From: a bacterium
Lineage (GTDB): Bacteria; SZUA-182; DTGQ01
Direction of reading: 5' to 3'
Assembly: GCA_040752695.1 (NCBI GenBank)
Contig: JBFMGO010000047.1
Coordinates: 1 to 37,985 of the forward strand
DNA: 37,985 nucleotides
This document shows, piece after piece, positions 1-37,985 of the stretch. The notes below the pieces were generated by a model that searched no databases, was not told the DNA's origin, and saw nothing but the letters and a program-made list of their open reading frames with translations. Each line of letters starts with the position of its first letter. Positions within the stretch are counted from its first letter, which is position 1. The position numbers and the translations under genes are program-made.

Positions 1-12
1 TTTACTCCTCAT
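1..12 (-). CDS. 5' end (M-R-S-K...) of a gene running off the left edge
   Basis: Minus strand reads AAGGAG-AAAAAA-ATG AGG AGT AAA: strong Shine-Dalgarno with 6-nt spacing. Only 4 codons are visible. Confidence 0.55.
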
Positions 13-267
13 TTTTTTCTCCTTGCCGTATTGCATATAATGCATATTATAAGAAACGATAATGCATAAGAAACTGTTCAGTAAACATACTGGGAGCGTT
101 GCCCTTAAAGTTGAGGAGAAAGGTAGATAAGGTGAGGGCTCATCAGGGCCATTTTTGCCCATGATGAGTGAGAAGCGGGTAATACTCCCTTATTACGACA
201 CTGATATGTTAACCATGACTCGTCTGTACCTTACTATGTACCACAATTTTGCCTTTTGGATCGAAAT

Positions 268-303
268 AAAGGGCATCCTGCCTTTTCAGACAGGATGCCC
301 TTT
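268..303 (-). terminator. Rho-independent terminator of the Gly/Tyr-rich gene
   Basis: Minus strand GGGCATCCTGTCT-GAAA-AGGCAGGATGCCC-TTTATTT: 13-bp stem with one G.U pair, GNRA loop and U-rich tail, about 30 nt after the stop at 331. Confidence 0.85.
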
Positions 304-330
304 TGTATCCTGGTAACTCTCTAATTTCTC

Positions 331-1188
331 CTAATAAATGGCCGTGTAATAACCGCTGGTGCTGCCAGGAGCATAGCCGGCATAACCGCCGTAGCCGCCA
401 TATCCGCCATATCCGCCATAGCTGCCATATCCGCCATAGCTGCCATAGCTCGTAGGAGCACTGTAACCATAACCACCATAGCTCGTAGGAGCGCTGTAAC
501 CATAACCACCGTAGCCGCCATAACCACCGTAACCGCCATAGCCACCATAACCGCCGTAGCCACCATAACCGCCGTAGCCACCATAGCCGCCGTAACCGCC
601 TAAGGTGCTGCCGCCGTAACCGCCTAAGGTGCTGCCGCCGTAACTCATGCCACCATAACTGTTGCCAATCGCACCGCCATAACTAATGCCGCTCCCATAA
701 CCGGGATAACCATAACCGCCCAGGCCGGCAGCCGTGTTGTAGCCAGTGCCGCCGTAGCCGCCAAGGCCGCTGATACTGTTTACATAGCCACTCAAGGGGC
801 CATAGCTGAAGCTTCCCATCACGGTGCCTGCGCCCGTGTACACGGGCAGGCCGCCAGCATAGGTCATGCCGCCGGTTCCCTGGCTTACCTGGCCGGTCCA
901 GGGGCTGCTGAAGTTCGTAAACGAACCGGTCTGACCGATTCCAAAATCCGGCCCAAACGAACCGCTGCTCCAGGTTGCTCCAGTCCATGGATTGGAACCA
1001 TAGGAATATTGATACCATTGCGCATTTCGATTGGGATCGCTTTGCGTTGCCGTAGAAGTAGTAGTAGTGCCGGTCATAGATCCTGACGCGCTTCTTGTTT
1101 GTGCCCTGCCCATGGAGGCCAGACCAAAGATTGCAGCTATCGCGAGAGCTACTATTAATTTATATCCTTTACCATCTCTTGTGTTCAT
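331..1188 (-). CDS. Secreted Gly/Tyr/Ser-rich low-complexity repeat protein (285 aa)
   Basis: AAGGAG lies 6 nt before ATG 1188, a better start than 1221. Sec signal ...KLIVALAIAAIFGLASMGRA/Q, a Thr-rich linker, then GGY repeats. Followed by its own terminator. Confidence 0.85.
   Translation of the reverse strand: MNTRDGKGYKLIVALAIAAIFGLASMGRAQTRSASGSMTGTTTTSTATQSDPNRNAQWYQYSYGSNPWTGATWSSGSFGPDFGIGQTGSFTNFSSPWTGQVSQGTGGMTYAGGLPVYTGAGTVMGSFSYGPLSGYVNSISGLGGYGGTGYNTAAGLGGYGYPGYGSGISYGGAIGNSYGGMSYGGSTLGGYGGSTLGGYGGYGGYGGYGGYGGYGGYGGYGGYGGYGGYGYSAPTSYGGYGYSAPTSYGSYGGYGSYGGYGGYGGYGGYAGYAPGSTSGYYTAIY
378..640 (-). repeat. Coding tandem repeats: (GGY)x11 at 502-600, GGSTLGGY x2, GYSAPTSYG x2, further G[GS]Y
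   Basis: 9-bp units such as ataaccgcc/gtagccacc with synonymous variation, plus 24-bp and 33-bp duplications read directly. Confidence 0.9.
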
Positions 1189-1699
1189 TTTTTTCTCCTT
1201 CCTCGAACCTAAAATAAGCATTAGTCAAATTGAATATTCCCTTCACTTTTTTACTTTGCTGCCTCTAATCACCTCCTCCACCCCAAAAGCAAGATCATAA
1301 AACATTTTAAGGGGGGATAAAAAGCCACCTTTTATACAAAGTTTCATTACCATAACTCATATATATTGTTCATTATGGTAGATCAATACAGATAATTTGA
1401 AATTGTATAATTATAGGCAATACTTTTATGATACCATTTTTGCAAACCCATTATCAAATGAAACGGATGAGAAAGAGGCAAGATGGCAATAATAAGGCCA
1501 TGATTTACCTGCCTGACTGATCTCAATCGATCTTACGAATAAACTCAATACATGATCAATCGAAAACTATTGTCTTGGAGAGAAAAAAGCTGTAAATATT
1601 ATCTGTACTATTTACATTACTTAAGACGAACATAGAGCTAATGACTTACTCTTTTTTAAAAAGATTCTCTTTTGTCGAAAGAGCCGAATACTTTGGAGA

Positions 1700-1728
1700 T
1701 TGACATTCAAATTTGCGTATGGTACATT
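1700..1728 (+). promoter_or_regulatory. sigma70-type promoter pointing toward the ccsB operon
   Basis: TTGACA-N17-TACATT with a TG extended -10. Confidence 0.55.
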
Positions 1729-1768
1729 TTTGATTTTAAATTATCTACTAAACTTTATCCACAATTCG

Positions 1769-1968
1769 ATAATCAGGCGCTTTACCGAGTACTACGATGC
1801 GACCTTACCCCTCTTATGAGAAAGGTCTCACTGTAGCCTTTAGAGCCTGTGTCCCCAAAGGTTTCTGATGGGGCAAGCGCTTCACTTTTCAAAGGTCGCC
1901 GAAAGCAGATACGTACGGACAGACAAATCCAAAATGAACAAATGCTTTTTCATGAACGCCTGAATTAT
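1769..1968. ncRNA. Candidate ~200-nt structured RNA of unknown family
   Basis: The ends pair (ataatcaggcgct / aacgcctgaattat). Internal hairpins at 1792-1836 and ~1842-1881; perfect 8-bp GCGACCTT/AAGGTCGC pairing. Confidence 0.35.
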
Positions 1969-2160
1969 TTTTCGTGAATGCTTTGAATGATTCAATCCAA
2001 GGGTTCTTAGAGGTTCTCGAAGGTATCATAAAGCGCGATAAGCAAAAGAGTACATGACAGGTTACATCGATTGGTTGGGTTGGATGCATAGGTTGTCGTC
2101 ACCTTTTTAAAATCCTCAATACATAAAGCTTAGCAAGGGAAAAATTTACTGGGTGGATTC

Positions 2161-3579
2161 ATGATAAAAAAAATTACAAAGTTTCTGAGTTCCTTAAGAT
2201 TAACCATTTCTCTTCTTATCATTTTAGCTTTCACTTCAATTGCCGGTACACTGATTCAGCAGCAGCAGAATCCGGCGATCTATGTGCAGCAGTTCGGCAA
2301 ACCCCTTTATAAAGTTTTTCAGGCTCTTGGCTTATTCGACCTTTACCATTCATGGTGGTTCATGTCTCTTCTGGCTCTCTTAGCTCTCAATCTGCTCTTT
2401 TGCTCACTGAAGAGGCTTCCCCGTGACCTGAAACTTATCTTTTCCCCTAAGGTAAAGCTCACCGAGGAAGAACTGAAGTCGTTCAGTTCTCAGGGAAAAT
2501 TCTCAACGAGCAGTCGTTCTCTTGATCAAACCCTCGAAACGGTGCTCGACTCTCTGAAGCGGAGCGGCTTCAGTTGTAAGCAAAAGATTAAGGATGAGGG
2601 CGCATGGCACATCTTCTCGGAGAAAGGTAAGTTCAGCCGTCTGGCCTTTCATGTCACCCACTTGAGCATTATGCTGATCTTTGCAGGAGCAATTCTCGGT
2701 GCAGCCAAAGGCTTTAGTGGTTATGTGAATATTATGGAAGGCTCCAGAGAGAATACCATTGTTTTACGGTCAGGAGGACAGGGCTCGAAACAGCTCGACT
2801 TTGCAGTTGAGTGCAGAAAATTTGAAGTAACCTACTACAAGGACGAATCAGGGAATGACACAGGCAGGCCAAAAGATTATAAGAGTCTGCTCGCTATTCA
2901 TGATCACGGAAAGGAGGTCCTTGCCAAAGAGATCGAGGTTAACGATCCACTCAGTTACGAGGGGATTTACTTTTACCAGTCCAGCTTTGGAGAGATTCCC
3001 CAATTGACCATTACGGTAAAAACTCCGCAGGCAGATTTAGTGGGGAACTTTGCAGTAGAGGAGGGAGGTTCCTTCCGCTTTGTGGATAAGGATAACGAGG
3101 AAGTGAAAGTCCGCCTTCTGCGGTACTTCCCGGATTTTACCATGAATCAGAGCGGGCAGGCCGTCAGCCGGTCAAACACCCCGAATAACCCTGCCGCATT
3201 CCTGGAAATTACATCTGCCCATGGCCAGCCGGTACAAACCTGGGTTTTTCAGCGTTTCCCCGATTTTCCTCATGCCGCTCAAACAGGGTATAAATATTCT
3301 TTAACCTCCACCAATTCGGGGAAAAAATTCACCGGCCTTCAGGTCGTATGGGACCCGGGAGTGCCACTCGTATGGACAGGATGCATTATTCTAGTCATCG
3401 GAATCATCGTTATTTTTTCCGTTCCCCATTATCGGATCTGGATCAGCATTTCTGATAAGGGGAAAAGCCGGGAAGTTATCGTAGCAGGAAACACCAACAA
3501 AAATAAGCCGTCTTTCCAAAATACTTTTTCAAAAATTATCACTGTTTTCAAAAGCAATCTTGCCGATAGGACAAAATAG
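2161..3579 (+). CDS. ccsB: Cytochrome c biogenesis System II protein ResB/CcsB
   Basis: N-terminal TM with GTLIQQ, DLYHSWWF, CSLKR, conserved His in HVTHLS, VNDPL, C-terminal TGLQV..DPG..VW.G TM. Adjacent to ccsA. Confidence 0.93.
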   Translation: MIKKITKFLSSLRLTISLLIILAFTSIAGTLIQQQQNPAIYVQQFGKPLYKVFQALGLFDLYHSWWFMSLLALLALNLLFCSLKRLPRDLKLIFSPKVKLTEEELKSFSSQGKFSTSSRSLDQTLETVLDSLKRSGFSCKQKIKDEGAWHIFSEKGKFSRLAFHVTHLSIMLIFAGAILGAAKGFSGYVNIMEGSRENTIVLRSGGQGSKQLDFAVECRKFEVTYYKDESGNDTGRPKDYKSLLAIHDHGKEVLAKEIEVNDPLSYEGIYFYQSSFGEIPQLTITVKTPQADLVGNFAVEEGGSFRFVDKDNEEVKVRLLRYFPDFTMNQSGQAVSRSNTPNNPAAFLEITSAHGQPVQTWVFQRFPDFPHAAQTGYKYSLTSTNSGKKFTGLQVVWDPGVPLVWTGCIILVIGIIVIFSVPHYRIWISISDKGKSREVIVAGNTNKNKPSFQNTFSKIITVFKSNLADRTK

Positions 3580-3604
3580 ATAACTGTTAGGAGGAAATTT
3601 AGCT

Positions 3605-4441
3605 ATGATCAGCTCAAAATTATTTGGTGCAGCAATGATTATCTACATCGTAGCTGCTCTCATTTACATAACCTACCTGGCGCTGAAGAGCGAAAAAGTC
3701 GGCAACCTGGCTACGGTGATAACCATTCTCGGACTTTGCGTTCATACTGCCGCTCTTATTACCAGGACAGTAGCCTCCTACAGGCAGGGAATTGGCCAGC
3801 CCCCTTTTGCTAATCTGTATTCCTCAATGGTCTTTTTTTCCTGGGCTATTATCTTAACGTATATTATCCTGGAACTTATATACAAGCAAAAAGCGATCGG
3901 AGCCTTTGTCACTCCAATCGCCTTTATTCTTCTCGCTGTCACTACCCTGCTGTCGGATCAGATCGAGCCGCTTGTGCCTGCCTTGCAAAGCAACTGGCTC
4001 CTCTCGCATGTAGTAACCTGCTTTTTCGGCTACGCAGCCTTTGCCGTTGCCTGCGGTATCAGTATCATGTACCTGGTGCGGATTCATTACGAAGGGATGG
4101 GAATGGGGAATACCGGAGTGATGCAAATCCTGCCCTCCTCTGAGCTTCTTGATGAACTGGCCTACAAGGCGATAGTGATTGGCTTTCCTTTTCTGACCAT
4201 AGGGATTATTACCGGCGCAGCCTGGGCGAATTATGCCTGGGGATCTTACTGGAGCTGGGACCCGAAAGAAACGTGGTCTCTTATTACCTGGTTTGTATAT
4301 GCCGCCTTCCTGCATGCCCGGTTCGCCGCAGGATGGAAAGGAAGAAGAACCGCTGTCCTGTCGATTATTGGATTCTTATTCGTACTGTTCACTTATTTAG
4401 GCGTGAGCTGGCTGTTATCTGGCCTGCACAGCTATGCGTAA
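3605..4441 (+). CDS. ccsA: Cytochrome c biogenesis System II haem lyase ResC/CcsA
   Basis: WWD motif [24 protein letters not shown]-terminal GLHSYA; RBS AGGAGG. Confidence 0.96.
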
Positions 4442-4642
4442 ACATCCTTGCATGCGAAAATATTCCTGAGACTGCATTTTTCTTTTGAATATTGAGCCAG
4501 GTTTGGCGATAAGTAAGGTGGATCTGTATAAAGCATGCAATGTCTACTGCTCATCAAAAGAGAGTCGAAAAAGGTCTTCAAGCCTTTCATATCCGCTCTC
4601 TTACCTGATGGAAAAGGCTTGAGTGAGGGGGAACACTTTCAA

Positions 4643-6508
4643 GTGAAAAAACAGACTCATTCCTTAGTTTTCATAGTAAACCTCTTATTTTACATTATCG
4701 CTTCAGGATCTTTTGCAGCATCGTCTCCCTGGAATTTTAGTGTAGATTTATCCTACGAAAAAACTGACCAGACCCAACCCGATGAAACCACCATTGACTT
4801 CACCCAGGAATACAGACTCATGCACAACATTTCCCTTTCCCTGGAAACGAAAATGGAAACCGAGTTGAGAGCAGAGGTCGAACAGGAAGATCGAAAAGGA
4901 TCAGACGAGCCGGACACCCGTCTTTGTAAACCCTATGCCGATTTTCAAATGAAATCCCGCCTCTATGATTTCGGGCTGGGATACAGAGGGTCGGAAGAGA
5001 AAACCGACATCACCACGAGTACGAATGAAGGGTTCGTCAATTTCAAACTACAGCCCGAATTGCTCCCCGAAGTCAATTTCAAGTATGACTTTAAAGGCGA
5101 AAAGGAATCGAACGATCAGAAAACGTACTTTCACGACATTTCGATAAGCTCCCTGTATAACATACAGGATTTTCTCAGGATCAGGCTCGATTACCAGGGA
5201 GAATATACCGACAACCGGACCACAGAGGATCTGGTCGAAGAATCTACCAACGGGGATATCAAGGAGAATAACTTTCTCGGTCAAATCACCTTTAAACATT
5301 TTCTCTTGAGAGACAAACTGAGATTCGCCCTCGACTACAAGGTGGAAAAAGACGATAAAAAAGATCAGGACCCCAATAACGATTTTACCTGGGTCAAGAG
5401 CAATGACCAGCTTATCCAGACGGTAAACAGCCAGATTACCTATACTATTACACCAAGTACCAACCTGTATGCACAATATGAGAAAAAACACACCAAAGAC
5501 AGATCGGATGACAATAAGGACACAACGGCTGAAGCCGATCAAAAGGATAGCTTCCGGATGGATATCTCTCAGAAAATATGTTCTTACCTGATGGTCCTCG
5601 GCAAATATAGAGCTGAAAAAAATAAAAACGACAGGCAAGACGAGAAAATCGATGCCTATGAGGCTGAAATCAATGCAAATCCTCAAAGGTGGCTCGACCT
5701 TCAGGGAAGAGCGCAAATCGAATCCAGACAGACCGACGACCTGCTTAATGACACCAGCGAAAAGAACGACACTCAGACGGTGGAAGGAACCTGGAATGCA
5801 AATTTCCCTCATCTTTTTGACGCACAGAATACTTTTAATGTAAGATTGATGAAGGAAAAAAAAGATGATCAGGATTCCAGACGGGAAAGGCATTATAAAT
5901 GGAGACTGCAAATAGTCCCCATTGTCAATCTCAGGCTGACACCTGAATACGACATTCTGGAAGAAAAGGACTATTTGTCCACCACCACCAATAACAACGA
6001 GAATAAAGATACCCATGAGTTTCGAACAACCATCGCTTATGGACTATCCTTTTCCCAACACCTGAGAATTGACCTTTCCAATTCCCTCAGCCGAAAACGT
6101 GTCAAGGAGAATGGTACCCTGAATAAAGAAAATAACGATGATACAAAACTTGATTTCAAATTTACTCCTACGCAAAACCTGATTTTTTCCTCACAGATCA
6201 TTCGACAAGGTAAGAAGATCTATCAAAGCGGAGTTTTGACTCAGGATGAAGTGGACACTTCCTATGCTCTTAACTACGACTGGCGATTCGATCCCTTTAC
6301 CTGGAGCTCCAGCTTTAAATACGATGACCGAAATCAAAAACAGGAAGGCGACAATGGCACAGGTGATACCGAAACCGTAGAATCCAGAATCACGTATAAA
6401 CCGAACAGAAATTATGACTTTACCATGAATTACAAATATACCAAGACCTATTCTGTGGACAATGATAAAGAACACACGGTAGGATTCCAAGTTCGAGCAT
6501 TCTATTAA
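4643..6508 (+). CDS. Large outer-membrane beta-barrel protein, family unknown
   Basis: Likely GTG start at 4643 (GAGGGGG upstream) gives signal peptide MKKQTHSLVFIVNLLFYIIASGSFA/A. Alternating amphipathic strands with acidic loops; ends in a BAM-type aromatic beta-signal (GFQVRAFY). Confidence 0.75.
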   Translation: MKKQTHSLVFIVNLLFYIIASGSFAASSPWNFSVDLSYEKTDQTQPDETTIDFTQEYRLMHNISLSLETKMETELRAEVEQEDRKGSDEPDTRLCKPYADFQMKSRLYDFGLGYRGSEEKTDITTSTNEGFVNFKLQPELLPEVNFKYDFKGEKESNDQKTYFHDISISSLYNIQDFLRIRLDYQGEYTDNRTTEDLVEESTNGDIKENNFLGQITFKHFLLRDKLRFALDYKVEKDDKKDQDPNNDFTWVKSNDQLIQTVNSQITYTITPSTNLYAQYEKKHTKDRSDDNKDTTAEADQKDSFRMDISQKICSYLMVLGKYRAEKNKNDRQDEKIDAYEAEINANPQRWLDLQGRAQIESRQTDDLLNDTSEKNDTQTVEGTWNANFPHLFDAQNTFNVRLMKEKKDDQDSRRERHYKWRLQIVPIVNLRLTPEYDILEEKDYLSTTTNNNENKDTHEFRTTIAYGLSFSQHLRIDLSNSLSRKRVKENGTLNKENNDDTKLDFKFTPTQNLIFSSQIIRQGKKIYQSGVLTQDEVDTSYALNYDWRFDPFTWSSSFKYDDRNQKQEGDNGTGDTETVESRITYKPNRNYDFTMNYKYTKTYSVDNDKEHTVGFQVRAFY

Positions 6509-6571
6509 TAAGTACGGCTTACCATGAGCCCCTCATTGAATTTTTAACCTGCTGTAGGGAGGAAAAAAACC

Positions 6572-7294
6572 ATGAATAACCTTTCCAAAGTTCGATTCAT
6601 CTCCTTATTCACTGTAATCGGGGCAATGCTCCTTATGCCCCTGGGATGTTCCCGTCTGGCGAAAACGTCAGTTTTTTCAAAGCCTGCCATCGGAACCAAT
6701 GCCATCTTGTATGCACCCTGGAATCCAACCAAAAAGGTTTGTGTATTACCCTTCGATAACATCAGTAAAGAACAGGATGTCAATTTGAAGGTTATGGAAA
6801 TATTTCTCACCGAGCTGTTTTCCGCCGGCATTTTCGAGGATATTGTCGACCCGATTCAGGCCAATGCTGCTTTGGGAGGAATGCGCATCCGCAAACCCGA
6901 TTCTCTCGATAAAGAGACCATCAAGGCCCTGGGTGACAGGTTGGGAGTGCAGTATTTAATTTTGGGAACGGTAACCGACTATGACTATGGAAAGACGAAA
7001 GATGCCGGCTCACAGGTCGGGTTGAGCGTCCGGATGATCGATGTCGATACGGGTAACATCCTCTGGACCGGCAACAGCTTCAAAAATGGCGATAAATCGC
7101 TGGGAAGGATCTTTGGCTTTACCAATGGGCCTAATTCGTCGGAACTTTCCAAAGTGGTATGCCAGGATATTATCACATCTCTCAAATATCAAATTCAGCG
7201 GAGCAGTAACGAAAGAGTCTGGAAGGCCCAGAATCTCCAGGAAAAACCAAAAGCAAAAGTTGCCGTAGACGACCCGGTCGAAAAGAGGCGATAA
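6572..7294 (+). CDS. Lipoprotein of the CsgG/PelC/GNA1162 (DUF799)-like fold
   Basis: Lipobox PLGC (Cys26); VCVLPFDN...LGVQYLILGTVTDY...VGLSVRMIDVDTGNILW pattern typical of this fold. Confidence 0.8.
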   Translation: MNNLSKVRFISLFTVIGAMLLMPLGCSRLAKTSVFSKPAIGTNAILYAPWNPTKKVCVLPFDNISKEQDVNLKVMEIFLTELFSAGIFEDIVDPIQANAALGGMRIRKPDSLDKETIKALGDRLGVQYLILGTVTDYDYGKTKDAGSQVGLSVRMIDVDTGNILWTGNSFKNGDKSLGRIFGFTNGPNSSELSKVVCQDIITSLKYQIQRSSNERVWKAQNLQEKPKAKVAVDDPVEKRR

Positions 7295-7302
7295 GTACTG
7301 CC

Positions 7303-8640
7303 ATGAAAATACCCTCTGTATGTAAAACCCAATACAGGCTTATCAAATTCCGGACGGGCATTGTCTGTTTGCTCTGTTTCCTGCCATTCCTTATCAATGC
7401 CTGCAAGGCAGCAGCACCGCGCCTTTCGAAGATGCCGCCGGCTATGAGTGCCAACCCACAGAACCCGGCCTCTGTACAAGACGAGGAAAATACGCAGGAA
7501 AAAGATTCTCCCGTCTCAGTGACTGCGAAAACCTCTCAGCTTCCAGCGGTAACTGAGGATACTCCTCCACCTCATGAGGAGAAAAGTCCTCTGCCGCCTC
7601 CGCCATCAAGTCCAGAAGAGAGTTCCCTCCCTCAACCGGATACAAAAGACTCCTCACCCGCACCAATTGAACACGACTCTTCTTCACCGCTTCAACAAGA
7701 TTCTCTCCCTCCCCCGCTGCCGGAAAGGAGCGCTAAAAAGAAACTGGGGTATCATCATTACAGCTACTCGTCTTCCTTTGGCGGCTCCGGGATGGGAGGA
7801 GGATTGTTCAATCACCCTGTGGCTATTGCTGTCGATAGCGACGACAATATCTATGTTGTCGATCAGGGAAACAACCTTGTCCAGAAGTTTAATGAAAATG
7901 GTATCTTCATTCGCGAATGGGGAAGACGCGGCACCACTGCTGGGGAATTTGATTCTCCCTCGGCTCTTGCCATAGACAAGAAGGGTTTTGTCTATGTAGT
8001 GGATACCAATAATAATCGGATCCAAAAAATAGACCCGGATAAAACCGAGAAGAACGCGTTCATGGCTTTTGGAGACGGAGACAGAACCCTGGGCTCTGGA
8101 GAGGGAAAATTTCAAACCCCCACTGATATCACCGTAGATAACGAAGGGTATATCTATGTGGTTGATTCCGGTAACAGCCGCATTCAAAAATTCGACAGCA
8201 ATGGAAAATTTCTCAAAGAATTCGGCAGCTATGGTTCCTGCAGGGAGTGCTTTCTGTCTCCTTCACAGATTGCCTATGATCCTACCGGATTTGGCTACCT
8301 GTATGTACTGGATCAGGATCGGAATGGTTTCCTGCTGCACAAGATCGATACCAGCGGAAGATTTTTGCAAACACTGGATGTCTTTCACCAGAAAGAGTAT
8401 CCTGTTTCTAAACCAGCCCATATCTATTTTGATGAGGACGGCTTCCTGTATGTCGTGGATCAGGGAAAGGGTTCGGTTTACAAATTCAATACCGATGGAG
8501 AATTTATCCAGGCGATAGGTGATTCATCTTCTAGAGAGGCCGCTTTGAATAATCCTCGATCAATAGTCCAGGATTCAGACAAACGGCTTTTGATCGTAGA
8601 TTCAGAAAATAACCGGATCAAAATTTTTGACCAGATGTAG
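7303..8640 (+). CDS. NHL-repeat beta-propeller protein, probable lipoprotein with Pro/Ser-rich tether
   Basis: Repeated F..P..IAVD....IYVVD..N.RIQKFD units (about 6); lipobox-like INAC (Cys34); ~110-aa Pro/Ser/Glu linker. Confidence 0.88.
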   Translation: MKIPSVCKTQYRLIKFRTGIVCLLCFLPFLINACKAAAPRLSKMPPAMSANPQNPASVQDEENTQEKDSPVSVTAKTSQLPAVTEDTPPPHEEKSPLPPPPSSPEESSLPQPDTKDSSPAPIEHDSSSPLQQDSLPPPLPERSAKKKLGYHHYSYSSSFGGSGMGGGLFNHPVAIAVDSDDNIYVVDQGNNLVQKFNENGIFIREWGRRGTTAGEFDSPSALAIDKKGFVYVVDTNNNRIQKIDPDKTEKNAFMAFGDGDRTLGSGEGKFQTPTDITVDNEGYIYVVDSGNSRIQKFDSNGKFLKEFGSYGSCRECFLSPSQIAYDPTGFGYLYVLDQDRNGFLLHKIDTSGRFLQTLDVFHQKEYPVSKPAHIYFDEDGFLYVVDQGKGSVYKFNTDGEFIQAIGDSSSREAALNNPRSIVQDSDKRLLIVDSENNRIKIFDQM

Positions 8641-11356
8641 CGGCGGCCGGGTATGGTGTCATTTTTGCAAGCTCCATTGCCCAGAGCGGGAACGATGAAA
8701 CAGCCACCAAAAGAATCAGGTCGAAAAGTCCAAGAGGCCTGGTTTTAAATATTACCTGAAGAAAAGGTATATAGATGGCTGCCATCTGCAAGAGGAACGA
8801 GAGAGCGGCTGCGATAAGAAGTTTTTTATTCGTGAACACTCCAATGGAAAACAGTGACGCAGTCATACTTCTGCAATTGAATGAATGAAAAAGCTGTGAG
8901 CAGGCCAATACCATGAAGGCAGCCGTTCTGGCCTGCTCCAGGGCTCCTTTTTCTATAAATAAAATGAAGCTGAAGGCAAGCAGACTGCAAATGGCGATAA
9001 AAGAGCCCTGAAAAAGCATCAATATACCCCGGCTCCTGGTTATGACGGATTCATGGGCAGGATGAGGGGGGCGCAGCATGATATTCGGATCAGCCGGATC
9101 TACGCCCAGAGCCAGAGCCGGCAGCCCGTCGGTCACCAGATTAATCCACAGGATATGGATCGGCAGCAAGGGAACGGGCATTCCTGCAAGAGAAGCGATG
9201 AGCATAACCAGTATCTCCCCTGCATTACAGGAAAGCAGGTAGTGTATAAATTTTTTTATGTTATCGTATATGCCCCTGCCCTCTTCAACCGCAGCCACAA
9301 TCGAAGCAAAATTATCGTCCGTAATGACCATGTCCGAGACCTCTTTGGTAACGTCCGTTCCGGTGATTCCCATGGCCACGCCGATGTCCGCCTCTTTAAG
9401 CGCCGGCGCATCATTCACTCCGTCACCGGTCATGGCTACAACCTCACCGCGCTTACGCCAGGCACGGACAACCCGTAATTTATGTTCCGGAGAAACTCGG
9501 GCGTAAACGGAAATTTTTTCCACATCCCGGTACAGCTCATCATCGCTCAAGGTATCGAGTTCATCGCCGGTCAGTGCGCGTGAATCTTCCTTAAAAAAGC
9601 CCAACTGCCGGGCAATGGCCGTGGCCGTGAGCTTATGGTCGCCAGTAATCATGACCGTTCTGATGCCGGCGGTGCCACACTTTTTAATCGCCTCTTTAGC
9701 CTCCTCCCTGGCCGGGTCAATCATAGCTACAAGCCCCAGGAACACCAGATCCTTCTCAACATCCCTGGCATTGTAATCCTTAAGGGGCGCATCGAAAACC
9801 CGGTAAGCCACAGCCAGAACCCTCATGGCCTGATCGGCCAGGTCGCTGTTTACCTGAAATATCCTCTTCCTGTCGCTCTCACTCAAGGTTTTTACCTGAC
9901 CACCGTTTTCCATCGCACGGCAGTTGTCTAACAGAACATCGGGAGCACCTTTCACAAAGGCAATGCACCGTCCGTCTTCACCTTTTCGCACGATGGTCAT
10001 TTTCTTGCGGTCCGAATCGAATGGAATCTCTTCAACCAGCGGGAATTTCTCTTCCAGATGATCCTTCAAAAGGCCCGCTTTAGCTGCGGCGCTCAGGAGA
10101 GCGCCTTCGGTCGGATCGCCAATTATCCGGTATATGCCATCTTCCGCCACTAATTGAGCGCCATTGCACAAGACGCAGCAGGATAAAGCCTTCTGCAGAT
10201 CCGGCTGTTGATCCGGTGGATCAAAAGCCCCACCCTGACCATCCGGTCCCCTCTCCCCGGCTGGCAGAAATTCCCCCTTTGGCTCATAGCCGACCCCGGT
10301 TACCCGAAAAAGAGTATCACCCGTAAAAACCGCCTGTACCGTCATTTCGTTTTTGGTAAGGGTGCCGGTTTTATCCGTGCAGATAACCGTCGCAGAACCA
10401 AGCGTCTCTACGGACGGGAGCTTTCTGATGAGGGCATGGCGCTTGACCATTCTCTGAACACCCAGGGCCAGGGCAATCGTTACCACTGCGGGGAGTCCCT
10501 CGGGTATAGCGGCAACAGCAAGGCTTACTGCCGTAAGAAACATGTCTATAACTTTTCCGCCGCGAAGGATGCCCAATAAAAACACGATACCTACAAGTCC
10601 GAAGCAAAGATAGACAATCCACTTGCCAAACTGCTCCAGTTTTTTTTGAAGCGGCGTCGATTCCCGCCCGATCGACTGAATCATTCCTGCAATTTTGCCA
10701 AGCTCGGTCTGCATGCCTGTTTCGGTAACTGCCGCCCTGGCTTTGCCGGACGAGACAGATGTTCCCATGTAGGTCATATTCACCCTGTCGGCCAGAGGTG
10801 TTGACTTTTCTTCAAGGGTCAGAGCCGTTTTCATGACAGGATTCGATTCTCCGGTCAGACTTGCCTCATGAGTGGCGAATCCTGGAGTTAACGAAACAAG
10901 ACGGCAGTCTGCGGGTATGTTATCACCGGCTTCTATCTCGATGAGATCGCCGGTAACCAGCTCTGAGGAGGGGCTCAGAATCTTTTTCCCGTCACGAATG
11001 ACTTTGGAAGTGGGGCTCGACAATTTTTTTAAGGCGGCCAGGGACTTTTCAGCCCGGTATTCCTGAATGAACCCTAAAAGTGCATTTAAAATAACGATAA
11101 CCACAATAGCCCAGGCATCGACCCATTCTCCCAAAAAGCCGGAAACGAACGCCGCACCGAGTAAAACCCAGATGATAAAGTCCCGAAACTGCTCAAGGAA
11201 TAACCGGAATGGACTGTGTCCTTTTTTCTCTTTTAACTGATTAGGACCGTATTTCTGTAACCTGAGCTCGGCCTCCTTTTGTGTAAGCCCCGAAGAGAGA
11301 TCCGTGGCCAGAAGTTTTTCTGTCTCACTGATGTCTAATTGCCACCATTGTTTCAT
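8618..11356 (-). CDS. Cation-transporting P-type ATPase, type IIA (Ca2+, SERCA/PMR1-like)
   Basis: TGES, PEGL, DKTGTLT, KGAP, MITGD, TGDGVND, INLVTDGLP motifs. Confidence 0.95.
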   Translation of the reverse strand: MKQWWQLDISETEKLLATDLSSGLTQKEAELRLQKYGPNQLKEKKGHSPFRLFLEQFRDFIIWVLLGAAFVSGFLGEWVDAWAIVVIVILNALLGFIQEYRAEKSLAALKKLSSPTSKVIRDGKKILSPSSELVTGDLIEIEAGDNIPADCRLVSLTPGFATHEASLTGESNPVMKTALTLEEKSTPLADRVNMTYMGTSVSSGKARAAVTETGMQTELGKIAGMIQSIGRESTPLQKKLEQFGKWIVYLCFGLVGIVFLLGILRGGKVIDMFLTAVSLAVAAIPEGLPAVVTIALALGVQRMVKRHALIRKLPSVETLGSATVICTDKTGTLTKNEMTVQAVFTGDTLFRVTGVGYEPKGEFLPAGERGPDGQGGAFDPPDQQPDLQKALSCCVLCNGAQLVAEDGIYRIIGDPTEGALLSAAAKAGLLKDHLEEKFPLVEEIPFDSDRKKMTIVRKGEDGRCIAFVKGAPDVLLDNCRAMENGGQVKTLSESDRKRIFQVNSDLADQAMRVLAVAYRVFDAPLKDYNARDVEKDLVFLGLVAMIDPAREEAKEAIKKCGTAGIRTVMITGDHKLTATAIARQLGFFKEDSRALTGDELDTLSDDELYRDVEKISVYARVSPEHKLRVVRAWRKRGEVVAMTGDGVNDAPALKEADIGVAMGITGTDVTKEVSDMVITDDNFASIVAAVEEGRGIYDNIKKFIHYLLSCNAGEILVMLIASLAGMPVPLLPIHILWINLVTDGLPALALGVDPADPNIMLRPPHPAHESVITRSRGILMLFQGSFIAICSLLAFSFILFIEKGALEQARTAAFMVLACSQLFHSFNCRSMTASLFSIGVFTNKKLLIAAALSFLLQMAAIYIPFLQVIFKTRPLGLFDLILLVAVSSFPLWAMELAKMTPYPAAATSGQKF

Positions 11357-11489
11357 GATGTGTTCTTTTTTCCTTTTTTTAAACGGGAATGGTTGGTAGT
11401 AATAATTAGTAGTAATAAGCAGTTGTATAACAGCAGTAGTATAGCAAATGGAACAGAATAATCAACAAAGATATTAAAAAGGATAATAA

Positions 11490-11530
11490 AAAAGGGTAAA
11501 CAAAAGCAGGCCGCTTTTGTTTACCCTTTT
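11490..11530 (-). terminator. Intrinsic terminator after secF
   Basis: Perfect 18-bp inverted repeat AAAAGGGTAAACAAAAGC-aggcc-GCTTTTGTTTACCCTTTT with T-rich flanks. Confidence 0.75.
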
Positions 11531-11575
11531 ATGCCTTTTTTATCTATCTATTGTTGGATTTTCCGGAAAGATTTT

Positions 11576-12601
11576 TCACGGTACCTTTTTGGTTGATTTC
11601 TGGGCCTTATTCATAGCTGCAATCTTGCTGGTAGTCGCTTTGGCCGCCTGGGCAGTCATCCTGCTGCCGCCGGCGCCCTCTGCTGCTGAAGGAGACCGCT
11701 GAGCTTTGCCCTTACCCATATCATGAATAAATAAAGCGACAGGACTGGCAATAAAAACGGTAGAATAGCTACCGGCAATGACACCGATAACCATGGCGAA
11801 GGCAAAATCATTGATTACCTGTCCGCCGAGTAAAAACAATGAAAGGCACACGAGGAATGTCGTAAAGGATGTTAAAAAGGTACGCCCCATGGTTTCATTA
11901 ATCGAAACATTAATGATGGAAGCCAGATTGTCGCCTCTTTTCAGGCGGACATTTTCACGGACCCGGTCATAAATGACGATCGTGTCGTTGATGGAATATC
12001 CAATGATAGTCAAAACGGCAGCCAGAACCGTAAGGTTAAACTCTCTATTGGTCAGAGAGATGGCTCCTATCGTGATCAGGGTATCATGGGCCAGGGCTAA
12101 AATGCCGCCTACGGAAAAAGAGAAATCGAACCGCCACCAGGCATAGACTAAAATACCGATCAAAGAGAAAATAATGGCCCATAGTCCCTGCTGACGCAGA
12201 TCCTTTCCTACTTTTGGCCCAACCATTTCCACCCTGCGGATTTCAAATCCCTGTTCCGTAAAATGATTGACCAGAGCTTTCCTGATACTCTCGCCTATAC
12301 CTTCCAGAGAGCCGGTCGACTTTTGCATACTGATTAAAACTTCGTTTTCACTTTTCGGCCCATACTGCTGAATCGTACTGTCCCCCAGTTGAATCTCCTG
12401 GAGAGCCTGGCGGATTTTGGCTAAATCAGCCGTCTGCTGGAATTTTACCTGAACAATGGTGCCGCCGGCAAAATCGACTCCAAACCGGGGCCCCCTGACA
12501 ACCAGAGAGATTATCCCGGCAGCAATGAAGAGAGCTGAGCACAAAAGTGCCCATTTCTTGTACGCTAAAAAATCAATGTTAATATCTTTAAAAAATCTCA
12601 T
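11576..12601 (-). CDS. secF: Protein translocase subunit SecF
   Basis: GVDFAGG, VGPKVG, GYSINDTIVIYDRVRE motifs; follows secD. Confidence 0.97.
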   Translation of the reverse strand: MRFFKDINIDFLAYKKWALLCSALFIAAGIISLVVRGPRFGVDFAGGTIVQVKFQQTADLAKIRQALQEIQLGDSTIQQYGPKSENEVLISMQKSTGSLEGIGESIRKALVNHFTEQGFEIRRVEMVGPKVGKDLRQQGLWAIIFSLIGILVYAWWRFDFSFSVGGILALAHDTLITIGAISLTNREFNLTVLAAVLTIIGYSINDTIVIYDRVRENVRLKRGDNLASIINVSINETMGRTFLTSFTTFLVCLSLFLLGGQVINDFAFAMVIGVIAGSYSTVFIASPVALFIHDMGKGKAQRSPSAAEGAGGSRMTAQAAKATTSKIAAMNKAQKSTKKVP

Positions 12602-12625
12602 CCCTAATCCTCCGCTTAAGGCAAG

Positions 12626-14221
12626 TTAAATGCTCAGTTTCGTAATTCTTCCCTTTGACAGGAACCAATCGTAGACGAAGTGGGTCACCACGATAGCGGC
12701 AAATATACTGCCACATAAGCCTATACTCAGAGTCACGGCAAACCCCTTGACCGGCCCGGTACCAAAAATATAGAGAATCAAGGCAGCGATCAGGGTAGTC
12801 ATCGTGGAATCGATAATTGCGGTGAAGGCTTTATCAAATCCTGCCGAGACAGCGGCTCCTGCTGTTTTTCCAAGGTCAAGCTCTTCACGTATCCTTTCAA
12901 AGACAAGTACGTTATTATCCACGGCCATACCAACCGTCAAGATAATTCCGGCGATACCAGGCAAGGTAAGTGTAGCCCTGAAGGCTGCCATGAAGGCCAT
13001 AACGATCAGAAGATTTAAAATCATGGTCATATCCGCTATCAACCCGGATAATTTGTAATACATGATCATGAATATAAGGACAAAGACCGTTCCCACGATA
13101 AAGGAGATGAAGCCCATGCGAATGGAATCGTTTCCTAAAGAGGGACCAACGGTTCTCTGCTCCAGGATCTCTACCGGAGCCGGCAGTGCACCAGCCCGCA
13201 GAACGATGGCCAGATCCCTGGCCTCTTCATCCGTGAAGTTGCCGGTGATCTGAGCCCTTCCTCCGGAAATCCTCTCCCTGATTACGGGTGCCGAATAAAG
13301 GTTGTCGTCGAGAATAATGGCCAGTCTTTTTCCCACATTTTCCGCGGTAATCTGATCGAACAGCCTGGCCCCGGTTTTATTGAAATTCATGCTGACATAC
13401 GGCATGCCATATTCACCCGGCTGAACTCTGGCGTCTGTCAAAAGATCTCCTGTCATCAAGGCACCTTTTTTGAGCAGATAGGGTTTTTTCACTATCTGAC
13501 CGGTAACCTTATCGCGGGACCTCTCATACATAACCTGGCTTCCTTCGGGAACTTCACCCTGCAGGGCCCTGTCCACGCTGTGTTCATCATCCACCAGCAT
13601 GAATTCCAGTTGAGCCGTCTTCCCGATCAGGTCAATGGCTCTTTGGGTATCTTTCACACCCGGCAGTTGGATAAGGATACGGTCATCTCCCTGTTTGGCC
13701 ACTGTCGGCTCGGTAACGCCGAACTGATCAATTCGATCGGTGATAGTCTTCTGAGCCTGGGCGAGAGCCGATTCCTGGATTCTCTGGACTTCGGCCTGAT
13801 GAAGGGTTAACAAATATCTTGTCTCCGATCCCTCGTAAGGATGAGATATCGAAAAGTTATAATAATCCCTCAAAACTTCATCCATCTGGGTCGTAAAATC
13901 AGCCTTGACCAAATTCAATTCTATGGACCTTTGATCAATGCGTTTAATATCGTCGTAGACGATGCCTTTTTTGCGAACCTCATCTTTCAGAGCACTGACC
14001 GTTCCTTCAAGAGCGTTTTCAACGGCCTTTTCCAGCTTTACGCCCAGAACCAGATGCATACCTCCCTGCAGGTCAAGCCCCAGATGAACCTTATCCGTCG
14101 GCAGAGGTTTCTTCCACCAGTACGGGAGCTTTGACCCGAATATTGAAGGGATCACATATATTATTGATAAAATGCTCACAATAGCAATAAGCCAAAATCT
14201 CCACCTCAGGTTACTTTTCAC
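12626..14221 (-). CDS. secD: Protein translocase subunit SecD
   Basis: LGLDLQGG, RIDQFGVTEP, GALPAP, VGPSLG, GMAVDNNVLVFERIREE. Confidence 0.97.
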   Translation of the reverse strand: MKSNLRWRFWLIAIVSILSIIYVIPSIFGSKLPYWWKKPLPTDKVHLGLDLQGGMHLVLGVKLEKAVENALEGTVSALKDEVRKKGIVYDDIKRIDQRSIELNLVKADFTTQMDEVLRDYYNFSISHPYEGSETRYLLTLHQAEVQRIQESALAQAQKTITDRIDQFGVTEPTVAKQGDDRILIQLPGVKDTQRAIDLIGKTAQLEFMLVDDEHSVDRALQGEVPEGSQVMYERSRDKVTGQIVKKPYLLKKGALMTGDLLTDARVQPGEYGMPYVSMNFNKTGARLFDQITAENVGKRLAIILDDNLYSAPVIRERISGGRAQITGNFTDEEARDLAIVLRAGALPAPVEILEQRTVGPSLGNDSIRMGFISFIVGTVFVLIFMIMYYKLSGLIADMTMILNLLIVMAFMAAFRATLTLPGIAGIILTVGMAVDNNVLVFERIREELDLGKTAGAAVSAGFDKAFTAIIDSTMTTLIAALILYIFGTGPVKGFAVTLSIGLCGSIFAAIVVTHFVYDWFLSKGRITKLSI

Positions 14222-14327
14222 CTTTCCTCCTCCTTGCCTTAATTATTTTCGAAGATTAATAGCTAAACATTGTGGAGGGCTTCTTATGAATTTGTCATAA
14301 AATCAATGCGTGCGGTCAGCATCCGCA

Positions 14328-14996
14328 TTAGGCCAGCTTATTCTCATTGATAATCAGTTCAAACTCACAAGCAAGCACTTTAGCTGCCTTTCGACAAATG
14401 ATCATCCTTGATAAAAAAATTTCGAAATACTCCATTACCTGCGAGATCTCTGTGTTAATTTTAATCATCAGCGAAATAGTCCGGTTCTCCTTCGATATTT
14501 GCAGACTGGATTTTTCGGCTGCATAATTTACCCTGTCATGAATATCAAAGTTGATGAACCGCGTGGTCCTGACACGGGATCGATGAACGTCAGATTTATC
14601 TGCCAGGATGAGTGCGGCGGCAATTTCGCTTGTTGGCTGTCCAAATTCCTCCTCGTGGTTCCCAATAGCTTCCATAATCCCGACAATCTCCATACACGGC
14701 ATTCCCATTTCCGACAGAATGGTATGAGAAATAATCGCTCCGGACTGGCCATGGTTTACCCGGCCACACACATTTCCAATATCATGCAAAAATCCAGCCA
14801 CACCTGCCAGCCGGACCTGGTCCTGTGGATAGCCTAAAGAACGCAGCACCTTTTCACCGAAATTGGCTGTTATGGTTGCATGCCGCAAGCCATGCTCCGT
14901 ATAGCCGATTCCTTCGAGGTGCTTGTCGGCCCGATCAAGGTAAATTTGAATCTTGGGGTTATCTTTTAACGCCTTAACGTCAATGACTGGCTGCAA
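14328..14996 (-). CDS. HD-domain metal-dependent phosphohydrolase
   Basis: GYTEHG..H...LHDIGN...H...GNHEE...LADKSD metal-binding pattern; TTG start. Confidence 0.88.
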   Translation of the reverse strand: MQPVIDVKALKDNPKIQIYLDRADKHLEGIGYTEHGLRHATITANFGEKVLRSLGYPQDQVRLAGVAGFLHDIGNVCGRVNHGQSGAIISHTILSEMGMPCMEIVGIMEAIGNHEEEFGQPTSEIAAALILADKSDVHRSRVRTTRFINFDIHDRVNYAAEKSSLQISKENRTISLMIKINTEISQVMEYFEIFLSRMIICRKAAKVLACEFELIINENKLA

Positions 14997-15011
14997 GCAA
15001 AGACCTCTGTT

Positions 15012-15338
15012 CTAATTTCCCTCTTCCCGTTTTCCTGCAATAGAACTTTTCGCTATGTCAATCTTGACCTTATCCGCAATCTGCAGGCTCACGATCTCAT
15101 CGGTGATTGCAAGAATCACGCCGTAGATCCCGCCTGTCGTAATGACCTTATCCCCTTTTTTCAGACTCGCCCGCATGTCCATCATTTTTTTCTGCTGCTT
15201 CTGTTGTGGACGAATTAAAAGGAAATAGAAGATGACAAAAATAAGGATCAAAACGATCAATGAGGCACCAAAGCCTCCACCCTGCGGCTGACCTTGTGTG
15301 GTGTTAGCAGCCATGGCCAACAAACCCATGCTCAGCAT
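15012..15338 (-). CDS. yajC: Preprotein translocase subunit YajC
   Basis: FYFLLIRPQQK, LKKGDKVITTGGIYG. Confidence 0.96.
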   Translation of the reverse strand: MLSMGLLAMAANTTQGQPQGGGFGASLIVLILIFVIFYFLLIRPQQKQQKKMMDMRASLKKGDKVITTGGIYGVILAITDEIVSLQIADKVKIDIAKSSIAGKREEGN

Positions 15339-15364
15339 AAGAAGCTCCTTTTCACTTTTCCTGG

Positions 15365-16516
<1,152 letters not shown>

Positions 16517-16543
16517 CTATAGACTATTATATTTATTGAATGA

Positions 16544-16572
16544 ATTTTACTAGTAACCTTCTCCGTTGTCAA
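16544..16572 (-). promoter_or_regulatory. sigma70 promoter of tgt-yajC-HD-secDF
   Basis: Minus strand TTGACA-N17-TAAAAT. Confidence 0.7.
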
Positions 16573-16609
16573 CATGAATGCTCTCTTGTGTGTCGACATG
16601 AATGCTCTC
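16567..16609. repeat. 19-bp direct repeat x2, period 24
   Basis: TGTCAACATGAATGCTCTC and TGTCGACATGAATGCTCTC. Confidence 0.85.
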
Positions 16610-16784
16610 AAGAACCCCTGGAACCCAAGGGGAAAAGGCTCTTCTCGCTTATGTTCGACCTCACGCTGCGGCCGAACACAAAAAAGGATCGAGACGTATC
16701 GAGAGGTAAGAAGGCAGCATTATAAGAGAAAGTAAGGGAGGGGATTGTAATCAAAAGATAAAAGGGAAAAATTCTCCCGGTAGT

Positions 16785-17342
16785 TTAAACCTCCATAATC
16801 TCCTTCTCTTTCGCAAGAGAGGATTCTCCGATTTTTTCTATGTAATGATCAGTAATTTTCTGGACATCCTTCAGGGCATTATGGTGCTCATCCTCGGTAA
16901 TCTCTTTGGACTTTTCCATTTCTTTGAGCTTTTCATTGGCCTCACGACGAATATTGCGAATAGAGACTTTCGCATCTTCGGAGATGTTCCGAAGGCTCTT
17001 GGCGAGTTGTTTCCGCCGCTCTTCGGTGAGCGTGGGTATGTTCAATCTGATAACCTTGCCGTCATTGGTCGGATGAACCCCAAGGTCGGATTTTAAAATG
17101 GCTTTCTCAATCTGATTAAGAACCGTGATATCCCAGGGCTGGATTACCAGGGTTCGGGCTTCCGGCGTGGATATTGAAGCCATCTGGTTAATGAGAGTAG
17201 GGGTCCCGTAATAGTCAACCTTGATTCCATCCAGTAAGGCAGCCGAGGCCCTGCCTGTGCGAATCTGAGTGAATTCTTTGCGCAAACTATCAAGACGCTG
17301 GTCCATTTTTTTTTCAATCTCGTCATATAGCGGTAGCCGCAT
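16785..17342 (-). CDS. frr: Ribosome recycling factor
   Basis: IRTGRAS, V.YYG, LTEERRK, IRNIRR; follows pyrH. Confidence 0.97.
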   Translation of the reverse strand: MRLPLYDEIEKKMDQRLDSLRKEFTQIRTGRASAALLDGIKVDYYGTPTLINQMASISTPEARTLVIQPWDITVLNQIEKAILKSDLGVHPTNDGKVIRLNIPTLTEERRKQLAKSLRNISEDAKVSIRNIRREANEKLKEMEKSKEITEDEHHNALKDVQKITDHYIEKIGESSLAKEKEIMEV

Positions 17343-17344
17343 AC

Positions 17345-18067
17345 TTAATCTCCTCTGACAATCGAGCCGATTTTTTCTCCTAAAACAATCCTTCGAATAT
17401 TCCCCTTTTCCTTAAAGTTAAACACAATAATAGGCAAGTGGTTATCCATGCAGAGCGAAATGGCGGTATTGTCCATGACACAAAGCTGCTTCTTCAATAC
17501 TTCCATGTAGGACAACTCTTCATATTTGGTAGCATCTTTATCTTTTAAAGGGTCAGAACTATACACGCCATCCACTTTGGTAGCCTTGAGGATGACTTCC
17601 GCACCGATTTCTATGGCCCGTAAAGCGGCAGCAGTGTCAGTAGTAAAGTACGGGTTTCCCGTCCCTCCGGCCAGAATGACAACCCGCCCCTTCTCCAGGT
17701 GGCGGATGGCCCTGCGTCGGATATAGGGTTCTGCCAACTGGTGCATCTCGATGGCAGTTAATACCCTGGTGTATACACCCAGTCTTTCCAGAGCTCCCTG
17801 TAAGGCCAGCCCATTGATGACCGTTGCCAGCATTCCCATGTAATCTGCCGAAGTCTTCTCAACGCATTCCACATCTCCCGAAGAGCCCCGGTAGATGTTA
17901 CCTCCACCGATCACCATCGCAATCTCTATGCCCAGGTCCCGTATGCCTTTGACCTCTTCCGCTATTTCGGTCACTGTTTTGTTATCGATTCCATAGGCTC
18001 TGTCACCTTTTAAGGCCTCTCCTGAGAGTTTCAGCAAGATTCTTCGAAAGCGCCTTCTGTCCATCAA
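17345..18067 (-). CDS. pyrH: UMP kinase
   Basis: [37 protein letters not shown]. The start may be ATG 18064. Confidence 0.97.
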
Positions 18068-18081
18068 TTCATCACCATATC

Positions 18082-18187
18082 CTTGAACCTTGATTCTTGA
18101 ATTCTGTTCTGAATCCTTTCCTGAACGCTGTTCTGAACCCTGTTCTGAATCCTGGTAAAGGTTCTGCTTTGAATCCTCCTCAGAATT
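18082..18187. repeat. Degenerate ~12-bp tandem repeat (TGTTCTGAAYCC-like) between tsf and pyrH
   Basis: tgttctgaatcc tttcctgaacgc tgttctgaaccc tgttctgaatcc plus decayed flanking copies. Confidence 0.75.
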
Positions 18188-18793
18188 CTACTCACTTTGC
18201 TCTCCAAGCTCATAGCGGGCAAACCGGGAAACGACGATATTTTCGCCGAGCTGAGCGATTTTTTCCGTAATAAGGCTTTTCACCGTTTTGGAATCGTCTT
18301 TAATGAAGGGCTGATCCAGCAGGCACACCTTTGAGTAAAACCCTTTATCAATTTTCCCTTCGATAATCTTCTGAAGCATTTCCTCAGGCTTTTTGACATC
18401 CCCCATCTGTGCTTTGATAATTTCTTTTTCTTTCTCTACACACTCAGCGGGTACATCTTCTCTGGATACATAGAGTGGTTTGGAGGCTGCAATCTGCATC
18501 GCAATGTCCTTGGAGAGCTCCATGAAAGCCTCCGTCCTGGCCACGAAGTCCGTCTCGCAATTGACTTCCACTAACACCCCGATTCTCCCCGCGCCGTGGA
18601 TATACGAGGTAACCGCTCCCTGGGTGGCTGCCCGTCCTGCCTTCTTGGCTGCCGTGGCCAGACCTTTTTTCCGCAAATGTTCGACGGCTTTTTCCATATC
18701 GCCGCCCGTTTCTTCCAGGGCTTGCTTGCAGTCCATAAAACCAATTCCGGTCTTGGTCCGCAATTCCTTTACCTGTTGAGCCGAAATAGCCAT
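18188..18793 (-). CDS. tsf: Elongation factor Ts (short form, 201 aa)
   Basis: [25 protein letters not shown]. Confidence 0.97.
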
Positions 18794-18879
18794 TCAATCC
18801 TCCCTCTTTTTTTCATCTTACATAAAAATATTGTTCAGCGGCAGCACTCGCTTACTCTTCAAATGATTGCACCACCATG

Positions 18880-19656
18880 CTATTGAGCGGCAGCACTCGC
18901 TTCCTCTTCATTTTCATCCTGATCCATTCGCTCATCCTGCTCTTTCCGCGCAGCCACTTCAGCATTGGCCATAAACTCGGCCCGGCCCTCGATAACAGCA
19001 TCGGCAATTTTGCTGGTAATCAATTTGATCGACCGAATTGCATCGTCATTACCAGGAATTACAAAATCAATCCCTTCAGGGTCGCAATTGGTATCTACAA
19101 TGGAAATAACAGGAATTTCCAGCTTGTTGGCCTCGCTCACAGCAATTCTCTCCCGTTTTGGATCAACGACGAACACTGCACCAGGCAATTTGTCCATATC
19201 CCGGATTCCGTCCAGGACCTTTTTCATCTTCTCCCATTGCTTTTCCAGTCTCAGAACTTCCTTTTTGGGCAGAGAATCAAAAATCCCGTTCGTTTTCATC
19301 TCTTCCAGCTTTTTCATGCGCTCGATGCTTTTGCGAATCGTCTCAAAATTGGTAAGCATACCGCCGAGCCACCGGTGCCGGACATAAAACATTTCACACC
19401 GTTGACTCTCCTCAAAAATGGAATCCTGAGCCTGCTTCTTCGTACCAACAAAAAGGACAGTCTCCCCCTGAGCAACCACGGAGCGCGTAAATTGATACGC
19501 ATCCTTGAACTTACGCAAAGTCTTTTGGAGATCGATAATGTAAATCCCATTCCTCTCTCCAAAAATGTACTTCTTCATCCGCGGATTCCATCTTTTTGAC
19601 TGGTGACCAAAGTGGACACCTGCTTCCAGAAGTTGTTTCATCGATACTTTCAGCAA
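18880..19656 (-). CDS. rpsB: 30S ribosomal protein S2
   Basis: [36 protein letters not shown] is best placed for a TTG start at 19656. Confidence 0.97.
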
Positions 19657-19755
19657 ATACGTCACCTCCCTTGATTAAAGGTTAATGTTCCCCCGCTCTT
19701 GACAAGGCGTGAGCAGGGCGTTAATAGCGTACTAATAGAGATATAGCGACTATAA

Positions 19756-19784
19756 AATATAGCATATCAGCAGGACTTCTGCAA
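19756..19784 (-). promoter_or_regulatory. sigma70 promoter of rpsB-tsf-pyrH-frr
   Basis: TTGCAG-N17-TATATT with a TG extended -10. Confidence 0.55.
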
Positions 19785-19974
19785 GGATTATTCAAGGATT
19801 ATTAAGGATTATTACTGAAATTTCAGATGCTCCCCCAAAAGGACAATAGTATAGAGGAACAATACCATCACGGCGCAGAACAATGCTATTGCGTTAAGAG
19901 ATCGATTCAGGTGGGGCTTTTGCTCAGTACACTGCACATGAAATGCACGGTCAGGATAGCACAATGGATTTTCA

Positions 19975-20024
19975 ATCCGGCTGGAAGACGGCACCACTGC
20001 GGTGATGCCGTCTTCCAGCCGGAT
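19975..20024. repeat. Long GC-rich inverted repeat
   Basis: ATCCGGCTGGAAGACGGCA ... TGCCGTCTTCCAGCCGGAT, 19 bp perfect; 23-bp stem with 4-nt loop on the minus strand. Confidence 0.9.
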
Positions 20025-20223
20025 CTTTAAAGAAAAAACTACCAGGCTCGCTGGTCGGGCCATAATCCGCGACCAGTACTTTAGAGCTATCAGAAAATAC
20101 CTCCTCCCCTTCTTTTGAGGGGGATGAGGAAATTTTTGGCAGGGAATCCTATTTTGGGATAACCTCATCACAACCATGCACAAAATCTCTTCTTCAGGTT
20201 ACAAGTGACTGCCGGATATAGTA

Positions 20224-20361
20224 TTATTTATTCCTCACTTGCTCCTGGTTTACTTGACCCTGCCCTTTATCTCCTCGGTGTTGGCCTCCACTGGCAAAAG
20301 CAGGAACTGCTACCGAGCCTAAAAATGCCACAACCAATAAAATCAAAACCGCTTTTTTCAT
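20224..20361 (-). CDS. 45-aa secreted micropeptide (absent from the ORF track)
   Basis: AAAGGAG then ATG; MKKAVLILLVVAFLGSVAVPAFA/SGGQHRGDKGQGQVNQEQVRNK* with a canonical Sec signal and AFA cleavage site. Confidence 0.85.
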   Translation of the reverse strand: MKKAVLILLVVAFLGSVAVPAFASGGQHRGDKGQGQVNQEQVRNK

Positions 20362-20450
20362 AGGTATTTCTCCTTTTTAGTGATGGTCTGTCAGTATTCA
20401 AGGATGGTCTATCGATACAGTCTCTCGATATAGTTTATCAATATAGAGAA

Positions 20451-20479
20451 ATTATACCAATAATGGTTGCGTTTTTCTA
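20451..20479 (-). promoter_or_regulatory. sigma70 promoter of the micropeptide gene
   Basis: TAGAAA-N17-TATAAT with a TG extended -10. Confidence 0.55.
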
Positions 20480-20608
20480 TATCTATTATCCACTACCTGA
20501 TATTTTCGAGGCTCATTCACCTTGCTTGGTTTAAACTGAAAGAGCTGTCAAGAAATGAGATCAGGATTATCGAGCTCCAGGGACATGATGAGGAGCATGA
20601 TCGTGAGA

Positions 20609-20652
20609 GGGGACAACCAGCAGGTTTTTTGAAAAACGGGTTGGTTGTCCCC
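20609..20652 (-). terminator. Hairpin just downstream of cooS (possible terminator or 3' stabiliser)
   Basis: GGGGACAACCA ... TGGTTGTCCCC 11-bp arms about 15 nt past the stop; weak U-tract. Confidence 0.5.
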
Positions 20653-20666
20653 GATTTTACAAAAAA

Positions 20667-22925
20667 TTAATCAAGGCAATTCGGTTTTTTGAGATACTTG
20701 TTAAATAAGCAAAGAGCATCCTCGGGAGTAACCTCGCCATCTTTGTTTACATCTGCACCATCGGGGCAGGGTTCACCAGGTTTCATAAAGCATTTATAGG
20801 CGATCAGGGCATCCACCGGGGTGATCTGTCTATCTCCATTAAGGTCTCCATTGCAGGCACTTACCGGCAGGCCGAGATTCCGACGTTTTTCGTTCACCAC
20901 GCTTATCAGGGTATCGGCTGCTTTTTCAGGATCTTGTTCTACGTAAAATTTCCCTCCGGTAAGGGTTTCCACTCCATTGGTCAGGAGATTAACTAAATTT
21001 TGGCTTCCACTGATATAGGGCTGTGCTCCTATATGGGTAAAGATACCGAGATCGACAGCCCATGTGCCGATGGAAACAGCTTTTTCAGTGATAAATTCAG
21101 GAGCGGAAGCAGCTATGGGCAACTGGCTGTTCTGGACGTTTAAGTAACCGGCGACCGCATTCACCACATCTTCAATTCTGCTGTTATCTACACACGATCC
21201 CATATGCCAGCAGGCAGGCAGGGCTTCGAGTCCATTTGCCTTGGCCACTGCCTGTAAAACCGCCTTGAGCCCGTCACCCACACCAGGATAAGCAGGGTCT
21301 GCGGTGAGAAACCCATATTGTCCGGCCACATGCCCCCAGCATCCTGTTCCGACCACCAGGATATCCTCTGCCAAAAGCCTCCTGGTTATCGTAACATGGC
21401 GATAACCGTATGTATCACGGGGAGTTACACAGCCTACAACAGCAACGATGCCGCGAATATTATTGGCAGCGATGTTGTCTACCAACGGCTTTAAGGGATT
21501 CGTCGGATTTACGGCTGAAAGGGCCTGAAGGATTTGTTCAACCGAGAAACCAGCCACAATGTCTCTGGGAGGAATATCGGGAATATATACTTTGGAGTGA
21601 TTTCTGTTCCGGAAGTTTTGAACAGCAGCTTGTACAATTTCCCGGGCAACGGTATCTGCATTCTGAGGTTCGAATTCAATGTGGGTAGCGCCGGTAATCC
21701 TGGCGTGTGGATTAGTGGTTATGATTTTGGTATGGAACGAAGACGCAACCCTCTGTATATTCGGAATAATGCATTGGACATCTACGACCATTGCCTCTAC
21801 AGCGCCGGTAACTATGGCCAATTCCTGTTGCACCATAGTGCCGGCAGCATTAACACCTTTTCTCATGAGGACTTCATTCCCCGTACAACACATGCCCACG
21901 ACATTGATAGGCACAGATGGCCCGGAAAGATTATAGGTATTGGCTGCCTCGACGATCTTTTCCGATAAGATCGGCTCATGTCCGTGGATCACCAGGTTGA
22001 TTTTATCTCTCTCGATTACCGTAAGATTTGCTTTGGCAGTCACCAGGGACGGCGTACCAAAGATAACATCCTGGAGGTTAGTAGCCATATGCATTCCGCA
22101 ATAGCCATCAACCAACCCAAGCTTGAGTCCGCACGTCGCCAGATGGGCCATATCAGCATCGACACCCATATGAGTCCTGTGCTGTGCTTCACTGATTTCT
22201 GCACCTGCACCGGTCGGAAGAATGCCCAGGGATGTCCATAGTTTTTTCCGTTCACTGCTGGCCCGGTATTCAAGCCAGGCAGGAACGCCTTCGCTTTTAC
22301 CCAAATCTTCCAGACTCTTTTCAGCTACGGCAAGTGCCTTATTCGTTCCACTGCAACCTAATCCCGTATAAATGGCTTCCAGTTTTGCCGTGTCTACAAC
22401 ACGATAGCCGGTAATCGTTCCCAAGGCCACTGCCTTCAGTGTCCTGGCTGCCGCTCTGGCATGTTCGACATGAGCAGCCGTACCTCCGGCAATACGCCGT
22501 ATTAAATCCCGGGCAGCGATAACATCTGCGGTTGCACCGCAGGTGCCCCTTTCCTCACCCGTAGCTTTTCCCAGTGTGCATGGCCCCATCTGACAACGGA
22601 AACAGCACAGCCCGGCGGCTCCGGCAGTTCCTTTATGAGACCATTCGCAGGGAGCACCTCTATCCCAGACAAGGTCGATGCCGAGGCTTTCTGCACGCTC
22701 CCTCAGATCCTCGGTGATCTGGTCAGGGATAAAAGAGGGTGGCGGAGGTGCCTGATTATGACAGCCAAAACAGCTCCATCCTGTTGGCTGGGCAGCCATG
22801 GCGGTTTCTGCTACAGCAAGCGTTATTCCTGACGCTGTGGCCAGTTTGATGAAATTCCGGCGGCTTACACTCCCATTTTTCAACATATCCAGTAATAAGT
22901 GCATAAAATTTTGATCTTCTTTCAT
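20667..22925 (-). CDS. cooS: Ni,Fe carbon monoxide dehydrogenase catalytic subunit with Tat signal, CxxCH motif and C-terminal dockerin-like domain
   Basis: B-cluster C108-C111-C116-C129; H152/H155; C-cluster motifs HGHEP, MCCTGNE, VDVQC, VVGC, GTGC, HMGSCVDN; catalytic Lys in TEKA. Extra SRRNFIK, CFGCH, and GDLNGDRQITPVDA / ADVNKDGEVTPEDA. Confidence 0.95.
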   Translation of the reverse strand: MKEDQNFMHLLLDMLKNGSVSRRNFIKLATASGITLAVAETAMAAQPTGWSCFGCHNQAPPPPSFIPDQITEDLRERAESLGIDLVWDRGAPCEWSHKGTAGAAGLCCFRCQMGPCTLGKATGEERGTCGATADVIAARDLIRRIAGGTAAHVEHARAAARTLKAVALGTITGYRVVDTAKLEAIYTGLGCSGTNKALAVAEKSLEDLGKSEGVPAWLEYRASSERKKLWTSLGILPTGAGAEISEAQHRTHMGVDADMAHLATCGLKLGLVDGYCGMHMATNLQDVIFGTPSLVTAKANLTVIERDKINLVIHGHEPILSEKIVEAANTYNLSGPSVPINVVGMCCTGNEVLMRKGVNAAGTMVQQELAIVTGAVEAMVVDVQCIIPNIQRVASSFHTKIITTNPHARITGATHIEFEPQNADTVAREIVQAAVQNFRNRNHSKVYIPDIPPRDIVAGFSVEQILQALSAVNPTNPLKPLVDNIAANNIRGIVAVVGCVTPRDTYGYRHVTITRRLLAEDILVVGTGCWGHVAGQYGFLTADPAYPGVGDGLKAVLQAVAKANGLEALPACWHMGSCVDNSRIEDVVNAVAGYLNVQNSQLPIAASAPEFITEKAVSIGTWAVDLGIFTHIGAQPYISGSQNLVNLLTNGVETLTGGKFYVEQDPEKAADTLISVVNEKRRNLGLPVSACNGDLNGDRQITPVDALIAYKCFMKPGEPCPDGADVNKDGEVTPEDALCLFNKYLKKPNCLD

Positions 22926-23179
22926 AACCTTTACACCCTCGATCCTTACGAAAAAGAGTCAATCTATGAGGTATTGATACCTGTCATTGAGAAATTTATT
23001 ATTACTGTTCATCTCCTCTCTGTATATTGAGTGCCTGTCCTGAAACTCCTTTCCAGATGAATAATTGAACCTTTTGCCAATGGCTTGGGATAGCCTCTGA
23101 ATATTCCTATGATGTTGTTGTTAGTTCAGGTCAGCTATAGACTTTATGCTCATGGTCTTACTCTTCAGTCATTATTTAG

Positions 23180-23195
23180 AGCATAATTTGTGCCA
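23180..23195 (-). promoter_or_regulatory. sigma54 (-24/-12) promoter upstream of cooS
   Basis: Minus strand TGGCACAAATTATGCT: GG-N10-GC with TGGCAC and TGCT. Confidence 0.65.
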
Positions 23196-23441
23196 TATTT
23201 ACATAAAGGCCAGCTTCATTTGAGAACTTATCAGTGTCGAGCAGATTATGTTAATGCTTAATTTGATAAATGGGGTGCGGAAAACTTGGATCCATGTTGG
23301 AGATGAGCGTTTAGAACCGCTTTTTTCTCTCTTCCAGAAAGTGGTAAGGTGATAAAGTGATCGCTCATGTCCATTTTCGGTGAAAAGCCGGGTAGTTCAG
23401 CAACTTCATCATTCTGAAGGGTTAGCTTCTTGCCAGCAGGG

Positions 23442-24221
23442 CTAATCTTCAGCCATTAGGTTTAATCTTCTGCCGTTTGGGGAGAAAAGAGGATAGTGCT
23501 TGAGTCCCATTTTCTGCATTCGAAACATTATGGATGTTCTGATAACACCCACGCCGTACATAACGCTCCGCCGAAAGCTTATGGAGGAAGACTCTCCAGC
23601 TATATAACGGGTCGGGCAGGAAACTTCCCCAATTTTAAAGCCGAAGTAAATTGCCTGGGCCAGTATTTCATTGTCGAAGATGAAGTCGTCGGAATTCTCC
23701 TCAAGGGGGAGGTTCTCGATCACTTTTCTGGAAAAAGCACGATACCCGGTATGGTATTCGGACAGTTTTTTCCCGATCAGATAGTTCTCAAAGCAGGTTA
23801 AAAAGCGGTTTCCCAAATATTTATATGCGGGCATTCCGCCGTCCAGGGCACTGTTGCCAAGGATCCTAGAGGCCAGAACAAGGTCATACTGCCCCACGCC
23901 GATGAGCGAGGCCAGCGCATAGATCAGTCTGGGAGTATACTGATAATCGGGATGCAGCATGACGATAATATCCGCACCCAGTGAGAGAGCTGTAGTATAG
24001 CACGTTTTTTGATTTCCGCCATAACCCCGATTCTTAGGATGTCGAATAACCGTGCTCAACCCCAGTTTCCGGGCTACCTCAAGGGTGTCATCCTGACTGG
24101 CATCATCCACTAAAACCACATCGTCCACGATATCGAAAGGGATTTCCCGGTACGTCTGCATCAGAGTTCTGGCCGCATTGTAAGCAGGCATAACTACCAC
24201 AACTTTCTTATCCTGAAACAT
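23442..24221 (-). CDS. Family 2 glycosyltransferase (DPM1-like polyprenol-phosphate sugar transferase)
   Basis: VVMPAYNA, LVDDASQD, NRGYGGNQK, HPDYQY, GYRAF. GGAGG lies before ATG 24221. Confidence 0.92.
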   Translation of the reverse strand: MFQDKKVVVVMPAYNAARTLMQTYREIPFDIVDDVVLVDDASQDDTLEVARKLGLSTVIRHPKNRGYGGNQKTCYTTALSLGADIIVMLHPDYQYTPRLIYALASLIGVGQYDLVLASRILGNSALDGGMPAYKYLGNRFLTCFENYLIGKKLSEYHTGYRAFSRKVIENLPLEENSDDFIFDNEILAQAIYFGFKIGEVSCPTRYIAGESSSISFRRSVMYGVGVIRTSIMFRMQKMGLKHYPLFSPNGRRLNLMAED

Positions 24222-24230
24222 AATAACCTC

Positions 24231-24307
24231 CATTAGGCATAGGGCACAACGCACAAGGCATAACCCACAAGGCATAAGACACAACGCACAGTACATAACG
24301 CATAAGG
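24231..24307. repeat. Heptamer tandem array, 11 copies of CAYAASG-like units
   Basis: cattagg cataggg cacaacg cacaagg cataacc cacaagg cataaga cacaacg cacagta cataacg cataagg. Confidence 0.9.
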
Positions 24308-24549
24308 GATGATTCATTATACTATAGTATACAATATGCTCCGAAAAAAGGCCAAAAATCCCGCAATCTCCCTATAAGCGGGCACCCGATCCAGCTTCTG
24401 AGTTTGTTCCCGGTGCCTCCTGCACCGCTCCCGGCAGTTACAACCACACCAGCCAATAACCATTAGAGCCGCAACAGCTCTATTACCGACAGGAGAGGAA
24501 TAGCCGAACGCCGCCCTTGCTCTCACAAAACCAATACACGAGATAATAG

Positions 24550-24579
24550 TTGACAAACTCTTCTGAATATGAATACAAT
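24550..24579 (+). promoter_or_regulatory. sigma70 promoter of larBC
   Basis: TTGACA-N18-TACAAT, ending 5 nt before the larB ATG. Confidence 0.65.
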
Positions 24580-24584
24580 TCCCT

Positions 24585-25469
24585 ATGAATCCTGCACACA
24601 TTCGGAGCATATTAGAGGCTGTTCAACAGGGAACGACCGGAATCGACGAGGCTCTTGGCGTGCTGAAAAACCTCCCTTACGAGGATCTTGGCTTTGCCAA
24701 GCTGGACCACCACCGGCATATCCGCAGAGGGTTTCCAGAAGCGGTTTTTTGCCCGGGGAAATCCATAGAGCAGATTGTCTCCATTGCCCAAAGGATCACT
24801 GCCACAGGATCGACTCTTCTGGCCACCAAGGCCGGCGCGGAAATCTACGAAGCCATCCGGGCCATTGCTCCTTGCGCCCGCTATTACCCGCAAGCCCGGA
24901 TGATTGTCGTGCAAAAGGAGCCGCCCTCTCAAAAAGGCCATGTTTTGATCCTGTCTGCCGGTACGGCCGATATTCCCATTGCCCAGGAAGCGGCTGTTAC
25001 GGCCGAGGCCCACGGCAGCAGAGTAACCAGTCTTTTTGATGTCGGCGTGGCAGGCATTCATCGATTACTGAGCCATCAGCATCTTCTTGACCAGGCGAGG
25101 GTTATTGTCGTAGCCGCCGGTATGGAGGGTGCTCTGGCCAGCGTGGTTGGCGGACTGGTCAACAAGCCGGTTATTGCTGTGCCTACCAGTATCGGATATG
25201 GTGCCAATTTCAAAGGGGTGGCTGCGCTCCTGACCATGCTCAACAGTTGTGTAGGCGGTGTAGCTGTAGTCAATATCGATAATGGCTACTCAGCAGGCTG
25301 CATCGCCCACCTGATCAATGTCCTGCCAGAGGATGCAGAGGATACAAGGGAGCCGGCACCAGCACCGACAGCAGAGGCGAAAGGAAGGTGCCCAGAGGAA
25401 GGAGATGAGAGAGCACTGATGCAAGGGAAAAGACAAGAGGAAAATGGCAAGAAGGAGAAAACTGATTGA
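24585..25469 (+). CDS. larB: Nickel-pincer cofactor biosynthesis protein LarB
   Basis: LDHHR..RRGFPEAVF, AGTADIP, DVGVAGIHRL, AGMEGAL, VPTSIGYG, MLNSC, VNIDNG. Confidence 0.95.
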   Translation: MNPAHIRSILEAVQQGTTGIDEALGVLKNLPYEDLGFAKLDHHRHIRRGFPEAVFCPGKSIEQIVSIAQRITATGSTLLATKAGAEIYEAIRAIAPCARYYPQARMIVVQKEPPSQKGHVLILSAGTADIPIAQEAAVTAEAHGSRVTSLFDVGVAGIHRLLSHQHLLDQARVIVVAAGMEGALASVVGGLVNKPVIAVPTSIGYGANFKGVAALLTMLNSCVGGVAVVNIDNGYSAGCIAHLINVLPEDAEDTREPAPAPTAEAKGRCPEEGDERALMQGKRQEENGKKEKTD

Positions 25470-26824
25470 AAATTCTCTATTTTGATTGCTACTCCGGCAT
25501 CAGCGGCGATATGATCCTGGGTGCTCTCAATGCCTTAGGAGTGGATAGCAGGTGGCTGAGCGGGCAATTACAATCACTTCCTCTTGAGGGAGTCTCCCTG
25601 GAGCCGCAAACCGTTTCCAGGGGAGCACTGACCGGCACTCTCATGAAAGTCTGCATACCGGACCCTGACCGCCACCCCCGTCAACCCGTCCATCAGCCAG
25701 ACCAGCCCCATCAGCCAGACCAGCATGATCAGTCAAACCAGCCTGATCAGTCCCATCCCCCCCATCACCCACGAAGAACCCTGGCCGACTTTGTCAATCT
25801 CTTGCAGCAAAGCACGCTTTCGGAGGATATCCGCAGTTCGGCGATCAGGGTCTTTACTGCCATTGCTCAGGCAGAGGCCAGGATTCATGGGAAGGATATT
25901 GAAGAGATTCACTTTCACGAACTGGGCTACCTGGATTCGGTGGTTGACATTGTCGGGGCCTTACTAAGCATCAAGGCCCTGGGAATCGAAAAAATTTTTT
26001 CTTCTCCCCTGCATCTTGGCAGTGGCTTTACCTCCACAGAGCATGGAACGATCCCTGTCCCGGCACCTGCCACCCTGGAACTTCTGGCCGGTATTCCCGT
26101 ATACTCCACCGGAATTTCTCATGAACTGGTAACGCCCACCGGCGCCGGGCTCATTTCCACGCTGGCTGCCGGCTTTGGACCCATGCCCTCTTTTTCCATT
26201 GAAAAGACAGGCTATGGTGCAGGCACCAGGGAATTAACGCAGATACCAAATTTCCTTCGGGTCGTCATGGGAACTATGGATACTGCGCAAGCGATCGATA
26301 CCATGGAAACAATCAGAACCTTGGGAACTCCGGCAGCCATGGAAGCTCAAGCAGCCACAAGAACCCCATTTTCAGACTGGCGGATGGAGCGCATATCCAC
26401 GCTGGAAACCGACATCGACGATATGAACCCGGAGTACTACGACCATATCATCGCCCGGCTTTTCGCAGCCGGAGCACTGGATGTCACGCTTATCCCTGTT
26501 ATCATGAAAAAAAACCGGCCCGCCACCCGCCTGAGCGTACTCACCTCACCCGCCCTGAGCGATGAGTTGTGCTCAATAATCGTTCAGGAAACCTCTACCC
26601 TGGGCATTCGCATCAAAGAGGGCTGGAGAAAAGTCATAGACCGGGAAATCATCCAGGTGCACTCTCCCTTTGGTCCCATTCGGGTCAAGATTGGAAAGGT
26701 AAACGGAAAAATGGTCACAGCCTCACCGGAATATGAAGACTGCCGGCACATTGCCCTGAAGGTGAACCGCCCCCTGAAGGAGATCTATCAGGAGGCCCTT
26801 AAATCCATTCCATACAGTTTCTGA
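25466..26824 (+). CDS. larC: Nickel insertase LarC (fused LarC1/C2)
   Basis: YFDC.SGISGDM, HFHE, HG.IPVPAPAT, ELVTPTGA, ETDIDD, MKKNRP, ETSTLGIR, PEYEDC. TTG start overlaps the larB stop. Confidence 0.95.
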   Translation: MKILYFDCYSGISGDMILGALNALGVDSRWLSGQLQSLPLEGVSLEPQTVSRGALTGTLMKVCIPDPDRHPRQPVHQPDQPHQPDQHDQSNQPDQSHPPHHPRRTLADFVNLLQQSTLSEDIRSSAIRVFTAIAQAEARIHGKDIEEIHFHELGYLDSVVDIVGALLSIKALGIEKIFSSPLHLGSGFTSTEHGTIPVPAPATLELLAGIPVYSTGISHELVTPTGAGLISTLAAGFGPMPSFSIEKTGYGAGTRELTQIPNFLRVVMGTMDTAQAIDTMETIRTLGTPAAMEAQAATRTPFSDWRMERISTLETDIDDMNPEYYDHIIARLFAAGALDVTLIPVIMKKNRPATRLSVLTSPALSDELCSIIVQETSTLGIRIKEGWRKVIDREIIQVHSPFGPIRVKIGKVNGKMVTASPEYEDCRHIALKVNRPLKEIYQEALKSIPYSF

Positions 26825-26868
26825 CCATTCCACCCAAATCCATACAGTTTTTGACCATCCCACCCAAA
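26809..26868. repeat. 30-bp tandem duplication spanning the larC stop codon
   Basis: TCCATACAGTTTCTGACCATTCCACCCAAA / TCCATACAGTTTTTGACCATCCCACCCAAA (2 mismatches). Confidence 0.9.
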
Positions 26869-26933
26869 TTCCGGTCCATCTTCCCAAATCTGTCCCTTTA
26901 TCCTCATATTCAGTAATATATATGTATCTGACC

Positions 26934-26962
26934 TTGACATTTGATTAATCTGATTGTACAAT
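26934..26962 (+). promoter_or_regulatory. sigma70 promoter of galT
   Basis: TTGACA-N17-TACAAT. Confidence 0.75.
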
Positions 26963-27086
26963 TTTATAATAATGTGTTAATAATCAGGGGGAATTAATAA
27001 GAACAAGTAATAAAAACAAGCAATAAGAACAGGCAACAAACAACGGGAACAAGCAACAGGAAGGAATAACAAAGGGGGGGCATAAC

Positions 27087-28088
27087 GTGCCTGAATTGCG
27101 CAAAGATCCGATTATCGGCCGATGGGTTATTATCGCTACCGAGCGAGCAAAGCGGCCGTCAGAGTTTGTTCCACAGCCGGAGGAGCGAAGATCGGGTTTT
27201 TGCCCGTTTTGTGTCGGCAACGAGGATAAAACCCCTCCAGAAATCCTTGCCTACCGGCAGCCGGAAACCCTGCCGGATACTCCCGGCTGGTCGGTGAGGG
27301 TGGTGCCGAACAAATTCCCTGCCCTGCAAATCGAAGGGGGAGGGCTGGAAAAGCGGGGAGTTGGTGTTTATGACCAGATGAATGGCGTTGGAGCCCACGA
27401 GGTCATTATTGAAACCCCTCAGCATGACACGGCTCTGGCTGATTTGCCGATAGAACACTTTCTCCAGGTAATTCAAGCCTACCAGGATCGGATTATCGAT
27501 CTGAAGCGGGATTATCGGTTCAAGTACGTGCTCGTCTTCAAAAATCAGGGCCGTGCCGCAGGGGCATCACTTGACCATCCTCATTCCCAGCTTATTGCCC
27601 TGCCGATTGTTCCTAAAAGGGTGATTGAAGAGATTCGTGGAACAAATACCTATTATCTTTATCGAGACCGGTGCATTATCTGTGATATCATTCAGCAGGA
27701 ACTCGACATGGGGGTTCGGCTCATTAACCAGAACAAGCACTTTATCGCCATGACCCCTTTCGCCTCCCGCTTTCCTTTCGAAACCTGGATAATTCCCAAG
27801 GAACATGACGTGTATTTTGAGGACAGCGATCCCTCTCAACTCCGTTCCCTGGGACACATCCTGAAAGATATCCTCCGGCGAATTGCCATCATTCTCAATG
27901 ATCCGCCCTACAATTTCCTCATCCACTCTGCCCCTTTCTATGAAAAAGAGATCAGTTTCTACCACTGGCACATCGAAATTATTCCTAAACTTGCCGAGGT
28001 GGCAGGGTTTGAGTGGGGAACAGGGTTTTATATCAATCCAAGTCCTCCCGAAGTGGCATGTAATTTTTTACGGGAGGCCAGGCCATAA
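27087..28088 (+). CDS. galT: Galactose-1-phosphate uridylyltransferase family protein
   Basis: ELRKDP...W, CPFC, VPNKFPAL, HEVIIE, GASLDHPHSQL, YHWHIE; GTG start. Confidence 0.93.
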   Translation: MPELRKDPIIGRWVIIATERAKRPSEFVPQPEERRSGFCPFCVGNEDKTPPEILAYRQPETLPDTPGWSVRVVPNKFPALQIEGGGLEKRGVGVYDQMNGVGAHEVIIETPQHDTALADLPIEHFLQVIQAYQDRIIDLKRDYRFKYVLVFKNQGRAAGASLDHPHSQLIALPIVPKRVIEEIRGTNTYYLYRDRCIICDIIQQELDMGVRLINQNKHFIAMTPFASRFPFETWIIPKEHDVYFEDSDPSQLRSLGHILKDILRRIAIILNDPPYNFLIHSAPFYEKEISFYHWHIEIIPKLAEVAGFEWGTGFYINPSPPEVACNFLREARP

Positions 28089-28165
28089 GCCGGGAATAAA
28101 ACATCTCACACCTGGCGGTTTGCTCTTTATCCCCACAAGGTGAGTTCTTGCCCCCCCCTTTAGCA

Positions 28166-28885
28166 CTACTTTTTCGACTTGCCGCCGGCATACATGATTT
28201 CAAAATGCGCTTTAGCCTGCTGCACGTCAATGCCGATGTATTCTGCATAAGCGCGCAAAAATCCCACGATGTAGACCCGGCCGGGGAACCTGCCGTACTC
28301 ACCCCTTTCCAGATCTGTCAGGGAGTGGACACTGATCATGGTGGATTCTGAAATCTCCTGGAGAGAAATTCCTTTCCTCTCTCTGAGCTTCTTCAAATAA
28401 TGGGGATCTGAAAGATCCGGTGGCGGGAGCTCTTTTGGCTTCTGCTCCTGATTCTCTTTGGCTGAGTCTCCATCTCTGAGCAGGTCCGCACTCTTGCCTA
28501 AATCAACACCCTTGCCCGAATCCGCACCCTTGCCCGAGTCCGCACCTTTGGCTGAATCCAGACGAGTTGTCGGGGAAGTCACTGGTTTTTTTCCTTTTTT
28601 ATCGACATGTTCCTCTCGCTTCTCCTGTCCTTTCCGTGAACAGGAAATACCTAATTGGTGGTTATACTTTTCTCTTTCACGCTCATCCATAAGAGTCTGA
28701 TAGGCCTTTTCAATCCTTTGTAAAATTTGTGTCCTTTCCGTTTCTGAAATGACAGAGTATAAAGCTAAAGAATCAGCTTGATAGGTTTGACTGGCCAGAT
28801 GATAGGCTTTTTGAATTTCTTCATTATTGGCTGTCAGTCCAACATTGAGTAATTCATAGTAATTCATTTCTTCAACTCTTTTCAT
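28166..28885 (-). CDS. J-domain-like plus RodZ-type HTH protein
   Basis: NYYELLNV...EIQKAY...AYQTL.D...REKY (J-like, no HPD); C-terminal LKKLRE.KGISL.EI...FP..VY..GFLR.YAEYIG. Confidence 0.8.
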   Translation of the reverse strand: MKRVEEMNYYELLNVGLTANNEEIQKAYHLASQTYQADSLALYSVISETERTQILQRIEKAYQTLMDEREREKYNHQLGISCSRKGQEKREEHVDKKGKKPVTSPTTRLDSAKGADSGKGADSGKGVDLGKSADLLRDGDSAKENQEQKPKELPPPDLSDPHYLKKLRERKGISLQEISESTMISVHSLTDLERGEYGRFPGRVYIVGFLRAYAEYIGIDVQQAKAHFEIMYAGGKSKK

Positions 28886-28928
28886 CCATTACCCGCCTCT
28901 TCGTGGAGCATTCCTGTCGCCCGGGCCG

Positions 28929-29888
28929 CTAGCCAAGGAATCTATTGACAATATTTCGGATGCAAACCGCAGCCCCGCTGTTGGGGTACTCTTGAAATAA
29001 AGGTACCCGTTTTCTGGCTGACAACTTGACATGATCATCATAGGTAACATATCCGATGTAGCTTAAGTTCACCCCCAAGTATTTTCTCGTTACGTCACGA
29101 ATTGAATCTCCGGCTTGAATATCGGTTTGAGACCGAACCTGGTTCATGATTAACCGTGGCTTAAATTTCAGAATTTCATCTACCATGGCTTCTGCTGCTG
29201 CTGGGTCGAGTTGATAAACCCTTTCTACCAATTCGTAAATAGTGCGAAATCCTCCAGCCTCTTTCGGAAAAGCGGCCTTTTCTATGAGCGGTTGATAAGG
29301 AGAACCCTGGAACCGGCGCATTAATTTTCTATTCAGGCAGCACCTGATAAAGCGATACATATTCTCGATAGAAGTGGGCTCAGGTACGGCCACCAGAAGT
29401 CCCTGATCGGAAATGAGAAAGAAATCAAGGTTATTATAAGCGGTACCGGCACCCACATCCAGGATAATGTATTCAAAATCCAGCTCTTTTACCTGCTGAA
29501 TCAGCTTGTCTTTTATTTGGCTGCTGATATTTGCCAAGCCCAGCACCTCATTGGCGTCACTGATCAGGTGAAGATTCTCATACTGGGTGCCAACCAGAGC
29601 ATCCGACAGGTGAGAGGTCCGGTCTCTAAGAAAATCAGCCAGGGTAATGGAAGAAGGGGTAACTCCTAAATAGGTGTGGAGGTTTCCACTGCCAAGGTCA
29701 GCGTCAATGATGACCACCTTTTTACCCCTCCGGGCCAGTTGAACTGCAATACTGGAGGCGATAATGCTCTTGCCTGTGCCTCCCTTTCCTCCTGCAACGG
29801 CCCAGATTTTCTTGTTGATTTGCTCAACCCGTTTGCTTTCGGTTTGTTTACTTACGTCTTCAGATTTTTGAAAGAATCTTGCTAACAT
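28929..29888 (-). CDS. MinD/FlhG/ParA-family ATPase
   Basis: Deviant Walker A GGKGGTGKS, DADLG, LDVGAG, PEPTS. Confidence 0.88.
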   Translation of the reverse strand: MLARFFQKSEDVSKQTESKRVEQINKKIWAVAGGKGGTGKSIIASSIAVQLARRGKKVVIIDADLGSGNLHTYLGVTPSSITLADFLRDRTSHLSDALVGTQYENLHLISDANEVLGLANISSQIKDKLIQQVKELDFEYIILDVGAGTAYNNLDFFLISDQGLLVAVPEPTSIENMYRFIRCCLNRKLMRRFQGSPYQPLIEKAAFPKEAGGFRTIYELVERVYQLDPAAAEAMVDEILKFKPRLIMNQVRSQTDIQAGDSIRDVTRKYLGVNLSYIGYVTYDDHVKLSARKRVPLFQEYPNSGAAVCIRNIVNRFLG

Positions 29889-29909
29889 ATGATAAAATTC
29901 TCTTTCGGC

Positions 29910-30995
29910 TTAACTCTCTTCTCGCACATCATGAATGATAGTTCTCACCGGCTCTTGGCAGATCTGGCCCGAGGAAGGGATTCTCGATCCAGCCGAAAGA
30001 GTGCTGTCTCGAAGAATGCATCCCCCTTCTACATATACCCCATCTTCCAGCGTGGATCTGACAATCCAGGAGAATGGCCCGATATGGCAACCTTTGCCGA
30101 TAGAGGAACCGCCCTCAATCACACAGTCCGGCCATACGACGGTATCCTGACCGATCTGTACCTCAAAATCAATATAGGTATGAGCGGGATCTATAATGGT
30201 AACCCCCTCTTCCATAAGACGGGTCGCTATCCTCTGGCGCATGATTTGGCTGGCTTCAGCGAGGTTGCCTCTCGTGTTGATCCCGAGTGAGGTCCGATAA
30301 TCAGCCGCCTTGAACGCCTGAACCACTTTTCCTTCCTGGCGCAAGATGGCGATTGAATCGGTCAGGTAATACTCTTTCTTTGCATTCCGGTTATTGATCT
30401 TGTTCAGCGTATCATAGAGTGCTCGTGAGTCAAAACAATAGATACCGGCATTAATTTCTTTAATTTTCTTTTGCTCTTTTGAGGCATCTTTTTCCTCCAC
30501 GATTCCCAGGACACTTCCCGTTTCATCCCGCAAGATGCGGCCATAGCTGAAAGGGTCTGGTATATCGCTGCTCAAAATAGTGCAGGCAGCCCGGCTATTG
30601 CAGTGAAATGCGACCAATTCATTTACTTCCCTGGAGGTCAAAAGCGGAGTATCACCATTTAAAACGAGCACCACACCTGAAAAGTCAGCCAGTGCATCTT
30701 TCGTTTGCAAGACCGCATGGGCTGTTCCCAACTGCTCTTTCTGATAGACAAACTCTATCCTGGTGTCCTGGAGCTCTTTTTGTATCCTGTCTGCCTGATA
30801 ACCCAGCACCATCACTGCCCGCCTGGCACAGACCGCATCAACCAGATCGGTTACATAGCGAACGATTGGTCGTCCACAGAGGGGGTGGAGCATCTTGCTG
30901 AGTTGAGACTTCATCCGCGTACTCTGGCCTGCAGCTAAAATAACAACTGCCACGTCAGCCCCCTTCGTCATCTGAGCCACATCAGATTGATTCAT
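29910..30995 (-). CDS. glmU: GlmU-like protein: complete uridylyltransferase domain with shortened beta-helix
   Basis: ILAAGQSTRMKS, QLGTAHAV, LNGDTPL, YGRI.R, EINAGIY, EYYLTD, GVTIIDP. Ends at 361 aa. Confidence 0.8.
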   Translation of the reverse strand: MNQSDVAQMTKGADVAVVILAAGQSTRMKSQLSKMLHPLCGRPIVRYVTDLVDAVCARRAVMVLGYQADRIQKELQDTRIEFVYQKEQLGTAHAVLQTKDALADFSGVVLVLNGDTPLLTSREVNELVAFHCNSRAACTILSSDIPDPFSYGRILRDETGSVLGIVEEKDASKEQKKIKEINAGIYCFDSRALYDTLNKINNRNAKKEYYLTDSIAILRQEGKVVQAFKAADYRTSLGINTRGNLAEASQIMRQRIATRLMEEGVTIIDPAHTYIDFEVQIGQDTVVWPDCVIEGGSSIGKGCHIGPFSWIVRSTLEDGVYVEGGCILRDSTLSAGSRIPSSGQICQEPVRTIIHDVREES

Positions 30996-31021
30996 TGAGC
31001 CACCTCCTTAAGCATTCAATT

Positions 31022-32059
31022 TCAGTCACCCTGCACCAACCTCCGAAGCCCCTGCAGGTACGGCGGACGGACAATTCCCTTTTCAGTGATAAGAGCGCTG
31101 ACATACTCATTTGGAGTCACATCAAAGGCCGGGTTAGCTACAGCGATTCTTTCAGGAGCGATCCGGATGCCTCCGATGGAGGTAACTTCCTCATGAGTTC
31201 TTTCCTCAATCGGAATTTCCTGACCGGTTGGAATGTTCAGATCCAGGGTGGATGTCGGAGCAGCCACGTATAAGGGGATCGAATGTGCCCTGGCCAAAAC
31301 CCCCAGAGAGTAGGTGCCGATCTTATTGGCCACATCACCGTTGGCAGCCACCCGGTCCGCTCCCACGATAATCAGGTCTACCTTGCCCTTTTGCATAAAG
31401 TAGCCGGCCATGCTGTCGGTAATGAGAGTGGCCGGAATGTTCTCCTCTACCAGTTCCCAGGCCGTCAGCCGGGCACCTTGCAGGAAAGGCCTGGTTTCAT
31501 CCACATAAACGGATATCTTCTTTCCCGCCTCATGGGCTGCGCGAATAACTCCCAGGGCAGTACCATATCCACCGGTAGCCAGTGCTCCGGCGTTGCAATG
31601 GGTCAGGATGCTCGCTCCATCCGGAATCAGGGGCTCGCCATACTTTCCGATCTGCCGGTTAATGGCCAGGTCCGCCTCCAGAAGTTCGACAGCCCGTGCT
31701 TTAATCGCTTCCTTGAGGCTGGCTACATCTCCCCTGTGATTCCTCTTCGTCTCCTTTAACTGGTTAATCGCCCAGACCAGATTGACCGCCGTGGGCCGGG
31801 TGCGGAAAAATTCCTGGCAGATGCTATCCATCTCACGATCGAAAAATTCCCTGTCCTGGCTTGCAATACCCTGAACCCCAAGAGCGATCCCAAGAGCAGT
31901 GGCCAGACCGATGGCCGGGGCACCGCGGATATTCATCTTTACTATGCACTCAATGACTTCCCTGTAGGTAAAACAGTCAAGATACGCTTCTTTGAGGGGC
32001 AGTCGAACCTGATCCAGAATACGGACGGAATTTCCCTTCCATTCAATAGTCTTAACCAC
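31022..32059 (-). CDS. mtnA: S-methyl-5-thioribose-1-phosphate isomerase
   Basis: IRGAPAIG, TRPTAVNL, LTHCNAGALAT, ETRP..QGARLT, ANKIGTY, NPAFDVTP. Confidence 0.96.
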   Translation of the reverse strand: MVKTIEWKGNSVRILDQVRLPLKEAYLDCFTYREVIECIVKMNIRGAPAIGLATALGIALGVQGIASQDREFFDREMDSICQEFFRTRPTAVNLVWAINQLKETKRNHRGDVASLKEAIKARAVELLEADLAINRQIGKYGEPLIPDGASILTHCNAGALATGGYGTALGVIRAAHEAGKKISVYVDETRPFLQGARLTAWELVEENIPATLITDSMAGYFMQKGKVDLIIVGADRVAANGDVANKIGTYSLGVLARAHSIPLYVAAPTSTLDLNIPTGQEIPIEERTHEEVTSIGGIRIAPERIAVANPAFDVTPNEYVSALITEKGIVRPPYLQGLRRLVQGD

Positions 32060-32399
32060 GTTCTGGTTCTCCTTGAAGAGCAGAAGTCAGCCGCTGCCAA
32101 CACACTTGCTGACTTATTCCGAAAATCCGCACTGCCTTTGAGCGGGCTTTTTCTCCCCCGACAATTGCAACCTGCGATTTTGACACCTCAAGCACCTTTG
32201 CCAGGAACTTAATGCATTCTTTATTCGCCTTGCCATCTACGGGAGGAGCAGTAATCCTTATTTTGACGATCTGGTCTTCTCCTATTCCAACCACTTCATT
32301 TTTCCGTGCATTCGGTTGGATTCTCACCGAAAGGCTGGCCTCCTGGTCGGCTATTGAAATCAGCTTCCTTTCCCTCTTCGATTTCTCCGAAGTTGTCAT
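32052..32399 (-). CDS. DUF167/YggU family protein (start uncertain)
   Basis: VRIQPNARKN, ITAPPVDGKAN, GEKARSK. Confidence 0.88.
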   Translation of the reverse strand: MTTSEKSKRERKLISIADQEASLSVRIQPNARKNEVVGIGEDQIVKIRITAPPVDGKANKECIKFLAKVLEVSKSQVAIVGGEKARSKAVRIFGISQQVCWQRLTSALQGEPERG

Positions 32400-32850
32400 T
32401 TTCTGCCTCAGATCCAGCCTCAGCCAAAAGCCTTCCATACATATCCAGGGTAGATTGTATCTTGATCCTGAACTGCTTATAGAAGGTCCTAAGATCCTGA
32501 ATCTGTTGAAGCACCTGGTCTTTTTGGCGGTCAGTACTTTTCAGGATCTCCTCTGCCTTCATTTCGGCATCTCTGATCACCAGCTCCGCTTCACGGACGG
32601 CATTTTCCCGTATTTTATCCGAACTGCTCTGAGCGGCCATCATCACTTCTTTGATCATTGCTTCACGCTCAAGCAATTTTTCCTTTTGCGCTCTCTCTTC
32701 ATCGAGCTGCTCGCGGATTTCACGGTTTTCTCTCAATGCTACCTGGAATTCTATGGAAAGTGAATCCAAAAAGTCAATCACTTCTTTTTTATGAAAGCCC
32801 GGCCATCTGGTGCTGAACCGCTTCTCTCTAATCTCTAGTGGAGTAATCAT
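32296..32850 (-). CDS. divIVA: DivIVA domain protein
   Basis: MITPLEIREKRF...GF...EV.DFL followed by coiled coil. Confidence 0.9.
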   Translation of the reverse strand: MITPLEIREKRFSTRWPGFHKKEVIDFLDSLSIEFQVALRENREIREQLDEERAQKEKLLEREAMIKEVMMAAQSSSDKIRENAVREAELVIRDAEMKAEEILKSTDRQKDQVLQQIQDLRTFYKQFRIKIQSTLDMYGRLLAEAGSEAENDNFGEIEEGKEADFNSRPGGQPFGENPTECTEK

Positions 32851-32877
32851 GGCTCCTCAGTCTTTTGCCACTTTGTG

Positions 32878-33177
32878 TTATTTCAGCCGAAAAGCTATGC
32901 CAAGCAGGCTGTTTACGATAAATTTCTGAATAAAAACGCAGCCGGCGATCACGATCATGGGCGAAAGGTCGATCCCTCCGATAGCTACAGGGAGATGTCG
33001 CCGAACGAAACGAAATACCGGCTCAGTCAATTGATGAAGGATCTGAACCACTGGATTGTACGGGTCTACATGAAGCCAGGAAATAAAGGCGGCAATGACG
33101 ACAATAAACATGTAAAAATAAACAAACAGGTTAATAATGTCTGCAATAGCTTCCAGCAAGTTCCCAATAATGAACAT
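32878..33177 (-). CDS. yggT: YggT family membrane protein
   Basis: ISW...DPYNP...L..LTEPV...GGIDLSP. Confidence 0.95.
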   Translation of the reverse strand: MFIIGNLLEAIADIINLFVYFYMFIVVIAAFISWLHVDPYNPVVQILHQLTEPVFRFVRRHLPVAIGGIDLSPMIVIAGCVFIQKFIVNSLLGIAFRLK

Positions 33178-33238
33178 GATCCATTAACCCCCAGTTCAAA
33201 ATGGCATCTCTTGATGAAGGACATAAAAGAGGAAATCG

Positions 33239-34066
33239 TCACTGACCCGATGATGGGGCGCGTTCCTCCTCACCAAGTTCTTTCGACCGCATCGCGGCCA
33301 ATTTGATCGCATCCATGAAGCTGGCCCGTACCCCTGCCTTTTCCAGAGCATAAATCCCGTGGATCGTCGTTCCTCCCGGAGAAGAAACCATATCTTTTAA
33401 AACAGCAGGATGATGACCCTCCATCAATAGCCGGACTGTTCCCAGAACAGTCTGCAGGGCAAGTTCCTGTGATGTTTTCCGCGGCAATCCCAAAAGGACA
33501 CCGCCGTCGGTTAATGCCTCGATCATGATGGCTACATAAGCAGGTCCACTGCCGCTCAGACCGGTTACCGCGTCAATCAGGCCTTCGTGTACGAATACCG
33601 TCCGCCCTACAGAGGAAAAAATCCGCTCAACGGTCTTCAGATCCTCTTCGGTTGCCGCATCGGAACAGATGGCAGTCATTCCCTGAAGGACAAGGGCCGG
33701 GGTGTTGGGCATTACCCTGATTATCCTCTTGGCAGCGGGCAGACAGGACGAAAGGAGCGAAAGCTGAATACCGGCGGCAATCGAGATGAACAGTTTGCTT
33801 TCCGTGAGCTCGCTCCTGCCTATTTCCGTCAAGACACTCCGCATCACCTGGGGCTTGACAGCCAGGATAATCACATCGGCTTGAGCAACAACCTCGCTGT
33901 TGCTTTTGACCCCCACAATGCCATACCTTTCACTCAGTTCCGAAAGCCGCTCCCTGCTGACATCCGCAGCGGCAATCTTCTCAGGAGGGAGAAGGTTTGC
34001 CTTCAGGGTTCCCCGTATGAGAGCCTCTGCCATGTTTCCAGCTCCAATAAAGCCAATCTTATTCAT
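33239..34066 (-). CDS. proC: Pyrroline-5-carboxylate reductase
   Basis: IGFIGAGNM, LAVKPQ, RVMPNTP, SGSGPAY, SPGGTT. Confidence 0.97.
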   Translation of the reverse strand: MNKIGFIGAGNMAEALIRGTLKANLLPPEKIAAADVSRERLSELSERYGIVGVKSNSEVVAQADVIILAVKPQVMRSVLTEIGRSELTESKLFISIAAGIQLSLLSSCLPAAKRIIRVMPNTPALVLQGMTAICSDAATEEDLKTVERIFSSVGRTVFVHEGLIDAVTGLSGSGPAYVAIMIEALTDGGVLLGLPRKTSQELALQTVLGTVRLLMEGHHPAVLKDMVSSPGGTTIHGIYALEKAGVRASFMDAIKLAAMRSKELGEEERAPSSGQ

Positions 34067-34200
34067 CCTTACTTTGTTCTCTTAGCGTATTGAGGAAAAA
34101 ATGCCTCAGAATAACGGTTAAAAGTACTTCAGGCACCAAAAGCCCTGATCTCTCCGAATTATACCTTTCCCCTTATCCTATTGCAACAAAAAACTAAGGA

Positions 34201-35043
34201 TTAACGCAGGCTAATCACCGAGATCATCCTCCCGGCCAGATCTTTATCCCTTCGATAGGAGTGAAACCACGCAGGCTGGCAAGAGGTACAAAGGTCCAGT
34301 GTCCAGATATTTTCCTGCAAGACTCCCATTTCCCTGGCCTGAAGGATGTTGGTCAGTTGCAGGTCAAAATACCATCTGCCCTGTACTTTACTCACCACCT
34401 GCGGCCAGAAGGGCAACCTTTCCTTCAGGATTCCAAGGACATCGTCTCGAATTTCAAAGCAGCAGGGCTTCAAATATGGTCCAAAAAGAAGCAGGCAGTC
34501 TTGCGGCCTGGCTCCGAAGTTTTGCCGGATTGCCTTAAGGGCATTTTGGAGTATGCCTAAAGATGCCCCCCGCCAGCCGGCATGAACGGCACCGATGATT
34601 TTTTTGCTTTGCTCAAAGATCAGGATCGGCAAGCAATCGGCAGTAACGATCGACAAAGCTGCTTCAGTCGAATCAGTGACAACTCCATCATACTCACCCG
34701 GATCAGGCACCGGCTCTTTAGCTATGAAGATTCGGTCCCCATGCACCTGCCGCAAACGCACCATAAAAGGAACGTTCGTGCGCAATGCATTGCAAAATCG
34801 CTGCCCCTGACGGTAAATCTCATCGGGTTTGCTATTCCCCCCTGTAGGGGGTATCTTCGTACTGAATCCGTGAATCACTCTGCCATCAAGATCAGGGCAG
34901 GTAAAATAGCCAATCGTTCCCTGCTGTTTAAATAGGCACTTTTTTTCTTGAGATAAGGTTATTCTCACGTCAAAATCGCTCCCTTCCTTCAAGGCAGGCA
35001 CCTTTCGTCTTGTCTTGCCCTGACAACAGGCAGATCCTTCCAT
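34201..35043 (-). CDS. pgeF: PgeF/YfiH family purine nucleoside phosphorylase (start uncertain)
   Basis: HGFST, QVHG, TADCLP, VHAGWRG, CT.C...F.SYRR. Confidence 0.92.
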   Translation of the reverse strand: MEGSACCQGKTRRKVPALKEGSDFDVRITLSQEKKCLFKQQGTIGYFTCPDLDGRVIHGFSTKIPPTGGNSKPDEIYRQGQRFCNALRTNVPFMVRLRQVHGDRIFIAKEPVPDPGEYDGVVTDSTEAALSIVTADCLPILIFEQSKKIIGAVHAGWRGASLGILQNALKAIRQNFGARPQDCLLLFGPYLKPCCFEIRDDVLGILKERLPFWPQVVSKVQGRWYFDLQLTNILQAREMGVLQENIWTLDLCTSCQPAWFHSYRRDKDLAGRMISVISLR

Positions 35044-35240
35044 TTTCTGATAAAGACAAACTCATAATAAAGATAAGCCATAGTGCTCTTTTATACAAGA
35101 GATATCTGACGAAGTATGAATATGGTTGGCTGAAAGACCATGGTTCATTTTGGAAAAATGAACTCTTTGCTCAAGGAGCAACTACCCAATAAGGCCTTTA
35201 TTCTCGAAGCTTCCCCTGCAAAGCGATCGACTTAATTTAT

Positions 35241-35268
35241 TTGACATTGTGATGTATTGTGTTATACT
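35241..35268 (+). promoter_or_regulatory. sigma70 promoter of the response regulator
   Basis: TTGACA-N16-TATACT with a TG extended -10. Confidence 0.6.
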
Positions 35269-35447
35269 CAGAGTGTAAGCGGAAATGATAAGCCTGATGT
35301 GCCTAACGTATATGATAAGCTGCAATTTTACCTTATAATCAAAAAGTTACGAGTGATTGAGCGAAAGTGAACGTGTAGGCGACATTCTTGTGCATCATCG
35401 GGCTGCATTCATCTCTATTCTTAGGGAAAAGAAGGGGTGAAAGGAAA

Positions 35448-35828
35448 ATGGTTCCTAAAAGGGTACTTGTTGTAGACGATGAACAGAACTCGAGAGAGGG
35501 CCTAAGCAAGATCTTAACCAAAGAAGGCTACGTGGTTCATACTGCGGAAAATGGGAAAAAAGCCCTCTTAGAGGCTGAAAATAATAAGTTTGATCTTATC
35601 ATTACGGACCTGCGCATGCCTGAAATGGATGGCATCGAGGTACTTGAAAAATTAAGAAAAAAAAATAAGGACATCGGCGTTGTAATTGTCACAGCCTACG
35701 GAGAGGTAAACTCCTACCTCAAGGCAATGAATCTCGGGGCTTTCGAATACTTGAACAAGCCCATCCACCTGGAGGAATTAAGACGAGTTATTAACAAAGC
35801 CCTCCACGAAAGCTCTAAAGTATCTTGA
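35448..35828 (+). CDS. Single-domain response regulator (NtrC-type receiver)
   Basis: VLVVDDE, ITDLRMPEMDG, VTAYG, YLNKP; ATG 35448 after AAAGGA. Confidence 0.92.
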   Translation: MVPKRVLVVDDEQNSREGLSKILTKEGYVVHTAENGKKALLEAENNKFDLIITDLRMPEMDGIEVLEKLRKKNKDIGVVIVTAYGEVNSYLKAMNLGAFEYLNKPIHLEELRRVINKALHESSKVS

Positions 35829-35943
35829 ATAGCCTGGCCTAAAAGGGATACTTTCTTGAGTTTTACGGCTCTGCTGCTGCCAGGGGAGCTTTTTCTCCCG
35901 GAGAATGGACAAAGGTCCACTTAACTAAAAGGAGGTGAAAAGG

Positions 35944-36120
35944 ATGCCACCAATCATCGATACTGACAAATGCACGGGATGTGGAGTTTGCATTGAAGAT
36001 TGTCCTAATGAAGTTTTAGTTATGAAGGATGATAGATCAAGTGTCAGTGACGCAGACGAATGTGTAGAGTGTGGAGTTTGCGTTGACAATTGCCCCGAAG
36101 AGGCAATTACACTCGCCTAG
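35944..36120 (+). CDS. 2[4Fe-4S] ferredoxin
   Basis: CTGCGVCIEDCP and CVECGVCVDNCP; acidic; AAGGAGG positioned for ATG 35944. Confidence 0.95.
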   Translation: MPPIIDTDKCTGCGVCIEDCPNEVLVMKDDRSSVSDADECVECGVCVDNCPEEAITLA

Positions 36121-36143
36121 GAACAACGTCCTCTAAAGGTTTG

Positions 36144-36190
36144 TTCATCCCGGTTCCGATAGAATGGCTTTCGACCGGAGCCGGGATGAA
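36144..36190. terminator. Hairpin between the convergent ferredoxin and DUF362 genes
   Basis: TTCATCCCGGTTCCG ... CGGAGCCGGGATGAA; no clear U-tract on either strand. Confidence 0.5.
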
Positions 36191-36231
36191 AAAATTTCTC
36201 GACAAGAAAAAAGCGCAAGAGACAGATTATT

Positions 36232-37332
36232 TCAAAAGGGAACCAACTCATATTCCCGTGTCCCGAGGCCGATCTGTGCCCCATAGTTGAGCTGGATACT
36301 CCAGTCCACCGTGGGATGCACCCCGCGAAACTTATCGCCCCCCTTGCCAAAACCCTTCTTTAAAGCCGTCCGCTTGATCCCTTCACTCGCGTTGACCAGA
36401 TCCACCGATGCCTGATCAATAGCTACAGGGTCATGTGATGCCATTATTCCCAGATGCGGCACAATGGGCACATCGGAATGCTGACAGCAATCACAATCAG
36501 GAGTGACATTGATAATGAAGTTAATATAAAGGACAGCGATGTTCAGCACCCTGGTTATCCCGTAAACATGCTCGCAGATCTTCTCCTGGACATTGTGTAC
36601 GGATTCATTCCAGCGTATGCGTATGGCCTTGTTCGGACAATTGACCAGACATTGGCCACACCCCGCGCATTTTTCCGAATCAATCCAGGCCCGCCCCTCC
36701 TGCAGATACATTGCCTCAAAGGCACAACGCGCGGTGCATAAACCGCATCCCTGGCAGCTTTTCGCAATGTAGGGAGCAACTGTCGAATGCATGGAAAGCT
36801 TGCCCCCTTTGGAAGCAAGACCCATACCCATATTCTTCAGCGCCCCTCCGAAACCGGTTAACTCATGCCCCTTGAAGTGAGACAGACAGATAACGCTGTC
36901 AGCGGAAAAAACCGCTGAAGCGATCTCAACCTCACGGTAGTGCTTCAAGTCGACCGTCACCCTGCGAATGCTTTCACCCCGGACCCCATCGGCAATAATA
37001 ATCGGAGCACCAATAACGGAATAGGAGAAGCCATTCGCTATCGCAGTTTCTATGTGACTTATGGCCTCGGCCCGTCCTCCGACATACACGCTGTTAGAGT
37101 CGGTTAGAAACGGTTTTCCACCCCGCTTTTTTACCTCGTCCACCAGGGCTTTGACGAATTTGGGATGGATATACCCCCAGCATCCTCTTTCACCAAAGTG
37201 GAGCTTCATTGCCGTCAAGCCGCTCAACTGCACTCTGTTGTTTTCCGGCATGTCGAGCAGTGAAGCCAGCTTTTGGAAAAGATTGCTTTTTACCGACGAT
37301 TGTAAATCGATAAAGAAAACTTTTGATGACAA
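36232..37332 (-). CDS. DUF362 Fe-S protein with inserted ferredoxin domain
   Basis: KLHFGE, PFLTD, IIIADG, HFKGH...GFGGALKN.GMG, two CxxCxxCxxxC motifs, PDCDC, DPVAIDQA. Confidence 0.92.
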   Translation of the reverse strand: MSSKVFFIDLQSSVKSNLFQKLASLLDMPENNRVQLSGLTAMKLHFGERGCWGYIHPKFVKALVDEVKKRGGKPFLTDSNSVYVGGRAEAISHIETAIANGFSYSVIGAPIIIADGVRGESIRRVTVDLKHYREVEIASAVFSADSVICLSHFKGHELTGFGGALKNMGMGLASKGGKLSMHSTVAPYIAKSCQGCGLCTARCAFEAMYLQEGRAWIDSEKCAGCGQCLVNCPNKAIRIRWNESVHNVQEKICEHVYGITRVLNIAVLYINFIINVTPDCDCCQHSDVPIVPHLGIMASHDPVAIDQASVDLVNASEGIKRTALKKGFGKGGDKFRGVHPTVDWSIQLNYGAQIGLGTREYELVPF

Positions 37333-37400
37333 ACCTTAACGATGCCTCCTACCCTCAAAAGGTTCAGGGATTAAAAAAAATGCCAATTCCCTGAACGGTG

Positions 37401-37619
37401 CTATTTCTCAGAAGTGCTTTTCTCCTCAATCTCCTTTTTCGTGGCATCGGTGATTTTCTCCCGCGCCTCTTTCTCTGCGCCTGATGAGGTTGCATCCTTA
37501 AAATTGCGAATCGCTTTCCCAAGGCCGTGGCCGATTTCAGGCAGTTTACCAGCCCCGAAAATAATCAAAACGATTACCAGGATAACCAACAGTTCCGCCA
37601 TGCCAATTCCAAAGGGCAT
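37401..37619 (-). CDS. tatA: Twin-arginine translocase subunit TatA
   Basis: [38 protein letters not shown] before ATG 37619. Confidence 0.95.
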
Positions 37620-37683
37620 ATGCCAATCCTCCCTTCCAGTGAAACACTGACCCTGCAATCAAGCATTAAAGGTTAGAAGAACT

Positions 37684-37766
37684 TAAAAGGCAATGACTCT
37701 AAGGTTGCCGATTGATGAAATAATCCGGAGCTCTTTAAAACTCTTCCTTTGGTCATTTGCCTTTTA
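37684..37766 (-). ncRNA. Candidate structured leader upstream of tatA
   Basis: 14-bp closing stem UAAAAGGCAA(A)UGAC / GUCAUUGCCUUUUA enclosing AAGG/CCUU and two small hairpins. Confidence 0.35.
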
Positions 37767-37931
37767 TCTGATAATACCATAATTGCGTTCAAAATAAAAA
37801 TATTATATGGGTATTCGGGGTGCTCCGTACGTTACTCCCTCATTACCATCGGAAGAGGGGGTAGTGTTAAACAAGTAATGCTGAGTTAAAATTCCAGATA
37901 AAGTATTTGATAGCTCGAAAATGGTTATCTT

Positions 37932-37985
37932 CTATTTTCGAGAATGACAAGGTTTCACGCACCAGCCTTGAAATCCTTTGCCGTA
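37932..37985 (-). CDS. Possible 3' end of a gene entering from the right edge (...YGKGFQGWCVKPCHSRK*)
   Basis: Open frame to TAG at 37932 with a CX3CH motif and an overlapping hairpin (37914-37942). Only 17 codons are visible. Confidence 0.3.
   Translation of the reverse strand, partial: YGKGFQGWCVKPCHSRK

Follow-up and report, generated by a model that had tools for sequence, protein, structure and literature searches.

Gene organization and protein layout

The window, a stretch of bacterial DNA of 37,985 nucleotides analysed at its full length, contains a complete gene for a CooS-type Ni,Fe-carbon monoxide dehydrogenase (CODH) that is extended at both ends (Table 1). This 752-aa open reading frame (ORF) had been described in an earlier note, and translation, Pfam and NCBIfam together recover what was claimed for it, an intact frame in which a Tat-type motif, a CxxCH motif, an intact CooS core and a dockerin follow one another in one chain. 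The residues beyond the core, first given as ~63 and 62, come to ~67 at the N-terminus and ~65 at the C-terminus according to the span of the NCBIfam profile TIGR01702.

Table 1. Positions in the window of the CODH gene, its parts and the other features discussed.
Feature	Position	Strand	Remarks
CODH ORF, complete	20667..22925	minus	752 aa and stop, ATG start; Tat signal, CxxCH tail, CooS core, dockerin
Predicted Tat signal peptide, residues 1 to ~44	22794..22925	minus	Translation, HMMs, 68-sequence alignment
SRRNFIK motif, residues 21-27	22845-22865	minus	Followed by h-region LATASGITLAVAETAMA and an AMA/AQ cleavage-type site
Predicted mature N-terminal peptide with CxxCH			AQPTGWSCFGCH; N-terminus at Ala45
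CFGCH motif (residues 52-56), candidate site for attaching haem c	22758..22772	minus	In the mature N-terminus; followed by QAPPPP
PPPP linker, residues 60-63 of the CODH ORF			Translation
His97 codon, candidate distal haem ligand	22635..22637	minus	Alignment to 6elq and covariation
CooS catalytic core, residues 68-687	20865..22724	minus	B-, C- and putative D-cluster ligands, catalytic His and Lys
Type-I dockerin module, residues 690-752	20670..20858	minus	Ca-binding repeats DLNGDRQITPVD and DVNKDGEVTPED, conserved cysteines
Hairpin with 21-nt arms, probable transcription terminator	20609..20652	minus	Inverted repeat; starts 15 nt past the stop codon
Upstream intergenic region, 516 bp	22926..23441	minus	GAGGG/AAAGG ribosome-binding-type stretch ahead of the ATG
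Segment missing between rpsB and a GT2 gene in congener G003	19794..23464	.	Inserted here or lost there
ResB	2161-3579	plus	Housekeeping System II cytochrome c maturation, with CcsA
CcsA	3605-4441	plus	Housekeeping System II cytochrome c maturation, with ResB
tatA/E-type gene	37458..37607	minus	General Tat machinery on which the CODH would depend

The CODH gene is monocistronic, and the 3.7-kb segment by which the locus differs from that of congener G003 holds this gene and a 123-aa ORF of unknown function. G003 has its own copy in a different gene context, with the same 1-752 architecture, 92% protein and 87% DNA identity, and a conserved first ~97 bp of the upstream region. With its own upstream region and terminator, the gene would represent a self-contained unit, probably the product of horizontal acquisition. 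Neither a redox partner nor a scaffold or maturation gene was found adjoining it, and the earlier observation that cooC, cooF, acsB and hydrogenase genes are not adjacent extends to the entire 37,985-nt window, where none was found. LarB/LarC genes 1.7 kb upstream were considered as serving the CODH and rejected, because their homologues in G003 lie on another contig than the CODH gene. Elsewhere in this genome, two other CooS genes are present, one in an acs operon and one beside Ech-type hydrogenase genes.

The catalytic core and the clade

The gene encodes an intact CooS-type Ni,Fe-CODH, as judged from its sequence. The Pfam family Prismane/CODH (PF03063) matches residues 106-667 with an E-value of 1.9e-146 over model positions 1-513 of 513, and the CooS equivalog TIGR01702 covers residues 70-686 (model 5-621 of 621) at 583.4 bits, the cut-off being 478. 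Alignment with 6elq places the C-cluster ligands at HGH(316), CC(347)TGNE, VQC(385), VGC(499), TGC(529) and HMGSC(578) and the catalytic residues at AAH(152) and EK(615), and the B-cluster motif C108-x2-C111-x4-C116...C129 is present as well; all of these, noted from the outset as being kept, are invariant in a 68-sequence alignment of relatives. The assignment of residues to clusters follows the numbering of CODH-II, in which we take His261, Cys295, Cys333, Cys446, Cys476 and Cys526 to bind the C-cluster and His93 and Lys563 to be catalytic. The putative D-cluster pair, C93 and C107, deviates, as the first Cys is displaced from the canonical column: the spacing is C93-x13-C107 here versus the canonical C-x7-C, K98 aligns with the canonical Cys in 6elq, and His97/Lys98 occupy the canonical position. 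In the AF2 model (pLDDT 82.6), the core is of high confidence, and residues 44-50 and 100-113, the CxxCH segment, the D/B-cluster loop and the dockerin are of low confidence; the model offers no geometry for a haem beside the D-cluster or for His97 close to CxxCH.

Over query residues 68-687, the closest structures are CODH-IV of Carboxydothermus hydrogenoformans (PDB 6ELQ, E 2e-168), the CODH of Thermococcus sp. AM4 (6T7J, E 4.5e-163) and CODH-II (1SU6 and others, E ~4e-150), which share the fold and the catalytic core and offer an aligned counterpart to every B- and C-cluster ligand and to both catalytic residues, but begin at about residue 68 of this protein and have no signal, CxxCH or dockerin. 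These three enzymes are cytoplasmic, and their partners are ferredoxins or CooF-type proteins.

The earlier note had treated the protein as a one-off, a view that has to be given up, since an entire clade is characterised by the Tat signal and CxxCH, and the genus stands out by the dockerin alone. This clade, found mostly in Thermodesulfobacteriota metagenomes, comprises ~75 protein clusters at 90% identity, with all clade counts below referring to the 68-sequence alignment. Sediment metagenomes contain it commonly, whereas only 4 of 401 sampled Thermodesulfobacteriota genomes do, a rarity that may explain why it has gone unnoticed. A pair of arginines in all 68 relatives, together with a CxxCH that recurs in 42 of them with a constant spacing to the core, argues that the added features are not due to chance. 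Among the contexts compared, with a genome-contig scan of 5 loci only, no neighbour gene is universal to clade CODHs, and ResB-like, CooC-like, H-NOX and multihaem neighbours each occur in only 2-3 clade loci. Members of the subgroup that lacks CxxCH share a conserved gene context of another kind.

The dockerin and its possible partners

At the C-terminus, the Pfam model Dockerin_1 (PF00404) matches residues 693-742 with 31.9 bits against a cut-off of 22.9, the Asp columns of the module are invariant in a 40-module alignment, and the module matches the genome's other dockerins with E-values of 1e-15 to 1e-33. The genome has 44 dockerin ORFs forming one tight family, whose 47 modules carry 5-6 conserved Cys, and 40 matches to cohesins (PF00963), 39 of them above the cut-off, mostly single, up to three per protein and often on the dockerin proteins themselves. 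These counts answer an early suggestion to look for cohesins and other dockerin-tagged redox enzymes, of which one was found among the 40 other dockerin ORFs that were scanned, a cytochrome with 23 CxxCH motifs (23-haem; G000:C83:13746-17720). A search for homologues of the same architecture had also been proposed, and the copy of G003 provides one with all three additions; the fusion of a dockerin to CODH was found in this genus only.

Docking on a scaffold, as first proposed, is plausible in view of the 44 dockerin ORFs, the ~40 cohesins and the tagged 23-haem cytochrome, but no protein stands out as a redox scaffold. A lipobox-like protein (L025:1402-3081) bears two cohesins, and the predicted complex of the second of these with the CODH dockerin and two Ca gave a median of 0.21 against a mark of 0.32, which is evidence neither way.

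An alternative, which we regard as rather unlikely, sees in the dockerin-like module no tether to a redox scaffold but a tag that the genus uses generally, for envelope, matrix or sorting, and that only retains or routes secreted proteins, without functional coupling to cytochromes. In its favor, most of the modules sit at the extreme C-terminus and end in a conserved SCLD; among the scanned set of 40 other dockerin ORFs, a cohesin is also present in 22, and 39 are not redox proteins, most being adhesin- or protease-like; and the family is expanded in the genus, with 42, 29 and 20 matches compared with 1-4 in other family members. Moreover, cohesin/dockerin proteins of ANME archaea and of their syntrophic sulfate-reducing partners are treated as putative adhesins in PMC10553843. 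Against it, the 23-haem cytochrome bears the same tag, which has also been retained on the CODH in two species with 90% identity over residues 600-752.

The ANME and syntroph proteins resemble those described here in that many modules reside on secreted adhesin-like proteins of anaerobes performing extracellular electron transfer, and in that cohesin and dockerin often share one protein, as in the 22 cases above; the difference is that a CODH and a 23-haem cytochrome carry the tag here, whereas PMC10553843 mentions neither CODH nor CooS nor ‘carbon monoxide dehydrogenase’. With the cellulosome of Clostridia, the present system shares the type-I dockerin with two Ca-binding repeats and the occurrence of cohesins in the same genome. 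In the cellulosome, however, dockerins are borne by glycoside hydrolases and a multi-cohesin scaffoldin has a carbohydrate-binding module, whereas no such scaffoldin was seen here, the Pfam families listed for the 40 scanned ORFs include no glycoside-hydrolase catalytic family, and the organism, unlike the clostridial hosts, has outer-membrane-type genes, namely 7 secretin genes and a weak Gram-negative porin match. The assembly had been called ‘cellulosome-like’, a term that holds as an analogy only, because the other dockerin carriers scanned are mostly adhesin- or protease-like and show no such family among their listed Pfam matches.

The candidate haem site

The CxxCH motif occurs in 42 of the 68 clade members, always 33-35 residues ahead of the core (WDR motif) and always after the signal cleavage region, while its distance to the arginine pair varies between 25 and 39 residues. 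In the clade tree, which was computed with FastTree only, it marks one subclade with a support of 97, in which there has been one loss of the motif His (a 4-member clade) and one full loss. A His at position 97 accompanies the motif in 41 of 42 cases, the exception being P0030, which keeps CxxCH and has Gln at this position, and is absent from all 26 other sequences; H97 is also gone in both lineages that lost the motif His, and about three independent events underlie the covariation. H97 sits 4 residues past the invariant Cys93, beside the column aligned with the first D-cluster Cys of 6elq. As 26 of the 68 members, including P0008, the closest sister of this CODH, are without CxxCH, the haem would not be essential to the exported enzyme.

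Gene neighbourhoods of relatives bear on the same question. In L038, the CODH gene is followed immediately by a short ResB-like gene and then by a CcsA-like gene, and in L101 a short ResB-like gene takes the same place after the CODH gene. The two ResB-like genes are orthologous (234 bits) and reach only 13-36 bits against housekeeping ResB; G020, a third holder of the CxxCH type, has the same ResB/CcsA pair. L038 and L101 are two distant relatives, and adjacency of the ResB/CcsA type was seen in only these 2 of the contexts. The dedicated short pair was not found in this genome or in that of congener G003. This genome has the ResB and CcsA of the window and a second CcsA (C4:98034-98864), in addition to a cytochrome pool of 49 ORFs with at least three CxxCH motifs. 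The earlier note had cautioned that tatA and ccsBA of the window may simply be housekeeping, and so they look: the window ResB is remote from the CODH-linked ResB-like genes of relatives, which makes the ccsBA pair appear housekeeping, and the tatA belongs to a set of one TatC and two TatA/B genes.

A link to c-type haem, part of the early proposal that electrons pass to c-type cytochromes, is favored by the covariation of CxxCH with a second His and by the CODH-linked ResB/CcsA-like genes of two relatives; the absence of CxxCH from 26 of 68 members counts against it. The usual recipients of haem c are unfolded apoproteins exported by Sec, and a Tat substrate would be an unusual one. Wolinella succinogenes reportedly has System II haem lyases, NrfI and CcsA1, that are dedicated to special cytochromes; like these, L038 has an extra ResB/CcsA-type pair beside the target gene (L101 has ResB only). 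The Wolinella lyases serve the non-standard motifs CxxCK and CX15CH, whereas the motif here is a standard CxxCH and the unusual part would be the folded Tat substrate; furthermore, they are dedicated, and the genome of this CODH lacks a dedicated pair.

Alternatively, CxxCH and His97 of an exported enzyme may coordinate a non-haem metal or an extra Fe-S centre, with cytoplasmic assembly preceding Tat export, or the two Cys may be joined in a periplasmic disulfide. This possibility, which we consider improbable, would agree with the textbook rule that Tat substrates acquire their cofactors in the cytoplasm and with the lack of a dedicated ResB/CcsA-like pair in this genome and in that of G003, and two Cys and two His would suit a non-haem metal or Fe-S centre equally well. 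Also, C-x-x-C persists in four clade members in which both histidines are absent, which may point to a separate role of the Cys pair. On the other hand, CxxCH is the canonical haem c motif and stands past the cleavage region in every case, haem-lyase-type genes directly follow the CODH gene in two distant lineages, and both System II maturation genes and the large cytochrome complement are at hand in this genome. A haem c at CFGCH is the reading that we prefer.

The predicted export signal

A long n-region, conserved in relatives, precedes SRRNFIK, whose R22 and R23 recur without exception in the 68 aligned clade members; the invariant pair and the conservation of the residues before it at the protein level imply that translation includes the signal. 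SRRNFIK fits the Tat consensus S/T-R-R-x-F-L-K, as given in PMC3712460, at 6 of 7 positions. Two profiles, both short models and weak tests, stay under their cut-offs: Pfam TAT_signal (PF10518) reaches 13.5 bits over residues 20-39 against 22.7, and the Tat signal model TIGR01409 reaches 16.5 bits against 16.7. A precomputed PF10518 match exists in four relatives. The proposal of export made at the outset is supported by the arginine pair invariant across the Tat-signal CODH clade, with the HMM scores against it.

The genome encodes the machinery. The tatC gene that was to be looked for is present in a single copy (C15:45981-46610), and the two TatA/B genes are the one in the window and C15:45524-45661. 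A Tat-like pattern is found in only 13 ORFs genome-wide, which, as named from the appearance of their N-termini without a Pfam scan, include two hydrogenase small-subunit-like and several molybdopterin-enzyme-like proteins, FdhA-like N-termini being among those seen. CooC-like genes adjoin the CODH genes of relatives L104, L115 and L111, and the check for cooC in this genome, also suggested earlier, yielded a CooC-like ortholog at G000:C87 with 250-259 bits against these CODH-linked copies.

If the extension were no export signal, or if translation began after it, the protein would be cytoplasmic and would use ferredoxin like other CooS. The scores of the Tat HMMs would be compatible with this, and to our knowledge all studied Ni-CODHs are cytoplasmic with ferredoxin-type partners, a rule to which no exception was found in the literature searched. 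We nevertheless hold it to be very unlikely, given the arginines shared by all 68 members, the conservation of the residues before them and the close match to the consensus; a dockerin rich in Cys and a CxxCH would be out of place in the cytoplasm, and no cooF or ferredoxin gene was found nearby in the window. Least credible of all, to the point of being negligible, is an assembly chimera or a decaying gene, for even though the draft genome consists of 239 contigs and the gene lies in an insertion relative to the congener, the frame is intact with all catalytic residues present, P0002 covers the junction fully in a region search, and the 92%-identical protein with the same additions in a second genome of the genus and in another context rules out a chimera, which had been named as a possible refutation.

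A proposed extracytoplasmic CO dehydrogenase

Taken together, these features probably describe an exported, haem-tagged, dockerin-bearing CODH that works outside the cytoplasm and passes electrons to cytochromes, export, haem attachment and docking being what we infer from the sequence. In its specific form, we place somewhat more belief than doubt in a monofunctional Ni,Fe-CODH that is exported by Tat, has a System II haem c as electron exit and is tethered by its dockerin.

The Fe-S clusters and Ni would be inserted in the cytoplasm, Ni via a CooC-type ATPase encoded elsewhere, and the folded dimer would then be exported by TatABC through SRRNFIK, in the manner of periplasmic [NiFe] hydrogenases and formate dehydrogenases. 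After export, comparative evidence suggests that the flexible mature N-terminus with CFGCH would receive covalent haem c from System II ResB/CcsA, a task that in this genome would fall to the housekeeping pair of the window. The same kind of evidence points to His56 and His97 as candidate axial ligands, which would place the haem beside the D-cluster, so that the electron path would run from the C-cluster via the B-cluster and the D-cluster to haem c, replacing a ferredoxin or CooF partner. The C-terminal dockerin, which would have been added to CODH from the genome's own family in this genus only, may tether the enzyme to cohesin-bearing envelope proteins, possibly alongside the 23-haem cytochrome with the same tag. 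The site of the reaction CO + H2O -> CO2 + 2H+ + 2e- would be the periplasm or the cell surface; its protons would end up outside, and its electrons would enter the very large multihaem cytochrome pool of the organism.

In sulfate reducers, periplasmic [NiFe]/[NiFeSe] hydrogenases and formate dehydrogenases are exported by Tat and donate electrons to cytochrome c3. The logic proposed here is the same, with cytoplasmic assembly of the metallocentre, Tat export, oxidation of a small reductant in the periplasm, protons left outside and electrons given to c-type cytochromes. Those enzymes differ in family and substrate, and their first cytochrome is a separate, Sec-exported protein, whereas here a single haem would be fused to the catalytic subunit.

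A more far-reaching picture, tentative and on balance rather doubtful, is that of an extracytoplasmic ‘redoxosome’, in which a Tat-exported CODH with a covalent bis-His haem c beside its D-cluster and the dockerin-tagged 23-haem cytochrome would be held on cohesin-bearing envelope proteins and link CO/CO2 conversion to extracellular electron transfer; its haem-CODH core would represent a widespread, undescribed sediment clade and the first System II maturation of a folded Tat substrate. In the literature searched, which was mostly outside subscription journals, no Ni-CODH was found described as exported or as tagged with a haem or a dockerin, in line with the supposition that the architecture had not been documented.

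Implications for CO metabolism

If this interpretation is correct, the Tat-exported clade would move CO oxidation to the periplasm, and CO would join H2 and formate as periplasmic electron donors whose protons are released outside, which would revive the idea of CO cycling and that of CO detoxification before entry into the cell. A CODH with a fused c-haem, if real, would represent an electron exit of a new design, relevant to CO/CO2 electrocatalysis, and a test case for the attachment of haem to a folded Tat substrate. Moreover, the presence of a dockerin on both a CODH and a 23-haem cytochrome suggests that the cohesin-dockerin systems of anaerobes may organise redox enzymes in addition to adhesins.

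Catalytic core and relatives of the CODH

The catalytic residues, motifs and domain content of the putatively exported CODH can be read directly from its sequence. The Prismane/CODH domain spans residues 106-667 (Pfam, E 1.9e-146), the CooS equivalog TIGR01702 scores 583 bits over residues 70-686 against a cut-off of 478 (NCBIfam), and a type-I dockerin occupies residues 693-742 (Pfam, 31.9 bits, cut-off 22.9); ORF calls, Pfam and NCBIfam bear out the earlier note's description of the ORF in every particular checked, the CODH and dockerin assignments included. The best solved relatives, C. hydrogenoformans CODH-IV (6elq, E 2e-168), the Thermococcus AM4 CODH (6t7j) and CODH-II, align with the stretch from residue 68 to 684-687. 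Against 6elq, none of the B-cluster cysteines, C-cluster ligands or catalytic residues (His and Lys), as assigned by CODH-II numbering, is missing, and all of them are invariant in the 68-sequence alignment of the Tat-CODH clade, i.e. the relatives with a twin-arginine (RR) signal. The invariant C93, presumed to be the first D-cluster Cys, lies 13 residues before C107 and off the canonical column of 6elq, which is occupied instead by K98, adjoining H97. An AF2 model built with the clade alignment (pLDDT 82.6, pTM 0.82) has a confident core, with low confidence at residues 44-50, 100-113 and the dockerin.

Among 5.8 billion protein clusters searched for homologues, there are about 75 (P0002-P0076, 59-92% identical), mostly unnamed or labelled as Thermodesulfobacteriota or Desulfobacterales MAGs, that cover the N-terminal extension, followed by archaeal relatives of 626 aa (~51% identity) that begin at the core. 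In a FastTree phylogeny of 83 CODHs, all 68 clade members fall on one branch (support 98); within it, 21 sequences form a Tat-only subclade (support 99) and 47 a CxxCH subclade (support 97). The clade is scarce in genomes, being found in 2 of 20 from the window organism's own small phylum and in 4 of 401 sampled from the phylum of L036, a Tat-only locus.

CxxCH motif, H97 and haem-lyase genes

The candidate haem c motif CxxCH (here CFGCH) is present in 42 of the 68 clade members, always beyond the cleavage-type site; another 4 keep CxxC but lack its His, and the remaining 22 lack both. Since its distance to the core's WDR motif is fixed (33-35 residues before it) and that to the RR pair variable (25-39 residues after it), the motif keeps its place relative to the enzyme and not to the signal. 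Inside the CxxCH subclade, the four sequences with CxxC only make up a single derived clade, and P0008, the sister of the window CODH, has lost the motif. A scan for group-specific columns singled out H97, which is His in 41 of 42 CxxCH sequences (Gln in P0030) and in 0 of 22 motif-less and 0 of 4 CxxC-only sequences; it disappeared in both lineages in which the motif's His was lost, and the co-variation amounts to about three independent events.

These comparative data support a functional role for CxxCH and H97. H97 is read as a candidate sixth haem ligand, which would set a bis-His haem next to the D-cluster, where the electron wire of CODH ends at the surface; the placement is suggested by sequence, and no model brings CxxCH and H97 together. 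Less probably, the two hold a non-haem centre or make a disulfide. Haem-lyase-type genes adjoin the CODH genes of two relatives: at L038, a Myxococcota MAG with a 63% identical CODH (motif CNACH), a 363-aa ResB-like gene overlaps the end of the CODH gene and is followed by a 266-aa CcsA-like gene, and at L101, a metagenome contig whose 74% identical CODH has its N-terminus cut off, a 371-aa ResB-like gene comes directly after. The two ResB-like proteins are orthologous (234 bits), and their kinship to the housekeeping ResB of the window is remote (13-36 bits). The short ResB/CcsA pair also occurs, away from the CODH gene, in G020, a CxxCH-type genome, and was not found with the same query in two Tat-only genomes (G021, G120), in the congener G003 or in the window genome, G000.

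Among the loci examined, no neighbour of clade CODH genes is universal. CooC-like ATPases adjoin them in L104, L115 and L111, and five-haem cytochromes lie within a few kb in L097 and L111. On two metagenome contigs, genes for H-NOX (haem-NO-binding, PF07700), which may be a gas sensor for CO, stand directly upstream of CxxCH-type CODHs. In a Thermodesulfobacteriota MAG, a eukaryotic-type (alpha) carbonic anhydrase, usually periplasmic in bacteria, is encoded 2.5 kb upstream of a 75% identical Tat-CxxCH CODH, and would fit CO2 handling outside the cytoplasm.

Dockerin and the cohesin/dockerin set

The same three-part architecture, sought on the lead of the earlier note, recurs in P0002, the 92% identical protein of G003. 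Among the matches listed for residues 600-752, P0002 alone has full coverage, the other 119 covering at most 58%, that is, the CODH C-terminus only; the fusion is therefore confined to the genus, as far as the searched index reaches. Genomes of the genus are rich in dockerins (42, 29 and 20 matches) compared with the rest of the family (1-4). G000 has 42 Pfam matches (44 ORFs by iterated profile), and the CODH dockerin matches its fellow modules at E 1e-15 to 1e-33; an alignment of 47 modules shows a single close-knit family, usually at the extreme C-terminus. Nearly all close the protein with a conserved KYLGxPSCLD and have five or six conserved Cys, one being Gly in the CODH copy, features that could indicate disulfide-stapled dockerins or an added sorting function.

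Cohesins and another dockerin-tagged redox protein, both raised by the earlier note, are present in G000. Cohesin matches number 40, including a cohesin-only protein of 559 aa with a lipobox-like N-terminus and two cohesins; an NHL-repeat/MopE/cohesin protein is encoded elsewhere (L170). The scan covered 40 further dockerin ORFs: 22 combine the module with a cohesin, and the majority resemble adhesins or proteases (VWA, beta-helix, C25 and C1 peptidases, CotH, alpha-2-macroglobulin, CARDB, HYR). One is a 1325-aa cytochrome with 23 CxxCH, MtrC/MtrF-like domains and the same C-terminal dockerin; it has a Sec-type signal, and its gene adjoins a Nuo-like gene row. The dockerin would tether the CODH, possibly alongside this cytochrome; less probably, it is a tag of general use in the envelope or matrix and has no redox role. 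In print, cohesin/dockerin proteins of syntrophic sulfate reducers are described as putative adhesins (PMC10553843).

Tat signal

The profile matches to the signal fall under their cut-offs, at 13.5 against 22.7 for residues 20-39 (Pfam) and just under at 16.5 against 16.7 for TIGR01409 (NCBIfam); a cytoplasmic CODH is an improbable alternative. The comparative data support the signal's reality in the clade: S-R-R-N-F-I-K fits 6 of 7 positions of the Tat consensus and is followed by a hydrophobic stretch and AMA/AQ, both arginines are invariant in the 68 full-length members, and the 20 preceding residues are conserved too, so that the signal is part of the translated protein. Only 13 ORFs of G000 have a Tat-like pattern, among them, by N-termini only, two that resemble [NiFe]-hydrogenase small subunits and several that resemble molybdopterin enzymes. 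TatC, another gene sought, is encoded together with two TatA/B genes, one in the window.

The Tat-only subclade (P0033-P0066; loci L036, L089-L096, L099) has no CxxCH, and most members have 2-3 Cys (e.g. CxxC, Cx3CxxC) in the signal's n-region before the RR pair, a region expected to remain cytoplasmic and be cleaved off. In its conserved context, the upstream genes encode DAHP synthase/PDT, an AMP-binding enzyme and an HDOD-EAL protein, and the downstream ones an unknown protein of ~950 aa, a histidine kinase and a sigma-54 regulator. The deeper-branching P0077 and P0079 (50-53% identical) also have a TRRQ-type twin-arginine N-terminus and group with the signal-less archaeal 626-aa CODHs, so this part of the family may have gained or lost Tat signals repeatedly.

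Genomic setting and origin

The CODH gene stands alone, with a 516-bp upstream intergenic region containing a ribosome-binding-type stretch and a 21-nt-arm hairpin beginning 15 nt past the stop codon. Neither flank is related to it: rpsB-tsf-pyrH-frr lies to one side, and a GT2 glycosyltransferase with LarB/LarC to the other. As rpsB and the GT2 gene are only ~66 bp apart in G003, the intervening segment is an insertion relative to that genome.

Features of the window and of related loci
Feature	Sequence	Position	Strand
CODH ORF, 752 aa, ATG start	window	20667-22925	minus
Insertion relative to G003	window	~19794-23464	
Span compared with the G003 CODH copy	window	20627-23022	
Insertion pieces matching G003	window	20225-20376; 23207-23242	
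Match of both pieces, opposite orientations	G003:C22	183122-183411	
123-aa ORF of unknown function	window	19812-20183	
Hairpin, 23-nt arms, 96% complementary	window	19975-20024	
LarB-like (AIR carboxylase domain) and LarC (nickel insertion protein)	window	24585-26824	plus
657-aa (weak porin match), 240-aa LpoB-like and 445-aa NHL-repeat beta-propeller ORFs, directly after ccsBA	window	4535-8640	plus
Dockerin cytochrome, 23 CxxCH	G000:C83 (L069; L166:5750-9724)	13746-17720	
H-NOX gene	L086	324-845	
H-NOX gene	L108	705-1238	
Alpha carbonic anhydrase	L035	6715-7455	

The G003 copy lies on a different contig, beside a PD-(D/E)XK transposase-family gene, and is 87% identical in DNA, against 73-80% for the flanking housekeeping genes; the gene is absent from G002, of the same genus. 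The closest relatives outside the genus are Thermodesulfobacteriota proteins (75-77% identical), and SecD from the window matches nothing but 'bacterium' MAGs (58-79% identical) and other phyla (~55%). Horizontal acquisition is the simplest reading. The occurrence in a second genome effectively excludes an assembly artefact as the source of the architecture.

The paired short flanking pieces could be mobile-element remains; the window itself showed no terminal repeats. The hairpin within the 123-aa ORF belongs to the same inserted segment. LarB/LarC, nickel-pincer cofactor genes, lie 1.7 kb upstream of the CODH on the opposite strand; a link was rejected because their G003 homologues are on another contig than the CODH, and their proximity looks coincidental.

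Proposed mechanism

G000 encodes two other CooS proteins, one in an acs operon and one beside Ech-type hydrogenase subunits. CooC, likewise looked for after the earlier note, is on contig C87 in a methyl-branch gene cluster, orthologous (250-259 bits) to the CODH-adjacent CooC of relatives. In the same genome, 49 ORFs have at least three CxxCH motifs each, and there are seven secretin genes. No exported, haem-tagged or dockerin-tagged Ni-CODH was found in the accessible full-text literature, which excludes most subscription journals, and 'signal', 'cytochrome' and 'dockerin' have zero occurrences in the main CODH diversity survey (PMC6344411).

From these features we infer the export, haem binding, catalytic direction, partners and docking of the CODH. 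The enzyme would be assembled and loaded with Ni in the cytoplasm, exported by Tat and fitted with haem on its N-terminal tail. CO would then be oxidised outside the cytoplasm, with electrons passing out through the D-cluster, then the haem, and on to multihaem cytochromes of the periplasm or cell surface, and a dockerin-mediated tether would keep the enzyme in place.

Follow-up and report, generated by a model that had tools for sequence, protein, structure and literature searches.

The window, a 37,985-nucleotide stretch of bacterial DNA analysed at its full length, contains a cooS gene whose product combines, in order, a predicted twin-arginine (Tat) signal, a tail with a heme motif, a Ni-CODH core, a linker and a dockerin (Table 1). 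The protein matches TIGR01702 over residues 70-686 (583.4 bits, cut-off 478) and Pfam PF03063 (Prismane) over residues 106-667 (E 1.9e-146). Residues 68-684 align end to end with Carboxydothermus hydrogenoformans CODH-IV (PDB 6elq; E 2.2e-168), and the protein has the same full-length catalytic core and cluster ligands as CODH-IV and CODH-II (PDB 1su6). His316, Cys347, Cys385, Cys499, Cys529 and Cys578 correspond to 6elq positions 261, 295, 333, 446, 476 and ~525; we take them to be the C-cluster ligands following the numbering of ChCODH-II. The catalytic His152 and Lys615 also align to 6elq, and these two residues and the C-cluster ligands are invariant across a 45-sequence alignment of the clade to which the protein belongs. 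The N-terminal cysteines are presumed to serve the B and D clusters as in the ChCODH-II literature. Their CC-x2-C-x4-C motif aligns to 6elq with the first cysteine position shifted: the D-cluster cysteine of 6elq aligns to a position five residues downstream of Cys93. The AF2 model of the core has pLDDT values mostly of 80-98, and those of the cysteine-rich loops (residues 91-115) fall below 50. Judged by its ligand complement, the ORF is an intact, catalytically complete Ni,Fe-CO dehydrogenase. Compared with cytoplasmic CooS proteins, it has 66 additional residues at the N-terminus (the Tat signal and the CxxCH tail) and another 66 at the C-terminus (the linker and the dockerin).

Table 1. 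Features of the window that bear on the exported CooS; residue numbers refer to the CooS translation.
Feature	Position	Strand	Basis or remark
ResB/CcsB, System II cytochrome-c maturation	2161..3579	+	Sole ResB match in the genome
CcsA (Cytochrom_C_asm), heme-lyase partner of ResB	3605..4441	+	
cooS gene (752 aa + stop)	20667..22925	-	ORF, translation, TIGR01702, Pfam Prismane
Type-I dockerin, residues 693-752	20670..20849	-	Pfam PF00404; genome-scan match 20700-20849
Ni-CODH catalytic core, residues 66-686	20868..22730	-	Alignment to PDB 6elq
D-/B-cluster cysteines Cys93, Cys107, Cys108, Cys111, Cys116, Cys129	22539..22649	-	Invariant in the 45-sequence alignment; 6elq N-terminal Cys motif
His97, candidate distal heme ligand	22635..22637	-	Co-variation with CxxCH
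C52-F-G-C-H56 (CxxCH), probable covalent heme-c site on the mature N-terminal tail	22758..22772	-	Conservation
Predicted twin-arginine signal peptide, residues 1-44	22794..22925	-	Translation, conservation, codon comparison
A42-M43-A44, predicted signal peptidase I site, cut before A45	22794..22802	-	Translation
h-region L28-A39, uncharged	22809..22844	-	Translation
S21-R-R-N-F-I-K27 twin-arginine motif	22845..22865	-	RR invariant in the 45-sequence alignment; TIGR01409 match at residues 20-39
Long n-region, residues 1-20	22866..22925	-	N-termini of homologues; helix 2-16 in AF2 model
TatA/E family protein	37401..37658	-	

The cooS gene is solitary in the window: none of its neighbours was found to encode a cytochrome, a chaperone, CooC or a dedicated Ccs protein. 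The ResB/CcsA pair lies ~16 kb away and is the genome's general copy. In addition to the TatA/E gene of the window, the genome encodes a second TatA together with a TatC (219.6 bits) on contig C15. It also encodes Omp85/BamA, indicating that the organism has a periplasm. On contig C3, a cytoplasmic CooS is encoded next to a CooF-like protein and together with an Ech-type hydrogenase, and contig C62 has a CODH/ACS cluster. A 319-aa ParA-like ATPase in the window (28929-29888) was considered as a CooC and rejected, its similarity to the CooC-like neighbour at a homologous locus (L265) being confined to the P-loop. The GC content of the gene (~0.50, against 0.39-0.45 in the flanks) is not distinctive enough to propose horizontal transfer, and a promoter and terminator scan around cooS returned sites no more frequent than in shuffled sequence. 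For positions 20600-23100, no sequencing run was listed, from RNA or otherwise.

The earlier note on this DNA had read a twin-arginine motif at S21-RRNFIK, a hydrophobic stretch behind it and an AMA/A site at residues 42-45, and our translation of the gene agrees with this exactly. Residues 28-39 are LATASGITLAVA, followed by Glu40, Ala42-Met43-Ala44 and Ala45, and the 16 residues after SRRNFIK have a mean Kyte-Doolittle hydropathy of 1.27. In the AF2 model, residues 1-60 have pLDDT values of 34-63, and the folded core does not include the N-terminal 66 residues. The n-region keeps the pattern F/L-x-x-L-h-E/D-M-h-x-x-G in one part of the clade (subclade B), and a proofreading chaperone may bind to it. 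The glutamate near the cleavage site had been regarded as atypical. It proves unremarkable, because the residue at that position before the -3/-1 site varies across the clade.

Conceivably, the signal could stay uncleaved, and its h-region could serve as an N-terminal anchor by which the enzyme would be attached to the inner membrane on its outer face. Some Tat substrates, such as the Rieske proteins, are anchored in this way, and the long flexible linker of low pLDDT (residues 45-66) would be suitable as a tether. A glutamate does follow the h-region, and the AxA site was assigned by visual inspection. However, the h-region comprises just 12 residues and is only weakly hydrophobic, and a membrane anchor in addition to the dockerin would be redundant. 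In most of the listed homologues (by eye, uncounted), the site equivalent to AMA has a small residue and then Ala; a small or aliphatic residue at -3 combined with Ala at -1 recurs, again by eye, despite variable surroundings. We therefore regard a permanent anchor as improbable and favour a cleaved signal.

Conservation of the twin arginines in homologues had been named as a check in the earlier note, and the pair is indeed conserved. Arg22 and Arg23 are invariant in the 45-sequence alignment, and RR-x-[FLVM]-[LIMFV] occurs in 72/72 N-terminally complete members of the clade (P0001-P0079). Seven of the 79 sequences were set aside for this count, six because they are N-terminally truncated and one (P0039) because it falls outside the anchor pattern; P0039 carries both RR and CxxCH. 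None of the 42 listed outgroup CooS sequences (P0080-P0121) has the N-terminal extension. The TIGR01409 Tat-signal model of NCBIfam scores the window protein at 16.5 bits, just below the cut-off of 16.7, and matches 27 of 45 clade members (E<=0.1). TIGR02811 matches 7/45, and PF10518 is precomputed for five of the listed clade clusters. A comparison with the 92%-identical orthologue of a congener revealed 13 synonymous and 5 non-synonymous changes in codons 1-45, indicating that this segment is translated and subject to purifying selection. In the 6.05-Mb genome, only eight ORFs with a length of 150 aa or more contain a strict Tat pattern and, behind it, a hydrophobic stretch free of charges. 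Among these are CooS and one [NiFe] hydrogenase small subunit, the latter with a classical, long Tat signal.

The RR-bearing proteins form a rare clade of 70 tree rows with 98% support, spread over MAGs labelled as Thermodesulfobacteriota, Myxococcota, Nitrospirota and Planctomycetota. The trees were built with FastTree, a method that joins long branches too readily; the RR-bearing P0077 and P0079 group with signal-less archaeal sequences, a possible tree artefact. The clade loci were collected with a clade-specific degenerate pattern. A search with the whole clade alignment returned generic CooS peptides, with identities of at most 52% among the matches listed. Two tblastn matches that seemed to reach the dockerin (L067 and L077) turned out to be ordinary CooS proteins without signal or dockerin, and a pattern match in Desulfothermus okinawensis (L237) contained no clade-type ORF.

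Eight residues past the predicted cleavage site, the tail of the mature protein presents a CxxCH motif. This motif, His97 and the C-terminal dockerin are absent from the earlier note. Of the 72 complete clade members, 44 have CxxCH, and these 44 all belong to subclade B (44/49 rows). His97 is located four residues after the invariant Cys93, a D-cluster cysteine, and is present in 44 of the 45 CxxCH-bearing members, in none of the 24 members without CxxC and in none of the four that have CxxC without the histidine. All four independent pairs are concordant for CxxCH and His97 (sign test p=0.125, with four contrasts only). The motif is dispensable, since it was lost from P0008, the nearest sister cluster, and four relatives retain CxxC without the His. 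On the basis of its sequence and co-variation, C52-H56 is probably a heme-c attachment site, for which ResB/CcsB would be needed. Heme lyases normally work on unfolded Sec substrates; the attachment of heme to the tail of a Tat substrate that is already folded would be unusual, though plausible.

The neighbourhoods of homologous genes were analysed in 10 long contexts and 19 short flanks. In a Myxococcota MAG (L244), a CxxCH-bearing cooS is directly followed, with an overlap, by ResB-like and CcsA genes on the same strand. Such ccsBA adjacency was found in 1/10 genome contexts, and an adjacent cytochrome also in 1/10. At L243, where CooS lacks CxxCH, a gene for a cytochrome with a signal peptide and seven CxxCH motifs is located two genes upstream, and at L241 a signal-peptide alpha-carbonic anhydrase is encoded near cooS. 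Unlike cytoplasmic CooS, window-type cooS genes have no CooF-like neighbour in the loci scanned: a scan of the 21 ORFs of the window and of 50 neighbours in the 10 genome loci (L240-L249) revealed no Fer4 (CooF-like) domain. CooC-like ATPases of the CbiA family are encoded upstream of cooS in L265/L271 and L257/L261, and the genome studied here contains a 49%-identical homologue of the CooC-like ATPase.

These data bear on a different role for the motif. With a genuine Tat signal, CxxCH and His97 could form a Cys2His2-type metal site, an additional Fe-S site or a redox-active dithiol, and the electrons would exit via a separate partner. The co-varying Cys, Cys, His and His97 would also suit a tetrahedral metal site, the cysteine-rich loops are poorly modelled, and four clade members have CxxC without the His. 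His97 is also missing in those four sequences, though, which fits a heme site that was lost as a unit. The exact CxxCH spacing across subclade B, the position of the motif on the exported tail right after the cleavage site and the ccsB-ccsA heme-lyase pair in L244 all argue against a metal or dithiol site. We consider such a site unlikely, and a heme-c site the better explanation.

The C-terminal dockerin matches PF00404 over residues 693-742 with 31.9 bits (cut-off 22.9). It contains two Ca-binding (F-hand) repeats, DLNGDRQITPVD and DVNKDGEVTPED, and five cysteines, and it ends in NCLD. In the AF2 model it forms helices at residues 703-714 and 734-746, both with low confidence. The domain is of the host type: its architecture, cysteine-rich with a CLD end, is common to 35 other dockerins of the genome, and a 23-heme (23-CxxCH) cytochrome of the same genome (contig C83) bears the same dockerin type. 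A genome scan revealed 40 cohesin matches (39 above the cut-off) and 47 dockerin matches. Among the 54 cohesin/dockerin ORFs, an RR motif was flagged in CooS alone; several others start with Sec-like leaders (by eye, uncounted). A modelled complex of the CooS dockerin (residues 684-752) with one of the ~40 cohesins (P0123, contig C6) scored 0.19 against a mark of 0.34, a result that speaks neither for nor against docking. Judging from its sequence, the dockerin appears to be an independent pointer to an extracytoplasmic site of CooS. Cohesin/dockerin proteins of syntrophic sulfate-reducing bacteria (SRB) have been characterised as putative adhesins that are conserved and highly expressed (PMC10553843), and such proteins of ANME archaea likewise (PMC9012536). 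Like cellulosomes and the ANME/SRB systems, CooS has a type-I dockerin with two Ca-binding repeats. In contrast to them, the cargo of this dockerin is a redox enzyme and not a glycoside hydrolase or an adhesin.

The same data argue against the view that the N-terminal extension is no export signal, that CooS remains in the cytoplasm and that the RR region is a peptide for binding a chaperone or partner, or a relic. The borderline Tat HMM score would fit such a view, as would the biochemically characterised Ni-CODHs, which to our knowledge are all cytoplasmic and donate electrons to ferredoxin-like partners. Also, no Tat-specific chaperone gene was found near cooS in the window or among the neighbours scanned at the genome loci. 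However, a relic would not retain RR in every complete clade member under purifying selection, and the extension has a complete n/h/c architecture. The protein is fused to a Ca-dependent, cysteine-rich dockerin of a type otherwise found on the cohesin/dockerin proteins of the genome, and neighbours at other loci are periplasmic (ccsBA, the signal-peptide cytochrome and the alpha-carbonic anhydrase). A cytoplasmic location of this CooS thus seems very improbable. The comparative evidence favours the earlier proposal that the cofactor-loaded enzyme is matured in the cytoplasm and then exported by Tat: RR is invariant, the gene and its ligands are intact, and the genome encodes TatA, TatC and CooC-like ATPases. 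The CxxCH motif, the co-varying His97 and the dockerin make the case for export stronger.

The predicted Tat signal, the probable heme site and the dockerin are combined in one protein; therefore CO is probably oxidised outside the cytoplasm, with the electrons passed to cytochromes. With a probability of roughly 70%, we propose that CooS is matured in the cytoplasm, exported by Tat, bears a heme c, is docked to a cohesin and passes electrons from CO to c-type cytochromes. We infer export, cleavage, heme attachment, docking and the electron route as follows. In the cytoplasm, the apoprotein would acquire its Fe-S clusters and its Ni, a step in which CooC-type ATPases encoded elsewhere in the genome could take part. 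The folded enzyme, probably a dimer, would be recognised via S-R-R-N-F-I-K and transported across the inner membrane by TatA/TatC. After cleavage by signal peptidase I behind Ala44, the flexible new N-terminus (Ala45 to ~Pro66) would offer C52-x-x-C55-H56 to the System II lyase (ResB/CcsA), which would attach one heme c, and His97 in the D-cluster cysteine loop would be the sixth heme ligand. This location of His97 suggests that the heme adjoins the electron exit of the enzyme. The dockerin would bind one of the many cohesin-bearing proteins of the organism, and the cohesin scaffold could also hold the dockerin-bearing 23-heme cytochrome. The reaction CO + H2O -> CO2 + 2H+ + 2e- would take place in the periplasm or on the envelope, with the protons released outside, and the electrons would move from the C-cluster to the B and D clusters, then to heme c and on to c-type cytochromes.

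A further-reaching picture is tentative, and we think it doubtful as a whole. It would be an extracytoplasmic 'redox-some', in which a Tat-exported CODH with its own heme c is clipped by its dockerin to a cohesin scaffold beside the 23-heme cytochrome, together with periplasmic CO oxidation throughout the clade. Such an assembly would be a modular, self-assembling wire, by which electrons from CO could pass at the envelope or cell surface to extracellular acceptors or partner cells.

The closest functional parallels are found in sulfate reducers, whose Tat-exported periplasmic [NiFe] hydrogenases and formate dehydrogenases reduce periplasmic cytochromes c3. Like these enzymes, CooS would be assembled in the cytoplasm, exported in a folded state by Tat, oxidise its substrate outside and, as we propose, deliver the electrons to c-type cytochromes. 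In CooS, by contrast, the catalyst is a Ni-Fe-S C-cluster that oxidises CO, the catalytic subunit itself bears the signal, and the heme site, instead of belonging to a further, Sec-exported subunit, is apparently fused to the enzyme. Split-Soret cytochrome c also contains an Fe-S centre; its fold is unrelated to that of CooS and it is no enzyme of CO metabolism. It nevertheless provides a precedent for a c-type heme protein with a predicted twin-arginine signal (PMC4429474).

The passages retrieved by full-text searches describe no CooS that is Tat-signalled, periplasmic, heme-linked or dockerin-linked. One paper speculates on 'periplasmic carbon monoxide dehydrogenases' without giving evidence (PMC11509735). 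By its predicted export signal, probable heme-c site and dockerin tail, the CooS of the window appears to differ from every characterised relative. Models of anaerobic CO metabolism assume a cytoplasmic CODH. If our proposal is true, a periplasmic location would be new for the Ni-CODH family, and the enzyme would be an uncommon example of a single polypeptide that needs metallocluster assembly in the cytoplasm, export by Tat and ligation of heme c in the periplasm. A CODH that is heme-wired by nature and has a dockerin as a plug-in handle would be attractive for immobilisation on electrodes or scaffolds. For the organism, energy could be conserved from CO via scalar protons and cytochrome networks, as in periplasmic H2 and formate oxidation, and CO would be detoxified by its removal before it enters the cell. 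In sediments, CO would also become linked with electron transfer outside the cell or between species.

Judged by its sequence, the 752-residue product of cooS in the window is an intact, bona fide CooS. It matches TIGR01702 with 583 bits (cut-off 478), Pfam Prismane spans residues 106-667, and residues 68-684 align with the best solved relative, C. hydrogenoformans CODH-IV (PDB 6elq; E 2e-168). H316, C347, C385, C499, C529 and C578 align to 6elq positions 261, 295, 333, 446, 476 and about 525, which we take to be the C-cluster ligand positions, as in ChCODH-II. The CC-x2-C-x4-C...C motif of the B and D clusters is also present, and all of these residues are invariant in an alignment of 45 members of the clade, the CooS group with an RR-bearing N-terminal extension. 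In an AlphaFold2 model with a mean pLDDT of 80, the core (about residues 66-686) is predicted confidently, unlike residues 1-60, the cluster loops 91-115 and the C-terminal 60 residues, where confidence is low.

The N-terminal extension is a predicted Tat signal peptide. Codons 1-44 read MKEDQNFMHLLLDMLKNGSV-SRRNFIK-LATASGITLAVA-ETAMA, followed by AQP, and exactly fill the interval to which the earlier note had assigned such a signal; an SD-like GAGGG lies ~10 nt upstream of the ATG. The translation bears out that note's SRRNFIK motif, h-region (uncharged), Glu after the h-region and predicted A-M-A/A cleavage site, and the RR pair proved to be conserved in homologues. A search of 5.8 billion proteins listed 120 matches, among which clusters P0002-P0079 (50-92% identity) span the extension and those from P0080 onward are ~626-residue archaeal and ~635-residue Firmicutes-type CooS proteins starting at the canonical N-terminus. 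RR-x-[FLVM]-[LIMFV] occurs in all 72 N-terminally complete clade members (P0079 back to P0001, the window's protein, minus six truncated rows and P0039, which the anchor regex did not catch and which has RR and CxxCH), and R22 and R23 are invariant columns among the 45 aligned sequences. In a FastTree phylogeny of 85 rows (nine truncated rows and one unrelated ORF dropped, outgroup reduced from 42 to 13 rows), 70 RR-bearing rows form one group with 98% support; RR-bearing P0077 and P0079 join signal-less archaeal sequences, a join flagged as long-branch prone. Between cooS and its orthologue in G002, a genome of the same genus, codons 1-45 carry 13 synonymous and 5 non-synonymous changes, and 45 of the 120 nucleotides upstream of the gene are identical; this marks the extension as coding sequence under constraint.

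The sole weak point of the case for an RR motif beyond chance is the curated Tat HMM TIGR01409: P0001 scores 16.5 bits, the cut-off being 16.7, and at E<=0.1 the HMM matches 27 of the 45 aligned clade members. Five listed clusters have a precomputed PF10518 match, and automated annotation already names one cluster 'twin-arginine translocation signal domain-containing protein'. The genome encodes TatC and two TatA-family proteins, and eight ORFs genome-wide combine the strict Tat pattern with an uncharged hydrophobic stretch, one of them for a [NiFe] hydrogenase small subunit (464 bits to TIGR00391). The gene directly downstream of TatA in the window, likewise on the minus strand, encodes a DUF362 protein that carries a 2x[4Fe-4S] ferredoxin insert. 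Omp85/BamA genes show the presence of an outer membrane, and exported CooS would reside in the periplasm or at the cell surface. The signal might instead stay uncleaved and serve as a membrane anchor, a reading that we consider improbable.

Just after the predicted cleavage site lies a CxxCH motif. In 44 of the 72 complete members such a motif follows the signal and precedes the first helix of the core; four have CxxC without the His and 24 have neither. In the FastTree phylogeny, none of the 21 rows of subclade A has CxxCH, and the 49 rows of subclade B comprise the 44 with CxxCH, one nested group of four with CxxC only and a single loss in P0008, the closest sister to P0001. A His at position 97, four residues past the invariant Cys93 and adjoining the column of a 6elq D-cluster cysteine, is found in 44/45 sequences with CxxCH, 0/24 without CxxC and 0/4 with CxxC only; Gly90 co-varies with CxxCH similarly. 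On a tree that uses solely the part of the core past these columns, 4/4 independent contrasts are concordant (sign test p=0.125), too few for significance. We read CxxCH as a heme-c site with His97 as the sixth ligand, and the heme would then adjoin the D-cluster, where the CODH electron chain ends exposed at the surface. The co-varying Cys and His residues could also form a Cys2His2 metal site in place of heme, but this seems unlikely to us. System II genes for cytochrome-c maturation, including the genome's sole ResB match, lie in the window. For the heme reading, two other contexts are of interest: in L244 (CxxCH form), ResB-like and CcsA genes follow cooS on the same strand and overlap it, and in L243 (without CxxCH) a signal-peptide cytochrome with seven CxxCH is encoded two genes upstream. 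Subclade A members (the P0033-P0066 group) without CxxCH often carry Cys pairs (CxxC or CxxxC) in the n-region, immediately upstream of V-N-R-R-D-F-L-K; at least two Cys precede RR in 14/24 motif-less sequences versus 1/44 with CxxCH.

Residues 693-752 of CooS match Pfam Dockerin_1 (31.9 bits, cut-off 22.9) with two canonical Ca-binding repeats. P0001 and its congener P0002 alone carry a dockerin among the 72 complete members of the clade. Genome-wide, 40 matches to cohesin and 47 to dockerin lie on 54 ORFs, and the CooS dockerin fits the architecture shared by 36 pattern-recovered dockerins, C-x-G-D-x-N-x-D-G...C-Y-L...C...D-V-N-x-D-G-x-V-T-P-x-D-A-L-C...C-L-D at the very C-terminus. Two CxxCH proteins also end in this dockerin type, which suggests that they and CooS are redox proteins assembled on cohesin scaffolds. 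Among the 54 ORFs the RR motif was flagged in CooS only, and several others start with Sec-like leaders, as judged by eye. A host-type dockerin was therefore apparently added to an imported cooS. Its presence is an independent argument for an enzyme that acts outside the cytoplasm, and we consider it very improbable that export does not occur.

The G002 orthologue (92% identical) lies at a different locus, after trpE and before a PD-(D/E)XK family transposase gene, and among 61 genomes searched around the window's own, the third one of the genus has no cooS orthologue. The different locus and this absence fit a recently acquired gene that looks mobile. In that search the full-length form occurred in the own genome and G002 only; all other matches had <=47% identity and started at query residue 52 or later. 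The S2 protein of the host shares 79-89% identity with that of MAGs labelled only 'bacterium' or 'Pseudomonadota bacterium' and 71% with that of Nitrospirae-labelled MAGs.

Coordinates of features in the window, in other contigs of its genome (C), in G002 and in other loci (L)
Feature	Position	Strand	Remarks
cooS ORF (P0001)	20667-22925	-	ORF and translation
Predicted Tat signal peptide	22794-22925		
C-F-G-C-H, residues 52-56	22758-22772	-	
ResB and CcsA	2161-4441		System II
45-residue ORF	20224-20361	-	
LarB-like and LarC-like pair	24585-26824	+	
DUF362 protein	36232-37332	-	
TatA-family gene	37401-37658	-	one of two in genome
G002 orthologue	L240 (G002:C55:95000-114000), cooS 8713-10968		
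CooS-CooF-Ech-type hydrogenase cluster	C3:30691-32529 (L250)		own genome
Wood-Ljungdahl CODH/ACS cluster	C62:18875-20644 (L251)		own genome; AcsE, AcsD, AcsC, CooS-type subunit, AcsB
1324-residue dockerin protein	C83:13749-17720 (L252:3750-7721)		23 CxxCH; Paired_CXXCH, MtrC/MtrF-like, cytochrome c7 matches
453-residue dockerin protein	C64:6896-8254 (L253:3897-5255)		2 CxxCH
Subclade A members (n-region Cys pairs)	L243:8873-10942, L246:8926-10986, L248:8951-11017		examples
Carbonic anhydrase	L241:6637-7377		
H-NOB upstream of Tat-cooS	L247:1524-3020, L264:324-845, L263:9-1505, L269:705-1238		L263 and L269 duplicate L247

In the window cooS is solitary, flanked by rpsB-tsf-pyrH-frr and, at its other end, by a GT2 glycosyltransferase gene. 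About 300 nt downstream on the same strand is an unannotatable ORF of 45 residues, perhaps not a real gene, which starts clearly like a signal peptide (MKKAVLILLVVAFLGSVAVPAFA) and has a tail rich in Gly and Gln. A divergent pair 1.7 kb from cooS encodes a LarB-like protein with an AIR carboxylase domain and a LarC-like protein (Ni_insertion, E 1e-135), both of nickel-pincer cofactor synthesis; it is a second nickel-handling function near cooS, and we know of no link to CODH maturation. The genome has three different CODH systems, including the predicted exported form. A CooF-like protein and Ech-type hydrogenase subunits adjoin the cytoplasmic cooS on C3, whereas no Fer4 (CooF-like) domain was found beside Tat-cooS, among the 21 ORFs of the window and 50 neighbours in L240-L249 (ten long contexts as counted, window included).

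A clade-specific degenerate pattern gave nine matches, eight of them true members, all with RR; a protein search of 401 genomes from the class containing Desulfonema magnum (best two candidates per genome) found two carriers. Clade members occur in MAGs labelled Thermodesulfobacteriota, Desulfobacterales, 'delta proteobacterium', Myxococcota (one MAG with two copies), Phycisphaerales and Nitrospirae. Nineteen short metagenome flanks were added to the contexts. In one sub-lineage (the Nitrospirae-labelled MAG and metagenome contigs), H-NOB, a heme NO/gas-binding protein, is encoded directly upstream of Tat-cooS, accompanied by an AraC-type response regulator in L247 and L263; it may serve as a CO sensor and regulator different from CooA and RcoM. 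LuxR-type response regulators occur in flanks L267 and L272. CbiA-family, CooC-like ATPases are encoded upstream of cooS in L265/L271 and L257/L261, and the own genome encodes a 49%-identical homologue of the L265 protein. Two genes upstream of Tat-cooS in a Thermodesulfobacteriota-labelled MAG (L241), the gene product is an alpha-type carbonic anhydrase that starts with a Sec-like signal peptide and could hydrate CO2 arising in the periplasm.

The export logic proposed for Tat-CooS would parallel that of the hydrogenases and formate dehydrogenases that reach the periplasm by Tat. Split-Soret cytochromes provide a precedent for Tat-signalled c-type cytochromes (PMC4429474) and cohesin/dockerin proteins are putative adhesins in ANME partners (PMC10553843). 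Full-text searches of the literature turned up no account of a Ni-CODH with a Tat signal, a periplasmic location, a linked heme or a linked dockerin; a term search of a structural and phylogenetic Ni-CODH survey (PMC6344411) gave neither 'signal peptide' nor 'cytochrome', and 'periplasm' for ABC transporters only. What the sequences show is the motifs with their conservation and the genes for the machinery; export, cleavage, attachment of heme, docking and a final site in the periplasm or at the cell surface are inferred. We propose that clusters and Ni would be inserted first, in the cytoplasm, and that Tat export and then cleavage after A44 would follow. Heme c would next be linked to C52/C55 and axially ligated by H56 and H97, and the dockerin would finally bind a cohesin scaffold. 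Electrons from CO would then pass from the C-cluster through the B- and D-clusters and the heme to cytochromes.
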